This document shows, piece after piece, positions 1-64,000 of a DNA stretch of 64,000 bases. The notes under the pieces are model-generated. The model had not been told where the DNA came from. It made no database searches and saw only the letters and a list, made by a program, of their open reading frames with translations. The position numbers were made by a program, and so were the translations under genes. The stretch is from positions 6,168 through 70,167 of the forward strand of contig CAWBZB010000015.1 in the NCBI GenBank assembly GCA_963793105.1. The letters run 5' to 3'. Each line of letters starts with the position of its first letter. Position 1 is the stretch's first letter. Source of the stretch: an uncultured bacterium. GTDB lineage: Bacteria; Actinomycetota; Actinomycetes; S36-B12.

Positions 1-1
1 C

Positions 2-610
2 TGCCGGCGGCAGCTGCGCTGGGACCCGAGCCTGCCCTCGCGGGTCGTCACGGCCTCGCGGGCGGTCGGCGTGTTCACGACCCCGCCGCTGGGCGTCCTC
101 GTCTTCGTCGCCGTGCCCACCGCGGAGCCGATCACGGACGCAGTCGATGCGATCGTGCCACTGGGGCAGCTGGCCGACGCGCTGCGCGAGTGCGGCCCGT
201 CAGGGCTCGACGTCGACGCCCTTCCCCGCGCGCTGGTGCCCCTCGGGGCCAACCCCTCGCTGCATCACCTGCCGCCGACGGATGGCTGGCAGCTGCCGAT
301 CAACGCGGTGTCCGGCGACCTCGTGCCCATGGTCGACGAGGCCACCGCCGAGTTCGACGGGCGCAAGGCCGGACTGCCGCCTCGCGCCCAGGAGTCCGTG
401 GCGGAGGAGATCTGGGACCGCCCCGGCTTCGGCGGCCTGCCGCTGCGCACCCTGCATGCGGCCCGGCAGCTCGGGATGATCGCCAACGACCGGGCGAAGG
501 TGTCGGCGGCCACCGCCGGACCGTGGAAGCGACTCAGCACCCCGCGCGGACAGGTCTTCGTCTACGCCTCCGGGCCGGCAGCGCGACTCGCGCTCCACGT
601 CGTGCGCTGA
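2..610 (+). CDS. hypothetical protein, 5-prime end outside window
   Basis: ORF 71..610 stays stop-free back to base 2 in the same frame, with almost uniform G/C at codon position 3. No family recognised. Confidence 0.5.
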   Translation, partial: CRRQLRWDPSLPSRVVTASRAVGVFTTPPLGVLVFVAVPTAEPITDAVDAIVPLGQLADALRECGPSGLDVDALPRALVPLGANPSLHHLPPTDGWQLPINAVSGDLVPMVDEATAEFDGRKAGLPPRAQESVAEEIWDRPGFGGLPLRTLHAARQLGMIANDRAKVSAATAGPWKRLSTPRGQVFVYASGPAARLALHVVR

Positions 611-629
611 CGGTTTCGGCCGGTCGGCG

Positions 630-1844
630 TCAGGTCGAATCGGCCACGGCCGCCAGCGCGCAGCCGGCCAGCACGGTCGCCCCGATACCGATCGCCCGCT
701 CGTCGACGTCGAAGGTCGCTGAATGCAGGTCCTGGCGGGGGTCGCCGTTCGAGGGATCGTGCGTGCCGAGCCGGACGTAGGTGCCCGGGATCCGCTCGGT
801 GTACCAGGCGAACGAGTCCCCGCCCATCGACTGCGGCGTCGCCACCGCCGCGTCGGGGCCGAACTCCCTCGTGACCACGCGCTCGACCAGCGCGGTGGTG
901 CCAGCATCGTTGACCACTGGGGGCAGGCCGCGGACGTACTCGAGTCGCCAGTCGGGAGCCGGGCCGATGTCGTCGGCGGCCATCAGGTGCGCGAGGGATT
1001 CCAGCATGACCTTCTCGCCGTGCGCCCAGGCGGTGCGGTCCGACGTCCGGAACGAGCCGCGCAGGACACCGGCGGCCGGGATCACGTTGGCCGCCACCCC
1101 CGCGTTGACGGAGCCGAAGACCATGGTCACCGGGGCCTCGGACCGCAGGGTGATCTCGTCCCACAGCCGGTCGGCGATCCGTGCGGTCCAGCGGACGAGG
1201 TCCACCGTCTCCCGCGGCCGGGCCGTGTGGCCCCCCGGGCCCTCGAGGGTGAGGTCGAACTGGTCTGCCGCGGACGTCAGCGGGCCGACCCGCAGGCCCA
1301 GGCTCCCGATGTCGAGCTTCGGGTCGCAGTGCACCCCGAAGATCGCCCGGACATGCTCCAGCCACCCCTCCTCGATGATGTCGACGGCGCCGCCGGGCAC
1401 CGCTTCCTCCGCGGGCTCGAACAGGAGGCGGACCATGGCCGGACGCGGATGATTGCGACGGGTCTCCAGGAGCGTGAGGGCCGCGCCGACGACCGCGGCC
1501 GCGTGGACGTCGTGGCCGCACGCGTGCGCGAACCCCGGGAACCGGGAGCGGTACGGCACGTCGGAGAGCTCGAACATGGCCAGTGCGTCGATGTCCGCCC
1601 TGAGCGCCACCACCGGCATCGTGAGCGGGTCAGGGGGCAGTTCCGGATCCAGGGACAGGTCGCACACCAGGCCGGTGCCGGACGCGAGGACCACCGGATC
1701 CAGGCCTTCGACGGTGAGCCGCTCGACCAGGATCTCGGTGGTGAGGTGCTCCGCACGGGATGGCTCGGGCTGGGCGTGGAGCAGGCGCCGCAGCGCGACG
1801 AGCTCATGGTCGTGGGAGGCGACGATGGCGGCCAGGTCGCTCAC
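630..1844 (-). CDS. M20-family amidohydrolase (N-acyl-L-amino-acid amidohydrolase / hippurate-hydrolase-like)
   Basis: Last 404 codons of ORF 630..2612. Metal-site motifs HACGHDVH and EPAEE. The GTG at 1844 overlaps the upstream stop as GTGA. Confidence 0.85.
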   Translation of the reverse strand: MSDLAAIVASHDHELVALRRLLHAQPEPSRAEHLTTEILVERLTVEGLDPVVLASGTGLVCDLSLDPELPPDPLTMPVVALRADIDALAMFELSDVPYRSRFPGFAHACGHDVHAAAVVGAALTLLETRRNHPRPAMVRLLFEPAEEAVPGGAVDIIEEGWLEHVRAIFGVHCDPKLDIGSLGLRVGPLTSAADQFDLTLEGPGGHTARPRETVDLVRWTARIADRLWDEITLRSEAPVTMVFGSVNAGVAANVIPAAGVLRGSFRTSDRTAWAHGEKVMLESLAHLMAADDIGPAPDWRLEYVRGLPPVVNDAGTTALVERVVTREFGPDAAVATPQSMGGDSFAWYTERIPGTYVRLGTHDPSNGDPRQDLHSATFDVDERAIGIGATVLAGCALAAVADST

Positions 1845-2989
1845 GGGCCGCTCGTCCCGGGCGCGTCGGCCGACAGCTCGGCGCGCAAGGAGGTCACGAC
1901 GTCCTCGAGGGATCCGCGGTCCGCGAGCACGCGTCGCTGGCGGGTGGAGCTGGTGCCGGAGGCCAGGATGCCGTGGATGGACTCCAGCTCGTCCACGCAG
2001 CCGAGGCGTCGCGCGAACGGGGTGAGCTCCTCCACCGCCTCGGCGATGAGGGTGGAGATGGACCGGGTCCTCCCGGAGTCGTCGATCACCATGTCCGCAT
2101 CGAGTCCGTAGCGGGCGGCACGCCACTTGTTCTCGCGCAGCACCCAGTCCCGGTCCGTGGGCAGGCGGTAGCCGCGGTCGAGGAGTTCGTCGTACCGCTC
2201 GACGGCGCACTGGGCGAGGGCGGCCAAGGCGCACGTCTCGGTCAGCGTGGGCATGGCGTCGCACATCCGCAGTTCGATGGTCCCGAAGTTCGGGTGCGGA
2301 CGGATGTCCCACCAGACCTCGCGGATGGTCGTGATCGTGCCGGCGTTGATGAGCGACGTCATGAAGCGCTCGAACTCCGCCCAGTTCTCCAGGTGCGGGG
2401 GCAGCCCCGTCGACGGCAGCGCCTCGAAGACCTTCGTGCGGGCACTGGCGAGCCCGGTGTCCATCCCGTGCCAGTAGGGGCTGGACGAGGACAGTGCGAG
2501 GAACAGCGGCAGCATCGTCGCGAGGGCGTTCGTGATGGCGATGGACTTCTCTGCCGACCGCACGCCCACGTGGTAGTGCACCCCGTGCGTGATGAGCCGC
2601 CGCGCCGGCCACTGGATCCGCTCCACGATCGCCTCGTAGCGCTCGCCCTCGGACTGGGCCTGCGACCGCCAGGAGGAGAACGGGTGCAGGCCCGCACTGA
2701 TGAGGTCGATCCCGTGGAGCGCGGCGATGTCGCGGATCTCATCGATCCCCGTCTGCAGGTCGTGACGGGCGTCCGCGACGGTGCCGCAGATCCCGGTGAT
2801 CACCTCGAGCGTGCACTGGTACAGCTCGGCCTTGATGCGCGGATGGTCGAGCCCCTCGTTGCGCGCCGCGAGCTCGGCCAGGATCATCGGCGCGACGCCG
2901 GCCAGTTCCCCCGACGCCACATCGACCAGGCCGAGCTCGATCTCCACACCGAGACTGCTGCGCTCGGACGGGTTGAACGGGACCTCCAC
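1841..2989 (-). CDS. glutamate--cysteine ligase family 2 protein (YbdK-type carboxylate-amine ligase)
   Basis: ORF 1841..2989. LGVEIEL near the N-terminus, HYHVGV, and WWDIRPHPNFGTIELRMCD, all typical of the GCS2 family. Confidence 0.85.
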   Translation of the reverse strand: MEVPFNPSERSSLGVEIELGLVDVASGELAGVAPMILAELAARNEGLDHPRIKAELYQCTLEVITGICGTVADARHDLQTGIDEIRDIAALHGIDLISAGLHPFSSWRSQAQSEGERYEAIVERIQWPARRLITHGVHYHVGVRSAEKSIAITNALATMLPLFLALSSSSPYWHGMDTGLASARTKVFEALPSTGLPPHLENWAEFERFMTSLINAGTITTIREVWWDIRPHPNFGTIELRMCDAMPTLTETCALAALAQCAVERYDELLDRGYRLPTDRDWVLRENKWRAARYGLDADMVIDDSGRTRSISTLIAEAVEELTPFARRLGCVDELESIHGILASGTSSTRQRRVLADRGSLEDVVTSLRAELSADAPGTSGP

Positions 2990-2998
2990 GCGCTCAGA

Positions 2999-4738
2999 CT
3001 AGGACGTGGCCCTCAGCCATACCGCCGTTTCCGGTCCGATCGCCAAAGTGGCGGTCGGTGCGGTGTCTGGGTGGTCGCTCGACGACGCGTCGTCGGTGGA
3101 CAGCGAGGCGACATCGGGACCCGAGGCGATGAGCACGTCGGTGCCCCACTCGGCCGGGAGCCGCACGCTCCGGTCGGTGAGGTTGATGGCCGAGATGACG
3201 GTCGCGCCGTCCGTTCCGGTCCGCCGGATGGCGAGCAGGTCGGAGGACTCCGTCAGCCACTCCATCGGGCCCTCGCCCATCGCCGACGAGTCGCGACGCT
3301 GGCGCAGGGCCTCGCGGTACATCTCGAGCGTCGAGCCCTCGACGCCGCGCTCGCTGTCGACCGAGAGGCGCGCCCATTCGGCAGGCTGCGGCAGCCAGGA
3401 GGCCGAACCCGGGCCGAAGCCGTACGACGGCGAGTCGCCAGCCCAGGGAATCGGCACCCGGCAGCCGTCGCGGAAGCCGTCGCGGCCGCCGCTGCGGTGC
3501 CATGCCGGGTCCTGGCGAGCCTCATCGGGCAGGTCCGTCACCTCGGGCAGGCCCAGCTCCTCACCCTGGTACACGTACATGGAGCCGGGGAGGGACAGCG
3601 TGAACAGGGTGGCCGCCCGGGCGCGATGCAGCCCACGCTCGAGATCGCGGACCCCGTCGACGACGGGAGCCATCCGGGTGCGGTGCCGGATGACGTCGTG
3701 GTTCGACAGCACCCACGTGGGCGGGGCTCCCACCTTGGCGTGGTTCGCGATGGTCTCGTCGATGGTCCTGCGCATCTCGGCGCCGTCCCACCCGGCCTCG
3801 AAGTAGATGAAGTTGAACGACGTGTGGAGCTCGTCGGGCCGCTGGTAGCGGGCGAGCCGCTCGGCGTTCGGAACCCAGGTCTCCCCGCAGAACACCCGCG
3901 GCGGGTCGTACTCGTCGGCGACCGCTCGCCATTCGCGGTAGATGTCGTGGACGCCGTCCTGGTCCCAGAACGGCGCGTGCGCCTCATCCTCGTCGAACAT
4001 CGGCGGAGTCGCGTCGGCCTCGGCCTCGTCGGCCACTGCGGGGTAGTCGAAGTCGGGCAGGCCCGCCTCCTTGACCAGCCCGTGGGCGACGTCGATGCGG
4101 AAGCCGTCGATGCCCCGGTCGAACCAGAAGCGCAGGATGTCGCGGAACTCGGCGCGGACCTCGGCGTTGTCCCAGTTGAGGTCCGGCTGCGTGGTGTCGA
4201 ACAGGTGGAGGTACCAGTGGCCGGAGGGCTCGCCCGCGGCGGTCTGCAGCTGCGACCAGCCGGCGCCGTGGAAGACACTCCGCCAGTTGTTCGGGGGCGC
4301 CTGCCGGTCGGGCCCCGCGCCTTCGCGGACGATGTACCGGTCCCACGCCGGGGAGCCGGGTTCGGCCGCCAGCAGCTCCTGGAACCAGGGATGCTCGCTG
4401 CTGGTGTGGTTGGGGACGATGTCCATGAGGATGCGGATCCCGTGGGCATGCGCGCGGGAGATCAGCTCGTCGACGTCGTCCATCGTCCCGAGCCGGGGGT
4501 CGATGGACCGGTAGTCGGTGACGTCGTAGCCGCCGTCGCGCAGCGGAGAGGTGTAGTACGGGGAGATCCAGACGGCGTCGACGCCGAGGTCGACGAGGTA
4601 GTCCAGGCGGGAGATCAGCCCCGGGATGTCACCGAGCCCGTCGCCGTCGATGTCGGCGAACGATCGCGGGTACACCTGGTAGACCACGGCATGCCGCCAC
4701 CAGTCGTCGTACCGTCCGGATGGCTCGGCTCCGCGTTC
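2999..4738 (-). CDS. GH13 alpha-glucosidase / oligo-1,6-glucosidase; start codon unresolved
   Basis: Part of ORF 2999..5071. WWRHAVVYQVYPRSFAD, DAVWISPYY, ILMDIVPNHTS, GFRIDVAH. There is no in-frame ATG/GTG/TTG between the glbO stop and the conserved WW. The ATG at 4740 is one base out of frame. Confidence 0.8.
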   Translation of the reverse strand, partial: ERGAEPSGRYDDWWRHAVVYQVYPRSFADIDGDGLGDIPGLISRLDYLVDLGVDAVWISPYYTSPLRDGGYDVTDYRSIDPRLGTMDDVDELISRAHAHGIRILMDIVPNHTSSEHPWFQELLAAEPGSPAWDRYIVREGAGPDRQAPPNNWRSVFHGAGWSQLQTAAGEPSGHWYLHLFDTTQPDLNWDNAEVRAEFRDILRFWFDRGIDGFRIDVAHGLVKEAGLPDFDYPAVADEAEADATPPMFDEDEAHAPFWDQDGVHDIYREWRAVADEYDPPRVFCGETWVPNAERLARYQRPDELHTSFNFIYFEAGWDGAEMRRTIDETIANHAKVGAPPTWVLSNHDVIRHRTRMAPVVDGVRDLERGLHRARAATLFTLSLPGSMYVYQGEELGLPEVTDLPDEARQDPAWHRSGGRDGFRDGCRVPIPWAGDSPSYGFGPGSASWLPQPAEWARLSVDSERGVEGSTLEMYREALRQRRDSSAMGEGPMEWLTESSDLLAIRRTGTDGATVISAINLTDRSVRLPAEWGTDVLIASGPDVASLSTDDASSSDHPDTAPTATLAIGPETAVWLRATS

Positions 4739-4739
4739 A

Positions 4740-5192
4740 TCACGCCTCCTCGGTGGGTAGGGGGGTGCCGTACGGCTCGTCCGGCACGTTCTGCATGCCG
4801 AACGCGGCGCTGACCAGGTACACCCAGAGTCGCTTCTCCTGCTCGTCCGTGAGGCCCTGCTCGACCATGGCGTCGTGCATGAGGCTGAGCCAGCGGTCGC
4901 GTGCGGTGGCGTCGATGTGGAAGCCGACGTGGCGCCTGCGGAGCCGGGGATGGCCGCGCTCCTCGCTGTAGGTCTGCGGACCGCCCCAGTACTGCATGAG
5001 GAACAGGCGTAGCCGACGCTCGGCCGGGCCGAGGTCGCCGCCGGGGTACATCGGACGCAGGATCGGGTCATGGGCCACTCGCGCGTAGAACGCGCCGACG
5101 AGCCGCGTGAAGAACGCCTCGCCGCCGAAGTCCTCGTAGGGAGTCGGCGCCTCGTCGGTCGTCTGCTCGTCGGTCGTCTGCTCGTCGGTCAC
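4740..5192 (-). CDS. glbO: group II truncated haemoglobin
   Basis: Last 150 codons of ORF 4740..5630. MQYWGGPQTYSEERGHPRLRRRH matches the GlbO-type signature. The GTG at 5192 overlaps the upstream stop (GTGA). Confidence 0.85.
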   Translation of the reverse strand: MTDEQTTDEQTTDEAPTPYEDFGGEAFFTRLVGAFYARVAHDPILRPMYPGGDLGPAERRLRLFLMQYWGGPQTYSEERGHPRLRRRHVGFHIDATARDRWLSLMHDAMVEQGLTDEQEKRLWVYLVSAAFGMQNVPDEPYGTPLPTEEA

Positions 5193-6685
5193 GAGGCCAT
5201 TGTGGTGGACTCGACTTCGCGGCTCTCGGCCCGCTGGACGATGTGACGGGCCATCGGCGGAAACACGAACGCGTGGAACGGCGCCACGACCCACCAGTAG
5301 GCATGCCCGGCCAGCCCGCGGGGGAAGAACACCGCGCGCTGCCGGAGGACCGAGCCGGCGCCCTCCTCGTCCACGGAGAACTCCAGCCACGCCAGGCCGG
5401 GGTTCCGCATCTCGGCCCGCAGCCGCAGCAGGCGGGGAGCCAGTCGCTCCTCCACGCGCCAGAAGTCGACGACGTCGCCAACGGCCAGCACGTCCGGATC
5501 GCGGCGACCGCGCCGTAGCCCCACGCCGCCGACCAGCCGGTCGAGCAGGCCGCGGATCTCCCACAGGAAGTCCGACGAGTACCAGCCGTGCTCGCCGCCG
5601 ATGCGCTCGACCGCGGCCCACAGCTCCCACTGCGACGCCGTCGAATGCACGACCCGGACGTCCTCGTAGAGCGTGCCGCCCGACCAGTCGGGGTCGCTCG
5701 GCAGCGGCTCGCTCGGGGCACCGGGCACCGAGGCACCCGTCCAGCGAGTGGTGACCTTGGCGTCACGGATGCGCGTGAGGGCGAGTTGCACTGCCGCGTC
5801 GAACGGGACGAGCCCCCCGACCGGATCGGGGATCCACTGGGCGATGTCGTGCTCGTGGCACACCGAAGGGTGCCGGAGCGACTGCACCAGCGGGCGGGCG
5901 ATCGCGCGGGGAACGGGCGTGACGACGTTGACCCAGTGGCTCGACAGCCCGGGGGTGAGCAGGTTGATGGGCAGGATCACGCGCGGGCGGAGCCCGGCCA
6001 CGGCCGCATACCGCTGCATCATCTGCTGGTACGTGAGCACCTCGGGGCCGCCGATCTCGAAGGGGCGGCTGACATCCGCGGGCAGCCCCGTGGCGGCGAC
6101 GAGGTAGCGCAGCACGTCGCGGATGGCGATCGGCTGGGTCTGCTGCCGGACCCACCGCGGCGTGATCATCGCCGGCAGGCGCTCGGTGAGGTAGCGCAGC
6201 ATCTCGAAGCTGGCGGAGCCGGACCCGATGATCACGGCCGCACGGAACTCGGCCACCGGCACGCCCGAGCCTCGTAGGACCTGCCCCACCTCGACCCGCG
6301 ATCGCATGTGCGGGGACATGCGAGTGATGGGGATCTCGGGGGCAAGGCCACCGAGGTACACGATGCGTCCCAGGCCGCTGGCCCGCGCCGCATCGGCGAA
6401 GGTCTGCGCCATCCGCCGCTCGGCGGCCTCGAGCCCGGGTCCCTCCTGGATCGAGTGCAGCAGGTAGTAGGCGACGTCCATGTCGGCCATGGCCGCCCGG
6501 ACGGCGTCCGGGTCGGTGGCGTCGCCCGCGACCACGTCGACGTCGGCCAGCCACGGCGCGTCGCGGAGCTTCTCGGGCTGGCGTGCCATGACACGCACCC
6601 GATGACCGGCGGCCAGGAGCTCCGGCACCAGCCGGCCTCCGACGTACCCGGTGGCGCCGGTCACGAGGCAGGCTGTCGCGGTCAT
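5189..6685 (-). CDS. NAD(P)H-binding SDR-like oxidoreductase with C-terminal DUF2867-like domain
   Basis: ORF 5189..6685. N-terminal Rossmann motif VTGATGYVGG and a long C-terminal extension of the DUF2867 type. Confidence 0.75.
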   Translation of the reverse strand: MTATACLVTGATGYVGGRLVPELLAAGHRVRVMARQPEKLRDAPWLADVDVVAGDATDPDAVRAAMADMDVAYYLLHSIQEGPGLEAAERRMAQTFADAARASGLGRIVYLGGLAPEIPITRMSPHMRSRVEVGQVLRGSGVPVAEFRAAVIIGSGSASFEMLRYLTERLPAMITPRWVRQQTQPIAIRDVLRYLVAATGLPADVSRPFEIGGPEVLTYQQMMQRYAAVAGLRPRVILPINLLTPGLSSHWVNVVTPVPRAIARPLVQSLRHPSVCHEHDIAQWIPDPVGGLVPFDAAVQLALTRIRDAKVTTRWTGASVPGAPSEPLPSDPDWSGGTLYEDVRVVHSTASQWELWAAVERIGGEHGWYSSDFLWEIRGLLDRLVGGVGLRRGRRDPDVLAVGDVVDFWRVEERLAPRLLRLRAEMRNPGLAWLEFSVDEEGAGSVLRQRAVFFPRGLAGHAYWWVVAPFHAFVFPPMARHIVQRAESREVESTTMAS

Positions 6686-7632
6686 GACTCCATCCTCGGG
6701 GAAGGGGGGCCTGCGTTGCCGGGCAGTGGGCGCACGAGGACCGGCACGCTGACGCCGGCCCGGTCGAACGCCAGCTTCATGCGTTCGCGGATCGCCCGGG
6801 CGACGGCGACCTGCTGTTCGGGCGCCGCCTTGGCCGTGATCCGGATGAACACGGCCTCCCCGGACACGGACTCGACCCCGGCGAATGCCGGCCGGCCGAG
6901 GAGCATGTCGTCGTAGTCGGGGTTCTCGTCCATGTCGGTGGCGACGTTCATCACGATCTCGCGCACGCGGTCGATGTCCTCGTCGTAGCCGATGGGGATG
7001 TCGACGATCGCCAGCGTCCAGCCCTGCGAGCGGTTGCCCACGCGGAGGACCTCGCCGTTGCGCACGTACCAGACCACGCCGGACAGGTCGCGCAGCCGCG
7101 TGAAGCGCAGCGCGACCTCCTCGACGGTGCCGACCACCTCGCCGAGGTCGACGAGGTCGCCGATGCCGTACTGGTCCTCGACGATCATGAAGATCCCGGA
7201 GAGGTAGTCCTTCACCAGGGTCTGCGCCCCGAAGCCGAGCGCGACGCCGATGACGCCGGCGCTCGCGAGCAGGGGGGCGATGTCGATGCCGAGCAGCGGC
7301 AGGATGGTCATCAGGGCGATCGCCCAGACGCCGATGGCCACCACGCTGCGCAGGAGCGTGCCGATCGCGTTGGCGCGCTGCTCCGTTCGCTGGGTGAGCA
7401 TGGCTTCGGACAGCTCGGCGGTGCGGGTGATCTTGCGCGCCTGGCCGAGGCGCTCATGCTGGGCCCTCTCCGTCGCCCGTCGGACCAGCCGGCGGATCAG
7501 CCAGGTGAGGACCAGCTGCGCGATCAGGGCGCCGACGAGGATGAACAGGATCTCCAGCGGCACGCCCAGCAGCCAGTCGCGGGCGGTCTCCCAGAACGGC
7601 GCGTCCTTCGCCGCGGACGGGATTCCGGTCAT
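6682..7632 (-). CDS. mechanosensitive ion channel family protein (MscS-like)
   Basis: ORF 6682..7632. TM helices followed by GFGAQTLVKDYLSGIFMIVEDQYGIGD, the MscS pore/beta-domain signature. Confidence 0.85.
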   Translation of the reverse strand: MTGIPSAAKDAPFWETARDWLLGVPLEILFILVGALIAQLVLTWLIRRLVRRATERAQHERLGQARKITRTAELSEAMLTQRTEQRANAIGTLLRSVVAIGVWAIALMTILPLLGIDIAPLLASAGVIGVALGFGAQTLVKDYLSGIFMIVEDQYGIGDLVDLGEVVGTVEEVALRFTRLRDLSGVVWYVRNGEVLRVGNRSQGWTLAIVDIPIGYDEDIDRVREIVMNVATDMDENPDYDDMLLGRPAFAGVESVSGEAVFIRITAKAAPEQQVAVARAIRERMKLAFDRAGVSVPVLVRPLPGNAGPPSPRMES

Positions 7633-9722
7633 TCCGTGAGCCCCGTCCAGTTGGCGAAGAAGGCGAGGGTGTCTGCGGTCTCCTCCACCGACTTCGACAG
7701 GCTGCGTGCACCATGACCCACGTCGCCCTCAGTGCGCAGGAGGATCGGTCGCGTGCCCGAGGTCGCCCGCTGCGCCGCGGCGCACATCTTCCGCCCGTGC
7801 ATCGGATCGGTGCGGGTGTCGTTGTCGAACACGGCGATCATCGTCGCCGGGTAGTCCGTTCCATCGACGACGTGGTGGTAGGGCGAGTAGTCGAACAGCC
7901 ACGCGAACTGCTCGGGATCCTCGGGGTCGCCGTACTCCACGGTCCACGTCGGACCGAGCTCGGACGTCGTGTACCGGATCATGTCGAGCAGGGGAGCGAC
8001 GCACACGATCGCGTTGAACAGGTCGGGCCGCTGCGTCATCGCGGCACCGACGAGCAGGCCGCCGTTCGAGCCTCCGTAGATGCCGAGCCGCTCCGGTGTC
8101 GTCCACCCCTGCGAGATCAGCCACTCGGCGGCAGCGTGGAAGTCGTCGAACACGTTCTGCTTCCGGCCGAGCATCCCCGCGCGGTGCCAGTCCTCGCCCT
8201 CCTCGCCGCCGCCGCGCAGGTTGGCGACCGCCCACACGCCGCCCGCCTCGACCCAGGCCAGGATCGCGGCCGAGTATCCCGGCGCGAGCGGGACGCCGAA
8301 GCCGCCGTACCCGTAGAGGATCGTCGGCCGGGGCCCCTCGGGGGTCGCGGTGGGGGACAGGACGAACATCCGCACCTCGGTGCCGTCGGCGGACGTGTAC
8401 GTCACCTGCTGCGAGTGCACGGTCGGCACCTCGACGGAGCCGGGCGGCCGGGCGTGCAGCGTGACGGCGTCGGTGCGGGCGTCGTAGGCGTAGATCGTCG
8501 GCACGGTCGTGTGGTCGGTGAAGACGAACCAGGTCACCGGGCCGCCGTCGATGTGCTCGACGGGCCCGCCGATGGTGCCGGCGCCCGGCAGCTCGACATC
8601 ATGCAGGGAGGAGCCGTCTTCGGCGCGGTGCAGCGACATCTGGGCCACGCCGTGGCTGGTTCTCACCACCAGCAGCAGGTCCTCGTCGAGCTCGGGGCCG
8701 TCGAGCACGGTCACCGACTCCAGTACCGCCTCCGGGTCCTCCGGCACGAGGTCGGTCCACTGTGCGGCCGACCATGCCCCGGGCCGGGTGATCGCGACGC
8801 GCCCGCGCGGGGCCTCGAGATCGGTGCTGACCAGGACCCGGCCGTCGCGCAGGAAGGTCAGCCCGGTCTGCGCGTCCACGTCGCCCTGCACGAGCGTGAA
8901 CGCCGGCGCCTCCGGGGGGCCGGCCGCGAGATCCGCGACCCAGAGGTCATTGCGCGGCTCGGTGCCCTCGGAGGCCGAGACCTGCAGCCATCGGCCGTCC
9001 CGGCTGACCTCGACCCCGTAGTAGTTGGTCATGGTCATGCCGGCGCCGAACACGAGATCGTCGGCGTCCGGCGCCGCTCCCACCCGGTGCAGGTACACGC
9101 GACGGTGGAAGTTCTGCTCGGACTCCGGCAGGAGCTCGGGGGCGATGCGTCGCACGTAGTAGTAGGCGTCGCCGCCGGGGAGCCAGGCCACCGGGGAGTA
9201 CCGGCAGCGGTCGATCGGACCCTCGATCGTCTCGCCGGTGGCGACGTCCATGACGTACAGGAGGGACTCCTCGTTGCCGCCCACCGAGAGCTGGTAGGCG
9301 AGCCGGTCACCCTCCTTGGAGGGCTGCCAGCTGTCGAGGGTCGTCACGCCGGACGGGTCCAGGGCCATGGGGTCGATGAGCACGCGCTCCGTGCCATCCG
9401 CGTCGACGGCATACAGGACGGCGAACTGCTGCCCCGGCTCGCGCCTGCTGAGGAAGTAGCGGCCGCCCCGCCAGTACGGCGGCGACACGGTGCCCGAGCC
9501 GAGAAGCTGGTCGACCCGCTCGGCGAACCGTTCACGGGTCGTCCAGGTGGCCCTCTCGGCGGACATGAGCGCGGCCTGCGACTCCAGCCAGGCCGCGGTG
9601 CGGGGGTCCTCCGACGACTCCAGCCAGCGGTACGGGTCGGGGACGGGGGTGCCGTGGAAGTCGTCGACGAGGTCGAGCCGGGGGGCGTCGGGGTACACGG
9701 GGGAATCTGCGGGTGACGTCAC
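7629..9722 (-). CDS. prolyl oligopeptidase family serine peptidase (S9A)
   Basis: ORF 7629..9722. N-terminal DPYRWLE, a beta-propeller region, a C-terminal catalytic domain with GGSNGGLL, and a terminal His region. Confidence 0.9.
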
Positions 9723-9744
9723 GCCGTCAGCCTAGGCTGACCGG

Positions 9745-11118
9745 ATGCAGCTGCATGACCTGACCGCCCTCGAGCAGGCGGCCGCGATCCGCCGCCGGGA
9801 GATCTCGTCCGTCGAGCTGACCCGGCACTACCTCGATCGCTCGCACGCCCTGAACGAGGCGGTGGGGGCCTTCGCCACCTTCACCGACGAGCTGGCCCTG
9901 GAGCAGGCGGCCGAGGCGGACCGCCTGGCGGCCGCCGACGAGTCGGTCCTGCCCGTGCTCCATGGCGTGGTCGTGCCGGTGAAGGACCTCAACCAGGTGC
10001 GCGGCGTGCGCACCCGATTCGGGACCCGGGTCGTCGACATCGTGTCCGACATCGACGACGACGTCGTCGGTGAGCTGCGACGTGGCAACACGGTCATGAC
10101 CGGGAAGACGACCACCCCGGAGTTCGGCCTCCCGGCCTACACCGAGAGCGACATCGGCCCCTACGCCCGGACTCCCTGGGACCTCACCCGTGGTGCCGGC
10201 GGGTCCAGCGGGGGAGCGGCGGCGGCAGTCGCCGCGGGGCTCGCGCCGGTCGCCCAGGGCTCCGACGGAGGCGGCTCCATCCGGATCCCGGCCAGCGTGT
10301 GCGGACTCGTCGGCGTGAAGCCCTCGCGGGGCCTGGTGTCGAACGGGCCGATGCCCGATGGCCCGGGGCGCCTGGGAGTCCAGGGCGTCCTGGCCCGCAC
10401 GGTCGAGGACGCGGCGGCCCTGCTGGGCGTGCTGACCGGCACCGACGACGCCTACCTGCGTGGCCTCCGCGAGCCGGGCTCCCTGCTGATCGGCCGCTAT
10501 CACCAGCCGGTCATCGCGGAGACCGACGTGCATCCGCAGGCCCTGGCTGCCTTCGAGGCGGCGTCGGCGCTGCTCGAATCGCTCGGCCACCGGCTCGTCG
10601 ACGTGGACGTCCCCGTGCCCCTCGACGCGGTGCCGTCCTTCGAGCTGGTCTGGGCGGCCGGCGCGGCGGGGATCCCGATCCCGTCGGACCGCGAGGCGGA
10701 CCTGCGCCCCCTCACCCGCTGGCTGCGGGAGCGGGGTCGAGCGCTGAGCGACGCGGACCTGCAGGATGCCCTCGACCACATGGCCCACCACGCGGAACGG
10801 GCGCTGGCGCAGTCGGCCCACCTCGACATCGTCCTCACGCCCACGTTGGCCGAGGTGCCGGCGCTGGTCGGGACGATCCGCGACGACGAGGACCCCGAGG
10901 CGGACTTCGAGGCCCAGAAGCGGTTCACCCCCTACACGTCGCCGTACAACATGACGGGGCAGCCGGCCGTTAGTCTGCCCCTGCACTGGACGGACGACGG
11001 CCTTCCCGTGGGGATCCAGCTGGCGTCCCGTCCGATGCACGAATCGATCCTCATGAGCCTGGCCGCGCAACTCGAACGCGCGCGGCCCTGGGCCCATCGA
11101 CACCCGGAGGTCTGGTGA
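9745..11118 (+). CDS. amidase (amidase-signature family)
   Basis: ORF 9745..11118. GGSSGGAAAAVAAG and GSDGGGSIRIPAS signature motifs. Confidence 0.85.
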   Translation: MQLHDLTALEQAAAIRRREISSVELTRHYLDRSHALNEAVGAFATFTDELALEQAAEADRLAAADESVLPVLHGVVVPVKDLNQVRGVRTRFGTRVVDIVSDIDDDVVGELRRGNTVMTGKTTTPEFGLPAYTESDIGPYARTPWDLTRGAGGSSGGAAAAVAAGLAPVAQGSDGGGSIRIPASVCGLVGVKPSRGLVSNGPMPDGPGRLGVQGVLARTVEDAAALLGVLTGTDDAYLRGLREPGSLLIGRYHQPVIAETDVHPQALAAFEAASALLESLGHRLVDVDVPVPLDAVPSFELVWAAGAAGIPIPSDREADLRPLTRWLRERGRALSDADLQDALDHMAHHAERALAQSAHLDIVLTPTLAEVPALVGTIRDDEDPEADFEAQKRFTPYTSPYNMTGQPAVSLPLHWTDDGLPVGIQLASRPMHESILMSLAAQLERARPWAHRHPEVW

Positions 11119-13265
11119 CCGTGCCCGAAGCACCCGAGTGGACTCCGGTGCCCGACGACCTTGGCCGGCTCGCGGCGGCCTACGGCGTGGCCACCGAGTA
11201 CTGGGACCAGGGCGGCAGTCTCGTCCAGGTAGGCAGTGCCACCGTCGCCGCCGTGCTGATGGCCCTCGGCCTGGACGTGTCGAGCAGCACGGCCATCGAG
11301 GCCGCCGTCGAGGAGAAGCGGCTGCGGGACTGGCGGCGCATGCTCCCTCCGGTGTTCGTCATGCGCCAGGGGGAGGACCAGCGGCTGTGGGTCCACGTGG
11401 CCGACGGTTCGCCGGCCAGGGCGTGGATCCGGACCGAGGCCGGCGACCGTGTCGACCTGCAGCAGATGGACCACTGGGTCGAGCCGGTCGAGGTGGATGG
11501 CCGCCTCGTCGGGGAGGCGAGCTTCCGGGTGCCTGCCGACTTCCCGCTCGGTTGGCACACCGCGCACGCGGAGTCCGGTGGCACGTCGTCCACGGCGCCG
11601 GTCGTCGTCGCTCCCCAGCGGCTGGACCCCGAGACGATCGCCGGGGAGCGTCAGTGGGGCTTCATGACCCAGGTCTATGCCATGCGGTCGGAAGGCTCGT
11701 GGGGCATCGGCGACCTACGCGACCTCGCGACCCTCGCGTCGTGGAGCGGTCGCAGCCTGGGCGCGGGCTTCGTCCTCATCAACCCGCTTCATGCGGCCTC
11801 CCCGGTGCCACCCATGTCACCGTCGCCCTACCTGCCCGTCACGCGGCGCTTCGCCAACCCGATGTACCTGCGGATCGAGGACATCCCCGAACTCGGCCGG
11901 ATGACGGCGGCGGTCGTCGATCAGATCGAGAGCCTGGCGACGCGACTTCGTCGGATGAACGGAACCGCGGACCTGCTGGAACGCGATGCGGTGTGGGCGG
12001 CGAAGCGCACGGCGCTGGAGGCGATCCACCGCGCGGGGACGACCGACGAGCGCCGCGAGGCCTTCCAGGCCTACCTCGAGCGCGAGGGCCAGGGCCTGAG
12101 CGACTTCGCCACCTGGTGCGCGCTCAGCGACGTGCACGGGGTGCGTCCGGAGGCCTGGCCCGCGGACCTCGCCCATCCGCGCGACCCCGCCGTGACCACC
12201 TTCCGCGAGGAGCACGCGGCACTGGTGGAGTTCCATGCCTGGCTGCAGTGGCTGCTGGACGAGCAGATGGCGGCGACCCAGGCGGCCGCGCGCGAGGCCG
12301 GCATGGCGATCGGCATCATGCACGACCTGGCCGTGGGCGTGCACCCGGAGGGCTCCGACGCCTGGGCACTCCAGGACGTGCTCGCCCGCGGAGTCAGCGT
12401 GGGAGCCCCGCCCGACATGTACAACCAGCAGGGCCAGGACTGGTCGCAGCCGCCGTGGCGCCCGGACGCGCTGGCGGAGGCGGCCTTCGTGCCGTTCCGC
12501 GACATGCTGCGCACGGTCCTCGGGCACGCGGGCGGCCTGCGGATCGATCATGTCCTCGGCCTGTTCCGGCTGTGGTGGGTGCCGCAGGGCCTGCCGGCGT
12601 ATGCCGGGACGTTCGTCCGGTTCGACTACGACGCCATGCTCAGCGTCCTCATGCTCGAGGCGTACCGGGCGGGGGCGCTGGTCGTGGGCGAGGATCTCGG
12701 CACGGTCGAGCCGTGGGTGCAGGACGTGCTGGGCGAACGCGGCATTCTCGGCACCAGCATCCTGTGGTTCGAGACGATGGAGGGCGTGATCCGGGAGCCG
12801 CACGACTGGCGCAAGGACGTGCTCGCCAGCGTGACCGTCCACGACCTTCCCCCGACCGCGGGCTACCTGCGCGACGAGCACGTGCGCATCCGGGCCGAAC
12901 TCGGTCTGCTGACGACTCCGGAGGAGACCGAACGCGCCCACGCCGATCGCGAGCGCCAGGCGTGGGCCGAGGTCCTGCGCCGGCACGGCTGGCTGGGAGC
13001 GGACGTCGATCTGGACTCGGACGAGGGCCTCGCGGAGATGGTCGTCGCGCTGCACCGGGCGGTCGCCGCTTCACCGGCCCGGCTCGTCGGGGTGTCCCTG
13101 CCCGATGCGGCGGGGGACCGTCGCGCGCAGAACCAGCCGGGCACCGACCAGGAGTACCCGAACTGGCGCGTGCCCATCACCGACGGCGAGGGGCGCCCGG
13201 TGCTCCTCGAGGAGCTCATGCAGGGCTCCTCTCTGCTCAACTCCCTCGTCGCCACGGTCCGTTAG
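11115..13265 (+). CDS. malQ: 4-alpha-glucanotransferase (GH77)
   Basis: ORF 11115..13265. The GTG start overlaps the amidase stop (GTGA). RIDHVLGLFRLWW, GEDLGTVEPW and HDLPP motifs. Confidence 0.9.
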   Translation: MTVPEAPEWTPVPDDLGRLAAAYGVATEYWDQGGSLVQVGSATVAAVLMALGLDVSSSTAIEAAVEEKRLRDWRRMLPPVFVMRQGEDQRLWVHVADGSPARAWIRTEAGDRVDLQQMDHWVEPVEVDGRLVGEASFRVPADFPLGWHTAHAESGGTSSTAPVVVAPQRLDPETIAGERQWGFMTQVYAMRSEGSWGIGDLRDLATLASWSGRSLGAGFVLINPLHAASPVPPMSPSPYLPVTRRFANPMYLRIEDIPELGRMTAAVVDQIESLATRLRRMNGTADLLERDAVWAAKRTALEAIHRAGTTDERREAFQAYLEREGQGLSDFATWCALSDVHGVRPEAWPADLAHPRDPAVTTFREEHAALVEFHAWLQWLLDEQMAATQAAAREAGMAIGIMHDLAVGVHPEGSDAWALQDVLARGVSVGAPPDMYNQQGQDWSQPPWRPDALAEAAFVPFRDMLRTVLGHAGGLRIDHVLGLFRLWWVPQGLPAYAGTFVRFDYDAMLSVLMLEAYRAGALVVGEDLGTVEPWVQDVLGERGILGTSILWFETMEGVIREPHDWRKDVLASVTVHDLPPTAGYLRDEHVRIRAELGLLTTPEETERAHADRERQAWAEVLRRHGWLGADVDLDSDEGLAEMVVALHRAVAASPARLVGVSLPDAAGDRRAQNQPGTDQEYPNWRVPITDGEGRPVLLEELMQGSSLLNSLVATVR

Positions 13266-13274
13266 GCTGGCGGC

Positions 13275-13514
13275 GTGAATCCCGTCCAGGCTCTTCTCGT
13301 CTTCCTCGGCATTCCCGTGGCGTTCTCGATCGTCATCGGCGTCCTCGTCTACGCGTCGTCATGGACGCGGTCGGGGCGCGCGAGCGGCGACTACGACTCG
13401 GGCCCGTTCATGGTCGTCAGCGACCCGGCCCTGCCGGACCCGTCGCGGCTGCCGAGTGAGCTGGCGGCAGCGACGACGACCGTGGCGGGAGGTGGCGTCA
13501 GTGCCCGCTGGTGA
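13275..13514 (+). CDS. small membrane protein, function unknown
   Basis: ORF 13275..13514. One N-terminal TM helix and high GC3. Overlaps the next gene by 14 nt. Confidence 0.5.
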   Translation: MNPVQALLVFLGIPVAFSIVIGVLVYASSWTRSGRASGDYDSGPFMVVSDPALPDPSRLPSELAAATTTVAGGGVSARW

Positions 13515-13929
13515 CACCAACGCCTACGAGCTCGGCTCCACCGGCGAGGTCAGTCCGCTGTCCGGCGCCCAGCGCACCGACCTGACCCGTCTGGTCGAGC
13601 GGGCCCGGGCCATCTGCGGCTACGGCTTCGGCGTGTACATCGGACCGCTGCCGTCCGGGCACGAGTCGGCAGTCGCCCAGCATGCGCTGCTGCCGGACCC
13701 TGCGTCGGCGGTGCTCGTCGCCGTGGACCCGTCGTCGCGGGCGATCGAGATCGTCACCGGCATCAACACGGTGGCCGCGCTCGACAACCGGGCGTGCGAG
13801 TTCGCTGCCCTGTCGATGAAGTCCTGCTTCGTCGCCGATGACCTCGTCGGCGGGGTGCGGGAGGGCGTGACGCTGCTGGCGCAGCACGCCCGTCATCCGC
13901 TCGTGATGCACCTCGACGAACCCGCCTAG
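13501..13929 (+). CDS. DUF5130-like conserved actinobacterial protein
   Basis: ORF 13456..13929 read from the GTG at 13501 (VPAGDTNAYELG...). Family assignment is from memory only. Confidence 0.55.
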   Translation: MPAGDTNAYELGSTGEVSPLSGAQRTDLTRLVERARAICGYGFGVYIGPLPSGHESAVAQHALLPDPASAVLVAVDPSSRAIEIVTGINTVAALDNRACEFAALSMKSCFVADDLVGGVREGVTLLAQHARHPLVMHLDEPA

Positions 13930-13940
13930 CTCCCGCCCGC

Positions 13941-14050
13941 CCGCACCCCGCACCCCCCGCCCCCCTCTTTTCTTCCGCGAGTGGCCACTTGTTGCTGCTC
14001 TGGCGGGCCTCCTGACCGCAAGGACTGGCCACTCGGCGTTCCTGGGGATG
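13941..14050. repeat. GC-rich palindromic intergenic repeat, copy A
   Basis: C-rich tract, then GAGTGGCCACTTGTTGCTGC ... GCAAGGACTGGCCACTC. The arms are inverted repeats. Confidence 0.8.
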
Positions 14051-14118
14051 GTGGTCAGCCGTCCACAGCCCAGGAATGACGACCGCGACCGAGGTCGTTC
14101 TCCTGACGTACTGGCCGA

Positions 14119-15031
14119 ATGTCGAATTCGAGCCGCGGCCACCTGCCGCATCCGCCGCCGTCACCCTTCCTCGTCTCTGCCGCGGGGGCGCCGGGCCTGT
14201 CGCCGGCGCAGGTGCGGCACTCGAGGTTCATCGCACCCTCCCGAGGCGTTCGGGTGTCCGCTGACGCTGCGGACCTTCCCGCAGATCTCGCGTCCGCAGC
14301 CCTGCTTGTCGCGCCTGCCGATGCGCATGCTCTGCGACCTGTCGGCCGCGACGTTCTGGAACCTTCCGCTCCCGCCCTGGATCGGTCTCTCCGACGACCT
14401 CCCGGTCGCGGTGGCGCGACCGGCCGGAGCCCAACGTCAGCGGCAGCGCCGCCGAGGAGTGCGTGGCCGGCGGCTCAGGCTCCCGTCAGAGCACGTCGTG
14501 ACGCGCGACGGACTGCTCGTCACGAGTCCGGCGCGCACGTGGTTGGACTGCGCCGAGTTCCTGCCGATCGAGCACGTGGTCGCCATGGGCGACGTGGTGC
14601 TTCGCCGTCGCCTCTGTGCCTGGGATGAGTGCGCGGCGATCGTCCGATGGGGTCGCGGTCGGCGCGGCGTGCTGGTCGCACGCCAGGCGCTGCCGCTGCT
14701 CGATGCGCGGGCCGAGTCGCCGTCGGAGTCACTCGTGCGCTGCCATCTCCTGCTCCAGGGGATACCCCGACCGGTCTGCAACCTCGACATCGTCGTCGAC
14801 GGGGAGTGGCTCGCCCGAGCCGACCTCGCCTGGCCCGAGTGCCGAGTCATCGTCGAGTACGACGGAAGCGTGCATCTGAGCGAAGCGCGGAGGCGATCCG
14901 ATGCGGCCCGGCGCAACCTCCTACAGGACGCCGGGTGGCTCGTCATCGTCTTCACGGCGTCCGACCTCGGGCGGCCGTGGGCGATGGCGAACCTCGTGCG
15001 CTCGGCCTTGAAGGCTCGCACCCCCCGGTGA
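14119..15031 (+). pseudogene. DUF559 / Vsr-like endonuclease-domain protein, one frame change near 14330
   Basis: The N-terminal part is in ORF 14119..14628 (GLSPAQVRHSRFIAPSRGVRV...AALLVAPADAHA). The remainder is in ORF 14048..15031 (CDLSAATFWNLPLP ... VIVEYDGSVHLSEARRRSDAARRNLLQDAGW). An intact ATG-initiated fragment starts at 14321. Confidence 0.7.
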
Positions 15032-15125
15032 GTGGCCAGTTGTCGCTGCTTGAACCGGCGTTCCGGCCGCAACAACTGGCCACTCGCGTGGGTGGTGGGT
15101 GGGGGGGTGCGGGGTACGCGGGGTC
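15021..15125. repeat. GC-rich palindromic intergenic repeat, copy B
   Basis: GAGTGGCCAGTTGTCGCTGC ... GCAACAACTGGCCACTC followed by a G-rich tract. Lies between the convergent DUF559 and pepN genes and supplies the DUF559 TGA stop. Confidence 0.8.
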
Positions 15126-15131
15126 GACGGG

Positions 15132-17707
15132 CTACGCGGCGTCGGCGTCCTTCGCCCTGGCCCGCAGCGCCCGCAGCACCCCGTCGCGACCTTCGCTCAC
15201 CAGTCGCCGGCACCCGGTCGGCAGGTCCTGCGCGAGGAAGGCGTCCGTCGCCGCGATGGTCCGGTCGTCGACGAGGAGGAACGGGTACAGGCCCATCGTG
15301 ATCGACTGGGCCATCTCCGACGTCCGCTCGCGCCACACCGAAGGAAGCACCTCGAAGTAGCGGTCGCGGTAGTGGGACAGCAGGTCGACCTGGTCCGGCT
15401 GGACGAAGCCGCCGATGGTCGCCTCCATGATCGCGTTCGGCACGTCGGTGCGGTCGATGATCTCCGCCCACGCGAGCTCCTTCGCGACGGCGGTCGGTCG
15501 CGCGGCGCGTGCCACGGCTGCCTGCCGGCGGCCCGTGGCGGTGTCGTCGGCATCCTGCTCCGCCTCGATGGCGTCGTCCTCGAGCCGCCCGGCGACGACG
15601 AGCCGCTGCAGCAGGAACCATCGCAGGTCGGTGTCGACGGCCAGGCCCTCCCAGACCAGCGAGCCGTCCAGGAGGGCGGCGACGGCGTCGAGCTGGGCGT
15701 CGGTCGTGGCGGACGACGCGAACGCGCGGGTGAAGGCCAGCTGGCGGTCGCTGGACTCCACGGCCGCCTCCGCGAGCTCGCGCATCGCGTCGGAGAGCTG
15801 GATCAGGTAGCCGGTGCGCTTGGCGGGGTCGGCGTACTGGTCCACGGCAGCTCGCAGTTGACGCAGCACCCCCTGCACGACCCCGATGTCGGTCTCGCGC
15901 CCGATTCCGGAGAGCACGAGCCGGACGAAGTCACCGGTCGAGGTCTCCGCATCCCGGGTCATGTCCCACGCGGCCCCCCACACGAGCGCCCGCGCCAGCG
16001 GGTCGTCGATATCGCCGAGGTGCTCGGTGGCCGTGGCCCAGGAGCGCTCGTCGAGGCGGATCTTCGCGAAGGTGAGGTCGTCGTCGTTCACCAGCAGCAG
16101 GTCCGGCTGGGCGACGCCGACGAGCTGCGGCACGTCGGTGCAGGGCCCCCTCGACGTCGATCTCGATCCGGTTCCGGCGCACCAGCGCCCCCTCGACGAG
16201 GTCGTACAGGCCCAGGGCGATCCGATGCGAACGCAGGGTCGGGGCCACGCCCACGGGCGCGGAGGGCGGCTCCTGCGCGACGGCCACGGACGCGTACGTC
16301 CCGTCCTCGCGGAGCTCGACCACCGGGCGGAGCAGGTTGACGCCGCTGGTCTGGAGCCAGTCGCGGGTCCAGCCCGACAGGTCGCGTCCGCTGGTGGCCT
16401 CCAGCTCGGACAGCAGGTCGGACAGCTGGGTGTTGCCCCAGGCGTGCTTGGCGAAGTAGTGGCGGACGCCGGCGAGGAACTGCTCCTCGCCGACCCAGGC
16501 GACGAGCTGCCGCAGGGCCGAGGCCCCCTTCGCGTAGGTGATGCCGTCGAAGTTCACCTCGACCGCGTCCAGGTCGACCATGTCCGCGGCGATCGGGTGC
16601 GTGGACGGCAGCTGGTCCTGACGGTACGCCCAGGCCTTGCGCTGGTTGGTGAACGTCGTCCAGGCGTTCGTGTACCGGGTCGCGTTGGCGTTCGACCAGT
16701 GCGCCGCCCACTCCGCGAACGACTCGTTCAGCCACAGGTCGTCCCACCACGTCATCGTGACCAGGTCGCCGAACCACATGTGCGCGAGCTCGTGGAGGAT
16801 CGTGTTGGCGCGCTGCTCGTAGGCCGCGTCGGTGACACGGGACCGGAAGACGTAGTCCTCGAGGATGGTCACGCACCCGGCGTTCTCCATCGCGCCGGCG
16901 TTGAACTCGGGGACGAAGAGCTGGTCGTACTTGGCGAAGGGGTAGGGGGTGCGGAACTGGTCCTCGTAGTAGGCGAACCCCTGCTTCGTGACGGTGAAGA
17001 TCTCCTCCGCGTCGAGGAACTTGGACAGCGACTCGCGGCAGTAGACGTCCAGCGGGTAGGTCCCGAACTGACCGGAGTAGGTGTCGCTCACCCGGTGGTA
17101 CGGGCCGGCAACCAGGGCGGTGATGTACGTGGACATCCGCGGGGTGGGGGCGAAGGCCCACGTCGCGGTGCCGTCACCGTGCACCGTCGGGCTCCGGCGT
17201 CGGCGAGTTGCTCACCACGTGCCAGTGCGACGGGGCCGTGACGGTCAGCTGGAAGGTGGCCTTCAGGTCAGGCTGCTCGAAGCTGGCGTACATGCGTCGG
17301 GAGTCGGCCGTCTCGAACTGGCTGTAGAGGTAGACCTCCTTGTCGACGGGGTCGACGAACCGGTGCAGCCCCTCGCCGGTGTTCACGAACGAGCAGTCCG
17401 CCACGACGACGAGGGTGTTGTCGGCCCGCAGGTCGGGCAGCGCGATGCGGTACCCCTGCACGACCGAGCTGACGTCCAGGTCGACGCCGTTCAGCGTGAC
17501 GGAGTGGACCGTGGCCGCGATGAGGTCGATCCAGGTACTCGACCCGGGGGCGGTTGACGTGAAGGCCACGGTGGTGGCGGACGAGAACGTCGCCCCGGTT
17601 CCCGTGACGTCGACGACGACGTCGTAGGACTGGACGGCGATGACCGACGAGCGTTCCTTGGTCTCGGCCCGGGTCATGTTCTCGGATGCGGTCATGCTGG
17701 AATCCAA
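15132..17707 (-). pseudogene. pepN: aminopeptidase N, split into three frames
   Basis: ORFs 17174..17707, 15931..17184 and 15132..16133 together give a colinear PepN. Motifs GAMEN, HELAHMWFGD and WLNESFAEW are present. Frame changes lie near 17180 and near 16145, the latter in a G5 run. Confidence 0.9.
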
Positions 17708-17712
17708 CCATC

Positions 17713-18117
17713 ATGGGTGCCATGGCTCGAACGGTGCTGGTCTTCGACGGCGACTGCGGCTTCTGCACGTGGAGTGCGGCGCGACTCGCCGACTGGTCGA
17801 GGGGCGCTCTCGTGACGGTCCCGTGGCAGCGGGCGGACCTGCCCGCCCTGGGCCTCGACGAGGCGCAGTGCGCCACCGCGGTGCAGTACGTCGATGCCTC
17901 GGGGACGCGGGCCGGCGGAAGGGCGGTCGCCGCGGCCCTGCGCTGCTGCCGGCAGCCGTGGCGCACGCTCGGGATCGTGCTGTCGAGCCCGGTGCTCGAG
18001 CCGCTGGTTGAGCGGGCCTACGTCCTGGTGGCGGCCAATCGGCACCGCCTGCCCGGGTCCACGCCGGCCTGTCGCCTAGATGACGATGCGCGGTTCGGCG
18101 TCGGCGTCGGCGGGTAG
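17713..18117 (+). CDS. DCC-family thiol-disulfide oxidoreductase (DUF393)
   Basis: ORF 17686..18117 from an internal ATG. VLVFDGDCGFC motif. Confidence 0.75.
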   Translation: MGAMARTVLVFDGDCGFCTWSAARLADWSRGALVTVPWQRADLPALGLDEAQCATAVQYVDASGTRAGGRAVAAALRCCRQPWRTLGIVLSSPVLEPLVERAYVLVAANRHRLPGSTPACRLDDDARFGVGVGG

Positions 18118-18746
18118 CGAGCGCGCACAGCCGTCCCGCCATCTCACGGCCGTCCACAGGGCGGCGAGCGCGTCGAGTGCGTCGTCGACCGGCACGTCGG
18201 TGGGTCGGCCGGCGACGATGTCGTCGACTCGGGAAGCCAGGCGCGCAGAGCGTCCAGTCGCGCGGCCACGCCCTCGGGCGACTTCTTGCGGGGCAGCACA
18301 CGCCCGGACATCTCGGCGAAGGACACCTCCGGGTGCACCTCGACGACGCGATGGTCCGGCGTGGCGGCGAGGAAGGCGTCCAGCGCCAGGATCCTGGGGG
18401 CCAGGTGCAGCGCCTGCCGGCTGACCCCCTTGCCCATCAGCCGGCGGCTCACGATCTGCGCATCGGAGTTCGGGGCCGAGGGGCCGAGCTCGAGTACTCC
18501 CCGCGGCGGCGTGGTGAACACGCGGGATGACGCCCCCGGCAGGGATTGACGGGCCAGCGCGTCGCACTTCCGCTCACCCGCGGCGAGCAGACCGATCGGC
18601 ATGTCGATGGCCGCCACAACGTCCGGCCCGAGCAGGCTGCCGACCTCGGGGATGCGAGCCGTCGACCAGTCGACCGCGGAGTCGGTGAGATTCGCGGCGA
18701 CCCAGCCTCCGCGGTATCCGTCGATCCCGATCGCGTTGCCGGACAC
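18076..18746 (-). pseudogene. DUF429 domain protein, frame change near 18235
   Basis: IGIDGYRGGWVAA ... in ORF 18144..19235 continues as VDDIVAGRPTDVPVDDALDALAALWTAVRW in ORF 18076..18567. Confidence 0.65.
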
Positions 18747-19235
18747 GGACGGGATGCCCGCACGTCTCGTCAGGGACTGAATCCGGTCGGCGATAACCGT
18801 GACGGGCAGCCGTCCGTCGATCTCCAGTGTCGACGTCTGGCGCAGCAGGGGTTCCACGACCTCGATGTCCGCCATGATGCGACGCATGTCCTCGGGGGAT
18901 TTCCCGAACGGGTTGTCGTTCCGGCTCGCCAACCTGCCGGCGAGCACCTCGAGGGGGGCGCTGAGCAGGACGACCGCGTCGAAGCGGTCGTAGAACCTTC
19001 CCTGGTTCGAGACGCACCCCGAGACAACCAGCGGCCCGGAACCGGCCGAGTCGAGCAGCCCGGATATGCGGTCCTCCCGCCACACCTGGTGCCAAGCGGT
19101 GCCGTCGGGCGTCAGGACCTCCTCGCTCCAGCCCTCGTCGTCGGTGTCCACGACCTGCATGCCGCGTCGGGCCAGTTCGATCAGGACGGTCGACTTGCCG
19201 GTCCCGGACATCCCGGTGACGAGGACTGTCCTCAC
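18747..19235 (-). CDS. P-loop NTPase (AAA / small-kinase-like) domain, reads in frame into the DUF429 segment
   Basis: N-terminus of ORF 18144..19235. Walker A GMSGTGKST. No stop codon before the DUF429 segment. Confidence 0.6.
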
Positions 19236-19275
19236 GGCCGGCAGCCTATGCGGGCTCGGGGCGGCGGTCGACGGG

Positions 19276-19932
19276 TCAGGTGCCTTCGCGGAGGGTGCGG
19301 GCGTACTTCTTCCACGGCCGGTCGATGAGGATCGGGTAGAGCAGGCGGACCGGGGCGGGCAGCTCGGCCTTCATGAAGGCGCGGTCGTCCTCGTTGAGGG
19401 GCTCCAGCAGCATCCCGAACGCGACCGGCATCTTGTCCCGGGGGATCGACGCGCGGGCATTCTCGCCCATGGCCGCCCATTCGGCCTGCGTGATCGTCGT
19501 CGCAGCCAGCGGGACGATCCGCTGCTCCTCATCGTCCAGATGCGGCTGGAGCGTGGCGTTGAGGTTCTGCAGCGATGCGGCCAGCGCCTCGCCCGTCTCG
19601 GCGGAGGGCTGGGCGCGCCAGGCGGCGCAGGCCGCCGATGCCGTATCGATCGTCGCGGTGACGTCCTGGTGCTGCTTCTCCACCTCCTCGATCATCGCGG
19701 CCTGCTCGGGCGCGCGCTCGATCATCTTCGGGTAGAGCAGCTCGTCCTCGCTCTCGTGGTGGTGGTGCAGCATGCCGACGCCGAAGTCGATGTGGTCCGC
19801 CAGGAAGGTGACCCGGGCGGGTGACGGGGTCGGGTTGCTGCGCACCAGCTGGGCCGCCTCCTCGTAGAGGGCGCGGAAGGTGGCATGGACGATCGCCATG
19901 TCGCGGACGTCGATCGGCTGGGCGTTCGCCAT
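19276..19932 (-). CDS. hemerythrin domain-containing protein
   Basis: ORF 19276..20046 from ATG 19932. His/Glu-rich HHHHESEDELLYP and repeated H/E metal-ligand spacing. Confidence 0.7.
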   Translation of the reverse strand: MANAQPIDVRDMAIVHATFRALYEEAAQLVRSNPTPSPARVTFLADHIDFGVGMLHHHHESEDELLYPKMIERAPEQAAMIEEVEKQHQDVTATIDTASAACAAWRAQPSAETGEALAASLQNLNATLQPHLDDEEQRIVPLAATTITQAEWAAMGENARASIPRDKMPVAFGMLLEPLNEDDRAFMKAELPAPVRLLYPILIDRPWKKYARTLREGT

Positions 19933-20108
19933 CGGTGGGCTCCTCGGTGTGTCGGTCCGCGGGCGTCTGATCGCCGCTCGTCGAACTCGGGAACAGGTAG
20001 TGATCGTAGGCGATCCGGGCATCAGGGAAGGCGGGTTCGTCGACATGACCGACGACGAACCGGCAGTCCGCTCGCCCTCCCGGAGCGCCCATGTCAGGAT
20101 GCGGGACC

Positions 20109-20918
20109 ATGCCCGAGGGAAACGTCGTCCACCACCAGGCTCGGCGCCTCGGCCGGGCGTTCAGCCGACGACCGGCGATGGTCGACAGCCCGCAGGGCCG
20201 GTTCGCCGATGGTGCCGCCCAGGTGTCGGGTCGCACCCTGCGCAGGGTCGAGGCGCACGGCAAGCACCTGTTCCTCGGCTTCGACAACCGGCTGTGGGTG
20301 CACGTGCACCTCGGGCTCTTCGGCAAGTGGCGGATCGGACGGGGCGAGGCACCGGAGCCGGTCGGCCAGGTGCGCATGCGCGTGCGCTCGGACACGGCGT
20401 ACGCCGAGCTGCGCGGGCCGACGGTGTGCGAGGTGCTCGATGACGACGCCAAGCGCGCTGCCGTCCGGCGGATCGGGCCGGATCCCATCCGCAAGGACGC
20501 CGATCCGGAGCGTGCCTGGTTGCGCGTGAGCCGCAGTTCCGCCCCGATCGGCGGCCTGCTCATGGACCAGGCGGTGTTCGCCGGCGTCGGCAACATCTAC
20601 CGGGCCGAAGTGCTGTTCCGGCACGGCATCTCGCCGTACCGGGAGGGCCGGCGGGTAACTCAGGACGAGTTCGACGCGATGTGGAGCGACCTCGTCGTGC
20701 TCATGACGGCCGGCACGAAGCGCGGTCGCATCGACACCGTGCGCGACGAGCACCTTCCGGAAGCGATGGGCCGGGAGCCGCGGGAGGACCGGCACGGGGG
20801 AGAGGTGTACGTCTACCGGCGTGATGGCCGCGCGTGCTACGTGTGCGACAGCGAGGTGCTCGTCGCGGATCTGCAGGGCCGCAAGCTGTACTGGTGCCCG
20901 TCGTGCCAGCGGGCGTGA
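20109..20918 (+). CDS. nei: Fpg/Nei-family DNA glycosylase (endonuclease VIII-like)
   Basis: ORF 20091..20918 from MPEGNVVH. H2TH region GVGNIYRAEVLF. C-terminal zinc finger CYVC...CPSCQ. Confidence 0.85.
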   Translation: MPEGNVVHHQARRLGRAFSRRPAMVDSPQGRFADGAAQVSGRTLRRVEAHGKHLFLGFDNRLWVHVHLGLFGKWRIGRGEAPEPVGQVRMRVRSDTAYAELRGPTVCEVLDDDAKRAAVRRIGPDPIRKDADPERAWLRVSRSSAPIGGLLMDQAVFAGVGNIYRAEVLFRHGISPYREGRRVTQDEFDAMWSDLVVLMTAGTKRGRIDTVRDEHLPEAMGREPREDRHGGEVYVYRRDGRACYVCDSEVLVADLQGRKLYWCPSCQRA

Positions 20919-20942
20919 GACCCGCTCAGGCGTGGGCGCCGG

Positions 20943-21635
20943 TCAACCGAGGGAGCCGGTCTCCGGGGCGTGGACCCGGGGATGGCGGATCCCGAGGTGG
21001 TCCGGTGGCAGCGATCGCTTGATCAGCGCCCACGAGACGGCGATGGTGACGATGGTGAGGCCGTAGAAGAACGCTCCCGACGCGGCCAGCGCCCACAGCT
21101 GGTTGCCGTCGATGAAGAAGATCAGCAGCACGGTTCGCACGAGGTTGAGCACGGCCCAGGGCCACGAGGCCCGCGTGTAGGCGCGCAGGAGATCGGGGTC
21201 GGTGCGCCACGTCATGCGGGTGCCGACGAGCGGTCCGAGGATCACGCCGATGAGCGGCCAGCCGATCAGGTTGGCGACGACGAAGGCGAGGGCCGACGCC
21301 GCGTTGAGCAGGACGCGCGGCCAGAAGAAGTCTGCGGCGCTGCCGGTCCGGCTGGCGATGTAGCCGCTGACCAGGACGAGCAGCATCGACCCGAGCGCCC
21401 GGGCCGGGTGCTTTCCCTCGACGAGGCGCCAGACGGTGAAGACCAGGGCGAGGGCCACGGCCGAGCCGATCGCCCAGGTGAGGGCCTGCGTCGACTCCCC
21501 GCCCAGTCCGAGGTAGACGGTGATGAATACCAGGGGCGGCAGGATGCTCTCGAGGGCTCCGCGCACGCCACCGAGCAGGGTGAGGAAGGGATGCGGGCGC
21601 GGCCGACCCGCGATCCTCTGCCGGCGGATGCGCAC
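20943..21635 (-). CDS. DUF3159-like integral membrane protein (start approximate)
   Basis: C-terminal roughly 230 codons of ORF 20943..21965. Multiple TM helices. A GTG start was chosen to avoid the divergent methyltransferase. Confidence 0.6.
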   Translation of the reverse strand: MRIRRQRIAGRPRPHPFLTLLGGVRGALESILPPLVFITVYLGLGGESTQALTWAIGSAVALALVFTVWRLVEGKHPARALGSMLLVLVSGYIASRTGSAADFFWPRVLLNAASALAFVVANLIGWPLIGVILGPLVGTRMTWRTDPDLLRAYTRASWPWAVLNLVRTVLLIFFIDGNQLWALAASGAFFYGLTIVTIAVSWALIKRSLPPDHLGIRHPRVHAPETGSLG

Positions 21636-21687
21636 CGGCCTCGTCCGTACGAGACACGCGACCACGGTAGCGGCTACCGTCGGGACC

Positions 21688-22515
21688 GTGACCGACGCCC
21701 AAGCCCCGAATGCGGAGTCCGCGGAGGCGCTGCTCGCGCGCTGGCGCGACGATCTCGCGTCGTGGGCGATTCCCGACGAGATCCTCGCACAGGCTCCCGA
21801 GCAGCCGTGGATCCACCCGGTCTCGATGTTCACCGTGGATGACGAGATCCCGGACTCGCATTCGCACCGGATCGCCCGCGAGGCCCTCCCGCCGGACGGC
21901 AGCGTGCTGGACGTCGGCAGCGGCGGCGGTCGCGCGTCGATGGCCCTGGTCCCGCCGGCCGGCATGGTCGTCGCGGTGGACCATCAGCAGGGCATGCTCG
22001 ACGCCCTGGCGGATGCCGCCATGCGTCGCGGCGTGCGGTCGCACGAGTTCCTCGGCGACTGGCCGGCCGTCGCCGACGCCGTTCCGGAGTGCGACGTGGT
22101 TGTCTGCCACCACGTCGCCTACAACGTCGCCGATATCGGGCCGTTCCTGGTCGCCCTGGACCGGCATGCGCGGGTGCGAGTCGTCCTGGAACTGCCGCAG
22201 CATCACCCGCTGTCGAACATGAACCCGCTGTGGAAGCAGTTCTGGAACCTCGACCGGCCGACGCGGCCCACGGCACAGGACCTCGCGGCCATCGCGCGGG
22301 CCCTGGGGTTCGACGCGCACCTGGACGAGTGGGAGGACGAGACCTGGGGACGTCGGGTCACCCTCCCCGATGACGAGCGGGTGCGGTTCGCGCGCATCCG
22401 GCTGTGCCTCACCGAGGACCGGGACGCCGAGGTGGCCGCTGCCCTGATCGCGATGTCGGACGCCCAGCCGCGCGCGGTCGCCACGGTCTGGTGGGACGTC
22501 GCCGGAGAGCGCTGA
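21688..22515 (+). CDS. class I SAM-dependent methyltransferase (start approximate)
   Basis: ORF 21520..22515. VLDVGSGGG motif. Confidence 0.7.
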   Translation: MTDAQAPNAESAEALLARWRDDLASWAIPDEILAQAPEQPWIHPVSMFTVDDEIPDSHSHRIAREALPPDGSVLDVGSGGGRASMALVPPAGMVVAVDHQQGMLDALADAAMRRGVRSHEFLGDWPAVADAVPECDVVVCHHVAYNVADIGPFLVALDRHARVRVVLELPQHHPLSNMNPLWKQFWNLDRPTRPTAQDLAAIARALGFDAHLDEWEDETWGRRVTLPDDERVRFARIRLCLTEDRDAEVAAALIAMSDAQPRAVATVWWDVAGER

Positions 22516-22532
22516 CGGGGTTAGATGGAGTC

Positions 22533-23747
22533 GTGACCTACGACGTCGATCGCATCCGCGCCCGCATTCCCGCCCTCGCCGATGGCACGGCGTACTTCGA
22601 CGGACCGGGCGGCACGCAGACGCCCGACGTCGTCGCCGACGCCATCGCGGACGCGCTGAAGTCCGGGTTGTCGAACCGGGGGCGGATCACCCAGGCGGAG
22701 CGCAACGCCGACGGCATCACCGTCGGGGCCCGGATGGCCGGCGCCGACCTGGTCAACGCGGACCCGTCGGGCATCGTGTTCGGGCGCAGCATGACCGAGC
22801 TGACCTTCCAGGTGGCCCGGACGCTGGCGCAGGAGTGGGGCCCGGGCGACGAGGTCGTGGTCAGTCGCCTGGACCACGACGCCAACGTGCGACCGTGGGT
22901 GACCTACGCCGAACGCACCGGCGCCACGCTGCGCTGGGCCGAGTTCGACCCGCGGACGGGCGCGATGACGGCCGACGACGTGCTCTCGCTGGTGAACGAC
23001 TCCACCCGGGTGGTCGCGGTGACGGGGGCGTCCAACCTCCTCGGCACGCGGCCCGACATCGCGGCGATCGGTGCGGCGCTGGTCGACGCCGACACCCTGC
23101 TGTACGTCGACGGGGTGCACCTGACGGCTCATGCGCCGATCGACATGCAGGCCCTCGGTGCCGACTTCTACGTCTGCAGTCCGTACAAGTTCCTCGGGCC
23201 GCACCTGGGGATGCTGGCGGCGTCGCCGGCCCTGCTCGAGACGCTGCACCCGGACAAGCTGCGCCCCAGCACCGACGAGGTCCCGGAGCGGTTCGAGCTC
23301 GGCACCCTTCCGTACGAGCTGCTGGCCGGGGTGACGGTCGCCGTCGACGTGCTCGCGGACCTCGTCCCTGGCGACGAGGAGGAGCTGACCCGACGCGACC
23401 GCATCGTGCGGTCGATGACCGCGCTGGAGGAGTACGAGGACGGCCTGGCGGCTCGGATGCGGCAGGGGCTGACCGCGATCCCCGGGGTGCACCTGCACGG
23501 GCACGCTCCGCTGCGCACCCCGACCGAGCTGTTCTCCGTCGACGGCGTCGAGGCGGACGACGTCTACCGCGGGCTCGCCGATCGTGGAGTCAATGCCCCG
23601 GCCGGGTCGTTCTACGCGATCGAGCCGTCCGAGTGGATCGGGCTGGGGGCCAAGGGGGCCGTGCGGGCTGGGCTGTCGCCGTACACGAACGCCGCGGACG
23701 TGGACCGGCTGATCGCGGGCGTGGCCGAGATCGCCGCGCGCGCCTAG
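22533..23747 (+). CDS. aminotransferase class V / cysteine-desulfurase-like PLP enzyme
   Basis: ORF 22404..23747 from GTG 22533. SPYKFLGPH contains the PLP lysine and the protein has a class V fold layout. Confidence 0.8.
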   Translation: MTYDVDRIRARIPALADGTAYFDGPGGTQTPDVVADAIADALKSGLSNRGRITQAERNADGITVGARMAGADLVNADPSGIVFGRSMTELTFQVARTLAQEWGPGDEVVVSRLDHDANVRPWVTYAERTGATLRWAEFDPRTGAMTADDVLSLVNDSTRVVAVTGASNLLGTRPDIAAIGAALVDADTLLYVDGVHLTAHAPIDMQALGADFYVCSPYKFLGPHLGMLAASPALLETLHPDKLRPSTDEVPERFELGTLPYELLAGVTVAVDVLADLVPGDEEELTRRDRIVRSMTALEEYEDGLAARMRQGLTAIPGVHLHGHAPLRTPTELFSVDGVEADDVYRGLADRGVNAPAGSFYAIEPSEWIGLGAKGAVRAGLSPYTNAADVDRLIAGVAEIAARA

Positions 23748-24439
23748 TTCCCCATCGATGGGTCGTCACTTGTGGCGGGTTCCGGCGTCGCCGAAGTGCC
23801 CACAAGTGACGAGGCATCGAGCTGTTCGGCGGACCAGGCGCCGTGCTCCCGCTCCGCCCAGCTCACCGGGACCGACCCGGTGCGCATGCCCTGACGTGCC
23901 GTGGCGTCGCTGAACGCCATGTAGATGTGCCCGAGGACCACGACGATCAGGGCGAACGAGAGCCAGTCGTGGACGAAGGTCGCGCCGGTGCGCAGCGCAT
24001 CCGGGAACAGGCTGCTGAAGAACATCATCGTGCCCGTCCCGAACATGACGATGATGGCGCCGAGCGTGAACGACGCGTTGAGCTTCTGGCCCGCGTTGAA
24101 CTTGCCCACCGGGATGCGTCCCGATCGCCGGTCACGGCTGCGCAGCCACTCCCAGTCGGTGGGCCGGAAGCGATTCAGCCGGCCCGCGTCGTCGCGGAAG
24201 GCCCGGGAGAGCACGGCCAGGAGCAGCGGGATCGGCAGCGCGAAGCCGGCGATCTCGTGGATCGTGCGCACGATCTGTCGGTTGCCGACCAGTCCGCCGA
24301 GGTCCGGGATGAACAGCAGCGCCGCCGTCACCATGAGCACGGCCATGAGGATCCCGAGAGTGCGGTGCACCCACCGTTCGCCGGTGCTGAAGCGCGTCAG
24401 TGTCGTGGGGGTGCCTGCCGGGTCAGAAGACTGGCTCAT
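23744..24439 (-). CDS. cytochrome b-type membrane subunit (partner of the Moco oxidoreductase)
   Basis: ORF 23744..24460. Four TM helices with conserved His residues. Overlaps the stop of the upstream Moco enzyme. Confidence 0.65.
   Translation of the reverse strand: MSQSSDPAGTPTTLTRFSTGERWVHRTLGILMAVLMVTAALLFIPDLGGLVGNRQIVRTIHEIAGFALPIPLLLAVLSRAFRDDAGRLNRFRPTDWEWLRSRDRRSGRIPVGKFNAGQKLNASFTLGAIIVMFGTGTMMFFSSLFPDALRTGATFVHDWLSFALIVVVLGHIYMAFSDATARQGMRTGSVPVSWAEREHGAWSAEQLDASSLVGTSATPEPATSDDPSMGN
23765..23810. repeat. 11-bp-stem hairpin at a convergent gene junction (REP-related or bidirectional terminator)
   Basis: GTCACTTGTGG (23765-23775) pairs perfectly with CCACAAGTGAC (23800-23810). The arm resembles the CCACTTGTTGC core of the repeat family. 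Confidence 0.5.
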
Positions 24440-25136
24440 CGCTGCGTCCGTTCGAGGCACCGATCCACGCGTCCACGTCGTATCCGAGCTGCTCCCAGTA
24501 GCCGGGCTGGACGGTCCGTCCGACCTCGATGCCGTCCATCCACTTCAGCGACTTGTATCCGTACATCGGCACCACGTAGAGCCGGACGGGAGCCCCGTGC
24601 TTCTTCTCGATCGGCGCCCCGAACATCGACGTGGCGACCAGGATGTCGTCGCGCATGCCCTGCTCCATCGTCAGCGACTCGGTGTAGGCGCCGTCGAACG
24701 AGGTGAAGCGCAGCGCGGCCGCATCGGGCTCGACACCGGCCACCTCGAGCACGTCGCGCAGCAGCACGCCGGACCAGGGGACGTTCTTCACCCGCCAGCC
24801 CGTGACGCACTGGAAGTCCTTCGTGAGCCCGGTCTGCGGCAGCTCGGCAAGGTCGGCGAGGCTCAGGGAGAGCTCGTTGTCGACCAGGCCCGTGACCGAG
24901 AGGCGGTACGTCTGCGGGTCGTGGTCCGGATAGCCGGGGGTGACCGTGTAGATGCGGAACCCGCCGGCCGCGGGGATGACCCCTGCGAGCGCCGGCGCGG
25001 TGGAGGCGACCACGTCGCTGACCCCGTCCGAGATCCAGCGACCGGCCGCGACTCCGGCGACGCCGAGCCCGACCATGCCGAGGACGAGGCGCCGTCCGAC
25101 CGGGGTCCCTCGTGAGGTGGTGTCCTGCTCGTCCAT
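24423..25136 (-). CDS. molybdopterin-dependent oxidoreductase (sulfite-oxidase family)
   Basis: ORF 24423..25172 from MDEQD. Tat-like RRLVLGMVGLG signal. DFQCVTGW Moco-binding motif. Confidence 0.8.
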   Translation of the reverse strand: MDEQDTTSRGTPVGRRLVLGMVGLGVAGVAAGRWISDGVSDVVASTAPALAGVIPAAGGFRIYTVTPGYPDHDPQTYRLSVTGLVDNELSLSLADLAELPQTGLTKDFQCVTGWRVKNVPWSGVLLRDVLEVAGVEPDAAALRFTSFDGAYTESLTMEQGMRDDILVATSMFGAPIEKKHGAPVRLYVVPMYGYKSLKWMDGIEVGRTVQPGYWEQLGYDVDAWIGASNGRSDEPVF

Positions 25137-25193
25137 GTGCCCATGGGACCACGGAAAGGCAGCTCCGGCCACCGGTGAGGTCTTACGGAAGGG

Positions 25194-25751
25194 TTACCTG
25201 CTCATCTCCAGGAGCGCGGTCATCGTCGCCCAGTTGCGCGCGGTGCCGTCCGCGAGCGGGCTCGTGCGGCCCGACATGAGGGCCTTGGCGAGGTCGCTGG
25301 TGCCGAACCCGTCGGGGGTGTGGAGGTACGCGGTGCGCCCGACGATCGTCACGGTGTCGCGGGACCCCTTCGCGGCGGACGCGGCCTGGCGTGCGGCGGC
25401 CGCGGCCGCCGCATCCGATCCCGGGGCGTGCGCGAGCACGATCGCGTGCACGCGCTTCGGATCGGGCTCGTCCGGATACGGGTTGGCCCGGATGACCTCG
25501 GCGAAGGAGTCGGCCCTCAGCGCGATGGCCGGCACGTCGAGTCCGAAGTCCCGGGCGACTGCCGAACGCACCTGGGCCCCCACGACCTCGGCCTCCTCGA
25601 CCGGCGCCGACAGCACGAGGTTGCCGCTCTGGATGTAGGTCCGCACGTCCGCGAGGCCGGCCGAGGTCAGCGCGGACCGCAGGTCGGCCATCGGAAGCCG
25701 GTTGCGGCCGCCCACGTTGATGCCCCGCAGCAGCACGACGAAGGTGCCCAC
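25194..25751 (-). CDS. DUF1697 domain-containing protein
   Basis: ORF 25194..25781 from a GTG. VVLLRGINVGG N-terminal signature. Confidence 0.7.
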   Translation of the reverse strand: MGTFVVLLRGINVGGRNRLPMADLRSALTSAGLADVRTYIQSGNLVLSAPVEEAEVVGAQVRSAVARDFGLDVPAIALRADSFAEVIRANPYPDEPDPKRVHAIVLAHAPGSDAAAAAAARQAASAAKGSRDTVTIVGRTAYLHTPDGFGTSDLAKALMSGRTSPLADGTARNWATMTALLEMSR

Positions 25752-25753
25752 GC

Positions 25754-26494
25754 CTAGCCGGCCTCGCGGCGAGCGATCCACGTCGCGCGCAAGGTGGTGT
25801 CGTCCGCCGGGACGAGGGTGTACTCGTCGGTGACCGCGGACAGCCGGAACCCGGCCTCGGCGAGGGCGTCAGCGACCTGGGCATCACTGTGGAAGTACTG
25901 GCGATGCTGCTCGGTGAAGGACTGGTCCGGCGTCGCCCCGATGAGGTCGATGGTCGTGTCACAGGCGCGGGTGTCCGGGTCGATGGTGTTGCGGATGTCG
26001 AACCGATGGCCGTGGTCCTCGCCGGAGACCACCGGGTTGTCGAGGAGGAAGGCCATCATGGCGTCGGTGTGGATGTCGAACACCAGCCACCCGTCCCGTC
26101 GCACATGAGCGGCGATGGCCGCGAAGGTGAGCCGGAGGTCGGGCAGCGGCAGGTAGTTCAGCCCGTCGAAGGTGGAGATGGCGGCATCGAAGGTCCCCTC
26201 CACGTCGAGGTCCGGCAGGACCTGCTGGGACACGGGCACGCGTGGACCCAGCAGCGCCCGCGCGCGATCCAGCATCTCGGCGGAGGCGTCGACGCCGACG
26301 AGGTCGAGGCCCGCGTCAGCGAGCTCCGCGGTGAGCAGGCCGGTGCCGCAGCACACGTCCAGCACCCTGTGCACACCACGCGGGTCGTCGGCCCACAGGT
26401 CGATCAGGAACCTGGCCCACAACGGATAGCAGGGGTCCACGACGATCTCGTCGTAGACCCCTGCCAGTCGGGAATAGGGCTCGGCCATGCTCAT
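25754..26494 (-). CDS. class I SAM-dependent methyltransferase
   Basis: ORF 25754..26494. VLDVCCGTG motif. Confidence 0.8.
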   Translation of the reverse strand: MSMAEPYSRLAGVYDEIVVDPCYPLWARFLIDLWADDPRGVHRVLDVCCGTGLLTAELADAGLDLVGVDASAEMLDRARALLGPRVPVSQQVLPDLDVEGTFDAAISTFDGLNYLPLPDLRLTFAAIAAHVRRDGWLVFDIHTDAMMAFLLDNPVVSGEDHGHRFDIRNTIDPDTRACDTTIDLIGATPDQSFTEQHRQYFHSDAQVADALAEAGFRLSAVTDEYTLVPADDTTLRATWIARREAG

Positions 26495-26520
26495 GGAACC
26501 GCGCCCCGGTTGCCCGTCGT

Positions 26521-26802
26521 TCAGATGCCGAGTGCCTTGGCCTTGGCGGCCGCGAACTCCTCGTCGGAGAGGATGCCCTTGGCGTGGAGCTCGGCGAGCT
26601 GCTCGAGCTTGGCCATCGAGTCGTCCTCGGCCGGCGCGGGTGCCGCAACCGGAGCGGGTGCTGCGGCGGCCTGCTGCTGGTCGTAGGCCTCCTGCTGCTT
26701 GGCGGCGTGCTTGTCAGCCTGGCGGTAGGCGACGCGGCTGGAGACGGCGGTGGCGGTTCCGGCCACGACGGCGGTGCGGGCTGCCATGCGTACGAGTCCC
26801 AT
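26521..26802 (-). CDS. SHOCT domain-containing protein
   Basis: ORF 26521..26802. C-terminal LAELHAKGILSDEEFAAAKAKAL. Confidence 0.7.
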   Translation of the reverse strand: MGLVRMAARTAVVAGTATAVSSRVAYRQADKHAAKQQEAYDQQQAAAAPAPVAAPAPAEDDSMAKLEQLAELHAKGILSDEEFAAAKAKALGI

Positions 26803-26844
26803 GGTGGTTCCTTTCGATGGTGGCGAGTGGGGAGGGAGGAGTGG

Positions 26845-27255
26845 TCAGGCTTCGATCACCATGTTGACGACGTCGGCCGGGATGCGGATCTGGTCGATGA
26901 CCACGGCATCGGCCCGGACGAAGGCGCCGACGAGATCCTGCATCCAGGTGTTCTCATAGGCGATGAGCAGGGCGGAACTGTTGGTGGGGATGTCCTCGGC
27001 AACCTCGTCGGCATCCTCCTCGTTCAGGGCGCCCGGCTGGGAGATCTCGAGATCGACGAACGCGGCGCCCTCGGGGCCGAGGTCCTCGATGGACAGGGTG
27101 GCGACGTTGTCGTCGGCGTCCTTCAGGACGAACAGGACGTCGAGGACGCGGATGATGCCCTTGTCGACCTGCTCCAGGATCGCCGGAACGATCTCGCCGC
27201 TGAACTTGTTGCCCGGGAAGCCGATGATGTAGACGTCGACGGGACCGAGTGGCAT
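26845..27255 (-). CDS. conserved hypothetical protein (DUF6325/DUF1269-like)
   Basis: ORF 26845..27342 from MPLGPVDVYIIGFPGNKF. Paired with a SHOCT gene, as is often seen. Confidence 0.55.
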   Translation of the reverse strand: MPLGPVDVYIIGFPGNKFSGEIVPAILEQVDKGIIRVLDVLFVLKDADDNVATLSIEDLGPEGAAFVDLEISQPGALNEEDADEVAEDIPTNSSALLIAYENTWMQDLVGAFVRADAVVIDQIRIPADVVNMVIEA

Positions 27256-27500
27256 GTTTCCTCCTTGTAGGGGCGACGGAATGGGTCGCGGTCGTCCGCG
27301 GGGCCACCGTCTCGCTCGCAGATTATCAGCGCCGTCCGGCATCCGCGCGTCCGCACGTGTGCCGGCTGCCTGGCAGGCATGAGCCTCCTCGACGTCCCCT
27401 CGCCCGAACGTGCGTCGCCGGTCGTGCGGTCGGTGCGCGCGTAAGCGGTTCGTAACGTCGGCAGGCCCTCAGGATCGTCCGGCAGGCCCATAGTGGTCGC

Positions 27501-28838
27501 GTGCTCACCCTCGTCGTCATCGGGCTCCTGTCCGGGGTCGTGACCGGGCTGTCGCCCTGCGTCCTGCCGGTGCTGCCGGGCGTCCTGGCCACGTCCGCGC
27601 TGCCGGCGGACCGATCGGGTGGCCAGGCTGCGCCGGACCGCCGGCGACCGTTCGTCATCGTCGCCGGGCTGGTCACGTCCTTCGCCGCCCTCACGCTCCT
27701 GGGCGGCGCCCTGCTGTCCGCGCTCGACCTCCCCGCCGACCTGTTGCGCAACCTTGGCATCGCGGTCCTGCTGGTCGTCGGCGTCGGCCTGCTCGTGCCG
27801 GCCGCGGGCCGTCTCCTCGAGCGACCGTTCGCCCGGTTCAGCCGGGTGTCCCCTCGGCGCGACGGCTCGGCCTTCGTCTTCGGCGCCACCTTCGGGCTGG
27901 TGTTCGTGCCCTGTGCCGGGCCCGTGCTGGCAGCGATCACCGTCCTGGGTGCCGCCAACGACATCCGATTCGGACTGGTCGTGCTGACGATCGCGTTCTC
28001 GATCGGCGTCGCCGTCCCCCTCCTGCTCATCGCCGTCGCGGGCCAGCGGATGACGGAACGGGTAGCGGCGGTCCGCCGCCACCTGCCGCTCCTGCGTCGG
28101 GCGGCCGGCGGCGTCCTCGTCGCGACGGCCCTGGCCATCACCTTCGGAGTCGCGGACCAGGCCCAGCGGCTGGTCCCGGACTACGTGGCGTCCGTGCAGA
28201 AGGCCATCGAGGACAGCGACGGCGCCCGGGCCGCCCTCGCGGACCTCACCGCGAGCGGCCCCACTCCGGCGCCCCCGGTCATCGAGGTCACTCCCGTCGA
28301 CGAGCTCGGCCCGGAGCTGTCGTTCAACGAGTGCGAGGAGAACCCGGCCCGCCTGGCGAACTGCGGCCAGGCCCGCCCGTTCGTCGGGATCCAGGAGTGG
28401 CTGAACACTCCGGGCAACGCGCCGCTGACCCTCGACGGACTGCGGGGCAACGTCGTCCTGGTCGACTTCTGGACGTTCGGCTGCATCAACTGCCAGCGGA
28501 CCCTTCCGTACCTGACCGCCTGGGACGCCGAGTACCGGGATGACGGCCTCGTGATCGTCGGCGTGCACTCTCCGGAGTTCGCCCATGAGAAGGAGGTGGG
28601 CAACGTGATCGAGAGGTCGGCCGAGCTGGGCGTGAAGTACCCGATCGCCATCGACAACGACTTCCGGACCTGGCGGGAGTACGACCAGCGCTACTGGCCC
28701 GCTCAGTACCTGATCGACCGGAACGGCGTCGTCCGCCAGGTCCACTACGGCGAGGGTGCCTACGAGGAGACCGAGGCGCTGATCCAGCGGCTGCTCACGC
28801 AGGTGCCCGCCGCCGCGTCCGCCGCCTCGACGTCCTGA
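27501..28838 (+). CDS. dipZ: cytochrome c biogenesis protein DipZ (CcdA-like membrane domain fused to a thioredoxin-like domain)
   Basis: ORF 27501..28838. N-terminal multi-TM domain with conserved Cys. C-terminal WTFGCINC redox motif. Confidence 0.85.
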   Translation: MLTLVVIGLLSGVVTGLSPCVLPVLPGVLATSALPADRSGGQAAPDRRRPFVIVAGLVTSFAALTLLGGALLSALDLPADLLRNLGIAVLLVVGVGLLVPAAGRLLERPFARFSRVSPRRDGSAFVFGATFGLVFVPCAGPVLAAITVLGAANDIRFGLVVLTIAFSIGVAVPLLLIAVAGQRMTERVAAVRRHLPLLRRAAGGVLVATALAITFGVADQAQRLVPDYVASVQKAIEDSDGARAALADLTASGPTPAPPVIEVTPVDELGPELSFNECEENPARLANCGQARPFVGIQEWLNTPGNAPLTLDGLRGNVVLVDFWTFGCINCQRTLPYLTAWDAEYRDDGLVIVGVHSPEFAHEKEVGNVIERSAELGVKYPIAIDNDFRTWREYDQRYWPAQYLIDRNGVVRQVHYGEGAYEETEALIQRLLTQVPAAASAASTS

Positions 28839-28927
28839 CGGGGGTCGTCGTCGCCGCGAGTCGGCTGGCACTCCGGTGGGATCATGGACGTGTTGCAGGA
28901 GCGCGTCCGCTCAGGGAGTGAGAGGCA

Positions 28928-29407
28928 ATGAGCAGCACACACCCGACGACCACGACGTCGCAGGCACCGCGGAAGTCCACCCCGAGCCTGGTCGGGCGCC
29001 GGGTCGGCTACGTGATCGCGATCATCGTCAATCTGGTCTTCTACTGGCTGATCAACGTGTGGCCCGGCTGGGAGGCCCTGCCCTTCCTGACGGCCGACAC
29101 CGCCGAGGTGGTGCCCTTGGTGAATGGCGCCATCGCCGTGACCGTCGTCGCCAACCTGGTCTACATCGTCGTCGACGGCACACGGGTCAAGGCCTTCGGG
29201 GAACTCGTGATCAACGCGGTCAGCATCGCCGTGACGGTGACCATCCTGGAGGTCTACCCCTTCGACTTCAGCGCCTACGCCTTCCCGTGGGACTGGCTGG
29301 TCCGGTTCATCCTCATCGTCGCCCTCGTGGGCGCCGCGATCTCCCTGCTGGTGAATCTCTTCCGGCTGGTCCGGGGACCGCGCCCCGGGGTGCCCGTGGA
29401 TGCCTGA
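28928..29407 (+). CDS. hypothetical membrane protein
   Basis: ORF 28928..29407. Four predicted TM helices and high GC3. Confidence 0.5.
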   Translation: MSSTHPTTTTSQAPRKSTPSLVGRRVGYVIAIIVNLVFYWLINVWPGWEALPFLTADTAEVVPLVNGAIAVTVVANLVYIVVDGTRVKAFGELVINAVSIAVTVTILEVYPFDFSAYAFPWDWLVRFILIVALVGAAISLLVNLFRLVRGPRPGVPVDA

Positions 29408-29413
29408 GCTGAC

Positions 29414-31136
29414 CTAGGCGGGGTCGGATGCCCGTCGGCTCTGCTTGTCGGCGTACATCGCGGCATCCGCCCGAGACAGCGCGGTGGCGGCGTCGGCATA
29501 CGCCTCCAGCGTGGTCGCTCCGAGGGAGACCGAGAGCGGCACGATGTCGTCGCCCACGGCGACCGGACCGCTGAGCTCGCTGCGAAGCCTCGACACCACG
29601 ACGGGGGCCGGGTCGAGTGAGCGTGCCGGGACGGTCGTGACGACCACGAACTCGTCGCCGCCCACGCGGGCCACGATGTCCTCGCCACGCGTGGCCGCGC
29701 GCAGCCGACGCGCCACCTCGCGCAGGAGGTCGTCGCCGGCGGCGTGCCCGACGGAGTCGTTCACCACCTTGAGGTCGTCCACGTCGGCGAAGACCACGAC
29801 CACGTCGTCTTCTCCTGCGTCGCGCACGCCTCGCATCGCCGCGATCTGCCGTTCGAGCCCCTCGCGGTTGAGCAGGCCGGTGAGCGAGTCACGCGTGGCC
29901 TGGTCGGCCAGGATGCGCTCAAGGTGCTTGCGGTCCGTGAGGTCGGCGCATTGCAGGATCATGTACGTCACCGTGCCGTTGCTGTCCCGCACCGGTGCCA
30001 GGTTGAGGTCCACCCACGTGCTCACGGAGGTGGGCCCGCGGAACCGCACGTCACGGCGGAAGCCCTCTCGGCCGGCCGCCACCTCGGCCACCGCCTCGGC
30101 GACCTTCGTCTGGTCTGCGTCGTTGGCGAGGTCCGACGCGAACAGGCCCACCAGGGTCTCGGCCGGCCGTTGGGCCAGTCGGGCCAGGGCCTCGTTCGCC
30201 GTGATGATCCGACCGTCCAGCGCGACCACGGCGGTCGCCGCCGGGGTGTGCTCGAACGCGTCCCACACCCGCTGGCGCTGCGACGTGACTTCGCGCCGCG
30301 CGCGGCTCTGCGCACCCCCCATGAAGGAGATGACGACGATGAGCAGCACGACGGTGACGAACTGCGCGATCGCGGTTGCCGTGGCCGGGTCGTCCACGAG
30401 TCGGTCGACCGTCCATTCGACGGCTGCCGGGATGAAGGGCGCGACGACGAGCATCGGCATGATGCGGCGCAGCAGTCCGCGGTCGTAGCGCTGGTCGAGC
30501 GAGACGCAGCGGCGGCTGGTCGGTTCGGGCGGACATCACCGCGGCGACCATGAGCACGCCGATCACCGCCGCGGGGAGAGAGGTCCCCGTGGACCCGAGC
30601 CCGAGGAAGAGCTGTTCGGATCCGTAGACGTAGGACAGCACCACGAGCAGCGAGACCAGTCCCGCACCGGCGGCGAGCCAGAATCTGATGCGCGCGATCG
30701 TCGGGCCGCCGAAGCTGATCATGAGCGTCGCCGCGGCGGTGGCCGTGGCGGCGACCGAGGGCAGGTAGGTGATCCAGCCGCCGTCGGCAGCGGTGGCGGG
30801 GTCGGAGCTCGGGAGCAGGCCGGCACTCACGGAGACGTCGACGCCGGCCCCGAGCAGCAGGGTGACACCGGCCAGGACGCGGGCCGACCAGATGGCGACC
30901 GTCCCCCCACGGCGCATGAGGGCCATGGAGGCGACGAGGGCGGCGGCGCCGGCGTCGGTGTAGGGGTAGATCTCGGGCCAGCTGGCGTTGACCCGGGTGA
31001 TCCACACCCAGCCGAAGGCGAGCCCGAGCGCCTCGGCGGCCAGCAGTACGGCGAGGCCGATGAGCAGGTGGACGTGCAGCCTGCGGATGTCGTCGGTCAC
31101 GGCCCGACGGGGCACGGAGAGGGAGGGCGGTGGCAT
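29414..31136 (-). pseudogene. membrane sensor PAS-GGDEF diguanylate cyclase, one frame change near 30500-30530
   Basis: The multi-TM N-terminal domain is in ORF 30051..31136. The last TM segments, PAS domain and GGDEF domain (RVGGDEF) are in ORF 29414..30460. The two are colinear if one base is corrected. Confidence 0.8.
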
Positions 31137-31356
31137 GGCGGCCCCCTCGTCTCCCGTTGGTCATCTCCGCGTGTGGTCGTCCCCACATGGCCGAACGCGC
31201 GCGCCGGCGGGCGGCACGTGTAGGAGGCTAGCCGCCATTCGCCGCGTCGCAGGCGGCTCGAGGCGAGGCGTAGCCGAATCGGAGCCTCGGCACGCAGCGG
31301 GCGGGCCGGATCGGTAGACGATTGGTGGCCACCGGATCGTGGCAGTCGAGCAGCGG

Positions 31357-31427
31357 AGCGGGTGACCGGGATCGAACCGGCATGGCCAGCTTGGAAGGCT
31401 GGGGCTCTGCCATTGAGCTACACCCGC
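31357..31427 (-). tRNA. tRNA-Gly (anticodon UCC)
   Basis: The reverse complement folds as a cloverleaf: acceptor GCGGGTG/CACCCGC, anticodon loop CTTCCAA, T-loop TTCGATC. CCA is not encoded. Confidence 0.9.
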
Positions 31428-31432
31428 GAGGT

Positions 31433-31499
31433 GCGTTCGTGCTGGGTACTGCGTTCGTGCTGGGTACTGCTTTCGTGCTGGGTACTGCGTTCTGGGCAC
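31433..31499. repeat. 18-bp tandem repeat, about 3.7 copies (GCGTTCGTGCTGGGTACT)
   Basis: Three consecutive 18-mers with one mismatch, plus a partial fourth. The array begins 6 nt from the 5-prime end of tRNA-Gly. Confidence 0.9.
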
Positions 31500-31517
31500 A
31501 GGATAGCCAACCCGCGC

Positions 31518-31600
31518 TCCCTCCCTCGCCGAGTGGCCAGTTGTTGCTGCTCGGATGGCCTCCCGGGCAGCAACAACTGGCCACTCGCGGGGAGGGGCGG
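31518..31600. repeat. GC-rich palindromic intergenic repeat, copy C
   Basis: CCCTCCCTCGCCGAGTGGCCAGTTGTTGCTGC ... GCAGCAACAACTGGCCACTCGCGGGGAGGGG. The arms are near-perfect over about 30 nt. Confidence 0.85.
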
Positions 31601-31625
31601 GCGTACCGGGGGGTAGGTTCCCCCT

Positions 31626-32921
31626 GTGCCCCAACCGCCCGCCGACCGCTCGGCCTCCGAGCCGCTGCGCATCGCCTGGCTTGTCTACCGAGGCAACCCG
31701 CACTGCGGGGGCCAGGGCGTGTACACCCGCTACGTCGCACGCGAGGTCGCGGCCATGGGCCACCGCATCGAGGTGCTGTCCGGTCAGCCGTGGCCGGAGA
31801 TGGACGACCCGGATCAGCTGGTCAAGGTGCCGGGGCTGGACCTGTACCGCTCGCCGGACCCCTTCCGCGTCCCGCACGTCCGCGAGTTCCGCAGCACCGT
31901 CGACATGCGCGAGTTCGCGATCATGTGCTCGGCCGGGTTCCCCGAGCCCTGGGCGTTCAGCCAACGGGCCCGGCGCGTCCTGCAGGCCCGGCGCGGCGAC
32001 TTCGACCTCGTGCACGACAACCAGTGCCTCGGCACCGGCATTGTCGGCATGATGCGCGACGGCTGGCCGGTGTCGGCGACGATCCACCACCCCATCACGG
32101 TCGACCGCGAGCTCGATCTGGCGCATGCGTCGACCCTTCGGCGCAAGCTGGCGCTGCGGCGCTGGTACGGCTTCCTGGGGATGCAGATGGGAGTGGCCCG
32201 CAGGATCCCGCGGATCGTGACGGTGTCCGAGTCGAGCCGGCGCGACATCGCCTCCCAGATGGGCGTGTCCGCGGAGCGCATGACCGTCGTCCCGATCGGC
32301 GCCGACGAGACCATCTTCCGCCCGCTGCCGCACGTCGAGCGCGTTCCCGGGCGGCTGATGACCACCGCCAGTGCGGACGTCCCGATGAAGGGCATGGCCC
32401 ACCTGCTGGAGGCCCTGGCCAAGCTGCGGGTGGAGCGGCCCGACGCCCATCTCGTGGTGATCGGCCGGCTCAAGGAGGACAGCGGGGTGCCGGCCCTGCT
32501 CGACCAGCTCGGACTCGAAGGCGCCGTGCAGTTCGTGTCGGGGGTGACCGACGAGCGGATCGTCGAGCTGTACGCCGAGGCGCAGGTCGCGGTGGTCCCC
32601 TCGCTGTACGAGGGCTTCTCGCTGCCGGCGGTCGAGGCGATGGCGTGCGGGGTGCCGGTGGTCGCGACCACCGGCGGCGCACTCCCGGAGGTCGTCGGTC
32701 CGGACCGGGAGGCCGCGCGCAGTGTCGCTCCCGGGGATCCGTCGGCCCTCGCCGCCGCGATCCTGGAGCTGCTGGGCGACGCCGACGAACGGTCGCGCAT
32801 CGGTCGCGCCGGCCGGGAGCGGGTGCTGGCCCGGTTCACCTGGCGCGCGCACGCCGAGGGTCTGGTCGACATGTGGCGCTCCCTCCTCGCAGACCGGGCC
32901 GAGGCGCATGCTCACCGTTGA
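31626..32921 (+). CDS. glycosyltransferase family 4
   Basis: ORF 31626..32921. GT-B fold with the EX7E region EGFSLPAVEAMACGVPVV. Confidence 0.85.
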   Translation: MPQPPADRSASEPLRIAWLVYRGNPHCGGQGVYTRYVAREVAAMGHRIEVLSGQPWPEMDDPDQLVKVPGLDLYRSPDPFRVPHVREFRSTVDMREFAIMCSAGFPEPWAFSQRARRVLQARRGDFDLVHDNQCLGTGIVGMMRDGWPVSATIHHPITVDRELDLAHASTLRRKLALRRWYGFLGMQMGVARRIPRIVTVSESSRRDIASQMGVSAERMTVVPIGADETIFRPLPHVERVPGRLMTTASADVPMKGMAHLLEALAKLRVERPDAHLVVIGRLKEDSGVPALLDQLGLEGAVQFVSGVTDERIVELYAEAQVAVVPSLYEGFSLPAVEAMACGVPVVATTGGALPEVVGPDREAARSVAPGDPSALAAAILELLGDADERSRIGRAGRERVLARFTWRAHAEGLVDMWRSLLADRAEAHAHR

Positions 32922-33621
32922 CCTGGACCTGCTGGGCGTCGATCCGGGCAGCACCGTCCTCGACATGGGGTGCGGCGGCGGCCGGCATGCCTTCGCGGTG
33001 CTGCGTCGCGGCGTGGACGTCGTGGCGTTCGACGCCGACGAGACCGAGCTGAAGAACGTGCATGGCGTCATGACCGCGATGGCGGAGGCCGGCGAGGTGC
33101 CTCCGGGCGCCACCGGGACGCCGGTGCAGGGGGACGCGCTCGCGCTCCCGTTCGCCGACGGCGCCTTCGACCGGATCATCGCGGCCGAGGTGCTGGAGCA
33201 CATCCCCGACGACGTCACCGCGATCGGGGAACTGGCGCGGGTGCTGGCCCCGGGCGGGCGCATTGCCGTGACCGTGCCGGCCCGCTTCCCCGAGCGCATC
33301 AACTGGGCGCTTGACGACGAGTACCACGACTTCCCGGGAGGTCACATCCGCATCTACTCGCAGACCGTGCTCGAGGCGCGGCTCGCCGACGCCGGCCTGT
33401 GGGTGCGGGGCTCCCGGCGGGCGCACGCGCTGCACTCGCCCTACTGGTGGCTCAGGTGTGCCGGCGGCGTGAACGAGCCGGACCGCCTCCTCGCGCGGAA
33501 GTACCACGACGTGCTGGTGTGGCAGATCATGAAGAACCCCCCGGTGCTGCGGGCGATCGATCGCGCGCTGAACCCGGTCATCGGCAAGAGCCTCATCGTG
33601 TACGCGGAGAAGCCGTCGTGA
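32908..33621 (+). CDS. class I SAM-dependent methyltransferase
   Basis: ORF 32722..33621 from ATG 32908. VLDMGCGGG motif. Overlaps the GT4 stop by 14 nt. Confidence 0.8.
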   Translation: MLTVDLDLLGVDPGSTVLDMGCGGGRHAFAVLRRGVDVVAFDADETELKNVHGVMTAMAEAGEVPPGATGTPVQGDALALPFADGAFDRIIAAEVLEHIPDDVTAIGELARVLAPGGRIAVTVPARFPERINWALDDEYHDFPGGHIRIYSQTVLEARLADAGLWVRGSRRAHALHSPYWWLRCAGGVNEPDRLLARKYHDVLVWQIMKNPPVLRAIDRALNPVIGKSLIVYAEKPS

Positions 33622-34697
33622 GCCTGACGCGCGCCGAGCTCGAGCAGACGGTCTCGGCGATCGCCTCGGTGCAGGCGGCCGACGGCCACATCGCGTGGGT
33701 GCCGGCCGGCAAGGCCGACCCCTGGAACATGGTCGAGGCCGCCATGGCGCTGGACGTCGGTGGACGGCACGATGCGGCGTCCCGCGTGTACGCCTGGCTG
33801 TGGGACCGGCAGCTGCCGCACGGTGGCTGGTACTCGTACTACGTCGGCGACGAGGTGATGGACCGGACGCTCGACACAAACATCTCGGCGTACGTCGCCA
33901 CGGGCGTCTGGCACCACTTCCTCTGCACTGACGATGATGCGTTCCTCCGCGGGCTGTGGCCGATGGTGGACTCGGCGGTCGAGCACGTGCTGGAGTTCCA
34001 GACGCCGACGGGGGAGATTGCCTGGCGGGCGGATGACCCGGCCGACGGCGCCCTGCTCACCGGCTGCTCGAGCGTGCACCTCAGCCTGCTCTGCGCCGTC
34101 GCGATCGCCGAACGGCTCGGGCACTCGCGCCCCGACTGGGAGCTGTCGCTCGGCCTGCTGGCCAGCGCGATCGCCCACCGGCCCGATGCGTTCCTCGACA
34201 AGTCGCGCTGGGCGATGGACTGGTACTACCCGATCCTCGGCGGCGTCCTGCGCGGTGACGCCGCGCGCCGGCGCATCGACGCCGGCTGGGACACGTTCGT
34301 CGTGGCGGGCCTGGGAGTGCGTTGCGTCTCGGACCGGCCGTGGATCACGGCGGCGGAGACCTGTGAGCTGGTGATGGCGCTGGACGCGATCGGAGAGACG
34401 GACCGGGCGCGGGAACTGTTCGGCTGGGCGCAGTTCCTCCGGCACGACGACGGCTCGTACTGGTGCGGCATGAACTTCGAGGGCGAGCGGTTCGACCGCC
34501 CGGGCCAGTACTTCACGGCCGACCAGCCGACCTGGAACTCGGCGGCGGTCGTCCTCGCGGCGCATGCCCTCGACGGCGAGGGCCCGTCGGCCGGCCTCTT
34601 CCGCGGCGAGACCCTGCCGCCCATTCACCTCCCCACCTCCATGCACCTACCCACCTCGCCGAGTGGCCGGTTGTTGCGGTCCGATCGACCCATCTAG
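33618..34697 (+). CDS. prenyltransferase / terpene-cyclase-like alpha-alpha toroid repeat protein
   Basis: ORF 33399..34697 from GTG 33618 (GTGA overlap). Repeated aromatic/Gly motifs HGGWYSY and DDGSYWC. The last roughly 13 codons lie inside repeat copy D. Confidence 0.65.
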   Translation: MSLTRAELEQTVSAIASVQAADGHIAWVPAGKADPWNMVEAAMALDVGGRHDAASRVYAWLWDRQLPHGGWYSYYVGDEVMDRTLDTNISAYVATGVWHHFLCTDDDAFLRGLWPMVDSAVEHVLEFQTPTGEIAWRADDPADGALLTGCSSVHLSLLCAVAIAERLGHSRPDWELSLGLLASAIAHRPDAFLDKSRWAMDWYYPILGGVLRGDAARRRIDAGWDTFVVAGLGVRCVSDRPWITAAETCELVMALDAIGETDRARELFGWAQFLRHDDGSYWCGMNFEGERFDRPGQYFTADQPTWNSAAVVLAAHALDGEGPSAGLFRGETLPPIHLPTSMHLPTSPSGRLLRSDRPI

Positions 34698-34795
34698 CAG
34701 CAACGAGTGGCCACTCGCGGATGGGGGAGGGGAGGCGGAGGCGGACGGGCCACTCGCGGATGGGGGGAGGGGGAGGCGGACGCGCCACTCGTCAG
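34628..34795. repeat. GC-rich palindromic intergenic repeat, copy D, with the right arm tandemly reiterated
   Basis: CCCACCTCGCCGAGTGGCCGGTTGTTGC ... GCAGCAACGAGTGGCCACTCGCGGATGGGGGAGGGG. Two further partial right arms follow (GGGCCACTCGCGGATGGGGGGAGGGGG and GCGCCACTCG). Confidence 0.85.
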
Positions 34796-35409
34796 CGGCG
34801 CAGGATGCGCAGACTCCCGGTCGTCGCGTACGGAGTGAACCCGTCGGACACGGCCCGCTGCCACACCTCGTACGGCGCCTGCCCCCCGTCGGCCGGATCC
34901 TCGAACACGTCGTGGATGGCCAGCAGCCCCCCCGGCAGCACGTGCTGCGCCCACGCGTCGTAGTCGGCCATCGCGACGTCGAGGGCGTGCCCCCCGTCGA
35001 TGAAGAGCAGGCCCAGGCCGGTGCTCCAGTGCCGGGCGACGGTGGGGGAGTCGCCGACGACCGCGACCACGACGTGCTCCAGGCCGGCCCGCTCGATGGT
35101 GCGGCGCAGGAAGGGCAGGGTGTCCATGCGACCGGTCAGGGGGTCGACGACCTCCGGGTCGTGGTGCTCCCAGCCGGCCTGGTTCTCCTCCGACCCGCGG
35201 TGATGATCGACCGTGAACAGCACCGTTCCGTTGGCACGGGCAGCGGTGCCGAGGTAGACCGCGGACTTCCCGCAGTAGGAGCCGATCTCGACGAGGGGTC
35301 CCAGGCTGCCACCGTCGAGCCCCGCGTCATGCAGCGCGAGACCCTCGATCTCCGGCATGAAACCCTTGGTATCGCTGGCGACTGCCCGGGCTTCGCCGTC
35401 CATGGCCAC
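34792..35409 (-). CDS. class I SAM-dependent methyltransferase (O-methyltransferase-like)
   Basis: ORF 34792..35409. EIGSYCGKS and FIDGGH motifs. Confidence 0.75.
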   Translation of the reverse strand: MAMDGEARAVASDTKGFMPEIEGLALHDAGLDGGSLGPLVEIGSYCGKSAVYLGTAARANGTVLFTVDHHRGSEENQAGWEHHDPEVVDPLTGRMDTLPFLRRTIERAGLEHVVVAVVGDSPTVARHWSTGLGLLFIDGGHALDVAMADYDAWAQHVLPGGLLAIHDVFEDPADGGQAPYEVWQRAVSDGFTPYATTGSLRILRR

Positions 35410-35505
35410 CGGCGCTCCTCCCCTCGATGACGCCCGCCGCGCGGACCGCTCCCACCACTGTGAGAATGAGGCTAGACCGATCCGCTCCGACCTCGAAGGA
35501 CGACC

Positions 35506-36108
35506 ATGAAGAAGCTCGCCGCCGCCGCGGCCATCGCGGGACTGCTGCTCGCGGCCTGCAGTTCGACGTCGGATGCCACGGACACCGCTTCGCCCGCAGC
35601 GACTGCCGCGGCGCCGAGTGCCGTCGCCAGCGCGTCAGGCGATGCCGACCCGGAGTTGACGGCCTGGGCGGGCGAGGTGTGCGATGCCACGGCTGCCCTC
35701 CAGGAGTCGGTGACCGGTATGGCGTCGGCGGTTGCTGCCGGCGGCACGGACGTTGCGGCAAGCGCGTCGAACCAGATCGCCGTCGTCCGGGAGTCTGCGT
35801 CCAGCCTCGCCGCCACCGTTGCCGCGATCCCGGCCGACGGCAGTAGCCCGGAGGCCGACGCGCTTCGGGAATCGGCGCAGGCGACGCAGGAGTCGATCAC
35901 CGCGCTCGAGGACAGCGTCACCGAACTGACGCAGGCGTCGGGGCTGGAGGCACTCCCGGCACTGGGTGCGGTGGGCTCTGCGGCGTCGGAGGCGCTCGCG
36001 TCCATCGGTGGCACCGTCGACGACATCCAGACCACGCTTGCGAGCGGCCGTGGAGCGATCGCCGATGCCTTCGCCGCGAGCCCGTCGTGCGCGGCTCTGC
36101 AGCAGTAG
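35506..36108 (+). CDS. Ala/Ser-rich lipoprotein, function unknown
   Basis: ORF 35506..36108. Signal peptide with lipobox LLAAC. Confidence 0.6.
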   Translation: MKKLAAAAAIAGLLLAACSSTSDATDTASPAATAAAPSAVASASGDADPELTAWAGEVCDATAALQESVTGMASAVAAGGTDVAASASNQIAVVRESASSLAATVAAIPADGSSPEADALRESAQATQESITALEDSVTELTQASGLEALPALGAVGSAASEALASIGGTVDDIQTTLASGRGAIADAFAASPSCAALQQ

Positions 36109-36156
36109 CCGAGCCGATCAGAAGTCGGGTCGATCAGGAGCCCGGTCGATCAGGAG

Positions 36157-36636
36157 CTAGCTCGACTTGGCTGAACGCGACTTCTTCGTCTTGCGCAGGG
36201 AGGCGGCCTGGTCGTACATGGCCAGGAACTCGTCGAGGCTGACGGCCGAGACGGCGTCGGCCACGACGTCGAGGGGCAGGTCGTCGAGCCGACGGAACCG
36301 CACGCACGACTTGCCGATGTCCATGCGCTTGCCGGTGGCCCGGTAGGCCTCCTCGAACTCGGTGCGGAGCGACTCGCTGCCGTAGATCCCCATCAGGTAC
36401 AGGGCCATGTGGTTCTTCTGCGAGGCGAGCGCCGCGTAGAGCAGGGGCTGCTTGTTGTAGGTGTCGGGGTAGCGCTCGAGCGGCACCTGGTAGGCCACCA
36501 TCCCCCAGTTCATCGTCTCCTCCAGTCCGCTGGGGAGCTGGGCCAGAACCACGTCGCGAACGGCGGACATGGCCCGCTGACGGTCCTCGGGAAGAGACGC
36601 GAGGTAGTCCTCGACGGTGTCGGCGTCGCTGTGCAC
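36157..36636 (-). CDS. DUF1801 domain-containing protein
   Basis: ORF 36157..36636. YdhG-like layout (DTVEDYLASLPEDRQ ... KSCVRF). Confidence 0.7.
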   Translation of the reverse strand: MHSDADTVEDYLASLPEDRQRAMSAVRDVVLAQLPSGLEETMNWGMVAYQVPLERYPDTYNKQPLLYAALASQKNHMALYLMGIYGSESLRTEFEEAYRATGKRMDIGKSCVRFRRLDDLPLDVVADAVSAVSLDEFLAMYDQAASLRKTKKSRSAKSS

Positions 36637-36746
36637 GGGACCACGCTACGCCGGATCGCCCGCCGCGTGGACGCCCGCCGCCAGTTCAGGCTACCCTCAC
36701 TTAGGCAAGCCTTACCTGAAGTGGTGAGGCGGACAGAGGAGAGCGC

Positions 36747-37610
36747 GTGTTCAGCAACTACCTGATCGGCCTGCGCGAGGGCCTGGAGGCGGCGCTCATC
36801 GTCGCGATCCTCGTCGCCTACCTCGTGCGGACCAGCAACGGTCACGCGTTGTCGCGACTGTGGCTCGGAGTAGGCGCGGCCCTGGCGCTGTCCGTGCTGC
36901 TCGGCCTCGCCCTGGTGTTCGTCGACGAGTCGCTGTCCGAGCAGGCGGCGGAGGCCTTCGCCGGCGTCACGTCCGTCCTGGCCGTCGTCCTGATCACCTG
37001 GATGATCTTCTGGATGGCCTCGCACGCCCGCTACATCAAGGCGCACCTGCACGGCGAGGTCGACAAGGCCCTGGAGACCAGCACGATTGCGGTCGCGATG
37101 GTCGCCTTCCTCGCCGTCGTGCGTGAGGGCCTGGAGACCGCGCTCTTCCTCTACGCGGGCATCCGCTCCAGTGGCGAGACGGCCGCCCCGCTCGTCGGCG
37201 CCCTGCTGGGCCTGGCCACCGCGGTGCTGCTCGGCGTGCTGATGTACCGCGGCGCGGTGCGCCTGAACCTCACCGCGCTGTTCACCTGGACGGGTGCCGC
37301 TCTCGTCATCGTGGCCGGCGGCGTGCTGCGCTACGCGGTGCACGAGTTCCAGGAGCTCGGCTGGCTGCCCGGCGAGGACAATGTCGCCATCGACGTGTCG
37401 GGGACGTTCGCGCCCGACGGCGTGCCGGCGACCCTCGTCCGCGGCCTGGTCAACCTCACGCCGACGATGACCTGGCTCGAGGTGGTCGTGTGGGTCGCGT
37501 ATGTCGTGCCCACTCTCATCCTCTTCTTCTGGGTGATCAACCGCCGCAAGGCGCCGGACGCAGTGGCTCCCGCGCCGACCGAGGCAGTGGCGACGACGCC
37601 CGGCTCGTAG
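36747..37610 (+). CDS. efeU: FTR1-family high-affinity iron permease
   Basis: ORF 36747..37610 with a GTG start after AGAGGAGAG. Two REGLE motifs (LREGLEAAL, VREGLETAL) in TM helices. Confidence 0.85.
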   Translation: MFSNYLIGLREGLEAALIVAILVAYLVRTSNGHALSRLWLGVGAALALSVLLGLALVFVDESLSEQAAEAFAGVTSVLAVVLITWMIFWMASHARYIKAHLHGEVDKALETSTIAVAMVAFLAVVREGLETALFLYAGIRSSGETAAPLVGALLGLATAVLLGVLMYRGAVRLNLTALFTWTGAALVIVAGGVLRYAVHEFQELGWLPGEDNVAIDVSGTFAPDGVPATLVRGLVNLTPTMTWLEVVVWVAYVVPTLILFFWVINRRKAPDAVAPAPTEAVATTPGS

Positions 37611-37627
37611 GCACGTGGCGCAGGGCG

Positions 37628-38566
37628 CTACGACCAGTACACGTAGACCCGCGTCCCGATGTCGACCTTCTCGAACAGCCGGGTTGCCAGTTCCATGTCC
37701 CGGATGCCGACGCAGCCGTGCGACCCGTGGGCGTAGCCGTAGGTGGCGAAGTCGGGGGAGTAGTGCACGGCCTCGTCGCCGTTGAAGAACATCGCCCTGG
37801 GCATCCACGAACCGTAGAGCGACGAGGTGTGGTTGAAGCTCTTCTCCTTCACGGCGAAGACGCCCTCGTCGGTCTCCATGCCCGGCTGGCCGAAGCGGGC
37901 GTCGGTGATCATCTTCACCTTCCCCTTGACGACGTATCGCAGGGTCCGGCTGGTCTTGTCGATGCACAGGGATCGCTTGACCTCCGTGCAGCGAAGAGGG
38001 AGGACCCCGACGGGCTCGGCCTGCTTCTTCAGCATCCGCCACGTGCGCTTGTTCACCTTGCCCGTCGCCGGCAGCCAGTTCTTCGACTGGAACGCCTTGA
38101 CCGCGCCCTTGGTGGACCGACCGAAGGCGTCGAGTGCGACGTTGCTCGTGGACACGTCGAAGCCGATCCACGACAGCCGGTCCTGCAGCGTCGCGACCTT
38201 GGAGCCGTAGTGCCCCTTGCGCAGCGGCAGCTTCGCGCGCGGCATCCGGACCGAGGGCGTGGCTCCTTCACCGAGGGCGGTCCCGGCCATCACGACGTTG
38301 ACCGAGAGCAGCTCGTCCGGCCGGGCGCTCTGCTCGGGGTGGTCGTCGAACGGTGACGGCTCGTCGGTGAACGGCGAGCCTTCGGATGTGAACGGCGAGG
38401 GCTCCGTGCCGAACGGCGAGCCGCCGGATGCGAACGGTGACGGCGACGCGGAGGCCTCGACGGGCGCGGGAGCGGTGTCGTCCTCGGCCCATGCAGGAGC
38501 GGGCGCCATGAAGGAGCCGGCAAGGCACGTCGCCAAGACAAGCAACGTGGGGGAAGCACGATGCAC
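37628..38566 (-). CDS. L,D-transpeptidase family protein with a peptidoglycan-binding domain
   Basis: ORF 37628..38566. Signal peptide, a PG-binding repeat, and a YkuD catalytic domain with HGSHGCVG. Confidence 0.85.
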   Translation of the reverse strand: MHRASPTLLVLATCLAGSFMAPAPAWAEDDTAPAPVEASASPSPFASGGSPFGTEPSPFTSEGSPFTDEPSPFDDHPEQSARPDELLSVNVVMAGTALGEGATPSVRMPRAKLPLRKGHYGSKVATLQDRLSWIGFDVSTSNVALDAFGRSTKGAVKAFQSKNWLPATGKVNKRTWRMLKKQAEPVGVLPLRCTEVKRSLCIDKTSRTLRYVVKGKVKMITDARFGQPGMETDEGVFAVKEKSFNHTSSLYGSWMPRAMFFNGDEAVHYSPDFATYGYAHGSHGCVGIRDMELATRLFEKVDIGTRVYVYWS

Positions 38567-38667
38567 GCATTCACGGTACGGCCGTCACTGCGATCCGCCC
38601 CGTAGGTGCGCCGCGACACGCGGGCGTGGCATCGCCGCCTGCGGCAGGCGAGTGCGAGCGATCTCCG

Positions 38668-39960
38668 TCAGCGCAGGTAGTTCAGGAACCACGACTGCGC
38701 GAGGCGAGCCGCTTGCGCCAGCGTCCCTGGCTCCTCGAACAGGTGGGTTGCCCCGGGCACGATCTCCAGCAGGTTCGGGCAGCGCATCTGCCGCTGGGCG
38801 TCCCGATTGAGATCGATGACCGTGAGGTCGTGGCCGCCGACGATGAGGAGCGTCGGTGCCTGCACGCGGCCCAGCCAGTCGCCGGCCAGGTCGGGGCGTC
38901 CGCCGCGGGACACCACTGCCGAGACGTCGTCGGGCTTGCGGGCGGCGGCCACCAGGGCGGCGGCAGCGCCGGTCGAGGCTCCGAAGTAGCCGATGGGCAG
39001 GGCGCCGACGTCGCGGCGCTCCTTCAGCCAGGCCGTCGCATGCGAGAGCCGGTCGGCCAGCAGCTCGATGTCGAAGACGTTGGTGCGGTTGTCCGCCTCG
39101 TCGGGGGTGAGCAGGTCGAAGAGCAGCGTGCCGAGGCCCGCGCACGTCAGCACGTTCGACACCGCCATGTTCCGCGGGCTCGTGCGGCTGCTGCCGCTGC
39201 CGTGGGCGAAGACCACGAGGCCGTGCGGCTTCTCGGGAACGGTCAGGTGCCCGGGCAGGGCCATGCGGTCGAATGAGACGCGGACGTCCTCGTCGATGGC
39301 CGACGTGCACGGGTCCGCTGCGAGGTCGCGGCGCGGATGCGCGTGCAGGATGCGCACGACCTGGTCGTCGCTGACCTGGGTGAAGTCGATGAAGTGCTGT
39401 CCGACGGCGTAGAAGGGCTCGGGGGTCTGCAGGCAGATGACGTCGTTCGCCATGGTGCCCAGCCACCGGACCGCCTGCACCGAACCGACGGGCACGGCGA
39501 GGGTCACGTGGGCGGCGCCGAGGTGCTTGACGACGCCGACGGCCGCGGCCGCAGTCGAGCCCGTCGCGAGCCCGTCGTCCACGATGATCACGTTGCGGCC
39601 GGCGATCTCGAGGCGGTCCCGCCCTCCGCGGTACGTCTCGACGCGTCGGGCGATCTCCTTGCGCTGCTGTGCGGCGATCGCGTCGACCTGTTCGGGTGTC
39701 ACGTGGACCTGTCGGCGGACCGCGTGGTCGACGATGGTGACGCCGTCCTCGCCGACGGCGCCCATGGCGAACTCGGGGTTGCCGGGGACGCCGAGCTTGC
39801 GCACGACCAGCACGTCGAGGTCGGCTCCGAGAGCCTCGGCCACTTCGACCGCTACTGGCACGCCGCCGCGCGGAAGGGCCAGGATCAGGGGTTGCGGCCG
39901 TTGGTATCCGACGAGGCGGGCGGCCAGCTGTCGCCCGGCGTCGGTGCGGTTCTGGAACAT
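38668..39960 (-). CDS. phosphoribosyltransferase domain fused to a dienelactone-hydrolase-like alpha/beta hydrolase
   Basis: ORF 38668..40116 from MFQNRTDAG. PRTase motif VIIVDDGLATGST. The C-terminal hydrolase domain has GASTGAAAAL. Confidence 0.75.
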   Translation of the reverse strand: MFQNRTDAGRQLAARLVGYQRPQPLILALPRGGVPVAVEVAEALGADLDVLVVRKLGVPGNPEFAMGAVGEDGVTIVDHAVRRQVHVTPEQVDAIAAQQRKEIARRVETYRGGRDRLEIAGRNVIIVDDGLATGSTAAAAVGVVKHLGAAHVTLAVPVGSVQAVRWLGTMANDVICLQTPEPFYAVGQHFIDFTQVSDDQVVRILHAHPRRDLAADPCTSAIDEDVRVSFDRMALPGHLTVPEKPHGLVVFAHGSGSSRTSPRNMAVSNVLTCAGLGTLLFDLLTPDEADNRTNVFDIELLADRLSHATAWLKERRDVGALPIGYFGASTGAAAALVAAARKPDDVSAVVSRGGRPDLAGDWLGRVQAPTLLIVGGHDLTVIDLNRDAQRQMRCPNLLEIVPGATHLFEEPGTLAQAARLAQSWFLNYLR

Positions 39961-40093
39961 GCTGCCCACCTCCATTGCGGGCACCCGCGCGCACTCGGCC
40001 CGCATGACCATGATGGCATCGCTCGGCTGCCGACGGAACCGCTGGGACTTTCGTCCGTGGCCGAAGCACCTTCCGAGCGAGCACAGTGGTGGT

Positions 40094-41398
40094 GTGATCG
40101 GCGTCACGCCCGTCACGGGCGAGCACAGCGACTACGACGGCCTGCTCGATCGGGTCGGTGACCGCCGCTTCGTGCTCATCGGTGAGGCATCGCACGGCAG
40201 CCACGAGTTCTACCGCGAGCGGGCCCGCATCACGCGGAGGCTGATCGACGAGAAGGGCTTCACCGCCGTCGCCGTCGAGGCCGACTGGCCGGACACCTAC
40301 CGCGTCAACCGCTGGGTGCGTGGGCAGTCGCACGACGAGGATGCGACGGCGGCCCTCTCCGACTTCCAGCGCTTCCCCGCGTGGATGTGGCGCAACATGG
40401 ACGTGGTCGCGTTTCTGCAGTGGCTCCGGGCCTTCAACGACGCGCAGGCCTTCGACGAGGCGAAGGTCGGGTTCTACGGACTTGACCTGTACAGCATGCG
40501 AGCCTCGATGGACGCGGTGATCGACTACCTCGACCGGCACGAGCCGGCGGCCGCCGACGAGGCGCGGGAGCGGTACTCCTGCTTCGACATGTTCGCCGGC
40601 GAGGGGCAGCGCTACGGCCACGCGGTGACGATGAACTACGCCGCACCGTGCGAGGAGGAGGTCGTCCAGCAGCTGGTGGACCTGCGCGACCGCCGGCAGC
40701 AGCTGCTGTCCCAGGACGGCTGGCTGGCTCAGGACGACTTCTTCTACGCGGAGCAGAATGCCCGGCTCGTGCTGAACGCCGAGCACTACTACCGGCAGAT
40801 GTACCGAGGCAACGTGTCGTCGTGGAACCTGCGCGACTCGCACATGGGGCAGACGCTGCAGGCGCTGGTCGCCCACCTCGGCGTCCGGCGGGCCCCGACG
40901 AAGGTGGTCGTCTGGGCGCACAACTCACACGTGGGCGATGCCCGGCATACCCAGATGGGCTGGCACGGCGAGCACAACATCGGGCAGCTCGTCCGCGAGG
41001 CGGTCGGCGACGACTGCGTCAACGTGGGCTTCACCACCTACGACGGCACCGTCACTGCCGCCAGCGAGTGGGGCGGCCCGGCCGAGCGCAAGCGCGTGCG
41101 CCCCGCCCTGCCGGAGAGCTACGAGGAGCTGCTGCATGGGCTGACGCCGCAGCACGGGGAGATGCTCCTGGTGGACTGCGGCACGGCCGACTGGCTGCCC
41201 GCCAACATGCTCGAACGGGCGATCGGGGTCATCTACCGCCCGGAGACCGAGCGGACGAGCCACTGGTTCCACGCCAATCTCCCGCAGCAGTTCGACGTGG
41301 TGATCCACGTCGACCGCACGCACGCACTGCACCCGCTGGAGCGGACCCCGCTGTGGGACATGGGGGAGCCCCCGGAGACGTACCCCAGCGGCCTCTAG
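40094..41398 (+). CDS. erythromycin esterase family protein
   Basis: ORF 39437..41398 from an in-frame GTG at 40094. FVLIGEASHGSHEFY and WAHNSHVGD motifs. Confidence 0.8.
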   Translation: MIGVTPVTGEHSDYDGLLDRVGDRRFVLIGEASHGSHEFYRERARITRRLIDEKGFTAVAVEADWPDTYRVNRWVRGQSHDEDATAALSDFQRFPAWMWRNMDVVAFLQWLRAFNDAQAFDEAKVGFYGLDLYSMRASMDAVIDYLDRHEPAAADEARERYSCFDMFAGEGQRYGHAVTMNYAAPCEEEVVQQLVDLRDRRQQLLSQDGWLAQDDFFYAEQNARLVLNAEHYYRQMYRGNVSSWNLRDSHMGQTLQALVAHLGVRRAPTKVVVWAHNSHVGDARHTQMGWHGEHNIGQLVREAVGDDCVNVGFTTYDGTVTAASEWGGPAERKRVRPALPESYEELLHGLTPQHGEMLLVDCGTADWLPANMLERAIGVIYRPETERTSHWFHANLPQQFDVVIHVDRTHALHPLERTPLWDMGEPPETYPSGL

Positions 41399-41399
41399 T

Positions 41400-41535
41400 C
41401 GCCGCCCCTTCGTTGTGCGAGCCCCCGAACCTTCGCTGCGTGAGCGCTCCCCCCCTCGTTGAGTGGGCGCTCCCGCACGTCCCTGCGCCCCGCGGGACGT
41501 TCGCCGCCGCCCACTCAACGGAACGAGGGGCGTCT
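41400..41535. repeat. degenerate direct repeats plus a nested inverted repeat upstream of tRNA-Pro
   Basis: Three roughly 18-nt units (CTTCGTTGTGCGAGC / CTTCGCTGCGTGAGCGC / CTCGTTGAGTGGGCGC). CCCCTCGTTGAGTGGGCG pairs with CGCCCACTCAACGGAACGAGGGG and encloses the inner hairpin ACGTCCC..GGGACGT. Confidence 0.7.
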
Positions 41536-41645
41536 CGTGTGCCCGTGTTCGGCCGGCGGCCCGCACACCCTAGACTCTCCTAGGCCTGATGGCCGAGCGC
41601 GAGGAGTGAGCGAAGCGAGCCCCGCAGCGATCGGCCCGATTCACT

Positions 41646-41721
41646 CGGGGCGTAGCGTAGTGGCTAGCGCGCCTGCTTTGGGAGCAGGAGATCGGGAGTT
41701 CGAGTCTCCCCGCCCCGACCA
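41646..41721 (+). tRNA. tRNA-Pro (anticodon UGG), CCA encoded
   Basis: Cloverleaf: acceptor CGGGGCG/CGCCCCG, D-arm GCGT..GCGC, anticodon loop TTTGGGA, T-loop TTCGAGT, 3-prime ACCA. Confidence 0.9.
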
Positions 41722-41771
41722 CTCAGGGAAGCTGCCCTGGCGTGACACGACTACCTGGAGAGTGACCTGCC

Positions 41772-43178
41772 GTGAAGAGTGCCGTCGAGACCCTGTCCCC
41801 GACCCGCGTGAAGCTGACGGTCGAGGTGCCCTTCGACGAGCTGAAGCCCAGCATGGACGCCGCCTACGGCCGGATCGCCCAGAGCGTGAACGTGCCCGGG
41901 TTCCGCAAGGGCAAGGTGCCAGCCAGGGTGATCGAGCAGCGGTTCGGCCGCGGCGCGGTCCTCGAGGAGGCCGTCAACGACGCGCTGCCGAAGGCGTACG
42001 ACGAGGCGCTGCGTGAGAACAGCATCGTGCCCGTGGGTCGCCCCGAGCTCGACGTGACGGAGCTGCAGGACGGCGAGGCACTGACCTTCACCGCCGAGGT
42101 CGAGGTGCGGCCGGAGTTCGAGCTCCCCGACTACTCGTCCCTCACGGTCGCGGTGGCCAACGCGGTGCCGGACGAGGCGGACGTCGACGAGCAGCTCGAC
42201 GGACTGCGCGGGCGATTCGCCAACCTCAAGGAGGTCGAGCGCCCGGCGGCGGACGGCGACGTCCTGCTGGTCGACATCGCGGGCGCCACGGCCGAGGGCG
42301 ACGCGGTCGAGGACCTGGTCGGCAACGCGATGTCCTACGAGCTCGGAACCGACGGGATGCTGCCCGGGTTCGACGACGCGGTGCGCGGCGCGGTGAAGGA
42401 CGAGGTGCGCACCTTCGAGTTCGTGCCCGAGAACGGCGACTGGGCGGGCGTCACGCTGGTGGTCACTGCGACCGTGAAGGCCGTGCGCGAGCGTGAGCTG
42501 CCGGCCCTGGACGACGACTTCGCCCAGCTGGCGAGCGAGTTCGACACCGTCGAGGAGCTGCGCAACGACATCCGCGAGCGCCTGACGCAGGGCAAGCGGC
42601 TCGAGCAGGGCGCCGAGGCGCGCAACAACGTCCTGCAGGTGCTGCTCGACTCGATCGACATCCCGCTGCCCGAGGGTGTCATCGCGGCGGAGGTGGAGGA
42701 GCACTTCACCGACGGCCACGACAGCGGCGAGGAGCATCGCGCGGAGGTCGAGCAGCAGGCCCGTGAGTCGCTCAAGAGCCAGTTCGTGCTCGACAAGATC
42801 GCCGAGAAGGAGGAGGTCGCGGTCGGCGAGACCGAGCTCTCCGCCTGGCTGATCCAGCAGGCCCCCCGCTACGGGATGAGCCCCGACGCGTTCGCGAAGG
42901 CGCTCGTCGAGGCCGGCCAGGTGCAGATGGCGATCCAGGACATCCGTCGAGCCAAGGCGCTGGCCGTGGTGCTCGAGTCGGCCACGGTGGTCGACGCCGA
43001 CGGCAACCCGGTGGACCTGAAGGCCCTGGACGAGGAGATGAACCGCCTCCAGGCCATGCAGATGATGCAGGGGATGACCGACGTCGAGGTCGACGAGGAG
43101 GTCGACGTCTACACCGATGAGGACGGCAACGTCGTCGAGGTAGACGTGACCGAGGAGATCATCGAGACGCGGGCCTGA
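41772..43178 (+). CDS. tig: trigger factor
   Basis: ORF 41772..43178. N-terminal ribosome-binding domain (GFRKGKVP), a PPIase-like middle domain and an acidic C-terminus. Confidence 0.95.
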   Translation: MKSAVETLSPTRVKLTVEVPFDELKPSMDAAYGRIAQSVNVPGFRKGKVPARVIEQRFGRGAVLEEAVNDALPKAYDEALRENSIVPVGRPELDVTELQDGEALTFTAEVEVRPEFELPDYSSLTVAVANAVPDEADVDEQLDGLRGRFANLKEVERPAADGDVLLVDIAGATAEGDAVEDLVGNAMSYELGTDGMLPGFDDAVRGAVKDEVRTFEFVPENGDWAGVTLVVTATVKAVRERELPALDDDFAQLASEFDTVEELRNDIRERLTQGKRLEQGAEARNNVLQVLLDSIDIPLPEGVIAAEVEEHFTDGHDSGEEHRAEVEQQARESLKSQFVLDKIAEKEEVAVGETELSAWLIQQAPRYGMSPDAFAKALVEAGQVQMAIQDIRRAKALAVVLESATVVDADGNPVDLKALDEEMNRLQAMQMMQGMTDVEVDEEVDVYTDEDGNVVEVDVTEEIIETRA

Positions 43179-43209
43179 TCCTGCGTCAACGGAGGGGTTG
43201 ACGGGTCTA

Positions 43210-43234
43210 CCCTCGAGGTGTCAGCACTCGAGGG
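43210..43234 (+). terminator. possible tig terminator hairpin
   Basis: CCCTCGAG-N9-CTCGAGGG, 32 nt after the tig stop. No T-tract. The right arm overlaps the SD of the next small ORF. Confidence 0.35.
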
Positions 43235-43241
43235 AGGCGTC

Positions 43242-43430
43242 ATGGCGGGCAACAACAACGCGGCGGCCGGCGGTGCCGGTGCCGTCTACGGGCTCGGGTT
43301 CCTGGGGGCCCTGGTCTGGAACTGGCAGCAGGCCGACACCTTCTGGGGCTATCCCTGGGGCGTCATCGAGTCCTTCTTCTGGCCCGGGTTCCTGGTCTAC
43401 GAGCTGTTCAAGGTGTCGGCCGGCGTCTGA
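43242..43430 (+). CDS. small membrane protein (62 aa), function unknown
   Basis: ORF 43218..43430 from the ATG preceded by GGAGG. Very high GC3 and two hydrophobic segments. Confidence 0.55.
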   Translation: MAGNNNAAAGGAGAVYGLGFLGALVWNWQQADTFWGYPWGVIESFFWPGFLVYELFKVSAGV

Positions 43431-43530
43431 CGGCTTCCGCCCCTGCAGAGTCCAGAATGGGGCCGTGACGCGAAGAGCCCTGGGCCGCACGTCTTACCGA
43501 CGAGGCGATCTCCCAGACGCTCGGCACCTG

Positions 43531-44535
43531 ATGGTGACGTCGGCCGCGAACGCAGCAGCACCCCGCAGGCCGCGAGTGACCGTGGTCGTGGCCACCTACA
43601 ACCGCTCCAACGTTCTGCGTTACGCACTCGACAGCCTGGTCGCTCAGAGTCACTCTGACTGGGAGGCGGTGATCGTCGGTGACCGGTGCACCGACGACAG
43701 CGAGGCCGTCGTGGCCTCCTTCGGGGACGCGCGGATGACGTGGGTGAACCTGCCCCGCAATCTGGGTGAGCAGTCCGGGCCCAACAGCGTCGGGGCCCGG
43801 ATGTCCCGCGGATCCTTCATCGCGTGGCTCAACCACGACGACATGTGGTCCCCTGTGCATCTCGAACACCTGCTCGAGGTCGCGCAGCGTCATGAGGCGG
43901 ACTTCGTGGTCAGTGCATGGCTGGCCGTCGGACCGCACTCCCGGCAGGATCTCGACGCGGGAAGGCTGACAGCGGAAGTCTGGAACGCCACCCCACGTGA
44001 TCGTCTCGATCCAAGGGGTGTCTACCCCGCGTCGACCTGGTTGGTCGACGCCCGGCTGGTACGCCGGATCGGAGACTGGCGACCCGCAAGCACGCTGAGA
44101 GCGGCGCCATCTCAGGACTTCGTCTACCGCTGCTGGGCGAGCGGGGCGCGAATGCGATTGACCGGAAGGCCCAGCGTCGTCGCGATTCAGTCCGGCAGGT
44201 TCGAGGGCGCCTACGCGACGCGACGGGCGAGCGAGCACGAGGCGTTCGCTCCACTCGTGGCGTCGAACAGCCCCGAAGGCCTGATGTCGGAACTCCACGC
44301 CACTGTGCCGCCTCCGCCCGACCTGGATGAGCCTCCATGGCGGCACGCTGGCGCGGTTCAGACCTACGCGTGGCGACAGGCCTACTCAGCATTCTCGCGC
44401 TCGGCCGTGCCGATGGCGGCGCGGCTCGGATGGGGTCCGAACGAACTCAAGGCGTGGGCCAAAGGACGTTCGGCGGGCGCCTTCATGGCCGAGTTACACG
44501 CACAACGGGGCATCGAGCGCAGAGGTTCTGGGTAG
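43531..44535 (+). CDS. glycosyltransferase family 2
   Basis: ORF 43198..44535 from ATG 43531. VVVATYNRS, VGDRCTDDS and WLNHDDMW motifs. Confidence 0.75.
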   Translation: MVTSAANAAAPRRPRVTVVVATYNRSNVLRYALDSLVAQSHSDWEAVIVGDRCTDDSEAVVASFGDARMTWVNLPRNLGEQSGPNSVGARMSRGSFIAWLNHDDMWSPVHLEHLLEVAQRHEADFVVSAWLAVGPHSRQDLDAGRLTAEVWNATPRDRLDPRGVYPASTWLVDARLVRRIGDWRPASTLRAAPSQDFVYRCWASGARMRLTGRPSVVAIQSGRFEGAYATRRASEHEAFAPLVASNSPEGLMSELHATVPPPPDLDEPPWRHAGAVQTYAWRQAYSAFSRSAVPMAARLGWGPNELKAWAKGRSAGAFMAELHAQRGIERRGSG

Positions 44536-44544
44536 GTTGGGGGT

Positions 44545-45081
44545 GTGGCAGATGACGGCTGGCTTCTGGACGGTGTGCAGGACGACGTGTCCATCACGGC
44601 CGATTGGCAGCCGGTCGCGGCACAGGCCATCGATGGCGTGCAGATCCAGGAAGTGCGGAACGTCCCCACCGGCTATGGGCACCTGACCGAGTTCTTCCGC
44701 GCGGACTGGGGCTTCGTCCCGTCTGAGGTGGGGCAGGTCTTCCAGTCGGTCCTGCTGCCCGGCCGATTGTCAGCGTGGCACGCGCATGGCGAGACCACCG
44801 ATCGGCTGTTCGTCGCTTCGGGGGCGTTGCTGGTGGCGTTGTACGACGCCCGCGAGGCCTCGCCCACGCGCGGTCAGCTGCAGGTGGTCCGAAGCTCGAT
44901 CCTGCGACCGCAACTGGTCGTGGTGCCGCCGCGCGTGTGGCACGGGGTCAAGAACGTCGGCAACGAAGCCGCGACCTTGGTCAACATGGTGGACCTTGCG
45001 TACCGCTACGAGGGCCCGGACCACTATCGGCTCCCCCCTGATGCATCCAGCATCCCGTTCGACATCGTGGCCGCCCTGTAG
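44545..45081 (+). CDS. RmlC-like cupin (dTDP-4-dehydrorhamnose 3,5-epimerase family)
   Basis: ORF 44545..45081. Cupin beta-barrel with WHAH and PPRVWHGVKN motifs. Confidence 0.65.
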   Translation: MADDGWLLDGVQDDVSITADWQPVAAQAIDGVQIQEVRNVPTGYGHLTEFFRADWGFVPSEVGQVFQSVLLPGRLSAWHAHGETTDRLFVASGALLVALYDAREASPTRGQLQVVRSSILRPQLVVVPPRVWHGVKNVGNEAATLVNMVDLAYRYEGPDHYRLPPDASSIPFDIVAAL

Positions 45082-45110
45082 TCACCCTCGAGTACGACGT
45101 CGGCATTCGG

Positions 45111-45133
45111 CCCACGGCGAACTCCGCCGTGGG
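45111..45133 (+). terminator. possible terminator hairpin between the cupin gene and clpP1
   Basis: CCCACGGCG-AACTC-CGCCGTGGG, a 9-bp perfect stem. No T-tract. Confidence 0.4.
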
Positions 45134-45206
45134 TGGGGAAGCCGCATGGTGGCCGCCGCGTTAGGGTCAGACAACAGTCACCGAACGGCGACGGCAACAG
45201 GAGGCT

Positions 45207-45848
45207 TTGGTGGGCGACATCTACGTGCCCGACTCTCGCGGTGCGGGCGGCGGCATGACCGGCTTCGGCGACATGCTCGACGAGCGGCTGCTCCGCGAGC
45301 GGATCATCTGGCTCGAGGGCGAGGTGCGGGACGAGAACTCCAACCGCATCGCCAAGCAGCTCCAGGTGCTGGCCGCCGAGGATCCCGAGCGCGACATCAC
45401 CCTCTACATCAACTCGCCCGGCGGCTCGATCAGCGCTGGCATGGTCGTGTACGACACGATGCAGCTGATCCCCAACGACATCACGACGGTGGCGATGGGC
45501 CTGGCCGCCAGCATGGGCCAGTTCCTCCTGTGCGCCGGGGCTGCGGGCAAGCGATACGCCACCCCGAACACGCGCGTGATGATGCACCAGCCGTCAGGCG
45601 GGCTGGGCGGCACGGCGTCGGACATCAAGATCCAGGCCGAGCAGATGCTGTTCATCAAGAAGCGCATGGCCGTGCTCATCGCCGAGCACACCGGCCAGAC
45701 GCTCGAGCAGATCGAGAAGGACTCCGACCGCGACCGCTGGTTCGACGCGGAGGCCGCACGCGAGTACGGAATCATCGACCACGTCTACAGCACGGCCGCT
45801 GACTCGCCCGAGGCGAAGGCCACCAAGGGCAAGGGAGACTCCAAGTGA
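45207..45848 (+). CDS. clpP1: ATP-dependent Clp protease proteolytic subunit
   Basis: ORF 45207..45848 with GTG after AGGAGG. INSPGGS, catalytic Ser in GLAASMG, His in MMHQP. Confidence 0.9.
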
Positions 45849-46471
45849 GCGCCAGCGCGAGCAACCTGACCGGCCCCACGGGCCGCTACATCCTGCCGGA
45901 GTTCCGGGAGCGCAGCGCCAATGGCGAGCGCATCCACAACCCGTACACCAAGCTGTTCGAGGAGCGCATCATCTTCCTCGGCGTGCAGATCGACGATGCC
46001 AGCGCGGACGACGTCATGGCCCAGCTGCTCACGCTGGAGTCCCTCGACCCCGATCGCGACATCCAGATCTACATCAACTCGCCCGGTGGCTCGTACACGG
46101 CGATGACGGCGATCTACGACACGATGCAGTTCGTCAAGCCGCAGGTGCAGACGGTGTGCCTGGGCCAGGCAGCGAGCGCCGCGGCGGTCCTGCTCGGTGC
46201 CGGCAGCCCGGGCAAGCGTTTCGCCCTGCCGCACGCGCGGATCCTCATCCACCAGCCCTACACCGAGGGCGGCGGCCAGGGGTCGGACATCGAGATCCAG
46301 GCGAACGAGATCATCCGGATGCGCACCGAGATGGAGGGCATCATCGCCAAGCACACCGGCCGGAGCCCCGAGCAGGTGGCGGAGGACATCGAGCGCGACA
46401 AGATCCTCACGGCGGCAGATGCCAAGGAGTACGGCCTCATCGACGCGGTCATCTCCAGCCGCAAGGCCTGA
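45845..46471 (+). CDS. clpP2: ATP-dependent Clp protease proteolytic subunit
   Basis: ORF 45845..46471. GTGA overlap with clpP1. INSPGGS, GQAASAA and LIHQP motifs. Confidence 0.9.
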
Positions 46472-46482
46472 GAACCAGCAGC

Positions 46483-48321
46483 ATGCGATCAGGGACGGTC
46501 CCGCTGGGGCCGTCCCTTCGCGCATCCCTGGACCTGATCGGCCAGCGCGCCCGGCGCCGGTACATCGTGGTCGTCATGGCCCAGATGGCCACCTCCCTGC
46601 TGGATCTGGCCGGCGTCCTGCTCATCGGCATGACCGTGGTATTCGCCTACTCGGTTCCGGCGGGCGTTGAGGTCCCGGCGACCGTCCAGACCGCGATCGA
46701 CACCCTCGGCCTCGAGGATGTTCCGCTGACGACCCTGGCCGTGGCCTGTGGCCTGATCGCCGCGGCGCTCCTGCTCACCAAGAGCGCTGTGAGCGCGATC
46801 ATGCTCCAGCGCATCTTCCGCTTCCTGGCCCGGCGTCAGGCCCAGGTGGCTTCGCAGCTGAGCCGCGGGTGGTTCGGCGCTGACGTGCGCGCCGTCCATT
46901 CGCGGACGGACATCGAGATCGAGCAGGCGGTGACGACTTCCGCGTACTTCGCGACCACGGGGCTGCTCGGCTCGCTGGCCGTCGTCGCGACCGAGCTCTC
47001 GCTTCTGGTCGTGCTGTCCGTGGCCCTGGTGTTCGTCGACCCGGTCGCCACGCTGCTGGCGGCGGCGTGCTTCGTCGTGGTGTCTGTCGTGGTGCACCGC
47101 GCGCTCAGTGGGTGGGCAGGACGGCTCGGCCGTGAGCTCACGGAGCGCAGCGTGGCGGGCCGGGCCGATGTCCGGCAGGCCATGGACTCCTTCCGTGAGC
47201 TTCGCACGGCCCGCCGGCTGGGCTACCCGCTCGAACGCTTCGAAGGCAACGTCGAGCGAATCTCGTCGAACAACGCCAACCTGCTCTTCATCAACAACGT
47301 GCCGAAGATCGCCTACGAGGCGGCGCTGGTCGTCGGCGCGCTCCTGCTCGTCGGCTGGCGGGTCGTGACGGGTGACGTGGCGGAAGCCCTGGCCTTCCTC
47401 GCGGTGTTCCTGACTGCGGCCGCGCGCCTGCTGCCGTCCATGGTCCGACTGCAGGGGCAGCTGGTGAGCATGCGGGCCGCCGCCGGCCAGGCGAGGCTCA
47501 CCTTCGAGTTGGCTGATGAGGAGCGCGAGCGCGGCGCGCCGCCGAGTCTGGACGACCTGGGCCGGCGACTCCCACTGTCCGGAGATGAGACCGCTGACTT
47601 CGACCCGACTGTCGAGGTCACGGACGTCACCGTGACGTACCGGGGCAACGTTGAGCCGACGCTGCAGAACGTGACGCTGAGAATCGCGGCGGGGGAGTCC
47701 CTGGTCCTGGTGGGTCCGACAGGGGTGGGGAAGTCGACTCTGGTCGACGTGATCCTGGGGGCCACGGAGCCGGAGAGCGGCAGCGTCCGCATCGGCGGGC
47801 TCGACCCCCGCGAGTGCCAGGAGCGCTGGCCCGGCGCGATCGCGTACATGCCGCAGGACTGCCCGATCTGGAGCGGCACGGTTCGGGACAACGTGGCCTT
47901 GGGGATTCCTGCCGACCAGATCGACGAAGATGCGGCGTGGCGTGCCCTCGAGCAGGCGCACCTGGCCTCGGACGTCCGGGAGCGTGGCGGTATCGACGCG
48001 CAGGTCGGGCAGGCCGGTCGGCAGTTGAGCGGTGGGCAGCGGCAGCGCCTGGGCATCGCCCGGGCCCTGTACTCCCAGCCGCGGCTGCTGGTCCTCGACG
48101 AAGCGACCAGTGCCCTAGACGAGGAGACGGAGGCGCTCATCGGCGGCGTGATCGAGGAGCTGCGCGGAACCGTCACCGTGATCGCCGTCGCGCACCGGCG
48201 GTCCACCATCGAGCGGGCCACGCGGATCGACGTGGTCGCCGATGCCGGCATCGCCTTCCTCGGCTCGCGGAGTACTCGTCTTCAGCCAGCAGGAGGGACG
48301 GCTCTCGCCCCACTACCGTGA
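46483..48321 (+). CDS. ABC exporter, fused permease/ATP-binding protein
   Basis: ORF 46156..48321 from ATG 46483. Six-TM domain. Walker A GPTGVGKST, signature LSGGQRQR, Walker B LLVLDEATSALD. Confidence 0.85.
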   Translation: MRSGTVPLGPSLRASLDLIGQRARRRYIVVVMAQMATSLLDLAGVLLIGMTVVFAYSVPAGVEVPATVQTAIDTLGLEDVPLTTLAVACGLIAAALLLTKSAVSAIMLQRIFRFLARRQAQVASQLSRGWFGADVRAVHSRTDIEIEQAVTTSAYFATTGLLGSLAVVATELSLLVVLSVALVFVDPVATLLAAACFVVVSVVVHRALSGWAGRLGRELTERSVAGRADVRQAMDSFRELRTARRLGYPLERFEGNVERISSNNANLLFINNVPKIAYEAALVVGALLLVGWRVVTGDVAEALAFLAVFLTAAARLLPSMVRLQGQLVSMRAAAGQARLTFELADEERERGAPPSLDDLGRRLPLSGDETADFDPTVEVTDVTVTYRGNVEPTLQNVTLRIAAGESLVLVGPTGVGKSTLVDVILGATEPESGSVRIGGLDPRECQERWPGAIAYMPQDCPIWSGTVRDNVALGIPADQIDEDAAWRALEQAHLASDVRERGGIDAQVGQAGRQLSGGQRQRLGIARALYSQPRLLVLDEATSALDEETEALIGGVIEELRGTVTVIAVAHRRSTIERATRIDVVADAGIAFLGSRSTRLQPAGGTALAPLP

Positions 48322-48357
48322 CTGGCGCAGGGCTGCCTCGATGCCGGCGCGCTGGTC

Positions 48358-49100
48358 GTGGAGAAGAACGTCTTCGCCCTCCCGTCGGCCTATCGGCCCG
48401 TGCATCCGCGATATGTGCATGCGCTGATGTCGGTTGACGGTGCGCATCGCCTTGCCTGGCGTTCGGGGCTGGCCGGCTGTCGGCCGCCAGCGGAGTACCT
48501 GCTTCTCCCGAACCCGCTGCTCGCGTCGTCATCGGAGATGTGGGAGCGCCGACATCGGGATTCGAATCGATTGAGGTTCCTGCGCGCGGGGCGCCCGGAC
48601 GCCGTCAAGTGGAGCGATTGGGAGCAGCGTCTGGCCCAGGCGATCGCCCGGTCTCGGCCGGGGCTGTCGATCGAACTGACCTTGGTGGGGCTCCCAGACG
48701 AGTGCCGGCTGGACACGCTGTCCCTGCCCCCCAACCTCAGTGTGACGATCCGGCGATGCTGAGCATGGAGCAACTCCGGCAGGCGTATCTCGAATCCGAT
48801 GTCTACGTGCACTTCAGTCGCATTGGAGAGACCTTCGGGAACACGATCGCGGAGGCGCAGGCGGCCGGATGCGTGTGCGTGGTTGCCCTGGATCCGGCCT
48901 GGGACTGCGCCCCACTTGAGTTCCTGGCCGTCGGTCGCTCGCTTGCTGCGAGTCCTGCGACGCTGCTCAGGAGAGTCGACGAACTCGTGGACGGGATCGA
49001 GCGCGCGGGACGGTTCGGTCCAGAAGTCGTTCCCCCTCTGATGAGCGTCGATGCCTACCTTGACCAGTTGCTGGGCCTGGCTGACGGGTTGACTCGCCGG
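48358..49100 (+). pseudogene. glycosyltransferase (GT4-like C-terminal domain) remnant in two frames; 3-prime end approximate
   Basis: ORF 48358..48762 (...LTLVGLPDE..LPPNLSVTI) continues in ORF 48540..49415 from 48756 (MLSMEQLRQAYLESDVYVHFSRIGETFGNTIAEAQAAG). The N-terminal GT-B domain is largely missing. Confidence 0.5.
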
Positions 49101-49277
49101 CGGACTCTTCCCAGCCGCTGTGCGGCCGGTGGTTACCTGGCGTCGGTGGGAACAGGCTCGCAGGCAGGCGTGGCGCGGTGCGTGCGCCGTCACTCGAGGA
49201 GCGCGTGCAGTGAAGAATCGCGTGGTGCGACGACGTGTGGAGTTGGTGTGAGCAATCCCATCCGCAGGCAGGCGGTC

Positions 49278-49637
49278 CTAGGAGACACGGGCCGTGGATT
49301 CCCGGTCCGTGTCAAGAGGCTTCCACAGGAGCCGCGTCGCCGTGGTCCGGGCGATCACGTGGAATCCGTGGCGGAGGTAGAACCCGCCCGCGTCGCGCTT
49401 GCCGGAGGATTCTGAGGGGTACAGGTCGCTGTTGGCCACCACGATCGCGCGGTACTGGATCGTGAGCGTCGACATGAGGAATCCGAGTAGGTGGCCTCCC
49501 GAGGTGGCCGCGAAGGCCAGTGCGTCCGCAGCGTGTGTATGGAGGCGCGTTCTCTGGGGGAGGCGCTCGAGAAGTTCGCAGTGCATCTCGGTGATTCCCG
49601 GAAGGTCCGCTTCCACCGCCGGGCCAATGTCGACCAT
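49278..49637 (-). CDS. short GNAT-like acetyltransferase fragment or hypothetical protein
   Basis: ORF 49278..49637. The terminal FYLRHGF resembles the GNAT C-terminus, but the acetyl-CoA-binding motif is not evident. Confidence 0.3.
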   Translation of the reverse strand: MVDIGPAVEADLPGITEMHCELLERLPQRTRLHTHAADALAFAATSGGHLLGFLMSTLTIQYRAIVVANSDLYPSESSGKRDAGGFYLRHGFHVIARTTATRLLWKPLDTDRESTARVS

Positions 49638-49696
49638 GATCCGATGCTAGCGATCGACCGCACGGCCTTCGTCGTCTGCATGACTACACTCCCGTC

Positions 49697-50511
49697 GTGA
49701 TCTCTGTCGTCGTGGCCGCCCGAGACGAGGAGCCGCGGATCGCGGATTGCATTGGGTCGGTGGTGGCCTGGGCGGACGAGGTCGTTGTCGTGGACGATCA
49801 CAGCACGGATCGCACGGCAGCGGTGGCGGAGGAGTGCGGTGCCCGGGTCGTCCGACTCGAGGGCAGCCTTCTCGAGATCGATGAGGTCCGGGGTCGTCCA
49901 GACCTGGTCTTCCGCGAGGGGTTTCTCGCGGCCCGGGGCGACTGGATCCTGCGGATGGATGCGGACGAGCGCCCGAGCCCGGACCTGCTCACCCGTCTCG
50001 GCGAGGTCGCAGCGGAGGGTGGTTACTCGGGGGTGAGGTTCGCCCGCCGCTACTACTACTTCGGGGACTGGCTGCGCCACGGCGGGTGGTTCCGCTCGGA
50101 GCAACTCGGCTTCTTCCGGGCCGATGCGTGGGATAGATCGTGGCCGCGGGCGATCCACCAGCACGTGTCGGTGGCCGGCCGGGTGCTCGCTCTTCCGGCC
50201 GACGAGTCGCTGAGCATGGCGCACCTGGAGTATGACGACGTCACGCAGTTCGTGACCCGTGCCCTGCTGTCCTACGCGCGTGCGGACGGGCGCGGGCGGG
50301 CGCGGGCCGGTGGACCCGCCCGGCGCCCGTCACTGTTCGCGAGGCCAGCGCGTCGCGCGCTCGGGCGTTACGTGCTGCGGGGTGGCTTTCGGGATGGGAC
50401 CAGGGAGCGGTGGCCGCCGCCCTGCTGGGGGCCTACGAGGTGTGCGCCGAGGCGTACGCCTGGGAGGCGACCCGGTCCGCTTCTCAGTCGGCGTGGAGCA
50501 GCTCGGAGTAG
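49697..50511 (+). pseudogene. glycosyltransferase family 2, frame change near 50395
   Basis: ORF 49697..50548 (ISVVVAARDEE, DDHSTD, RMDADE ... YVLRGGFRDG) continues in another frame as QGAVAAALLGAYEVCAEAYAWE up to the TAG at 50509-50511. Confidence 0.7.
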
Positions 50512-51623
50512 GCGCCCTCGATGGTCGAACGCCATTGCGCCTCGCTGAATTCGGCCTCGAAGGCACTGCGGGCGGTGTTTCGGAGGGCCTGGCCGCCGCG
50601 GCCGACATCCTCGAGCGCTGATGCCAGGGATGCCGCGGAGCTGTAGATCCTCCCGGCGCCGGTCGACTCGATGTACGCGGCGAGCCCGCTGCCCGCCCGG
50701 GCGATGACGGGAACCGAGCCCTCCCATGCCTCGACCGCCACGAGTGGAACGGCGCCCTCGGGGCCGACGCTCGGCACGATCATCGCGGAGTACTCCCACA
50801 GGCGTGCGCGCCATCGGGCGTTGTCGATCGCGCCGAGCAGAGTGACGTCCGGATGCGCGGGCAACCGGACGGTCGCGTCCTCTGACGCGCCTCCGATGAT
50901 GTCGAGCCGCCGACCAGGTGGCCACTGCTCGACGAGCTCCGCGAAGCCCTTCTCGGCACTGAGCCGTCCGACCGCGAGGTACCGAGGCAGTGGGGGCGGC
51001 AGTGTGGTGCTCCCATGGATGTCGGTGGTGAAGTTGGGCACCAGGCGCATGCGGTCGGAGGGGATGCCGAAGCGCAGGAACAGGTCCCGCGCCACCGGCG
51101 ACAGCACGATGACCCGGTCGGCCCGGGCGACGACGGGGTGCGCGGCGATGCCGTGCCGGTTGGCGATGGCCAGGGGCAGGCTCGCTACGGCGGACCCTCG
51201 GTAGCACGCATGCCGCACACCGGCGAGACGGTCGCCGTCGGGACATTCCGTGCACCAGGCGTTGTCGCGCAGCAGGAGCGCGTTGACGCACGCGTACCGG
51301 TAGTTGTGGAGTGTGGTGACGAGCGGTCCGGACCAGGTCTTGAGCCATCGGGTGCCGAAGTTCGGGAAGAGGTTGTGCACGTGGACGAGGTCCGGCCGAA
51401 AGGCATGGAGCTCGGCGACCGGGCTGGCGCCTCGGCCCGACGCGACGCGCACCGCCGACTGGAGCGGGTACAGCGCCCGGCGGGACTCGTCGTCGGTGTG
51501 CCGCGCGACGACGAGCACGTCGTGGCCGGCCTCGGCGAGCGAGCGGACCTGCTCCAGGACGGTCGCGTTCTCCCCGCTGGGGTTGCTTGATGCGTAGAAG
51601 CTGTGGACGATCCCGATGCGCAC
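50484..51623 (-). CDS. glycosyltransferase family 4
   Basis: ORF 50484..51623. GT-B fold with N-terminal IGIVHSFY and the EX7E-like region GPEGAVPLVAVEAWEGSVPVI. Confidence 0.85.
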   Translation of the reverse strand: MRIGIVHSFYASSNPSGENATVLEQVRSLAEAGHDVLVVARHTDDESRRALYPLQSAVRVASGRGASPVAELHAFRPDLVHVHNLFPNFGTRWLKTWSGPLVTTLHNYRYACVNALLLRDNAWCTECPDGDRLAGVRHACYRGSAVASLPLAIANRHGIAAHPVVARADRVIVLSPVARDLFLRFGIPSDRMRLVPNFTTDIHGSTTLPPPLPRYLAVGRLSAEKGFAELVEQWPPGRRLDIIGGASEDATVRLPAHPDVTLLGAIDNARWRARLWEYSAMIVPSVGPEGAVPLVAVEAWEGSVPVIARAGSGLAAYIESTGAGRIYSSAASLASALEDVGRGGQALRNTARSAFEAEFSEAQWRSTIEGAYSELLHAD

Positions 51624-51629
51624 AGGCGG

Positions 51630-52028
51630 CTACCCGTCGTGCTTGCCGGCGGGGAGGTCGACGATCTTGCAGGGGATCGCCGTGTTGTCGGCGAGGTGGT
51701 ACGACGCGCAGACGCGGTGGTAGCCGTCGGCGATGGTCAGCGGCACGCCCCGGTGGAGGTCGCCGCGCACGAGCAGGACGGGCGACAGCTTGGTCCCCTT
51801 GATCACCTTCGCGAGGTCCTCGGCCACGTGCGCGTCGCTGAACGGCAGCAGCTCGAGCCCGGACGCCCGCAGGAGGTCCTTGGCCTGGTAGGTCGTGATG
51901 GGGGCCTTCTTCAGCGCCTTGACCACGGAGTCGACGTCGCGCTTGGTCAGGTGCAGGCTCAGGTAGGTGGCGGCGGCCGGGTAGTCGTGCGCGTCGGGCT
52001 TCTCGTCCCACAGGGGCGTCTCGGTCAT
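51630..52028 (-). CDS. small ParB/sulfiredoxin-fold (DGxHR) protein, function unknown
   Basis: ORF 51630..52142 from MTETPLW. LSPVLLVRG...PLTIADGYHRVCA resembles the ParB N-terminal domain core. The stop is 6 nt from the GT4 start. Confidence 0.45.
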   Translation of the reverse strand: MTETPLWDEKPDAHDYPAAATYLSLHLTKRDVDSVVKALKKAPITTYQAKDLLRASGLELLPFSDAHVAEDLAKVIKGTKLSPVLLVRGDLHRGVPLTIADGYHRVCASYHLADNTAIPCKIVDLPAGKHDG

Positions 52029-52183
52029 GATCTGCACGGCGGTCTCCGCTTCGCGAGGTGAGGGCGTGCCCCTCACCCTAGCGACGGGGTGTCCGCGCGG
52101 GGTCCTCATCGACAGCGCTGCGTTGGTAGGTTCCGGTGGCATGAGCGCCGAACAGCGTTGCCGAGCTGACCGACTTCGACAAC

Positions 52184-52915
52184 ATGGCCTATGAGGGCCA
52201 CCGCTGGGCGTCCGAGGCGATCGGCACGTTCTTCCTCGTCATCGTCGCGGCCGGCGCTCCGATGATGAACCAGGCGTTCGACCAGTCGGTCGGTCGGGTC
52301 GCGGCGGTGGTCGCGCCGGGCGTCATGGTGATGGCCATGATCATGTACATGGGCAAGGTGTCCGGCGCCCACTTCAACCCGGGCGTCACGCTGGCGTTCA
52401 GCCTGCGCGGGGACTTCCCGTGGCGACGGGTCCCCGGCTACCTCGTCGCCCAGCTCGTCGGCGCGACCCTCGCGGTCCTGGTCGCGCAGGCGATCATCGG
52501 GGTCTCCGGGTCCTACGGGGCGACCTTCCCGGCGGACACGAGCACGCCGATGGCCGCGTTCTGGATGGAGCTCATCCTCACCTTCGGGCTGCTGAGCGTG
52601 ATCCTCGGGACGGCGTCGGGGGCGCAGAACATCGGCATCATCGGAGCGATCGGCGTCGGCGGCTACATCGCGCTCGCGGGGCTGTGGGCCAGCCCGCTGT
52701 CGGGGGCGTCCATGAACACCTTCCGCAGCCTGGGCCCCGCGATCGTCGCCAACGACTACTCGTCGATCTGGGTCTACGTCGCCGGACCGCTCATCGGGGC
52801 GGTGCTTGCCGTCGGCGCGGCGATGGCGCTGCGAGGCGCCGGGGGCGGACGCACCGGGTCGCTGGCCGCGCAGGGTGCCTACGCCCCCGAGGTGCGCAAG
52901 CCCGACAAGGCGTAG
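52184..52915 (+). CDS. MIP/aquaporin family channel with deviant NPA boxes
   Basis: ORF 52184..52915. Six TM helices. SGAHFNPGVTLA and SGASMNTFRSLGP occupy the two NPA positions. Confidence 0.85.
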   Translation: MAYEGHRWASEAIGTFFLVIVAAGAPMMNQAFDQSVGRVAAVVAPGVMVMAMIMYMGKVSGAHFNPGVTLAFSLRGDFPWRRVPGYLVAQLVGATLAVLVAQAIIGVSGSYGATFPADTSTPMAAFWMELILTFGLLSVILGTASGAQNIGIIGAIGVGGYIALAGLWASPLSGASMNTFRSLGPAIVANDYSSIWVYVAGPLIGAVLAVGAAMALRGAGGGRTGSLAAQGAYAPEVRKPDKA

Positions 52916-52919
52916 CCGA

Positions 52920-53342
52920 TCAGAGCGCGAACGCCGCCGAGTCGGGCAGGAAGTAGTGGTACGGGTTGATGTACAGGGCGATCTTCAACCCGGCTGCGGT
53001 GCGCTGCACGATCCAGTCCTCGCCGACGACCACCTTGATGACCCCTTCTGCGCCGACCACCCGGCCCTCCCAGTAGACCGCGCCGACCGCGCGTGCCCGC
53101 TCCGGCTCGGACGACAGCGGGGTGATCTCCCACGGGTCGAGGGGAATGTGCTTCTCGTCGGTGAGCCGCTGGTGGATCTCGTAGTTGCCCTGCATCGTGA
53201 TGTCCTCCCCGTGCGGCACGACGATGACGGGCGAGGGGTGCACGAAGTAGGCCGACTGCGCGGCGGCGTCGCCCTTGTCGATCATGACGGTCTCGTGGAA
53301 CCGGTTCATGAGGTCGAGGACCTCGTCGATCGTGATGGCCAT
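52920..53342 (-). CDS. NTF2/SnoaL-like fold protein (tentative)
   Basis: ORF 52920..53342 with SD AGGAG 6 nt upstream. Size and alpha+beta pattern only. Confidence 0.45.
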   Translation of the reverse strand: MAITIDEVLDLMNRFHETVMIDKGDAAAQSAYFVHPSPVIVVPHGEDITMQGNYEIHQRLTDEKHIPLDPWEITPLSSEPERARAVGAVYWEGRVVGAEGVIKVVVGEDWIVQRTAAGLKIALYINPYHYFLPDSAAFAL

Positions 53343-53424
53343 GCGGGGCTCCTGAGTGTCGGGGCGTGGTGACGAGGGTCGAGCCGACCGTGCACCGTCC
53401 GGTCAGCGCTGTGCGCTCGCGCGC

Positions 53425-53694
53425 TCAGGAATCCGACGCGGTGAGGATCCCGATCGTCGTCATCTTCGCCAGGAACGGCTCGACGTCCGCGCGGCACCGC
53501 TCGTCGCTGACGTCGAACTCCTCCCGCAGTGACGAGACCAGGGCGTCGACCGTCGCCGGCTCCGCCAGCAGCGCCCAGACGCGCGCCCCCACACGGTCGA
53601 GCGAGTGGTAGCTGAAGTCGGCAGGAGAGAGCAGGACGACCTGGCCGTCGACGACAGCGTCGACGGCTCCGGTGGCGCGTGAGTACACGGTCAT
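53425..53694 (-). CDS. PqqD-family peptide chaperone (RiPP recognition element)
   Basis: ORF 53425..53763 from ATG 53694, with ATGA overlap on the kinase stop. VVLLSPADFSYHSLDRVGARVWALL...TVDALVSSLREEFDV...DVEPFL is the typical PqqD pattern. Confidence 0.8.
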   Translation of the reverse strand: MTVYSRATGAVDAVVDGQVVLLSPADFSYHSLDRVGARVWALLAEPATVDALVSSLREEFDVSDERCRADVEPFLAKMTTIGILTASDS

Positions 53695-54562
53695 GGCGGC
53701 GTGGTGCTCCCTTGGTCGACGATGATCGAGGCGATGTGGTCCAGGACGATGTCGAGGTGCCACCCTTCGGGCGGTCGGGTGACGCGGTGCACCTCGACGC
53801 TGGAGGCCAGCCGGGTGGCCCAGGCGAAGAACGAGTGAGCGCGACCGTCGGCAGCAGAGATGCCGGCGGAGTTGGAGTTGTTCAGGATCGCCTGGATCCG
53901 CTCGGCGCCCGACGAGCGGCGCGGCAGGCGACGTCGGTGGCAGTGCTCTCGTCGATCATCAGCTCGACGGCGACGCGGAGCGGCCGGGCGCCGTCGACCC
54001 ACGGGCACGCTCGCGCTGATCTTGCTGAGCTCGGACGTCCCGACGCGGGCCGTGTCGGGCACCTCGAAGTGCGCCGCGGCCTGGTCGGTGAGGTGCACGG
54101 GACGCTCCCAGCCGAAGACGATACGGCTGGTCGTCGACGAAGTCGACCGGGACGACGTCGTCGATGATCAGGTGCGTGCCCGCGGCGGCTCGAGTGCGGT
54201 GACGGTGGTGGACTTGCCGGCGCCGGAGAAGCCCATGACGGCCAGGGCGCCGGCGTCGATGACGACGGCGGACGCGTGCAGCGTGTACTCCTGCCGCAGG
54301 ACGCGGATCCAGCGCGGCGCCCACCCGTAGACCAGGTAGTCCATGTCGTGGACCGTGCGGCCGGGGCTCCGGCTCGAGGGTGACGCTCTGGGCGGTGACG
54401 TGCATGCGCCCGACGCCGTCGATCAGGGCGAGGAACTCACCGGGCGCCATCTGCATGAAGCCCTCGTCGCGGGTGACGCCCTCGAGGCTCTCGGCGATGG
54501 GCGCCGACGACCACGTCGACCCCCCATTCGCGCGCGGGGAAGCCGGCGGCGATGGAGGTCAT
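53691..54562 (-). pseudogene. HprK-related P-loop serine kinase (lasso/RiPP-associated type), at least six frame changes
   Basis: Seven colinear segments in three frames rebuild about 283 aa, including LHASAVVIDAGALAVMGFSGAGKSTTVTAL and HLIIDDVVPV. Frame changes lie near 54500, 54362, 54185, 54120, 53995 and 53915. Confidence 0.7.
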
Positions 54563-54569
54563 GGAGGGC

Positions 54570-54575
54570 AGGCTA
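54570..54575 (-). promoter_or_regulatory. -10-like hexamer TAGCCT, 7 nt upstream of the kinase ATG (possible leaderless start)
   Basis: The minus strand reads CAACTAGCCTgccctccATG and fits TANNNT. Confidence 0.3.
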
Positions 54576-54684
54576 GTTGACGGGTCCTGCCGCCGGCCTG
54601 CCTGAAGCCGGCCTCGACTTCGCGACCGCGAGTGGCCTGCGGTGCGGCTCAGCCGCTCGACGTCAGGGGTCGGCATTATGGAGC

Positions 54685-54813
54685 CTACGCTGGGTGGGGC
54701 TGGGACTGGGGGTGCCGTTGCGGATGCGGGCGTGACGGGTGCCCGGACGCGCCGTCGGCGTCGCTGAGGGGCGTGACCTCGGGGGCCTGCCAGTCGAGCT
54801 TCTCGCTAGTCAT
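54685..54813 (-). CDS. putative RiPP precursor peptide P1 (42 aa as written; tail frame uncertain)
   Basis: MTSEKLDWQAPEVTPLSDADGASGHPS... It is a DNA-level tandem paralogue of P2. Relative to P2 it has a 1-nt insertion near 54735 and lacks one AACGGC unit. Confidence 0.5.
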   Translation of the reverse strand: MTSEKLDWQAPEVTPLSDADGASGHPSRPHPQRHPQSQPHPA

Positions 54814-54822
54814 TGTCGGGTC

Positions 54823-54957
54823 CTAGGTTCGGGTGGGGCTGGGACTGGGGGTGCCGTTGCCGTTGCGGATGCGGGCGGACGGGTGCCCGGATGCGCCGTC
54901 GGCCTCGGTGATAGAGGTGACGTGCGGCGCGGTCCACTCGCTCTTGTCAGGAGTCAT
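54823..54957 (-). CDS. putative RiPP precursor peptide P2 (44 aa)
   Basis: MTPDKSEWTAPHVTSITEADGASGHPSARIRNGNGTPSPSPTRT, within ORF 54823..55008. GC3 is very high. Has the W-x-A-P-x-V leader-like motif. Confidence 0.55.
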   Translation of the reverse strand: MTPDKSEWTAPHVTSITEADGASGHPSARIRNGNGTPSPSPTRT

Positions 54958-54964
54958 GCGGGGG

Positions 54965-54970
54965 AGTCTA
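54965..54970 (-). promoter_or_regulatory. -10-like hexamer TAGACT, 7 nt upstream of the P2 ATG (possible leaderless start)
   Basis: The minus strand reads GCCTAGACTcccccgcATG. Confidence 0.3.
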
Positions 54971-55060
54971 GGCGGGCTCCGGCCTCCGGACAAGGACTTT
55001 TCCCGCAATTTCGGGCATGAGTGGATTCCGATTCGCCTACAGTCGGGCGCGGGAGGTTCG

Positions 55061-56104
55061 ATGCCAACACTGCGCCGCTACCTGTCGGCCGGGCGCGACG
55101 TCGCGCGTGACGCGGTGACCTGGCGCCCGGGTCGGCAGACCAGCGAGGACACCTACCTGGCCGTCCGCACCCTGCATCGCAAGACCGGAGGAGTCTCGAG
55201 CAGGGCCGCGCTCGCGGTGGTGCGGGCACGTGCACGACCGGGGCGGGGCTGACGCCGCGGGCGCGCTGGACGCCCGCGTGGCAGCCGGCGCTCGCGGACG
55301 GTGAGCAGGGACGGCGTCGAGCGTGACGCCGCCGCTGCTCGACGACGGCGGCCGCTGGCGCGGATCCGCGACTTCGCGGCGACGGCCCCGGCCATCCTGT
55401 CGCAGCGTCGACGGCAGCGACGCAGGCGCGGGACCCTGCAGGATCGGGACGCCGGACACGGCCGGGGTGCGCATCGTCGAGCGGTTCGTCCTCGACCAGC
55501 CCGACATCCAGGGCGTCATCGCCAGCCCGCAGGTGCGCGACTTCGCGCGCGGCCTACTTCCACGCGACCCCCGTGATGCACCCGCCGCAGCTGTACTGGT
55601 CGCTGCGCCGGCGCCCGGCTGATCGGGCGAGGCGGCGGCCGTCGAGCGCGCGTCGGTTCCACTGGGACTACGACGGCCTGGCCGGCCTGCGGCTGCACAT
55701 GTACCTGACCGACGTGGACGAGGGCGCGGCGCCGATGAGCTACGTCCTGGGCAGTCACGCCCAGGGCGGGCTTCGGTCACCGGCACTGCGGCAACGCGGA
55801 CATGGGCGTCGCCGACGAGGAGCTGTACGCGCAGTACCCGGCCTCGGCGGTGCGGGCCATCACCGGCCCGGCCGGCACGACGTTCATCAGCGACTCCCGG
55901 GGCCTGCACCGCGGCAACGACGCCATCAGCGCGGACCGGCTCTTCCTCGTCATGCCGATGCAGGCCACCGGGTTCGGCGGCTACCAGCTGCGCCCGCGGC
56001 TGGTGACCCCGAAGGACCCGGGGCTGAAGGCCGGGATCGAGCAGGGCCGGGTGGAGCTCAGCCTCTTCCGGCCCCGCCCCGAGGGGTCGGCCGGAACGCG
56101 CTGA
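55061..56104 (+). pseudogene. PhyH-like Fe(II)/2-oxoglutarate dioxygenase, at least three frame changes
   Basis: ATG 55061 follows GGGAGG. Colinear pieces lie in ORFs 54833..55252, 55323..55622, 55573..56433 and 55802..56104. FHWDYD...YVLGSH and GLHRG give a His-x-Asp...His triad. Confidence 0.6.
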
Positions 56105-56512
56105 CGGCCGTGAACCCGTCGCTTGCCGGTCCGCCGACCACGGTGCCGGTGCTGCCCGACCAGCCAGGCGTGGGCGTCCCAGCCATCGGTGCGGCGCAGG
56201 CCGATGATCGCCGTGCCGGGCCGTCGGCGCAGCCGCAGCATGACCTGTGCGGCCAGGGCCTGGTCGAGGCAGTTCGCCTGCCACGGCACGCGACGGACGG
56301 CACGGCCCACCGCCGCCTGCACGGACGCCTCGACTGCCGGTGGGCGAGGAGCCGTCCGGCCCGGCGTCGGGGGCGGGCACGGGGCTCCCGAGCAGGCGGT
56401 GCCAATGCCGCGTCGACAGGGTCCGGCGGGTGACGGATGCGACGGCGAGGACGGTCCATGCCTCGGCGAGCATCGCAAGGTCCATCGCCCGCACGCGCGC
56501 CCGCTCAGCCAC
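56058..56512 (-). pseudogene. lasso-peptide B2-type transglutaminase-like cysteine peptidase, two frame changes
   Basis: The N-terminus AMLAEAWTVLAVASVTRR is in ORF 55037..56512. The core RRVPWQANCLDQALAAQVMLRLRR...DAHAWLVG is in ORF 55981..56985. The tail STGTVVGGPASDGFTAV is in ORF 56058..56459. Confidence 0.7.
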
Positions 56513-56518
56513 GAGGTG

Positions 56519-56524
56519 ACTCTA
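56519..56524 (-). promoter_or_regulatory. -10-like hexamer TAGAGT, 6 nt upstream of the B2 GTG (possible leaderless start)
   Basis: The minus strand reads GCCTAGAGTcacctcGTG. Confidence 0.3.
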
Positions 56525-56558
56525 GGCCGACCTCCCCGCGAGGACCTAGGACGGCCGC

Positions 56559-56564
56559 TAGGGT
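56559..56564 (+). promoter_or_regulatory. -10-like hexamer TAGGGT, 7 nt upstream of the P3 ATG (possible leaderless start)
   Basis: The plus strand reads GCTAGGGTgacgcccATG. Confidence 0.3.
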
Positions 56565-56571
56565 GACGCCC

Positions 56572-56673
56572 ATGACGAATCCCAGCACCCCCGAGGCCCG
56601 CGAGCCCTGGCAGTCCCCGTCCGTCGAGCAGATCGCCGTGACCGACGACGCGCAGTCCATTTCCTTCGCCTGA
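56572..56673 (+). CDS. putative RiPP precursor peptide P3 (33 aa)
   Basis: MTNPSTPEAREPWQSPSVEQIAVTDDAQSISFA, the end of ORF 56437..56673. 31 of 33 codons end in G/C. Shares W-x-S-P-x-V-x-x-I with P1 and P2. Confidence 0.55.
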   Translation: MTNPSTPEAREPWQSPSVEQIAVTDDAQSISFA

Positions 56674-56684
56674 CCGATCCGGTC

Positions 56685-57827
56685 CTAGCCGCGAAGCGGC
56701 AGTCGGCCTCCTCGCGTGAGCGCGAGCCAGCGGGCGAGGTCGCGGGCCTCCCGGTAGGTCAGCCGCGCATCCCCTCGATGCGCGTGCCGCCACGTGCGCC
56801 GCACGCTCAGCAGTTCCGCGGCCAGTCGCGGATCCGTCTGGATCGCGCCCATGATCGTCCGCGACAGGTTCGTGGTCGTCGTTGGGGCGGGGCCTGAACC
56901 AGGGGCCGGCAGCGGCTCGCCCGCCCGGATGGCGCGCAGCGCGGGCAGGAGCGGGTACCCGAGCCGGTGCTGGTAGGCGTGCCACACGTTGGGCCGCAGG
57001 TCCACCTCGAACACCGCGTGCGTCCCGTTCGGGCGCCTTATGGCGGACAGGTTGCCGAACCAGCGACCGCCCAGCGCCGCGGCGATGCGGTCGAGGTCGG
57101 CAAGCAGGCGGCGATCGGTCAGCGGGACGAACTGCCGCGTCACCGAGACCCCGTAGGGGCCGAGCGACCGGAGCACGCGGGAGTAGGGGGCGGTGGCGAC
57201 CCGGCCGTCACTGACGAGGATGTCGATGGACACCAGGAACCCGTCGACGAGTTCCTCGACGAGGTAGGGCCCCTCGTTCCCGCGTCGCGGCACCACCACG
57301 TCGCCGGGAGATCGCAGCACTGTGGTGCCGGCGCCCGCGCCGCTGCGGTCCGCCTTGACGATCACCGGGTACCCGAGGGTCGCGGCTGCGTGCGGCAGGT
57401 CCCCGGGGGAGGGGGCCACCGTCCAGCGGGGCTGGTCGACGCCGAGGTCGCGCAGGAGTGCGGCCATCCCGGTCTTGGTGCCGACGGCGTCGAGGTGCGC
57501 GGCGGGTACCGGCAGCAGGGCCAGTGCACGCGGGTGGTGCTCGGCGGCCGCGAGCACGTCCCAGACGTCTGCATCGGAGCCGAGGATCACCCAGTCGCCG
57601 GGTCCGACCGAGTCGGCGATCGTCGCGAGGATGGCGTGCCGCTGCTCGAGGTCGTCGGGCAGCGTGGCGCATCGGCGGGGGTGGCGGCTGTAGCCCAGGC
57701 GGCTCCCCGGAGCCGACCACACGTCGACGGTGAGGCCGGCGGCGGTCAACATCGGCAGGAGGCGAGCAACGGCGGACGGGTGCGGGGAAATGACGACAAC
57801 GCGGTCGACGCCGGCGCCCGTGGTCAT
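56685..57827 (-). CDS. ATP-grasp domain ligase
   Basis: Last 380 codons of ORF 56685..58922 from ATG 57827. GYPVIVKADRSGAGAG, YLVEELVDG and FEVDLRPN are typical ATP-grasp motifs. Confidence 0.8.
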   Translation of the reverse strand: MTTGAGVDRVVVISPHPSAVARLLPMLTAAGLTVDVWSAPGSRLGYSRHPRRCATLPDDLEQRHAILATIADSVGPGDWVILGSDADVWDVLAAAEHHPRALALLPVPAAHLDAVGTKTGMAALLRDLGVDQPRWTVAPSPGDLPHAAATLGYPVIVKADRSGAGAGTTVLRSPGDVVVPRRGNEGPYLVEELVDGFLVSIDILVSDGRVATAPYSRVLRSLGPYGVSVTRQFVPLTDRRLLADLDRIAAALGGRWFGNLSAIRRPNGTHAVFEVDLRPNVWHAYQHRLGYPLLPALRAIRAGEPLPAPGSGPAPTTTTNLSRTIMGAIQTDPRLAAELLSVRRTWRHAHRGDARLTYREARDLARWLALTRGGRLPLRG

Positions 57828-57859
57828 GACGTTGGACGATATCCGGCGGCGTCCACGGA

Positions 57860-58604
57860 CTACAGCAGCCCGAGCCGCGCTGGCCCGCGCGACGGCCTCC
57901 TGCCTCGTGGAAACGCCGAGGACCCTCAGGGCCCGCTGGAGGTCGGCCTTGACGGTGTCGCGGGAGCACCCGAGCTCCAGGGCGATCGACGCGTTGCCGA
58001 GCCCCCGTTCGACGCCCTGCAGGATGCTCGCCTGCCGTGGGGTGAGGGCGAGCCCGGGGCTCCAGGATCGCGGGAGGTCGGGGGGCGCTGGCCGGCTCGG
58101 GTGCGTCAACCACAGTCCCAGGGCGGCCGACAGGCCGAGCAGGGCCGGCTGGGCGTCGACGGATGCGGCGGCGGGGTCGGCGGCGAGGAAGCCGTAGGCC
58201 CCGACGGCCGTGCCGTCGAGCGCGATCGGGACGCTCATGAGCACCCCGTCGGGCAGGTCCGCGAGCAGCGAGGTCCACATCCCGGCATCGATCTCGAGCA
58301 GCGGGTACTCGTCCAGCAGTGTGCGCAGCGACGTGGCCACCGGCATTCCCTGCTGCACGGCGAGCACGAAGGGCAGGTGGCCGCGCATCGGGATCGCCCG
58401 GTACCGGGCAAGCTCGTCGGTCGGGTAGCCGTCGCTCGCCAGCGTGAGCAGTTCGTCGCCGACCAGGCGCACGATGCTGCCGGCGGTCGCCCCGAAGGCG
58501 GCGAGCGGACCGTGCACGAGCGCGGGGACGACGATCGCCGGGGAGGGTAGGGAGGCGAGGAGGCGCAGGAACGGGCCGAGCGCCGGCAGGTGGAGGCCGG
58601 TCAC
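57860..58604 (-). pseudogene. GAF-like + LuxR-type HTH regulator, paralogue 1; frame change near 57885 removes the stop
   Basis: GTG 58604 overlaps the paralogue-2 stop (GTGA). A one-base correction gives the typical C-terminus ARLGLL followed by TAG at 57860-57862. As written it reads through into the ATP-grasp gene. Confidence 0.7.
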
Positions 58605-59338
58605 GAGGGGAGCTGCCCGAGGGCGGTGGCCCGTTCGATCGCCGAGGCGCGCGTGGCGACGCCCAGGGCGGCGTAGATGCGGCGCAGCTCCGCCTTCACC
58701 GTCGAGTCCGAGATCGAGAGGGCGGCGGCGATGGCGGTGTTGGACCTCCCGGCCGCCACCATGCCCAGGATGTCGACCTGCCGGGCTGTCAGCGACCCTG
58801 CGACGACGTCCGGAGCGAGGTCGGCCGCGGGACCCGGGTGGCTCAGCCACAGGCCCAGGGCGGCGCCGTACGCCTCGAGCCCGGCGATCTCCGTGGTGCT
58901 CCACTGCCGTTCGTCGCGGCAACTGAATCCGAAGGCGCCGATCGCGCGGCCCTGCAGCACGATGGGCGCGGTCACCAGCGACCCGTACCCCTCACTGGCA
59001 ATGGCCCGGTCCCAGAGGTCGTCGTCCCGCTCGAGCCCGGCATTCTCCGGCAGCACCTCCAGGGCACCGGAGATGATGACGGCCTGCTCGCGGAAGGCCC
59101 GCGTCATCGGGTAGTCGCCGGCGTTGGGCATCACCCGGTAGGGCTCGACCATCTCGGCCGGGTATCCGTAGTCCCCGACGATCACCTGGTCTCTGCTCAC
59201 CGCGGTGCTGAGGACGCCGGCGTGCGCGCCGAACTCGGCCAGCGGCCCCGTGACCAGGGCGGTGATCACCGTCGTCGGGTCCGGCCGGGTGCCGAGCAGG
59301 AGCAGGATCTCGGCGATCCCCGCCCGGTCGCCGCTCAT
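58601..59338 (-). CDS. GAF-like + LuxR-type HTH regulator, paralogue 2
   Basis: ORF 58601..59338. C-terminal LTARQVDILGMVAAGRSNTAIAAALSISDSTVKAELRRIY. Confidence 0.8.
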   Translation of the reverse strand: MSGDRAGIAEILLLLGTRPDPTTVITALVTGPLAEFGAHAGVLSTAVSRDQVIVGDYGYPAEMVEPYRVMPNAGDYPMTRAFREQAVIISGALEVLPENAGLERDDDLWDRAIASEGYGSLVTAPIVLQGRAIGAFGFSCRDERQWSTTEIAGLEAYGAALGLWLSHPGPAADLAPDVVAGSLTARQVDILGMVAAGRSNTAIAAALSISDSTVKAELRRIYAALGVATRASAIERATALGQLPS

Positions 59339-60117
59339 CGGGCCAGCTCCGCGGCCTGCTGCGCGTCGTCGAGGAGTCCGAGCGCTCGCGCCCGCGCGAC
59401 GGCGACGTCGCGGTCATCGGTGCGCAGCATCCGCATGATCTGGCCCAGGTCGGTCTTGACGGTGGATGCCGAGTAGCGAAGGAGGTGGGCGATCAGCTCG
59501 GTCGGCAGGCCCTGCTCGACCATCAGCAGGATGAGCTCCTGACGGTGGGTGAGGGCGACGGGTGTCTCGTCGGACTGGACGGCCGTCGGCGTGACCTTGA
59601 CCCGTCGCGGGTGCGTCAGCCACAGGCCGAGGGCCGCACCGATCGCGAGAAGCGCGGTCTCGTCGGCGTCGGTCCAGTCGACCTTGCGGTCGCAGATGAA
59701 TCCGTATGCGCCGACGACGCGCCCGTCGTACCGGATCGGCACGTTGCCGATGGACTCTGCCCCGAGCCGCTCGACGATCGCCTGCCACAGCGCCTCGTCG
59801 AGGGCGGCCGCGCGGTAGTCGCGCGCGTTGGTGGCCGCCTCGGCGGGCTGGAACGAGTCGTCCCGGGCGGCCCGGGTGATCGCGAAGTCGAGGCGTAGCG
59901 GGATCCGGCCGTGCCGGGAGGTCTCGTCCGCGGTGTGCCCGTACATGGCCAGCCGGTCCAGGTGATCGCCGTCGATCAGCTTCCAGATCCCGCCGGCGCG
60001 CGCGCCGTAGTGGCTCAGCGGTCCGTGCACCAGGGCAGCGAGGGTGCCTTCCGGGGCGGGCAGGGTCGACAGGTACTGCAGCCATGACGACTGTCCGGGC
60101 AACGCTGCGGACGGCAT
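59335..60117 (-). CDS. GAF-like + LuxR-type HTH regulator, paralogue 3
   Basis: ORF 59335..60555 from ATG 60117 after GGAGGTGGAGG. C-terminal LTHRQELILLMVEQGLPTELIAHLLRYSASTVKTDL. Confidence 0.8.
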   Translation of the reverse strand: MPSAALPGQSSWLQYLSTLPAPEGTLAALVHGPLSHYGARAGGIWKLIDGDHLDRLAMYGHTADETSRHGRIPLRLDFAITRAARDDSFQPAEAATNARDYRAAALDEALWQAIVERLGAESIGNVPIRYDGRVVGAYGFICDRKVDWTDADETALLAIGAALGLWLTHPRRVKVTPTAVQSDETPVALTHRQELILLMVEQGLPTELIAHLLRYSASTVKTDLGQIMRMLRTDDRDVAVARARALGLLDDAQQAAELAR

Positions 60118-60437
60118 CGCCTCCACCTCCCCCGAGGTCCCCCGCCTGCGCAGATGCAGGACGTGATGCTCACCGTATCTCCCAGTTGCGCCATCGGCCC
60201 GGGGATCCGCGCGAGCGGCGCCGTGGCGGGTATGACCAGGGCATGGTCGCCATGGCGTCGACCGGGGAACGGGCGCGTGAACTAATGGCTCCCGGCACCG
60301 GATACGCGCGGTGCCGCGCGCGCCGATGGGGGTGCTGCAGCCGAGCGGGGGACGGCTCCAGCGCCCCCGTTCGGTCTGGACGGTCACACCGCCCGCTGGG
60401 CCGGTCATGAGGCAGTCGTGCGGCGGACACTGGAAGC

Positions 60438-61487
60438 ATGAGGCGGGTTCCCGCGGTCGCGACGGCACTCCTGGTGGTTCTTGCGTTGGCGGGCTGCACC
60501 GCGCAGGCGGTCGTCCTTCCCCCCGCAGAGCCCGTCCCGGCACCGTCGGCGGCAACCGGGGATGCGGACCCCTTCGTGACGGGCCTGACGGTGCCGTGGG
60601 CGATCGGCGGCATGCGCATCGAGCGGGACGGCCGGCTGCGCTACTTCGCGGGGGAGTGGCCCACCGTGCCCGTCGCCGCGCTGCGGCTGTGGGACACCCG
60701 CACGGCCTGGCTCAACATCGAGCCCGCGGACGACCGGTGGGACTTCGCCCGGCTGGATGCCTTCGTCGACAAGGCGATCGCGCGCGGCACGACGGACATC
60801 TCCCTGACCCTGGCCGGGACACCGAAGTGGGCTGCCACCACGGTGTCCGACTCGGACGCTCCCTGGCTCGGCCCGGGCTCGGCCTCGCCGCCGAGGCGGA
60901 CCGCCGAGTGGCGGGAGTTCGTCACGAAGGTGGCCACCCGGTACCGCGGCCGGATCACCTCCTACGAGATCGGCAACGAGCCGAACCTCAGGGCCTTCTG
61001 GAGCGGCACGCCGGGCCAGTACGGGACGTTCGTGCGCACCGCCGCCGAGGCGATCCGCGCGGCCGATCCGCAGGCGGTCATCGTCGCCGCGGTGGGGCTG
61101 GTGCGCGGCCGGAAGGACCTCGACGGCCTGGCCCCGTGGATCGACGCGGCGACCTCCAGCTTCGAGGTGGACGCCGTCTCCGTGCACGTCTACCCCAAGG
61201 CGTCGGCGATGGACGCCGCGCCGACGCTGCTTGCGGGCGTGCGGCGGCACGTCGCTGCCGGGGCGCCGGAGGAGAAGCACCTGTGGGCCACCGAGGTGAA
61301 CGTCCACGGCGGCAGCGACCTGTCCAGGTGGCGGCAGGAGTCGGCGGTCCTGGACCTGACGGAGTCGGCCGAGGCGGCGGGGTTCTCCCGCGTCTACTGG
61401 TACGCGTGGACGGACCTCGGCCCGGAGGACCTGATCCAGCTGGCGCCCGGGACGCCCGGCGCCGGGGCGCTGGCCGCGATCAGCTGA
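60438..61487 (+). CDS. clan GH-A TIM-barrel glycoside-hydrolase-like lipoprotein
   Basis: ORF 60438..61487. Lipobox LALAGC. YEIGNEPN (acid/base Glu) and WATEVN (nucleophile Glu). Confidence 0.7.
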   Translation: MRRVPAVATALLVVLALAGCTAQAVVLPPAEPVPAPSAATGDADPFVTGLTVPWAIGGMRIERDGRLRYFAGEWPTVPVAALRLWDTRTAWLNIEPADDRWDFARLDAFVDKAIARGTTDISLTLAGTPKWAATTVSDSDAPWLGPGSASPPRRTAEWREFVTKVATRYRGRITSYEIGNEPNLRAFWSGTPGQYGTFVRTAAEAIRAADPQAVIVAAVGLVRGRKDLDGLAPWIDAATSSFEVDAVSVHVYPKASAMDAAPTLLAGVRRHVAAGAPEEKHLWATEVNVHGGSDLSRWRQESAVLDLTESAEAAGFSRVYWYAWTDLGPEDLIQLAPGTPGAGALAAIS

Positions 61488-63420
61488 GCCGGATGGGCCG
61501 GATGCCCACCGTCACCGTGCCGCCGGAGATCGGCGAGCACCGGCCGTCCATGTCGCACTGCTGCGACAGCCCGGCGGGCACCCGAACGTCGACAGGCTCC
61601 CCGGAGGACGAGTACGCCAGGGCGTAGCGGGACGCACCCCGCGCGAACCCGCACACCACGGCCGGCCCGTCGGAGCCGCAGGACGTGAGCGAGGCGCCGA
61701 CGAGCTGGTCGTGGGTCCACTTCCACGCGGCGATCGTCTCGGGCGTGCCGGGGTTCGTCTGGATGCCGAGGAGCCGGTAGTAGCCGGCGAACCACAGGTA
61801 CCAGTCCACCTGCTCGACGCCGTAGCGGGCGGCGTCGATGAAGGTCTGGGCCAGGTACCCCTGGGCCTGCGCCCCGTTGATCTCCCGTCGGGTCTCGTCG
61901 AGGCCGCCGAGGCCGTAGTTGATCTCGGTGTCCCAGATCGGCTTGGTCGGGGCCTTGGCCAGGGCCAGCATCTCCTTGAACAGGGCGATGGACTGGGCGC
62001 GCTGCTCCGGCCCGCCGGCGGCCCGGGGGTAGGTGTGGAAGGTGTAGCCGTCGACCGGCCAGCCCCGCTCGGCCAGCCGGACGAGGTACTCGCTGAAGAA
62101 CGGATACACCGCGGTCCCGGTGCGCATGGTGGTCGACGGGGTGAGCACGAGGGACGACAGGCCGCGGTCCTTCACGGCGGAGTGGACGATCTCGGTCATG
62201 TCGACGAGGTCGGCCAGGGACTCGGAGACCTTGACGAACAGGTTCGGCTCGTTCCACACCTCGTAGGCGTCGATCCGGTTCCCGTACCGCGACACGACCG
62301 CGTTCACGTACCTGCGGAACTCGGCGATGTCGCTCGGCGGGTAGGCCGGGCTCGGCCCGGCCCAGCCGGGGGTGTCCCCGAACACATACGTGACCTTCTT
62401 GCCGTTCGCCTCGGCGTAGGCGACGGCGTCGTCGATCCACTTCCAGTAGTAGATGCCGCGGTTCTGCTCCAGGGGCTCCCACCCCGTCTTGGCGTCCCAC
62501 AGGCGCAGCCACTCGTACTGCATCTCCGGCAGCGGCCCGCCCACGTCGGGCACGTGCAGGCCGAAGAAGGACGGCGGGATCGCCGCGCCGGCCGGGGCGT
62601 CCAGCACGGCCGTCGTGGACCACGGCCGCGCGGCCGTGCCCGGGGCGAGGAAGGGGTTGCCGGTCTCGGTGGCGGGCACCGGGTTGATGCGGTTCAGGGG
62701 CTTGACGCTCACCCGCCCGGAGCACGAGTCGACCTTGGCCTGCATCGCGGCCGCCGCCGAAGGCTCCACGGACAGTCCCCAGGACGCGAGGATCGACGTG
62801 ACCCCGGCGATCTCGCCGCAGGTGGGCCTCCAGGACCGCTGCGTGGTGAGGTCGGTGACCTGCGCGGTCAGGCGGGCGTTGGACTGCAGGACGTAGCCGC
62901 ACCCCGCGCCGGAGCGCCCGCCGCTGCCGATCGCGCACTCCCGCGGCGCCTTCTGGTACCAGCGAAGGAACGAGCGGCGCTGGGCGTTCGACCAGCCGTA
63001 GGCACCCTGGTTCCACGCCGTCTTGGCGGAGACCAGCGGCACGACGTCGACGCGCGAGGCGCCGCGGACGGTGCGCCTGCCCCCGTCGACGAGCCAGGAC
63101 CCGCCGGTCAGCCTGCACCCGGCGCCCACCCGGGGCTTCGACGAGGCGCTGGCGATGAGCACCCGCTCGCGCTTGAGGCAGCCGCGGGAGTCCTTGCGGT
63201 TCACCGGCGGCACCGCGAAGGAGGCGTAGGTGTAGCCGTTGTCGATCTGGGGGACCACGGGCAGGCGGTCGAGGACGGTGGCGATGTCGGCGCGGGCGCG
63301 ATCGATGCCGGGGGAGAGGGGCTGAGGGGCGGCCACTGCCGCCGAACCCAGGGCCCCGATCGTCATGGCCGCCAGTGCCAGGCCGATGGGCACGGTCGTT
63401 CCCCAGCGGGCAGTTCGCAT
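61480..63420 (-). CDS. secreted two-domain protein: degenerate DUF1524/HNH-nuclease-like N-domain plus clan GH-A TIM-barrel domain
   Basis: ORF 61480..63786 from ATG 63420 after GGGGGAAG. Signal peptide. VDVVPLVSAKTAWNQGAYGW resembles the DUF1524 core but lacks the His. YEVWNEPN and WDTEINYG are present. Confidence 0.65.
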   Translation of the reverse strand: MRTARWGTTVPIGLALAAMTIGALGSAAVAAPQPLSPGIDRARADIATVLDRLPVVPQIDNGYTYASFAVPPVNRKDSRGCLKRERVLIASASSKPRVGAGCRLTGGSWLVDGGRRTVRGASRVDVVPLVSAKTAWNQGAYGWSNAQRRSFLRWYQKAPRECAIGSGGRSGAGCGYVLQSNARLTAQVTDLTTQRSWRPTCGEIAGVTSILASWGLSVEPSAAAAMQAKVDSCSGRVSVKPLNRINPVPATETGNPFLAPGTAARPWSTTAVLDAPAGAAIPPSFFGLHVPDVGGPLPEMQYEWLRLWDAKTGWEPLEQNRGIYYWKWIDDAVAYAEANGKKVTYVFGDTPGWAGPSPAYPPSDIAEFRRYVNAVVSRYGNRIDAYEVWNEPNLFVKVSESLADLVDMTEIVHSAVKDRGLSSLVLTPSTTMRTGTAVYPFFSEYLVRLAERGWPVDGYTFHTYPRAAGGPEQRAQSIALFKEMLALAKAPTKPIWDTEINYGLGGLDETRREINGAQAQGYLAQTFIDAARYGVEQVDWYLWFAGYYRLLGIQTNPGTPETIAAWKWTHDQLVGASLTSCGSDGPAVVCGFARGASRYALAYSSSGEPVDVRVPAGLSQQCDMDGRCSPISGGTVTVGIRPIRLS

Positions 63421-63446
63421 GCTTCCCCCGTCGATTCCTCGGTCGT

Positions 63447-64000
63447 TCAGACCTCTTGGCGCTGCTGGAATGCGTCGAACTCGGCCTGGAGCTCGTCCAG
63501 GTTCTTCACCAGGTCCCAGTCGCCACTGGACACCTGCTTCTCGGTGACCGTGGAGACATCGGCGGGGGCGACGCCGAGTGAGTCGAAGACCCGGGCGCAG
63601 GTGCCGGGAACGTCGCCGACGAGCTGGTCGTAGTGCACGTCCAGGTAGTTCGGCCCGGCGAAGCGGAGCGCGAAGTAGGCATCGGCCCGGTACATGTCGT
63701 CGAAGAAGGCCCGGGCGCGGTCCGGTTCGATCTCGAACGGCTCCACGGTGGCCCGGGACTGAGGGTCGTGCGACCAGTTGACCCACTGCCGGCTGCGGGT
63801 CGCGAACTCCAGGGAGATCAGGACGCTGAGGTAGTCATCGCGCCGCATGTGCAGGAGATGGGCGGTGGGGTAGTGCGCCCGAATGCGCCTGAAGAGGTGC
63901 GTCGCGCCGCCGGTGGACACGTGGTCAGCGAAGATCTTGACGCCCACGACGTCCACCTCGCGGCCCAGGTAGTCGGTACGCACGCCGAAGACGTGCTCGT
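63447..64000 (-). CDS. Stf0-like sulfotransferase family protein, 5-prime end outside window
   Basis: ORF 63447..63983 stays open to the window edge. The general Stf0-type layout is present (...LHMRRDDYLSVLISLEFA ... YLDVHYDQLVGD). Confidence 0.55.
   Translation of the reverse strand, partial: EHVFGVRTDYLGREVDVVGVKIFADHVSTGGATHLFRRIRAHYPTAHLLHMRRDDYLSVLISLEFATRSRQWVNWSHDPQSRATVEPFEIEPDRARAFFDDMYRADAYFALRFAGPNYLDVHYDQLVGDVPGTCARVFDSLGVAPADVSTVTEKQVSSGDWDLVKNLDELQAEFDAFQQRQEV

Follow-up and report, generated by a model that had tools for sequence, protein, structure and literature searches.

A lasso-like peptide gene cluster without a lasso cyclase in Actinomycetota

Among described systems, the closest to the locus analyzed here are the lasso peptide clusters of the paeninodin and pseudomycoidin type, which comprise a precursor (A), a PqqD protein (B1), a B2 peptidase, a cyclase (C), an HPr-kinase homologue (K), a nucleotidyltransferase (N) and a sulfotransferase. 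The roles of the kinase, the nucleotidyltransferase and Fe/2OG hydroxylases on linear lasso precursors have been reviewed (PMC8498205), and canucin CanE provides a precedent for an Fe/2OG hydroxylase as a tailoring enzyme. The locus shares with these clusters a split B1 (PqqD/RRE) and B2 (transglutaminase-like Cys peptidase), an HprK-like kinase and a leader with an aromatic-x-x-P-x-aliphatic motif; many relatives also carry NTP_transf_5. However, no C cyclase was found in it, its peptides do not fit the lasso rule (Gly/Ala/Ser/Cys at position 1, Asp/Glu at positions 7-9), there are two distinct precursor families, and B2 is linked to an ATP-grasp ligase.

Three other systems are relevant. PGM1 (pheganomycin) and the L-amino-acid ligases RizA, BL00235 and YwfE/BacD share the ATP-grasp fold and, as PGM1 appears to illustrate (mentioned in PMC8939145), the logic of ATP-dependent amide formation between a carboxylate and the free N-terminus of a ribosomal peptide. 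However, sequence identity to solved ligases is only 12-20%, PGM1 did not appear among the best sequence or fold matches, and the ligase is here paired with an RRE-type peptidase system and a dedicated short precursor. Graspetides (microviridins and other omega-ester/amide peptides) also combine a ribosomal precursor with an ATP-grasp enzyme, but no NCBIfam graspetide maturase model was hit, the best fold matches are not RimK- or MdnC-like, and the precursors lack the repeated Thr/Ser/Lys...Asp/Glu core motifs. In addition, a B2 peptidase and PqqD are not part of graspetide clusters, and a graspetide survey does not mention them in that role (PMC8939145). Finally, the NCBIfam "HPr-rel-A system", uncharacterized and known in silico, pairs an HprK-related kinase A with a PqqD family chaperone, often with an NTP_transf_5 nucleotidyltransferase, and glycan-locus versions were seen in two of the loci examined (L016 and L038, see below). 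Here the kinase scores 26-37 bits against a cutoff of 200 and the PqqD 25.7 bits against a cutoff of 35, and that system has no described precursor, oxygenase, B2 or ATP-grasp. No description of the present combination was found in the literature.

Gene content of the locus

The window is a 64-kb stretch of an uncultured actinobacterial genome (GCA_963793105.1, contig CAWBZB010000015.1, positions 6,168 to 70,167). A first-pass annotation had proposed that 53425-57827 holds a RiPP-like cluster with lasso-type accessory genes but no lasso cyclase, and each gene that it listed was confirmed. The PqqD-like RiPP recognition element (53425-53694, minus strand; 89 aa, intact) matches Pfam PqqD at E = 2.8e-16. 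Its best NCBIfam hit is the lasso PqqD chaperone at 56 bits, below the cutoff of 80; it is 72% identical to the PqqD of L026, a related locus in MAG GCA_016125355.1, and 100% identical in nucleotides to that of another relative, L029. Its start ATG overlaps, by ATGA, the stop of an HprK-like P-loop kinase (53691-54571, minus) with the motif GFSGAGKST. The kinase has about 7 frame breaks (near 54490-54505, 54366, 54190, 54172, 54123, 53999 and 53924). Frameshift-aware alignment to L026 and L030, a relative on a 9.8-kb contig, gave 179-181 identities over 284-286 residues, and the frame-corrected sequence is 56-67% identical over 97% of its length to intact proteins of ~285 aa. NCBIfam hits to HprK_rel_A/B are weak. 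TAGCCT lies at -13 from the ATG at 54562.

Two tandem small open reading frames on the minus strand encode precursors of a family that we call preA. preA2 (54823-54957; 44 aa), MTPDKSEWTAPHVTSITEADGASGHPSARIRNGNGTPSPSPTRT, has a -10 box TAGACT at 54965-54970, that is, TANNNT at -13. preA1 (54663-54813, with the small ORF itself at 54685-54813) begins MTSEKLDWQAPEVTPLSDADGASGHPS, and a one-base insertion (GTCACGCCC versus GTCCGCCC in preA2) shifts its frame before the conserved ARIRNG; its -10 box is degenerate (TAGGAC). The PhyH-family Fe(II)/2-oxoglutarate oxygenase (55061-56104, plus) has about 10-11 frame breaks but retains the HWD...H motif (FHWDYDG, GLHRG). This family has 46 close homologues, some with precomputed PF05721 hits; H196, D198, H278 and R288 are invariant. 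The fold assignment was confirmed on orthologues: an AF2 model (pLDDT 95) matches SnoN, EctD and proline hydroxylases.

The lasso-type B2 cysteine peptidase (56058-56512, minus) scores 66.5 bits with NCBIfam lasso_biosyn_B2 (NF033537) against a cutoff of 33, and matches Pfam Transglut_core3 at E = 5.5e-13. It has 2-3 frame breaks (about 56335-56365 and 56157), and its Cys (NCLDQA) and His (AHAWL) motifs are retained. The third small open reading frame, preB (56572-56673, plus; 33 aa), MTNPSTPEAREPWQSPSVEQIAVTDDAQSISFA, is antisense to, and lies between, the ATP-grasp and B2 genes; its -10 box TAGGGT at 56559-56564 again places TANNNT at -13. The ATP-grasp ligase (56685-57827, minus; 380 aa, intact) is of the L-amino-acid-ligase/PurK type. 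Its Pfam ATP-grasp hit is weak, a word-index search of 5.8 billion proteins found only 3 close homologues, and a full HMMER search found 25 representatives at E <= 1e-30. Its AF2 model (pLDDT 77) best matches RizA, BL00235, PurK, biotin carboxylase and PylC.

Next to the ligase lies a LuxR-family regulator (57860-58604, minus) with a GAF-like N-terminal part and a GerE HTH (E = 3.7e-10). A 3' frame break removes its stop and creates an apparent LuxR-ATP-grasp fusion ORF (56685-58922); the expected C-terminus ...ARLGLL* and its TAG at 57860-57862 lie in another frame. Two further tandem LuxR-family paralogues (58601-59338 and 59335-60555, minus) are possible cluster regulators.

No asparagine-synthetase-like cyclase was found in the window, although this check was not fully exhaustive: there is no SGGxDS PP-loop motif in any of the six frames of the 64 kb, and Pfam gave no Asn_synthase hit on the 20 largest high-GC3 ORFs. 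The interrupted kinase, oxygenase, B2 and preA1, which exist here only as reconstructions, contain no in-frame stops after frame correction and show normal orthologue-level identity. Moreover, the breaks differ from those in a relative whose flanks are identical, so they are probably assembly errors; a consensus or assembly artefact in a strain-variable region is more likely than old pseudogenization.

Two modules in related loci

The arrangement is far from chance, because the same gene set and the same small peptides recur in independent loci at 45-65% protein identity. Comparison of about a dozen loci supports the first-pass interpretation of a RiPP-like cluster without a lasso cyclase, but shows that the cluster is made of two modules. 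Module 1 consists of 1-4 preA peptides, the HprK-like kinase, the PqqD/RRE protein and the PhyH-family oxygenase, and is present in all eight complete relatives examined. Module 2 consists of preB, the ATP-grasp and B2. These three occur together in six loci (the window, L029, L026, L030, L001 and the distant L015) and are absent together from five, module 1 standing alone in L031, L032/L033, L034/L035 and L037. In L015 the ATP-grasp is 28% and B2 47% identical, with two preB-like ORFs, but no PqqD was seen on its 7.4 kb.

L026 and L030 carry the same genes intact. Gene order is B2, ATP-grasp, preB, oxygenase, two preA, kinase, PqqD and NTP_transf_5 in L026, and ATP-grasp, preB, B2, oxygenase, three preA, NTP_transf_5, kinase and PqqD in L030. 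Neither has an Asn-synthetase homologue within the locus analyzed (±10 kb for L026, the whole 9.8-kb contig for L030). Similarly, no C cyclase was found in L029, L031, L032, L034 or L037. In contrast, one more distant relative, L038, which also carries sulfotransferases, has a lasso-cyclase-like gene beside the oxygenase, where L026 has ATP-grasp/preB/B2. The best NCBIfam match of this gene is the lasso isopeptide cyclase at 246.6 bits, below the curated cutoff of 525; it lacks the N-terminal Cys and has SGGLDS. Both preA cores of L038 have an Asp 8-10 residues after RIRN, and no B2 lies within ±10 kb. The family is therefore evolutionarily tied to lasso pathways.

The small open reading frames form conserved families of 25 preA and 8 preB sequences, which share a W-x-x-P-x-V/L leader motif. 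In preA the W, the P and an Arg-Asn are invariant, whereas preB carries EPWQxPxVxEIAV..DA... The same preB peptide sits in the same position and orientation in L001, L003, L026, L029 and L030, and related peptides occur in L015. In addition, 24 of 29 precursor genes have their own TANNNT -10 box 6-7 nt upstream of the ATG (at -12/-13), against 1.6% of random ATGs, so they look like leaderless transcripts.

Alternative readings and a proposed pathway

One alternative, which we consider unlikely, is that only preA, the kinase, PqqD and the oxygenase (with or without the nucleotidyltransferase) form the peptide system, the ATP-grasp being an amino-acid-adding ligase of the teichuronopeptide type that belongs to the surrounding cell-envelope glycopolymer genes and is merely linked to B2 and preB within a mobile island. 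Consistent with this, module 1 occurs alone in five loci; L002 carries a 49%-identical ATP-grasp beside GNAT and IspD-like genes, with no preB or B2 on its 2.9-kb contig; and in L016 a distant ATP-grasp sits among GDP-mannose dehydratase, GT4, GT2, HprK-like and NTP_transf_5 genes. Furthermore, L001, L026, L038 and the window are rich in glycosyltransferases and Lsr2, and TupA- and ST-type ATP-grasps lie nearby in L029. However, preB lies within the 100-170-bp gap next to the ATP-grasp, in a fixed antisense orientation, in six loci, B2 appears only where the ATP-grasp and preB appear and never with module 1 alone, and the trio recurs in L015 in a lower-GC background.

It is about equally doubtful that the peptides are not secreted natural products but signaling or regulatory peptides, or peptide primers for phospho-glycosylation of the envelope, sensed or controlled by the adjacent GAF-LuxR regulators. 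Three tandem LuxR-family genes flank the cluster in the window and one precedes preA in L003, no transporter gene lies inside the core cluster, and a kinase plus NTP_transf_5 phospho-glycosylates pseudomycoidin (PMC8498205). The family is also conserved next to tig-clpP1P2 in several genomes, which suggests vertical inheritance rather than a mobile antibiotic cluster. However, hypervariable C-terminal tails and multiple paralogous precursors per locus are typical of RiPP natural products, LuxR genes are absent from L026 and L030, and ABC-transporter genes occur near several loci. This reading concerns biological role and is compatible with the enzymology proposed below.

That the locus is a degraded ordinary lasso cluster whose cyclase was lost is very unlikely, despite the lasso-type B1 and B2, the broken frames of the window and the cyclase-like gene of L038, since L026 and L030, the closest intact orthologues, are in frame without a cyclase in the loci analyzed, the ATP-grasp and preB are conserved with B2 across loci at 45-55% identity and also in L015, most preA cores lack any Asp or Glu, L038 has no nearby B2 and a sub-cutoff cyclase score, and the window's frame-corrected genes are free of stops.

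With moderate confidence, we propose that the region is one copy of a conserved, two-module RiPP-like cluster of high-GC Actinomycetota, derived from paeninodin-type lasso machinery but working without a lasso cyclase. As no product or enzyme activity is known, every chemical step of the following pathway is inferred. The preA genes (two copies) and preB would each be transcribed as leaderless mRNAs, and the PqqD-like RRE would bind the shared leader motif, which seems to resemble the lasso YxxPxL motif. The RRE would then present the linear peptides to the HprK-like kinase for O-phosphorylation of a Ser or Thr, as the paeninodin kinases do; candidate sites are the conserved P-[LVI]-[TS]-[DE] of preA and the Ser near the C-terminus of preB. 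The oxygenase would hydroxylate a side chain, for which the invariant Arg-Asn of preA is the best candidate.

In module 2, B2 would remove the preB leader, after which the ATP-grasp would activate a carboxylate as an acyl phosphate and join it to an amine. Candidate carboxylates are the conserved Asp of the preB [DE]-D-A motif, the C-terminus, or a free acid, and the amine is most simply the alpha-amine newly exposed by B2. However, the preB tail after the leader motif is only about 10 residues and preA tails usually lack Asp or Glu, and no lasso-like ring can be drawn with confidence. The product would be a small macrolactam or an N-terminally extended peptide, which would place the ATP-grasp in the role that the Asn-synthetase-like cyclase has in lasso pathways.

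The peptide cluster and its reading frames

The window has about 71% G+C, and every element listed by the first-pass annotation was found in 53425-57827. On the minus strand are an intact PqqD gene (53425-53694; Pfam PqqD, E = 2.8e-16), an HprK-like P-loop kinase (53691-54571) whose stop overlaps the PqqD start (ATGA), two small ORFs (54685-54813 and 54823-54957), a B2 peptidase (56058-56512), and an intact ATP-grasp of 380 aa (56685-57827). The plus strand carries a PhyH-like gene (55061-56104) and a third small ORF (56572-56673). The frame-corrected B2 protein passes the curated NCBIfam lasso B2 model (NF033537, 66.5 bits against a cutoff of 33) and retains the Cys and His motifs of this transglutaminase-like Cys protease. 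The best NCBIfam hits of the PqqD protein are the lasso B1 models, but these score below their cutoffs (56 versus 80, and 38 versus 70), and the kinase gives only weak HprK-related hits. Directly downstream of PqqD, before the MIP aquaporin gene (52184-52915, plus strand), lies an intact 140-aa ORF of unknown function (52920-53342, minus strand). Other weak similarities in the window, at 19089-19232 (P-loop only; an AAA_18/DUF429 gene) and 35488-36069 (generic ATP-grasp), are unrelated.

Frameshift-aware protein-to-DNA alignment against intact orthologues identified about 7 frame changes in the kinase, 10-11 in the oxygenase, 2-3 in B2, one in preA1 (an extra A), and one in the LuxR gene upstream of the ATP-grasp. 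In the latter, the expected C-terminus (...ARLGLL*) and its TAG at 57860-57862 lie in another frame; this accounts for the apparent 745-aa LuxR-ATP-grasp fusion ORF, which a gene caller recorded as a 639-aa protein (P0001). This LuxR gene is the first of three tandem paralogous regulators (57860-60555, minus strand), each with a GAF-like N-terminal region and a LuxR/GerE HTH, of which the first two are joined by overlapping stop/start codons. After frame correction no in-frame stops remain, and identity to orthologues (about 62%) matches that between intact orthologues. Interestingly, the metagenome contig L029 is 100% identical to the window across the ATP-grasp and PqqD, but only 40-94% identical, with many gaps, in the 3 kb between (56800-53850 of the window versus 900-3850 of L029), and it has its own frame breaks at different positions. 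Its frame-corrected oxygenase is closer to that of L030 (76%), a contig with an intact cluster, than to that of the window (60%), so real allelic divergence and indels are mixed. Substitutions between the window and L029 are only moderately enriched at third positions (61 of 133 in the kinase and 111 of 247 in the oxygenase) and did not discriminate between pseudogene and error. An aminopeptidase N homologue (pepN, 15132-17710, minus strand) is also spread over at least two overlapping frames, with Peptidase_M1 in ORF 15931-17211 and ERAP1_C in ORF 15132-16553; frame breaks are therefore not confined to the peptide cluster. Without read data, we consider that these breaks probably reflect consensus or indel error layered on a strain-variable cassette, although genuine recent decay remains possible.

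Related loci and the search for a lasso cyclase

The ATP-grasp has only three close homologues in a word-indexed set of 5.8 billion proteins, and a full HMMER scan of 1.84 billion representatives found 25 at E <= 1e-30. The corrected kinase retrieved 15 intact proteins of about 285 aa at 44-67% identity, and an oxygenase profile retrieved 46 proteins at 42-98%. Locus L026, from the MAG Actinomycetales bacterium GCA_016125355.1, carries B2(-), ATP-grasp(+), preB(-), oxygenase(-), preA x2(+), kinase(+), PqqD(+), and NTP_transf_5(-), all in frame. L030 carries ATP-grasp, preB, B2, oxygenase, preA x3, NTP_transf_5, kinase, and PqqD which, apart from NTP_transf_5, is the same order as in the window. 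Two loci are partial: L001 has ATP-grasp, preB (antisense), and B2 up to the contig end, and L003 has LuxR, preA, ATP-grasp, and preB. None of these loci has an Asn-synthetase homologue.

In contrast, L031 (a 3.68-Mb contig), L032/L033, L034/L035, and L037 have only preA x2-4, kinase, PqqD, and oxygenase, with or without NTP_transf_5. The family therefore has two modules: B2 is present only where the ATP-grasp and preB are present (six loci), and all three are absent together in five loci. In L037 the kinase and oxygenase calls are fragmented, and one preA paralogue (4994, minus strand) has R-D instead of the otherwise invariant R-N (…APIRDGFESIG) and lacks an obvious start codon; it is possibly a decayed copy. 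In several genomes, among them L031, L034, and L037, the clusters recur near trigger factor (tig), clpP1P2, and an ABC ATPase, as in the window (tig at 41766-43178, and about 46100-49300); in others they lie beside Lsr2 and many glycosyltransferases. TupA- and ST-type ATP-grasp genes lie near 48-49 kb (annotated on L029).

Scans with the ATP-grasp profile of one genome per GTDB species and of JGI metagenome contigs returned only relatives of 22-30% identity, of which two loci were informative. L015 has an ATP-grasp 28% identical and a B2 47% identical to that of L030, together with two preB-like ORFs (...TWSSPKVEQISIL...). L016 has PqqD-like, HprK-like, and NTP_transf_5 genes. In the other 20 loci, tblastn and purpose-built B2 and PqqD HMMs found nothing. 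In L016 (5418-12502), as in L026 (13587-15998) and L038 (661-7028), a second, larger PqqD-like protein (140-147 aa) is paired with a ScmC/HprK-like kinase (335-350 aa), GT2/GT4 glycosyltransferases, NTP_transf_5, and sulfotransferases inside glycan loci; in L016 this set includes a distant homologue of the ATP-grasp. It may be a related, uncharacterised peptide-glycan system. However, there is one exception to the linkage of the second module: L002, a 2.9-kb contig, has a 49%-identical ATP-grasp next to GNAT and IspD-like genes.

The Asn-synthetase-like cyclase (C protein; PF00733/NF033535) that defines lasso clusters was not found in the window, in a check that was not fully exhaustive. No SGGxDS PP-loop motif occurs in the six frames of the window, L001, L015, L026, or L029-L035, and no Asn_synthase Pfam hit was obtained on the 20 largest ORFs of the window or on the called genes of L026, L030, L031, L032, and L034. 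Only in the relative L038 does the oxygenase/kinase/preA x2/PqqD set lie next to a 624-aa Asn-synthetase-like gene, which lacks the N-terminal Cys and has SGGLDS. Its best NCBIfam hit is the lasso isopeptide cyclase (246.6 bits, cutoff 525), and it occupies the position that ATP-grasp/preB/B2 have in L026, with no B2 within +-10 kb. Both preA cores there have an Asp 8-10 residues after RIRN. This ties the family to lasso pathways and suggests that the cyclase and the ATP-grasp module are alternatives.

Precursor peptides and predicted enzymes

The preA peptides (25 sequences from 11 loci) share the consensus M-x(4-10)-W-[QTN]-x-P-x-[VLI]-x-P-[LVI]-[TS]-[DE]-x(9-10)-[IVA]-R-N-[GAL]-x(3-15), and the preB peptides the consensus ..EPWQ[SP]P[ST]V.[EQ][IV]A[VL].[DEA]DA...S.. 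(8 sequences). Both share W-x-x-P-x-V, which may resemble the lasso YxxPxL leader motif. With a conserved N-terminal motif, hypervariable tails, and 1-4 copies per locus next to an RRE and putative modifying enzymes, these genes have the organization of RiPP precursors. However, they do not follow the rules for lasso cores (a small N-terminal residue, Asp/Glu at position 7-9, and a penultimate Thr in the leader): most preA tails after R-N have no acidic residue, the preB tail is only about 10 residues, and no conserved Thr is present at a plausible -2 position.

In 24 of 29 precursor genes, a TANNNT hexamer starts 12-13 nt before the ATG, against 1.6% of all ATGs in the same loci, and many also have a TTG-containing -35-like element. 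The kinase ATG shows the same arrangement. In the window these -10-like hexamers lie at 54965-54970, 56559-56564, and 54575-54580, and they also occur in L001, L003, L026, L029-L031, L034, and L036-L038. This is the established geometry of actinobacterial leaderless transcripts. Codon statistics could not resolve the strand of preB, as the sense and antisense frames share third-codon positions. The -10 box, together with start, stop, and length conservation and motif similarity to preA, settles that preB is coded on the strand opposite the ATP-grasp.

The AF2 model of the oxygenase (pLDDT 95) matches the PhyH-family Fe(II)/2OG enzymes SnoN, EctD, GriE, and proline hydroxylases at E ~1e-10, and H196-x-D198, H278, and R288, as expected for an iron triad and a 2OG-binding Arg, are invariant in 39 sequences. 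The Pfam PhyH hit is only sub-threshold on L026 but is precomputed for several homologues. The model of the ATP-grasp (pLDDT 77) is closest to L-amino-acid ligases (RizA, BL00235, YwfE), PurK, biotin carboxylase, and PylC, and not to graspetide ligases. NCBIfam gave only weak PurT/PurK/CPSase/RimK-type hits for it and no graspetide maturase model, and the precursors lack the Thr/Ser/Lys-Asp/Glu cross-link motifs of graspetides. A sequence search of the PDB gave only generic ATP-grasp hits, and PGM1 was not among the best 60 sequence matches or the best 50 fold matches, but the general L-amino-acid-ligase-like fold is shared. More generally, Pfam and NCBIfam gave nothing for the small peptides, the oxygenase, or the ATP-grasp beyond weak superfamily hits. 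The cluster does not match the NCBIfam HPr-rel-A system, as the kinase scores 25.7-37 bits (TIGR04352, cutoff 200) and the PqqD 25.7 bits (TIGR04353, cutoff 35). Nor does it match Haft's GAK system (ATP-grasp and HprK-related kinase B): there was no hit to its ATP-grasp model, and the kinase score is far below cutoff.

Proposed chemistry and significance

Precedents for these tailoring enzymes exist in lasso biochemistry, where HPr-kinase homologues phosphorylate a Ser hydroxyl of the linear precursor, NTP_transf-type enzymes add hexose to that phosphate, and the Fe/2OG enzyme CanE hydroxylates the linear precursor (PMC8498205). By inference, we propose that the RRE binds the shared leader motif and that the kinase and the oxygenase tailor the linear peptides. 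Candidate sites are the conserved [TS] in P-[LVI]-[TS]-[DE], the Ser near the preB C-terminus, and the invariant Arg-Asn. B2 would then remove the preB leader, and the ligase-type ATP-grasp would form an amide via an acyl phosphate, between the conserved Asp (or another carboxylate) and the new N-terminus. Rival readings are an ATP-grasp that serves envelope glycopolymers, a signalling role for the peptides and, least likely, a degraded lasso cluster.

A more far-reaching hypothesis, which we regard as doubtful but which is not excluded by the evidence, is that the ATP-grasp has taken over the role of the lasso cyclase. After RRE-guided leader removal by B2, it would close an N-terminus-to-Asp (or C-terminus) macrolactam on the very short preB core, through an acyl-phosphate rather than an acyl-adenylate. 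Alternatively, it would ligate preB-derived and preA-derived peptides to each other. Either reaction would define a new RiPP class built from lasso parts, with two co-processed precursor families and with phosphorylation and hydroxylation centred on an invariant Arg-Asn.

Literature searches found no description of B2/PqqD/HprK-like kinase with an ATP-grasp, or of these precursor motifs, and the combination is not mentioned in a graspetide survey (PMC8939145), an RRE survey, or a 2018 RiPP-mining preprint. The closest known systems are the paeninodin-type lasso clusters, whose defining cyclase and core rules were looked for and not found here, followed by PGM1 and L-amino-acid-ligase chemistry. 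We regard the cluster as an RRE-dependent RiPP-like pathway of unknown product. The two precursor families offer sharp motifs for genome mining, preA (W-x-x-P-x-V/L ... R-N) and preB (EPWQxPxVxEIAV.[DE]DA), and small actinobacterial precursor genes can be recognised by a -10 box placed for leaderless translation. In addition, the HprK-like kinase, the PhyH-type oxygenase, and the L-amino-acid-ligase-like ligase are new candidate tailoring enzymes, all predicted to act on linear, leader-tagged peptides, the property that makes such enzymes useful for peptide engineering. Lasso B1/B2 proteins are thought of as dedicated partners of the lasso cyclase. A conserved family in which they serve an ATP-grasp ligase, or in which the RRE and kinase work with no peptidase or cyclase at all, would show that this leader-recognition toolkit is modular, and would be a natural example of one ATP-dependent amide-forming enzyme replacing another.

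Follow-up and report, generated by a model that had tools for sequence, protein, structure and literature searches.

The locus analysed here raises the question whether two short open reading frames, P2 and P1, encode precursor peptides and, if so, for what kind of product. We followed up a preliminary description of a 64,000-nt stretch of actinobacterial DNA, here called the window, and consider it likely from sequence comparison that P2 and P1 are tandem precursors of an actinobacterial RiPP-type cluster, which would be presented by an RRE to a kinase and an oxygenase and would give a linear product. The translations given for both frames could be reproduced from the open reading frame list, and their position directly upstream of the HprK-like kinase and PqqD genes was borne out, as was their head-to-tail duplication: Tandem Repeats Finder returned a repeat at 54692–54957 (period 144, 1.9 copies, 78% matches, score 324), and a repeat search returned pairs of 80 nt (74% identity, spacing 144) and of 38 nt (95%, spacing 139). 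The block size, described as about 125 nt, has to be corrected to 139–144 nt. P3, the missing lasso cyclase, the PhyH-type oxygenase partner and the frameshifted kinase, oxygenase and B2 genes were absent from the preliminary description. All features are collected in Table 1.

Table 1. Features of the cluster and its surroundings, in window positions.
Feature	Position	Strand	Basis
ABC exporter (fused permease-ATPase), possibly cluster-associated	46483..48321	+	gene context
PqqD-family RRE (lasso B1-like), intact	53425..53694	-	Pfam PqqD 1.4e-16, NF033536 3e-15
HprK-like peptide kinase, 7 frameshifts in assembly	53691..54563	-	homology, 17 intact homologues
P1 as assembled, 42 aa, P2 paralogue, frame lost after GHPS	54685..54813	-	ORF
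Extra base frameshifting P1 (T on +, A on coding strand)	54733		P1/P2 comparison; inside indel-dense interval 53923-56365
TAGGAC, degenerate (last T->C), 6 nt upstream of P1 ATG	54820..54825	-	TANNNT analysis
P2, type-A precursor peptide gene, 44 aa, MTPDKSEWTAPHVTSITEADGASGHPSARIRNGNGTPSPSPTRT	54823..54957	-	ORF, syntenic homologues, purifying selection
TAGACT, -10-like, 7 nt upstream of P2 ATG, no Shine-Dalgarno	54965..54970	-	TANNNT analysis
PhyH-type Fe(II)/2-oxoglutarate oxygenase, ~11 frameshifts in assembly	55061..56104	+	family + model evidence
Lasso B2-type cysteine leader peptidase, transglutaminase-like core, 3 frameshifts	56058..56512	-	NF033537 1.2e-16, Pfam Transglut_core3 4.9e-17
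TAGGGT, -10-like, 7 nt upstream of P3 ATG	56559..56564	+	TANNNT analysis
P3, second peptide type, same leader motif, MTNPSTPEAREPWQSPSVEQIAVTDDAQSISFA	56572..56673	+	ORF, homologous loci
Divergent ATP-grasp enzyme, intact, accessory member	56685..57827	-	Pfam ATP-grasp 2e-6, 28.0 bits vs cut-off 27

Comparison with small ORFs beside PqqD/HprK-like genes, as the preliminary description had proposed, yielded homologues in about ten other actinobacterial loci, with approximately 35 peptide genes of the family beside the kinase–PqqD pair in one to six tandem copies per locus (L001/L002, L004, L005, L007 with six copies, L009, L010, L099, L100 and L101). The loci stem from MAGs or metagenomes, in a clade without any cultured, characterised member. 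Recovery of the family was based on synteny and on phmmer, run exhaustively against 1.84 billion proteins, which gave three further peptides, while P2 alone as query in a word-indexed homology search found no match, reflecting the sensitivity limit of that method. P1, P2 and P3 matched no family in Pfam and NCBIfam. Genes of 34–49 aa like these are almost missing from protein databases, with 3 matches among 1.84 billion representatives. The peptides share the consensus M-x6-W-x-A-P-x-V-T-P-L-T-(D/E)-A-(D/E)-G-A-S-x5-R-I-R-N-G, followed by a variable Ser/Thr-containing tail, and vary in length between 34 and 49 aa, while R-N is invariant at a fixed spacing: the distance from Trp to Asn is 24 residues in the family (23 in L099), and Met to R-N-G spans exactly 33 codons across the close clade. 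In P2, the putative leader comprises approximately residues 1–22 and the putative core starts at about S23, followed by the invariant R31-N32 and the variable tail.

Purifying selection in the P2 frame, likewise proposed for examination, was observed, with a pooled pN/pS of 0.52 compared to 0.99 and 1.86 in the other two frames. By these measures, P2 and P1 are genuine precursor-peptide genes, both conserved and under selection, and the actinobacterial kinase/PqqD/oxygenase cluster to which they belong is rare. It should be noted that long spurious ORFs are common at 71% GC, so that the pair could in principle be non-coding and serve as tandem DNA repeat, regulatory element or RNA, with frames that stay open by chance. 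The frame-specific substitution pattern, together with the conservation across loci, effectively refutes this, leaving it a next to negligible probability: at the protein level conservation extends down to Nanopelagicales loci of 45% GC, the region 53.3–57.0 kb gave no Rfam match, and inverted repeats or terminator-like sites were not found.

The W-x-A-P-x-V-x-x-(I/L) motif described earlier for both copies (W8-T-A-P-H-V13 in P2, W-Q-A-P-E-V in P1) is indeed present, is conserved in all relatives and has a third instance in P3. The motif bound by discrete lasso-type RREs has been defined experimentally as [Y/W]xxPx[L/V/I/F/A] (PMC13381572), and synteny, selection and this published definition jointly support the description of the pair as precursor-like peptides with an RRE-type leader. 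The window PqqD matched TbiB1, PbaB1 and LppB in the PDB (E 2e-7 to 3e-6) and keeps, by alignment, the leader-binding pocket residues V35, L32, F74, M78 and D70 of LppB, as listed in PMC13381572. The initially drawn analogy to PqqA holds for the common RRE-binding motif, in that a small W-x-x-P-x-(F/V)-x-x-L peptide accompanies a PqqD-fold protein, with binding being predicted here. It does not extend further, since unlike in the PqqA/PqqD system no gene for a radical-SAM PqqE was detected among the ORFs examined around the cluster and the peptides lack the Glu-x3-Tyr core. PqqA itself could be dismissed as an identity, because the window PqqD fits lasso B1 models (3e-15) far better than the PQQ PqqD model TIGR03859 (1.7e-4, 21 bits, below the cut-off of 46). 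We propose that the PqqD-type RRE encoded next to the peptides would recognise and bind W8-x-A-P11-x-V13-x-x-L/I16-T/S17 and would then present the peptide to the enzymes of the cluster.

The gene neighbourhoods are rich in polysaccharide genes, which could be what the enzymes actually serve, and P2 and P1 might then be small proteins that stay unmodified and work as regulators, antitoxins or signals, or else decoys or regulators of PqqD. We regard this as improbable, given that the RRE-type leader motif is invariant across copies, that the peptides occur in strict linkage with a kinase of the peptide type and with a discrete RRE, that RiPP precursors are typically encoded in several copies whose C-termini are hypervariable, and that homologous K/RRE/N modules modify such peptides in paeninodin, pseudomycoidin and LPP.

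If P2 and P1 are precursors, a lasso product has to be considered. Discrete B1 and B2 proteins of the lasso type are present in the window (NF033536 3e-15, NF033537 1.2e-16) together with an HprK-like kinase, and the W-x-x-P-x-V leader fits paeninodin-type leaders, for which Trp at position -15 is typical when a kinase is associated (PMC13381572), a pattern also matched by the precursor of L015. The peptides could accordingly be ordinary paeninodin-type precursors of a threaded phosphorylated lasso, with the cyclase encoded elsewhere in the genome. With the L015 cyclase as query, tblastn located a cyclase no more than 6 kb away from the kinase in 63 distant loci, compared to zero matches in the 64-kb window, L001–L013 and L099–L101, where the search covered 6–10 kb around the kinase in at least 12 clade loci. 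In the paeninodin register, with W at -15 and the cleavage site at W+14 inferred from it, the core would read SGHPSARIRNG..., without Asp or Glu at positions 7–9 and with Gly at -2 in place of Thr, and most clade loci furthermore lack B2. The lasso-precursor reading was rejected with both the cyclase and the ring-closing acidic residue missing, and we consider it very improbable. Because the cluster has no lasso cyclase, the product is expected to be linear, with cyclisation by other means as the alternative.

The kinase retains the P-loop GFSGAGKSTT and the acidic pair of IIDDVVPVD, its stop codon overlaps the PqqD start (ATGA), and its intact homologues (n = 17) comprise 256–296 aa; an alignment-based scan with the kinase also recovers Bacillaceae K-B1-B2-N loci. 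Known phospho-acceptors are the C-terminal Ser for paeninodin-type kinases and core Ser3 for the LPP kinase (PMC13381572), and at neither of these sites is a Ser strictly conserved in the family: only 2 of the 17 aligned type-A peptides carry a C-terminal Ser, and P2 ends in Thr. The TPSPSPT tail, put forward earlier as a plausible kinase substrate, therefore stays only one of several candidate sites, since the tails are hypervariable and the conserved features lie elsewhere, namely T/S17, S/T at 22–26 and the R-N at fixed distance from Trp. The constancy of this spacing points to the core near R31-N32, rather than the tail, as the site on which the RRE-tethered enzymes would act, with the conserved S/T at 22–26 as a further candidate target.

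For the oxygenase, 31 of 38 family members match Pfam PhyH, and the AlphaFold model (pLDDT 95) has Fe/2OG hydroxylases as best PDB matches in Foldseek, while a sequence search of the PDB with the oxygenase and ATP-grasp proteins of L001 gave no match. Within the family H-x-D is invariant and the distal His nearly so (≥90%), followed by an invariant Arg, and the window protein retains both the H-x-D...H triad and the Arg. Kinase and PhyH-type Fe/2OG oxygenase are the two enzymes conserved in the cluster. The oxygenase would probably hydroxylate the peptide core, and the kinase would probably phosphorylate Ser/Thr or the newly made hydroxyl. An NTP_transf_5 nucleotidyltransferase is present in L001, L005, L008, L009, L011–L013, L100 and L101 and was not found at the window cluster, L004, L007, L010 and L099; where it occurs, the phosphate may be extended further, in analogy to the phospho-hexose of pseudomycoidin.

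In a subset of loci, the window among them, the cluster is extended by an accessory module that consists of a peptidase of the B2 type, the divergent ATP-grasp enzyme and a P3-type peptide. By tblastn, B2 was detected in 4 of 14 clade loci (window, L001, L005, L013) with a weaker match in L004, ATP-grasp orthologues were detected in L001, L004 and L005, and P3 occurs where the ATP-grasp and B2 genes occur. All three are missing from L099, L100 (±10 kb) and the shorter L009, each with 2–4 type-A peptides. B2 and the ATP-grasp gene are missing from several 20-kb loci, so that B2 would not account for leader removal in most relatives. The ATP-grasp profile matched exclusively ATP-grasp enzymes in the PDB, if weakly, while a single-sequence AlphaFold model was unusable (pLDDT 41). 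An intact ATP-grasp gene adjoining B2, conserved T17, D/E18, D/E20 and S23 in the peptides and the occurrence of a P3-type peptide beside the cluster-type ATP-grasp in 4 of 4 loci would also be compatible with peptides that serve mainly as ATP-grasp substrates, forming graspetide-like cross-links or an isopeptide ring in place of the cyclase product, with kinase and oxygenase only tailoring. As in graspetides, an ATP-grasp enzyme and small Ser/Thr- and Asp/Glu-bearing peptides share one cluster. Graspetide ATP-grasp enzymes, however, normally bind leaders themselves without need for a PqqD-type RRE, so that the RRE-dependent recognition predicted here would be atypical, and the ATP-grasp enzyme of the window is very divergent and accessory. 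Since it is gone from loci which keep type-A peptides, its association is with P3 and not with P1/P2, and we hold this explanation to be unlikely.

As assembled, the kinase, oxygenase, B2 and P1 genes are all out of frame, with 7, 11 and 3 frameshifts in the first three between 53923 and 56365, whereas the ATP-grasp and PqqD genes have none. In P1, the preliminary description had placed a 1-nt indel near 54735. One extra base is indeed found, at 54733, but a second difference to P2 was overlooked, as one 6-nt GCAACG (Asn-Gly) unit is missing from P1. Deletion of base 54733 in silico gives a P1 ORF from 54813 to 54663, which reads MTSEKLDWQAPEVTPLSDADGASGHPSARIRNGTPSPSPTQRRLHNADP and has A-R-I-R-N-G restored. 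The HPQ-rich tail of P1 is thus correctly ascribed to the indel, but it does not represent a biological alternative frame, since the family-invariant A-R-I-R-N-G returns without the base; the lower GC3 claimed for the tail frame amounts to ~0.80 compared to ~0.82 by hand count and is not decisive. At four of the frameshift sites in the window kinase gene, the near-conspecific L004 does not have the respective extra base. Among its three peptide copies, b and c are themselves affected by 1-nt indels, and L004_b, orthologous to P1, keeps the frame through A-N-I-R-N-A. An exact-sequence database look-up with three window proteins gave no identical record. Since base 54733 sits among ~22 single-base indels crowded into 53.9–56.4 kb, assembly error is the likelier origin of the P1 tail and in our estimate a fairly probable one, while a real recent frameshift keeps an appreciable but smaller chance. 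If the indels were real, the cluster would be dead in this genome. A chimeric origin of P1 from two copies of the L004 type was also considered and discarded, the alignment giving no clear support.

A TANNNT hexamer lies 6–7 nt before the ATG in 23 of 29 family genes, compared to a background of 1.7% (binomial P ~5e-36), and the peptide genes carrying it lack a Shine-Dalgarno sequence. This distance and the absent Shine-Dalgarno suggest leaderless mRNAs, so that each peptide gene would form its own leaderless transcription unit with TANNNT as -10 element. An own leaderless promoter per precursor copy would be unusual for RiPP precursor genes. A promoter and terminator scan found nothing in the window, being based on an E. 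coli-type consensus that is uninformative for actinobacteria. The degenerate hexamer of P1 overlaps the TAG stop codon of P2.

The closest known systems are the paeninodin/pseudomycoidin lasso peptides and the LPP family of Bacillota, whose members are linear polyphosphorylated peptides (Popov et al., Nat Commun 2026, PMC13381572); a literature search on HprK-related kinase/PqqD, PhyH+PqqD+kinase and PF14907 turned up no account of the actinobacterial cluster. Paeninodin and pseudomycoidin are phosphorylated or phosphoglycosylated lasso peptides, made with PadeK/PsmK and PsmN, whose kinase works on the linear precursor (PMC8498205, PMC6993621). Their kinase, B1 (PqqD), B2 and NTP_transf_5 proteins are homologous to those found here, and Trp within a WxxPx(L/V) leader motif is shared, while the Asn-synthetase-type macrolactam cyclase and the ring-closing Asp/Glu are missing here, C-terminal Ser is rare and an oxygenase is added. 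With LPP, the clusters share the lack of a cyclase, an RRE of the discrete lasso type together with an HprK-like kinase, an uncharacterised NTP transferase (here in most relatives), location within glycosyltransferase- and polysaccharide-rich loci and products predicted to be linear; LPP clusters likewise have 1–3 or more precursor genes, whose products differ at the C-terminus but conserve an N-terminal leader with [Y/W]xxPxV. In contrast to LPP, described as Bacillota-restricted, the hosts here are Actinomycetota and the PhyH-type oxygenase, which does not belong to the LPP core, is the conserved partner. The leaders read WxAPxVTPLT(D/E)A(D/E)GAS instead of YxxPxVLxHQxIxFETxxS. In these short peptides the R-N is invariant and sits at a constant distance from Trp, and the ATP-grasp enzyme and the P3 type of peptide come as extras. 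The SpI-like leader peptidase of LPP has either no counterpart here or, in the subset, a B2-type one; no signal-peptidase family that could stand for LppS (SipW-type) appeared in the Pfam lists of L001, L099, L100, L101 or the window proteins scanned.

Only tentatively, these features could define a distinct RiPP class, in which short, leaderless-transcribed multi-copy precursors would be measured by a lasso-type RRE as ruler to Arg-Asn and undergo, for example, hydroxylation, phosphorylation of the hydroxyl so formed and then nucleotidyl or glycosyl transfer to a linear, envelope-glycan-linked phospho- or glyco-peptide, with the ATP-grasp enzyme cyclising or ligating the P3 type in a subset. 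The RiPP-type cluster proposed above would extend the cyclase-less relatives of phosphorylated lasso peptides to Actinomycetota, including the abundant freshwater Nanopelagicales, and an Fe/2OG oxygenase and HprK-like kinase acting on an invariant Arg-Asn core would be a new enzyme pairing. RRE-guided site selection would become assayable on some 35 natural variants in which the spacing from RRE motif to conserved site is fixed, and being cyclase-less, such loci would escape standard pipelines for lasso-type clusters. Finally, the ABC exporter of the window may belong with the cluster, since the tig-clpP-clpP-ABC context also adjoins the cluster of L099.

P1 and P2 form a head-to-tail duplication in a window of 71% GC (Tandem Repeats Finder: period 144, 1.9 copies, 78% matches, score 324), and a repeat search of this region returned two pairs, one of 80 nt with 74% identity and the other of 38 nt with 95%. 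Pairwise alignment confirmed the duplication and single-base indel of the preliminary description, but not its block size, and revealed a second length difference that it had overlooked: P1 carries an extra base at 54733 and one GCAACG (Asn-Gly) unit fewer. Over the 30 bases of common tail sequence the two copies agree completely, the 6-nt gap aside, whereas their leader-encoding DNA is only ~74% identical. This confinement of near-identity to the 3' tails (54692-54729 against 54831-54868, 95-100% at the DNA level) suggests, from the sequence, either gene conversion not long ago or an artefact of repeat collapse.

Features of the peptide cluster in the window, with frameshifts counted by frameshift-aware alignment against the intact proteins of L001, a related locus from an Actinomycetales MAG
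Feature	Position	Strand	Frameshifts	Remarks
PqqD-family protein	53425-53694	-	0	Pfam PqqD 1.4e-16; lasso_PqqD_Bac 3e-15; intact
HprK-like kinase	53691-54563	-	7	frameshifted in assembly
P1 peptide ORF, as assembled	54813→54685	-		encodes MTSEKLDWQAPEVTPLSDADGASGHPSRPHPQRHPQSQPHPA
-10-like hexamer of P1	overlaps P2 stop codon			TAGGAC, degenerate
P2 peptide ORF	54957→54823	-		encodes MTPDKSEWTAPHVTSITEADGASGHPSARIRNGNGTPSPSPTRT
-10-like hexamer of P2	54965-54970	-		TAGACT
PhyH-like oxygenase	55061-56104	+	11	frameshifted in assembly
Lasso B2-type peptidase	56058-56512	-	3	NF033537 1.2e-16; frameshifted in assembly
-10-like hexamer of P3	56559-56564	+		TAGGGT
P3 peptide	56572-56673	+		MTNPSTPEAREPWQSPSVEQIAVTDDAQSISFA; W-x-x-P-x-V-x-x-I motif as in P1/P2; intact
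ATP-grasp enzyme	56685-57827	-	0	Pfam 2e-6, barely over cut-off; intact

With P2 as the sole query, a word-indexed protein search gave no match. The kinase query, whose reading frames were joined by hand, retrieved 17 intact proteins between 256 and 296 aa long, with matches spanning 86-99% of their length, and additionally a 170-aa fragment (P0012), all from metagenomes or MAGs. Genomic contexts, complemented by scanning genome and metagenome collections by alignment, yielded about ten related actinobacterial loci. Almost all of these have small ORFs of the P1/P2 family (type A) beside the kinase-PqqD pair, mostly in tandem, with one copy in L010, two each in L001 and L009 (Nanopelagicales, ~45% GC), three each in L004, L005 and L099, four each in L100 and L101, and six in L007. 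An exhaustive phmmer search with P2 against 1.84 billion representative proteins gave three further peptides only; taken together with the syntenic loci, the type-A family is therefore real, but rare or seldom annotated.

The type-A consensus reads M-x6-W-x-A-P-x-V-T-P-L-T-(D/E)-A-(D/E)-G-A-S-x5-R-I-R-N-G, with 1-16 further residues as the tail. Met to Gly33 spans exactly 33 codons in the close clade, where W8, A10, P11, V13, R31 and N32 are near-invariant and T/S17 is conserved too; the Trp-to-Asn spacing is 24 residues, distant members included, and 23 in L099. The check for purifying selection in the P2 frame that the preliminary description had suggested came out positive, pooled Nei-Gojobori counts (16 genes × 33 codons) giving a pN/pS of 0.52, compared to values of 0.99 and 1.86 for the alternative frames, and with ~0.1 as the lowest dN/dS of a paralogue pair. 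One of the two Nanopelagicales copies (L009, 4390-4524, +) has Gly for the otherwise invariant Trp (EEGSAPSVEAL), which decay of this copy or a sequencing error may explain. P3-type peptides, which show the RRE-type motif of type A in the form ...EPWQxPxV(D/E)(E/Q)(V/I)A..(D/E)DA plus 4-7 residues, are encoded in the window, L001 (6505-6597, -), L004 (899-988, -) and L005 (1236-1337, -), in all four on the opposite strand just beyond the 3' end of the ATP-grasp gene.

The PqqD protein of the window matches three crystallised lasso-type RREs, TbiB1, PbaB1 (paeninodin-like) and LppB (E 2e-7 to 3e-6), and in an ungapped alignment to LppB it keeps V35, L32, F74, M78 and D70, which are among the residues forming two hydrophobic pockets and the aromatic-anchoring hydrogen bond (PMC13381572). 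The tandem ORFs are thus a real finding, and together with the conserved motif and the selection, these matches support the central idea of the preliminary description, P1 and P2 as RRE-recognised precursor peptides. The accompanying proposal of a TPSPSPT tail as kinase substrate needs revision, since tail sequence, TPSPSPT included, varies among relatives. Type-A tails contain Ser in almost all cases and Ser or Thr in all, so that a kinase acting on tail Ser is possible, though no better supported than alternative sites.

Deleting base 54733 from P1 yields MTSEKLDWQAPEVTPLSDADGASGHPSARIRNGTPSPSPTQRRLHNADP and regains the family-invariant A-R-I-R-N-G; the HPQ-rich stretch is thus read out of frame. 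This upholds the 1-nt indel of the preliminary description, but its account of the frame flip needs revision, the HPQ tail being no biological alternative frame. All 21 frameshifts in the kinase, oxygenase and B2 genes lie within 53923-56365, amounting with the P1 event to ~22 single-base indels in 2.5 kb; the ATP-grasp, PqqD, ABC and glycosyltransferase genes on either side are intact. One nucleotide is skipped in 17 of these 21 events and two in the other four, consistent with single-base indels. The frameshift-aware alignments of window genes to L001 contain no in-frame stops, and the amino-acid identity of the frameshifted genes (~61-63%) is not reduced. L004, a near-conspecific assembly whose ATP-grasp protein is 97% identical to that of the window, aligns at 94.7% DNA identity over 5.3 kb with 53 gap openings; it lacks the extra base at four kinase frameshift sites of the window and has single-base indels of its own elsewhere, peptide copies b and c included. 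Look-ups of window proteins returned no second assembly of this strain. The patch looks like a local consensus-quality problem or very recent decay. Because of the clustering, the absence of in-frame stops, the undiminished identity and the comparison with L004, we consider that the indels, the P1 base included, are probably consensus errors of noisy assemblies rather than gene decay. Outside the cluster, an aminopeptidase-N-like housekeeping gene identified by eye (15132-17710, -) is split across three overlapping reading frames; frameshifts therefore extend beyond the peptide cluster.

A Shine-Dalgarno sequence was found in none of the close-clade peptide genes. Instead, most peptide genes of the two types (23 of 29; window, L001, L004, L005, L007, L009, L099, L101) have a TANNNT hexamer whose end lies 6-7 nt ahead of the ATG, compared to 1.7% of all ATG triplets in those loci (binomial P ~5e-36). 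We take this hexamer to be the actinobacterial -10 element, at the distance expected for a transcription start at the A of the start codon, and infer from both signals that every peptide gene copy would constitute a separate leaderless transcription unit with its own promoter.

Among the enzymes, the kinase keeps its P-loop and the DD pair that is essential in PsmK (PMC6993621). The 339-aa oxygenase alone had no match in Pfam, NCBIfam or PDB sequence searches. It has 47 close homologues, and 31 of 38 family members match Pfam PhyH; H-x-D is invariant in the family, followed by a nearly invariant distal His (≥90%) and an invariant Arg, and the AlphaFold model (pLDDT 95) has an Fe/2OG proline hydroxylase, SnoN, EctD and GriE as top PDB matches. 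The ATP-grasp enzyme is divergent, with weak profile matches only, to Ddl, cyanophycin synthetase, PurK and RimK. In L001, an 803-aa protein (11587-13998, -) 2.5 kb off the peptide cluster combines a weak HprK/ScmC-like N-terminal domain with two GT2 domains.

The closest known systems are the lasso peptides paeninodin and pseudomycoidin (PMC8498205, PMC6993621) and the LPP family, reported from Bacillota in 2026 (PMC13381572), whose kinase polyphosphorylates core Ser3, whose loci sit within polysaccharide regions and which, like the paeninodins, is restricted to Bacillota according to its authors (PMC13381572). The classical paeninodin-type locus L015 (Sutcliffiella) has the gene order C, A (MKNWKKPELEILDVENTFAGPGIRTPDETQTDPDEGVHYS), K, B1, B2, N. 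As a tblastn query its cyclase detected a counterpart in 63 of the distant kinase loci, the actinobacterial L033 and L040 among them, and had no match in L001-L013, L099-L101 or the entire window; this absence from the clade loci rules out membership in the lasso families. The conserved core of the clade consists of peptide(s), oxygenase, kinase and PqqD, to which NTP_transf_5 is usually added. B2, the cluster-type ATP-grasp and a P3-type peptide occur together in the window, L001, L004 and L005; none of the three is present in the 20-kb loci L099 and L100. In contrast to LPP, the clade is without SpI peptidase in the gene lists of L001 and L099-L101 and among the window proteins scanned, and has a different leader consensus, and compared to both LPP and the lasso families it adds the PhyH-type oxygenase and a fixed R-N core, in some loci also the ATP-grasp and the second peptide type. 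By analogy, the actinobacterial clade would resemble these systems in its working, but it fails defining features of each, and on sequence grounds the cluster is a variant of the kinase-associated, RRE-dependent peptides. Our literature searches found no paper describing an actinobacterial version. In Coxiellaceae MAGs, the loci L023, L042 and L047 have kinase and B2 without a cyclase match (NTP_transf_5 in L023 and L042, PqqD in L042 and L047) and may represent another cyclase-less lineage.

We propose a model in which the RRE would bind W8/P11/V13 and present the peptide to the enzymes. Homology with paeninodin leaders, which have Trp at -15 (PMC13381572), would place the leader-core junction after the conserved (D/E)-G-A in type A and after (D/E)-D-A in P3. 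As the Trp-to-Asn spacing is fixed, the R-N region is the presumed enzyme target, together with S/T at 22-26; the oxygenase would hydroxylate and the kinase phosphorylate the peptide, and the nucleotidyltransferase, where present, may extend the phosphate, as PsmN does with hexose (PMC6993621). Since the cyclase is absent and the core is without a ring-closing acid, the product should be linear.

In the surroundings of the cluster, the kinase stop codon overlaps the PqqD start, P2 and the oxygenase gene are divergently transcribed, and three GAF-LuxR regulators follow the ATP-grasp gene; farther out lie GT2 and GT4 glycosyltransferases, an aquaporin, an ABC exporter, glycosyl hydrolases and a sulfotransferase. 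A LuxR-type regulator and the ATP-grasp share a single 745-aa ORF (56685-58922, -) with no stop codon separating them, which could be a true fusion or a lost stop, and two further GAF-LuxR paralogues lie at 58601-59338 and 59335-60555. The sulfotransferase (Sulfotransfer_3, 1e-8; 63447-63983, -) is ~6 kb off the cluster; genes of this kind have been noted to border some lasso clusters that contain a kinase (PMC8498205). A trigger factor-ClpP-ClpP-ABC exporter block adjoins the peptide cluster both in the window (41766-48321) and in the distant L099 (560-5473), which hints at a conserved chromosomal position.

Follow-up and report, generated by a model that had tools for sequence, protein, structure and literature searches.

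The small gene P3, located between the genes of a lasso-type B2 peptidase and an ATP-grasp ligase in a 64,000-nucleotide stretch of DNA (hereafter the window), is a genuine, evolutionarily conserved protein-coding gene and not a chance open reading frame (ORF). Judged by comparison with its relatives, it belongs to an undescribed family of peptides of 30–36 residues that is tied to one particular ATP-grasp ligase gene, and it most likely encodes a precursor that is processed into a modified peptide of uncharacterised kind, although the processing genes are broken in this genome. The features concerned are compiled in Table 1.

Table 1 Features of the P3 locus (window coordinates)
Feature	Position	Strand	Basis or remark
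P3 ORF (33 codons + TGA)	56572..56673	+	P3-type peptide family member; homologues in L001, L003, L015 (two copies) and L029
P3 conserved half, W13-Q-S-P-S-V-E-Q-I-A-V23	56608..56640	+	putative recognition/leader segment; alignment, synonymous changes
P3 variable C-terminal tail, TDDAQSISFA	56641..56670	+	putative core; leader/core boundary inferred
TAGGGT, -10-like TANNNT hexamer, 7 nt before P3 ATG	56559..56564	+	candidate promoter of leaderless mRNA; function inferred
TAGAGT, -10-like hexamer, 6 nt before B2 GTG	56519..56524	-	putative promoter, back to back with the P3 candidate promoter
ATP-grasp ligase, 380 aa, intact	56685..57827	-	convergent with P3; Pfam and NCBIfam ATP-grasp matches
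B2 peptidase, lasso-type (Transglut_core3), frameshifted at least twice	56058..56512	-	divergent from P3; PF13471 on joined frames
P1, P1/P2-type peptide, 44 aa	54823..54957	-	homologues in L003, L029
P2, P1/P2-type peptide, 42 aa	54685..54813	-	P1/P2-type by shared motif
HPr-kinase-like pseudogene, split over three frames into about seven pieces	53700..54560	-	HprK_rel_B on P-loop fragment; tblastn with L029 kinase
PqqD-family RRE (lasso B1-like), intact	53428..53763	-	Pfam PqqD 2.8e-16, NCBIfam lasso_PqqD 5e-15

Reading frame and coding strand

P3 runs from an ATG at 56572 to a TGA at 56671–56673 of the forward strand, and its translation reads MTNPSTPEAREPWQSPSVEQIAVTDDAQSISFA. Re-translation bore out the coordinates, the 33-aa sequence and the codon wobble (31 of 33 codons ending in G or C, i.e., GC3 = 0.94) given in the initial annotation. 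The gene arrangement described there was found as well: P3 is divergent from B2, whose GTG lies at 56512 on the reverse strand and 60 nt from the P3 ATG, and convergent with the ATP-grasp gene, whose stop codon (56685–56687) lies 11 nt past that of P3. The claim that P3 is truly coding holds by virtue of its homologues and of profile statistics, but the GC3 argument originally given for it is weak on its own, since the antisense frame of P3 is also open, has the phase of the ATP-grasp reading frame and shares the same wobble positions, so that GC3 is unable to separate the two strands. Within this genome, the intactness of a 33-codon ORF likewise carries little weight as a sign of selection; the B2 and kinase genes and a third gene of the window are frameshifted.

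Comparison between loci distinguishes the frames. Sum-of-pairs BLOSUM62 conservation amounts to 387 for the sense frame of P3 versus 220, 151 and 147 in other frames, while the codons of the V-E-Q-I stretch differ by locus (GTC GAG CAG ATC, GTT GAA CAG ATT or GTT GAG CAA ATT), such synonymous changes indicating that conservation acts at the level of amino acids. ATG start, stop and length are retained in all six known copies of the family, in loci with GC contents of 54–77%. Two explanations for the antisense strand were considered and rejected: it is not a lost tail of the ATP-grasp gene, as the orthologues of that enzyme (374–378 aa) end at the same terminal residue, nor is it an upstream extension of B2, with which it is in frame in L003 only. 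An Rfam scan of the window returned two tRNAs only and no family match at P3, and none of the Pfam and NCBIfam models, precursor models included, matched P1, P2 or P3 at E ≤ 10.

A peptide family linked to an ATP-grasp gene

P3-type ORFs adjoin the orthologous ATP-grasp gene in four further loci, namely L001, L003, L029 and, with two copies, L015. L001 traces to ENA ERZ27315062, k141_1753022, and L029, an intact cluster, to JGI 3300048834, Ga0498918_0068170. Altogether, six copies in five loci (three of them short contigs) are at hand, window included, all located within 60 nt of an ATP-grasp gene, the product of which drops to about 29% identity across these loci. A homologous small ORF in related clusters had been named as the check on P3, and it occupies the corresponding site in both L001 and L003, on the strand opposite to the ATP-grasp and B2 genes that flank it, and is next to ATP-grasp in the other two loci: in L029, it overlaps the ATP-grasp stop, and in L015, the two copies are found just upstream of ATP-grasp (55 nt) and divergent from B2. 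In four of the five loci, the two genes are convergent with stop codons at most 11 nt apart or overlapping, which implies antisense overlap of their transcripts. Precursor genes are not typically placed tail to tail with an enzyme gene in this way. The host clusters are GC-rich and probably actinobacterial.

Profile statistics support the family. In a leave-one-out search over 8,046 six-frame ORFs, a profile built from the five homologues recovers the P3 of the window at E = 2.8e-9, and one built from distant homologues only still does so at E = 4.6e-5; likewise, a profile of the close trio finds the L029 copy at E = 1.3e-4. A profile search with P1, P2 and P3 against 5.8 billion proteins returned the P2 and P3 of the window only; the word-index database used evidently contains no such short peptides, since the search missed an L003 peptide that has an 11-residue word in common with P2. 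When genome and metagenome contigs were searched with an ATP-grasp profile, only relatives of 22–30% identity were obtained, L015 being the sole one accompanied by B2 and P3-type peptides. Literature searches on ATP-grasp enzymes together with lasso peptides, B2, PqqD or HPr kinase gave no account of a cluster of this kind; 'WgkC' belongs to the unrelated tryglysin system. Gene callers treat these ORFs unevenly, the L001 copy having been called on the antisense strand and the L003 copy not at all.

Peptide anatomy

P3-type peptides share the motif W-x-x-P-x-V-(E/T)-x-(I/V), followed by a tail that is hypervariable and comprises 8–14 residues in the six-member alignment. W-x-x-P itself is present in five of the six P3-type peptides (R-x-x-P in the second L015 copy) and in every P1/P2-type peptide. 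As W/Y/LxxP variants are recognised RRE recognition sequences (PMC12710340), the conserved half of the P3-type peptides resembles such a sequence, and the layout of the peptides is that of a RiPP precursor, i.e., a short ORF beside modifying enzymes with a conserved leader half and a hypervariable tail. Each tail contains one or more acidic residues (Asp or Glu) as well as Ser or Thr at a distance of 2–4 residues from the C-terminus, in no fixed spacing or repeat. In the window P3, no acidic residue follows D-D-A, which limits models of side-chain cross-linking.

The motif W-x-(A/S)-P-x-V-x-x-(I/L)-x-x-x-D, by which P3 had been grouped with P1 and P2, is indeed common to the three peptides, and a six-frame regex search for it over the short ORFs of the whole 64 kb yielded these three and one unrelated ORF only. 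Comparison of the P3-type and P1/P2-type profiles by hhalign gave P = 0.0016, with the similarity placed at the W-x-x-P-x-V segment, and the P3 profile reached P1/P2-type peptides at E = 0.1–4.5 only, which suggests a weak link at most between the two types. Hence, the proposal of two precursor types per cluster stands as far as their joint presence in the window, L003 and L029 is concerned, which makes the pairing a conserved design, but it gains little from the sequence link. What did not survive is the view of P3 as an add-on 'third' ORF: a P3-type gene accompanies ATP-grasp in five of five loci versus three for the P1/P2-type, so that P3-type peptides are the more universal partner of the enzyme. 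Operon-like arrangements are found for both, with a P1/P2-type gene 20 nt upstream of ATP-grasp in L003 and the P3-type genes in L015.

Cluster partners and their decay in the window

The B2 peptidase of the window is recognisable only once three reading frames are joined (PF13471, Transglut_core3, E = 1.4e-14), one frame coding for the N-terminal part, one for the catalytic block (C...H) and one for the C-terminal part, with tblastn matches in two frames. This identifies it as a pseudogene or as the result of sequence errors; in L001, L015 and L029, B2 is intact. Breakage of the kinase gene is also seen by frame-by-frame comparison. In total, the segment at 53.7–56.5 kb contains roughly ten frame changes, which may be true decay or errors of the assembly. 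The PqqD protein is 60% identical to that of L029, whose cluster additionally carries NTP_transf_5, for which no tblastn match was obtained in the window. With B2 and the kinase broken, the pathway is probably not functional in this genome, and P3 is probably an intact remnant. In the 7.4 kb of L015, P3-type peptides, B2 and ATP-grasp are present, but no PqqD was seen; dependence of P3-type peptides on an RRE, initially suggested to be shared by both substrate classes, is thus either not general or not visible there. A lasso cyclase of the Asn-synthetase-like type (PF00733) gave no Pfam match in the ORFs scanned, and six-frame translation of the window, L001, L003, L015 and L029 yields no SGGxDS PP-loop motif.

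Putative promoter and translation signals

All four high-GC P3 genes carry a TANNNT hexamer at -13 or -12, i.e., 6–7 nt before the ATG (TAGGGT, TAACCT, TAGGGT and TAGCGT), while an equivalent hexamer precedes only 6 of the 1,329 ATGs in the window (0.45%). They thereby have the sequence mark of leaderless actinobacterial genes, TANNNT about 6–8 nt upstream of the start codon, which suggests that the high-GC P3 genes are transcribed as leaderless mRNA from a promoter of their own. In L001, a TAGAGT identical to that of the window precedes a B2 GTG. The L015 copies, on the other hand, are preceded by Shine-Dalgarno sites on the sense strand (GAGGAGGGAG and AGGA). A consensus scan of the window for promoters and terminators, which targets sites of the E. 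coli type, found none.

The ATP-grasp ligase

The AlphaFold2 model of the ATP-grasp enzyme (pLDDT 89.6) finds its nearest folds, within the Foldseek top 50, among L-amino-acid ligases, PylC, PurK and biotin carboxylase, the closest matches being RizA (4wd3), BL00235 (3vot), YwfE (3wo1) and PylC (4ffl). TM-scores of only 0.5–0.65 and identities of 13–19% restrict this likeness to the fold level. At the sequence level, a profile of the enzyme matches PurD, Ddl and RimK best among PDB sequences (E ≥ 7.6e-6). Graspetide cyclases are neither among the 60 best PDB sequence matches shown nor in the Foldseek top 50; according to the model, the enzyme thus looks like L-amino-acid ligases and not like graspetide cyclases. 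In sequence comparison, 25 representatives of this ATP-grasp enzyme score at E < 1e-30. Its close relatives in L002, L026–L028 and L031 belong to polysaccharide loci that contain neither P3 nor B2, and more distant ones (P0016, P0156, P0159) occur in unrelated Gram-negative contexts. Hence, the enzyme family as such is not RiPP-specific.

Proposed biosynthetic role

We consider it probable, with considerable room for doubt about the explanation as a whole, that P3 is a RiPP precursor in a lasso-like cluster in which an ATP-grasp enzyme replaces the cyclase. The (E/Q)-P-W-Q-x-P-x-V-(E/T)-x-(I/V)-A-V half would serve as leader, its W-x-x-P being a variant of the Y-x-x-P bound by PqqD-type RREs, and the last 8–14, hypervariable residues would form the core. 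Expressed from its own putative TANNNT promoter as a leaderless mRNA, P3 would be bound via its leader by the PqqD-family RRE, where present, and be cut by B2 at the presumed end of the leader. The ATP-grasp enzyme, which resembles amino-acid/amine ligases, would next convert a carboxylate to its acyl phosphate and couple this to an amine, and would in this way stand in chemically for the Asn-synthetase-like cyclase of true lasso clusters. P1/P2-type peptides may constitute a second, accessory substrate family with the same recognition motif.

Known systems offer partial parallels for such a route. L-amino-acid ligases such as RizA, BL00235 and YwfE use an α-amine as nucleophile, which a leader peptidase would supply in P3 clusters; unlike in amino-acid ligase systems, no small-molecule partner pathway is evident in the latter. 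PGM1 of pheganomycin biosynthesis is an ATP-grasp peptide ligase of this general kind, although the 50 best structural matches to the enzyme model do not include it. Like PqqA and MftA, which are bound by PqqD-family proteins (PqqD and MftB, respectively), P3 is very short (about 30 aa) and acidic, and the V-E-E-(V/I) stretch, judged by eye, resembles MftA. In contrast to those systems, no radical-SAM gene is found among the ORFs annotated near the P3 cluster, and no model of their precursors matched at the threshold given above.

In a more specific form, which we offer only tentatively, P3-type peptide, amino-acid-ligase-like ATP-grasp enzyme and B2 (with PqqD where present) would make up a new RiPP class in which B2 frees an α-amine and the ATP-grasp enzyme forms an amide between this and a phosphate-activated carboxylate. 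The product might be a very small head-to-tail or isopeptide macrolactam, or else a P3 piece ligated to a P1/P2-derived peptide or an amino acid, and the precursor would, unusually, be encoded tail to tail with its enzyme on a leaderless transcript.

Alternative explanations

P3-type peptides could also be real gene products without being substrates. As accessory or regulatory peptides, they might act as trans-acting activators or as competitors at the leader site of the RRE or the ATP-grasp enzyme, or their convergent, overlapping transcription might control ATP-grasp and B2. The very short tail past the conserved motif would suit such a role, as would the adjoining or overlapping stop codons in four of five loci, a promoter-like box for P3 alone, divergent from the one before B2, and the longer tails of P1/P2-type peptides, whose gene lies operon-like ahead of ATP-grasp in L003. 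In L015, however, no candidate substrates other than the two P3-type genes are present, and these occupy the classical precursor position upstream of ATP-grasp. Moreover, the combination of conserved leader and hypervariable tail marks a substrate and not a regulator, and a purely antisense-RNA role needs no selection at the amino-acid level. We therefore regard a regulatory function as unlikely.

Clearly unlikely, in our estimate, is the initially suggested -18 Da model, according to which P3 is a graspetide precursor and the ATP-grasp enzyme closes a lactone between Ser/Thr and Asp/Glu, or a lactam via Lys, in the tail as in microviridin. P3 clusters resemble those of graspetides (microviridin, plesiocin, fuscimiditide) in that a ribosomal peptide with acidic and hydroxyl residues in every tail stands beside an ATP-grasp gene, here its invariant neighbour. 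Yet in fold the enzyme comes closer to L-amino-acid ligases, PylC and PurK than to graspetide cyclases, none of which occurs among the 60 best PDB sequence matches shown or the top 50 fold matches, and the repeated T/S...D/E core motif is absent from the P3-type tails. A leader peptidase is not known to be required for ring formation in graspetide systems. P3 clusters, by contrast, combine an RRE with a lasso-type peptidase, and the passages of a graspetide survey retrieved by term search mention neither a transglutaminase-type peptidase nor a PqqD partner (PMC8939145).

That P3 is a lasso precursor served by a cyclase encoded elsewhere is highly improbable and already contradicted by its anatomy. 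The cluster does share much with split-B lasso clusters of the paeninodin and pseudomycoidin type, which undergo kinase/nucleotidyltransferase tailoring: a discrete PqqD RRE, a Transglut_core3 B2, a homologue of HPr kinase, NTP_transf_5 in L029, and short precursor genes with an aromatic-x-x-Pro motif, Y-x-x-P-like in the P3 leader. HPr-like kinase and NTP_transf_5 are among the accessory genes of phosphorylated lasso clusters with PqqD and B2 (PMC8498205). A sulfotransferase gene is present at the window edge. Unlike in lasso clusters, however, the Asn-synthetase-like gene and SGGxDS are missing from the window, L001, L003, L015 and L029, the conserved partner of the P3-type gene is an ATP-grasp ligase, and two unrelated-looking core families occur per cluster. 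Furthermore, the tails are too short for a 7–9-membered ring plus threaded tail and lack both ring-forming residues and a C-terminal Ser for the kinase. The Thr at -2 is not conserved (where the window has T24, the five remaining copies have V, V, V, L and V), a Gly/Ala/Ser/Cys start with Asp/Glu at core position 7–9 cannot be placed consistently, and the tail in the window lacks acidic residues after D-D-A.

Scarcely credible, and largely refuted, is the idea that P3 is no gene but a chance ORF whose conservation stems from promoter or terminator DNA or from coding on the other strand: stops are rare in DNA of 71% GC, the antisense frame is open with shared wobble phase (and called as a gene in L001) and P3 overlies the promoter of the divergent B2 gene as well as the 3' end of the ATP-grasp gene, but against this stand the sense-frame score of 387 versus at most 220 with synonymous replacement across 54–77% GC, the start, stop and length kept in six copies, the sense-strand Shine-Dalgarno sites of L015, the sequence of the L015 peptides being kept although they are placed differently relative to the ATP-grasp 3' and B2 5' ends, the varying frame of the antisense ORF relative to B2 among loci, and the empty Rfam result at P3.

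Significance

In databases, roughly every second discrete RRE protein of the lasso type lacks a neighbouring lasso cyclase (PMC7470986). The P3 locus provides a concrete candidate answer for such cyclase-less RREs, that is, a conserved module of peptide family, B2 and ATP-grasp ligase in GC-rich, probably actinobacterial genomes. Since gene finders miss such genes of 30–36 codons or place them on the wrong strand, as in L003 and L001, comparative six-frame profiles are needed to find them. If the P3-type peptide is indeed the substrate, these clusters would harbour unexplored RiPP chemistry in which the toolkit of leader, RRE and peptidase is combined with a ligase related to enzymes used in peptide synthesis.

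Occurrence of P3-type genes beside an ATP-grasp gene

P3, a small ORF of 33 aa, is located in DNA of 71% G+C between the genes of B2, a lasso-type cysteine peptidase (Transglut_core3), and a predicted ligase of the ATP-grasp family. Its coordinates, codon count, motif and distances in the initial annotation all proved correct on recheck. The motif W-x-(A/S)-P-x-V-x-x-(I/L)-x-x-x-D is common to P3 and two other small ORFs, P1 and P2, and a six-frame pattern search of short ORFs throughout the 64 kb retrieved, besides these three, a single unrelated ORF.

Features of the window around P3 and of its wider surroundings
Feature	Position	Strand	Remark
P3 ORF	ATG 56572, TGA 56671-56673	+	product MTNPSTPEAREPWQSPSVEQIAVTDDAQSISFA
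B2 start codon GTG	56512	-	60 nt from P3 ATG
ATP-grasp stop codon	56685-56687	-	11 nt past P3 stop
P1	54823-54957	-	carries shared motif
P2	54685-54813	-	carries shared motif
PqqD-family RRE	53428-53763	-	intact; Pfam 2.8e-16; NCBIfam lasso_PqqD 5e-15
HPr-kinase-like gene	~53700-54560	-	heavily frameshifted; from alignment to intact L029 kinase
Gene between B2 and P1	55305-56104	+	spread over three frames, every piece with high GC3
B2	56058-56512	-	Transglut_core3 1.4e-14 after joining frames
ATP-grasp	56685-57827	-	intact; beyond P3
Three paralogous GAF + LuxR (GerE) regulators in a row	56685-58991, 58601-59413, 59335-60711	-	
Sulfotransfer_3-family gene fragment	63447-63998	-	edge of window
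tRNA gene	41646-41718	+	
tRNA gene	31357-31427	-	

Among 5.8 billion proteins, only three close relatives of the ATP-grasp protein were found (49-54% identity), while an exhaustive profile search yielded 25 representatives below 1e-30. Homologous small ORFs (P3-type) do occur at the corresponding position of related clusters, contrary to the absence that the initial annotation had named as refuting its reading. At locus L001, the ATP-grasp gene is followed by a P3-type ORF on the opposite strand (MTINDSALREPWQPPTVTEVAVVADAAEPFSI) and then B2, and at L003 the order is LuxR, a P1/P2-type peptide gene (MDDTRDWQAPEVTPLSEEDGASPAQARIRNLAPVSPPP), ATP-grasp, an opposite-strand P3-type ORF (MTENLTPEPWQPPTVEEIALVDDARLVSDV) and B2. 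L029, with an ATP-grasp protein of 36% identity, carries a P3-type ORF (MTDNDARQPWSAPEVTKVQVVSRAQELISKPT) over the ATP-grasp stop, followed by NTP_transf_5, HPr kinase, a P1/P2-type gene (MSVWSTPSVEPLTDPDGMQIQDSAPIRNGEVISKIPVEDPVF), PqqD and B2. At L015 (54% G+C; ATP-grasp 29% identical), B2 is divergent from two P3-type genes (MENSSPQQTATRSTPKVEQISVVRPDLIQSLLSPT, MADISNPQQETTWSSPKVEQISILNTEMILAPSGGG) directly before ATP-grasp. All six P3-type copies, in five loci, lie at most 60 nt from an ATP-grasp gene. Both P3 and B2 are absent beside the other enzyme relatives at L002, L026-L028 and L031 (polysaccharide-type loci) and at L032-L034 (Gram-negative contexts). No PqqD is visible in the 7.4-kb L015 contig, where two conserved-looking proteins without Pfam match (1547-2695, +; 4959-5903, -) flank the module; the 382-aa one displays SET-domain-like motifs by eye (NHHP...ECFVNYGG).

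Coding strand and expression signals

Real coding of P3 had been argued from its G/C-ending codons. The count of 31/33 was confirmed (G+C by codon position 0.58/0.55/0.94), but GC3 is blind to the coding strand, since an antisense frame in phase with the ATP-grasp gene shares the wobble positions of P3. A profile of the five non-window peptides recovered window P3 among 8,046 six-frame ORFs at E=2.8e-9, that of L029 and L015 alone at 4.6e-5, and a profile of the close trio retrieved the L029 copy at 1.3e-4. Sum-of-pairs BLOSUM62 scoring of the conserved block gives 387 for the P3 frame versus 220 for the wobble-sharing antisense and at most 151 for the remaining frames, and synonymous codon changes preserve V-E-Q-I between loci of 54% and 72-77% G+C. 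That the antisense strand is a lost ATP-grasp C-terminus was rejected, as the C-terminal position is shared by all ATP-grasp orthologues; the antisense ORF has the reading frame of B2 in L003 only. Automatic gene calling chose the antisense ORF in L001 (11151-11294, +) and missed the L003 copy (1370-1462, -) entirely, and the P3-type family is thus systematically mis-annotated.

Shine-Dalgarno sequences precede both L015 copies (GAGGAGGGAG and AGGA); none was found before the four high-GC copies. All four of the latter carry TANNNT 6-7 nt upstream of ATG (TAGGGT, TAACCT, TAGGGT, TAGCGT), an arrangement present at 6 of 1,329 ATGs of the window. Such spacing corresponds to the leaderless mRNA geometry of actinobacterial promoters, and the high-GC P3-type genes are candidates for a leaderless mRNA start. 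As TAGAGT is found at equivalent distance from a B2 GTG in window and L001, the P3 and B2 promoters appear to stand back-to-back. Three CTAG (56522, 56546, 56558) fall within 40 nt of this intergenic region, compared to 27 in 64 kb; two belong to -10-like boxes, while the middle one, forming the palindrome CCTAGG, may be a site for a regulator. A TATCGT box lies at -14 from the ATP-grasp ATG. Rfam holds no family matching the P3 region. The gap between P3 and ATP-grasp is too short for an ordinary terminator, so that overlap of the convergent transcripts is unavoidable. This gap is included in a palindrome (GACCG-ATC-CGGTC, 56672-56684); the stop codon of one gene overlaps that of the other in L003 and L029.

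Peptide architecture

Alignment of the P3-type peptides gives a conserved segment, (E/Q)-P-W-(Q/S)-x-P-x-V-(E/T)-x-(I/V)-(A/S/Q)-(V/I/L), followed by a variable tail of 8-14 residues (TDDAQSISFA, VADAAEPFSI, VDDARLVSDV, SRAQELISKPT, LNTEMILAPSGGG, VRPDLIQSLLSPT), in which only an acidic residue and Ser/Thr 2-4 residues from the end recur. Judged by sequence, this pairing of conserved leader and hypervariable tail resembles a precursor. RREs of lasso and PQQ systems and of some sactipeptides are known to share the W/Y/LxxP class of recognition sequence (PMC12710340). P3 had initially been read as a second precursor type, suggesting two substrate classes for a shared RRE. This is partly borne out: P3-type and P1/P2-type peptides occur together in the window, L003 and L029, and a genuine though weak sequence link joins the two types. 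Here, hhalign aligned both types exactly at the motif (P=0.0016), and the P3 profile scored P1/P2-type peptides at E = 0.1-4.5, yet ranked them 1st, 4th and 9th among non-members. Ala at +11 from Pro in the high-GC copies aligns with D-G-A of the P1/P2-type peptides, whose leader reads W-x-x-P-x-V...D-G. Besides this leader, a second conserved element, (A/P)-(R/I)-I-R-N, occurs in the tails of P1 and of the L003 (103-219) and L029 (3396-3524) peptides; P2 has an H-P-Q-rich tail instead.

Decay of the cluster and its surroundings

PqqD (a lasso B1-like RRE), the HPr-kinase-like gene, P2, P1, B2 and ATP-grasp all lie on the minus strand. PqqD and ATP-grasp are intact though the neighbouring kinase, compared to its intact L029 counterpart, shows about six frame hops (about seven segments in three frames) and a stop at 54168-54170; B2 matches Transglut_core3 only once pieces from three frames are joined. 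The gene between B2 and P1 matches no Pfam or NCBIfam model; its last piece resembles by eye the C-terminal half of a PhyH/2OG-oxygenase-type protein, and it takes the place of L029 NTP_transf_5, which has no tblastn match in the window. The frame damage is local, given that large housekeeping genes at other places of the window (amylase, prolyl oligopeptidase, MalQ and trigger factor) align with their Pfam models over the full length. Most simply, this is decay of the cluster, a local assembly problem being the alternative, and the pathway is probably dead in this genome. At the local frequency of roughly one frame change every 280 nt, three short ORFs (366 nt in total) would escape by chance about 1 in 4 times; therefore, the intactness of P3 here is no evidence of function.

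Upstream, the ATP-grasp ORF runs without stop codon into the first GAF/LuxR regulator, and the two are called in the database as one fusion of 639 aa; two paralogues follow the first regulator. Since LuxR, P1/P2-type and ATP-grasp genes are separate in L003, the window may have lost a stop and a peptide gene. GT2 and GT4 genes (49697-51629) and glycoside-hydrolase-like genes (60411-63834) flank the cluster, the ATP-grasp family repeatedly stands beside glycosyltransferase, Wzy_C or WecG genes (L026-L028, L030, L001 1-10000), and window 44545-45072 shares 70% identity with a cupin gene adjoining the ATP-grasp of L001; a tie to cell-envelope glycan synthesis is possible. Regarding the sulfotransferase fragment, such genes were noted at the ends of Firmicutes kinase-containing lasso clusters (PMC8498205). 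The region of tRNA genes and trigger factor (within 41766-46471, followed by two adjacent ClpP-like ORFs by eye, 45165-46471) is an ordinary chromosomal neighbourhood and no mobile element.

Comparison with known systems and interpretation

PqqD, B2, kinase and NTP_transf_5 together make up the set known from lasso clusters of the phosphorylated or glycosylated kind (PMC8498205); in contrast, the present loci lack a cyclase and have ATP-grasp as conserved partner. Asn-synthase has no Pfam match in the window ORFs scanned, hence no lasso cyclase, and SGGxDS is missing from every frame of the window, L001, L003, L015 and L029. About half of discrete lasso-type RREs have no cyclase neighbour (PMC7470986). 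The literature search returned no description of an ATP-grasp/B1/B2 cluster.

The best reading is that P3 belongs to a new small-peptide family serving as substrate of a B2 and ATP-grasp module, in which the RRE would take part where present and P1/P2-type peptides would form a second substrate family. Most likely, B2 would remove the recognition segment, whereupon the ligase, going solely by the enzyme families, would join a phosphate-activated carboxylate to an amine as amide, giving a small macrolactam, aminoacylation or peptide-peptide ligation. As main rival, P3 may be a non-substrate with regulatory role, as its short tail and the unusual tail-to-tail, overlapping layout with the enzyme gene would suggest. 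Formation of a graspetide-type lactone or lactam is less likely: the confident AF2 model of the ATP-grasp protein (pLDDT 89.6) is closest to L-amino-acid ligases (RizA, BL00235, YwfE), PylC, PurK and biotin carboxylases (TM 0.5-0.65), with no graspetide cyclase in the best 50 fold matches nor, in agreement, among the best 60 PDB sequence matches listed, and the terms searched in a graspetide survey gave no transglutaminase-type peptidase or PqqD partner of ATP-grasp enzymes (PMC8939145). A lasso fold for P3 is excluded by its anatomy. With P3 taken as substrate, the system would thus appear to be RRE/B2-type and RiPP-like, with an ATP-grasp enzyme in the cyclase's place and a new precursor family.
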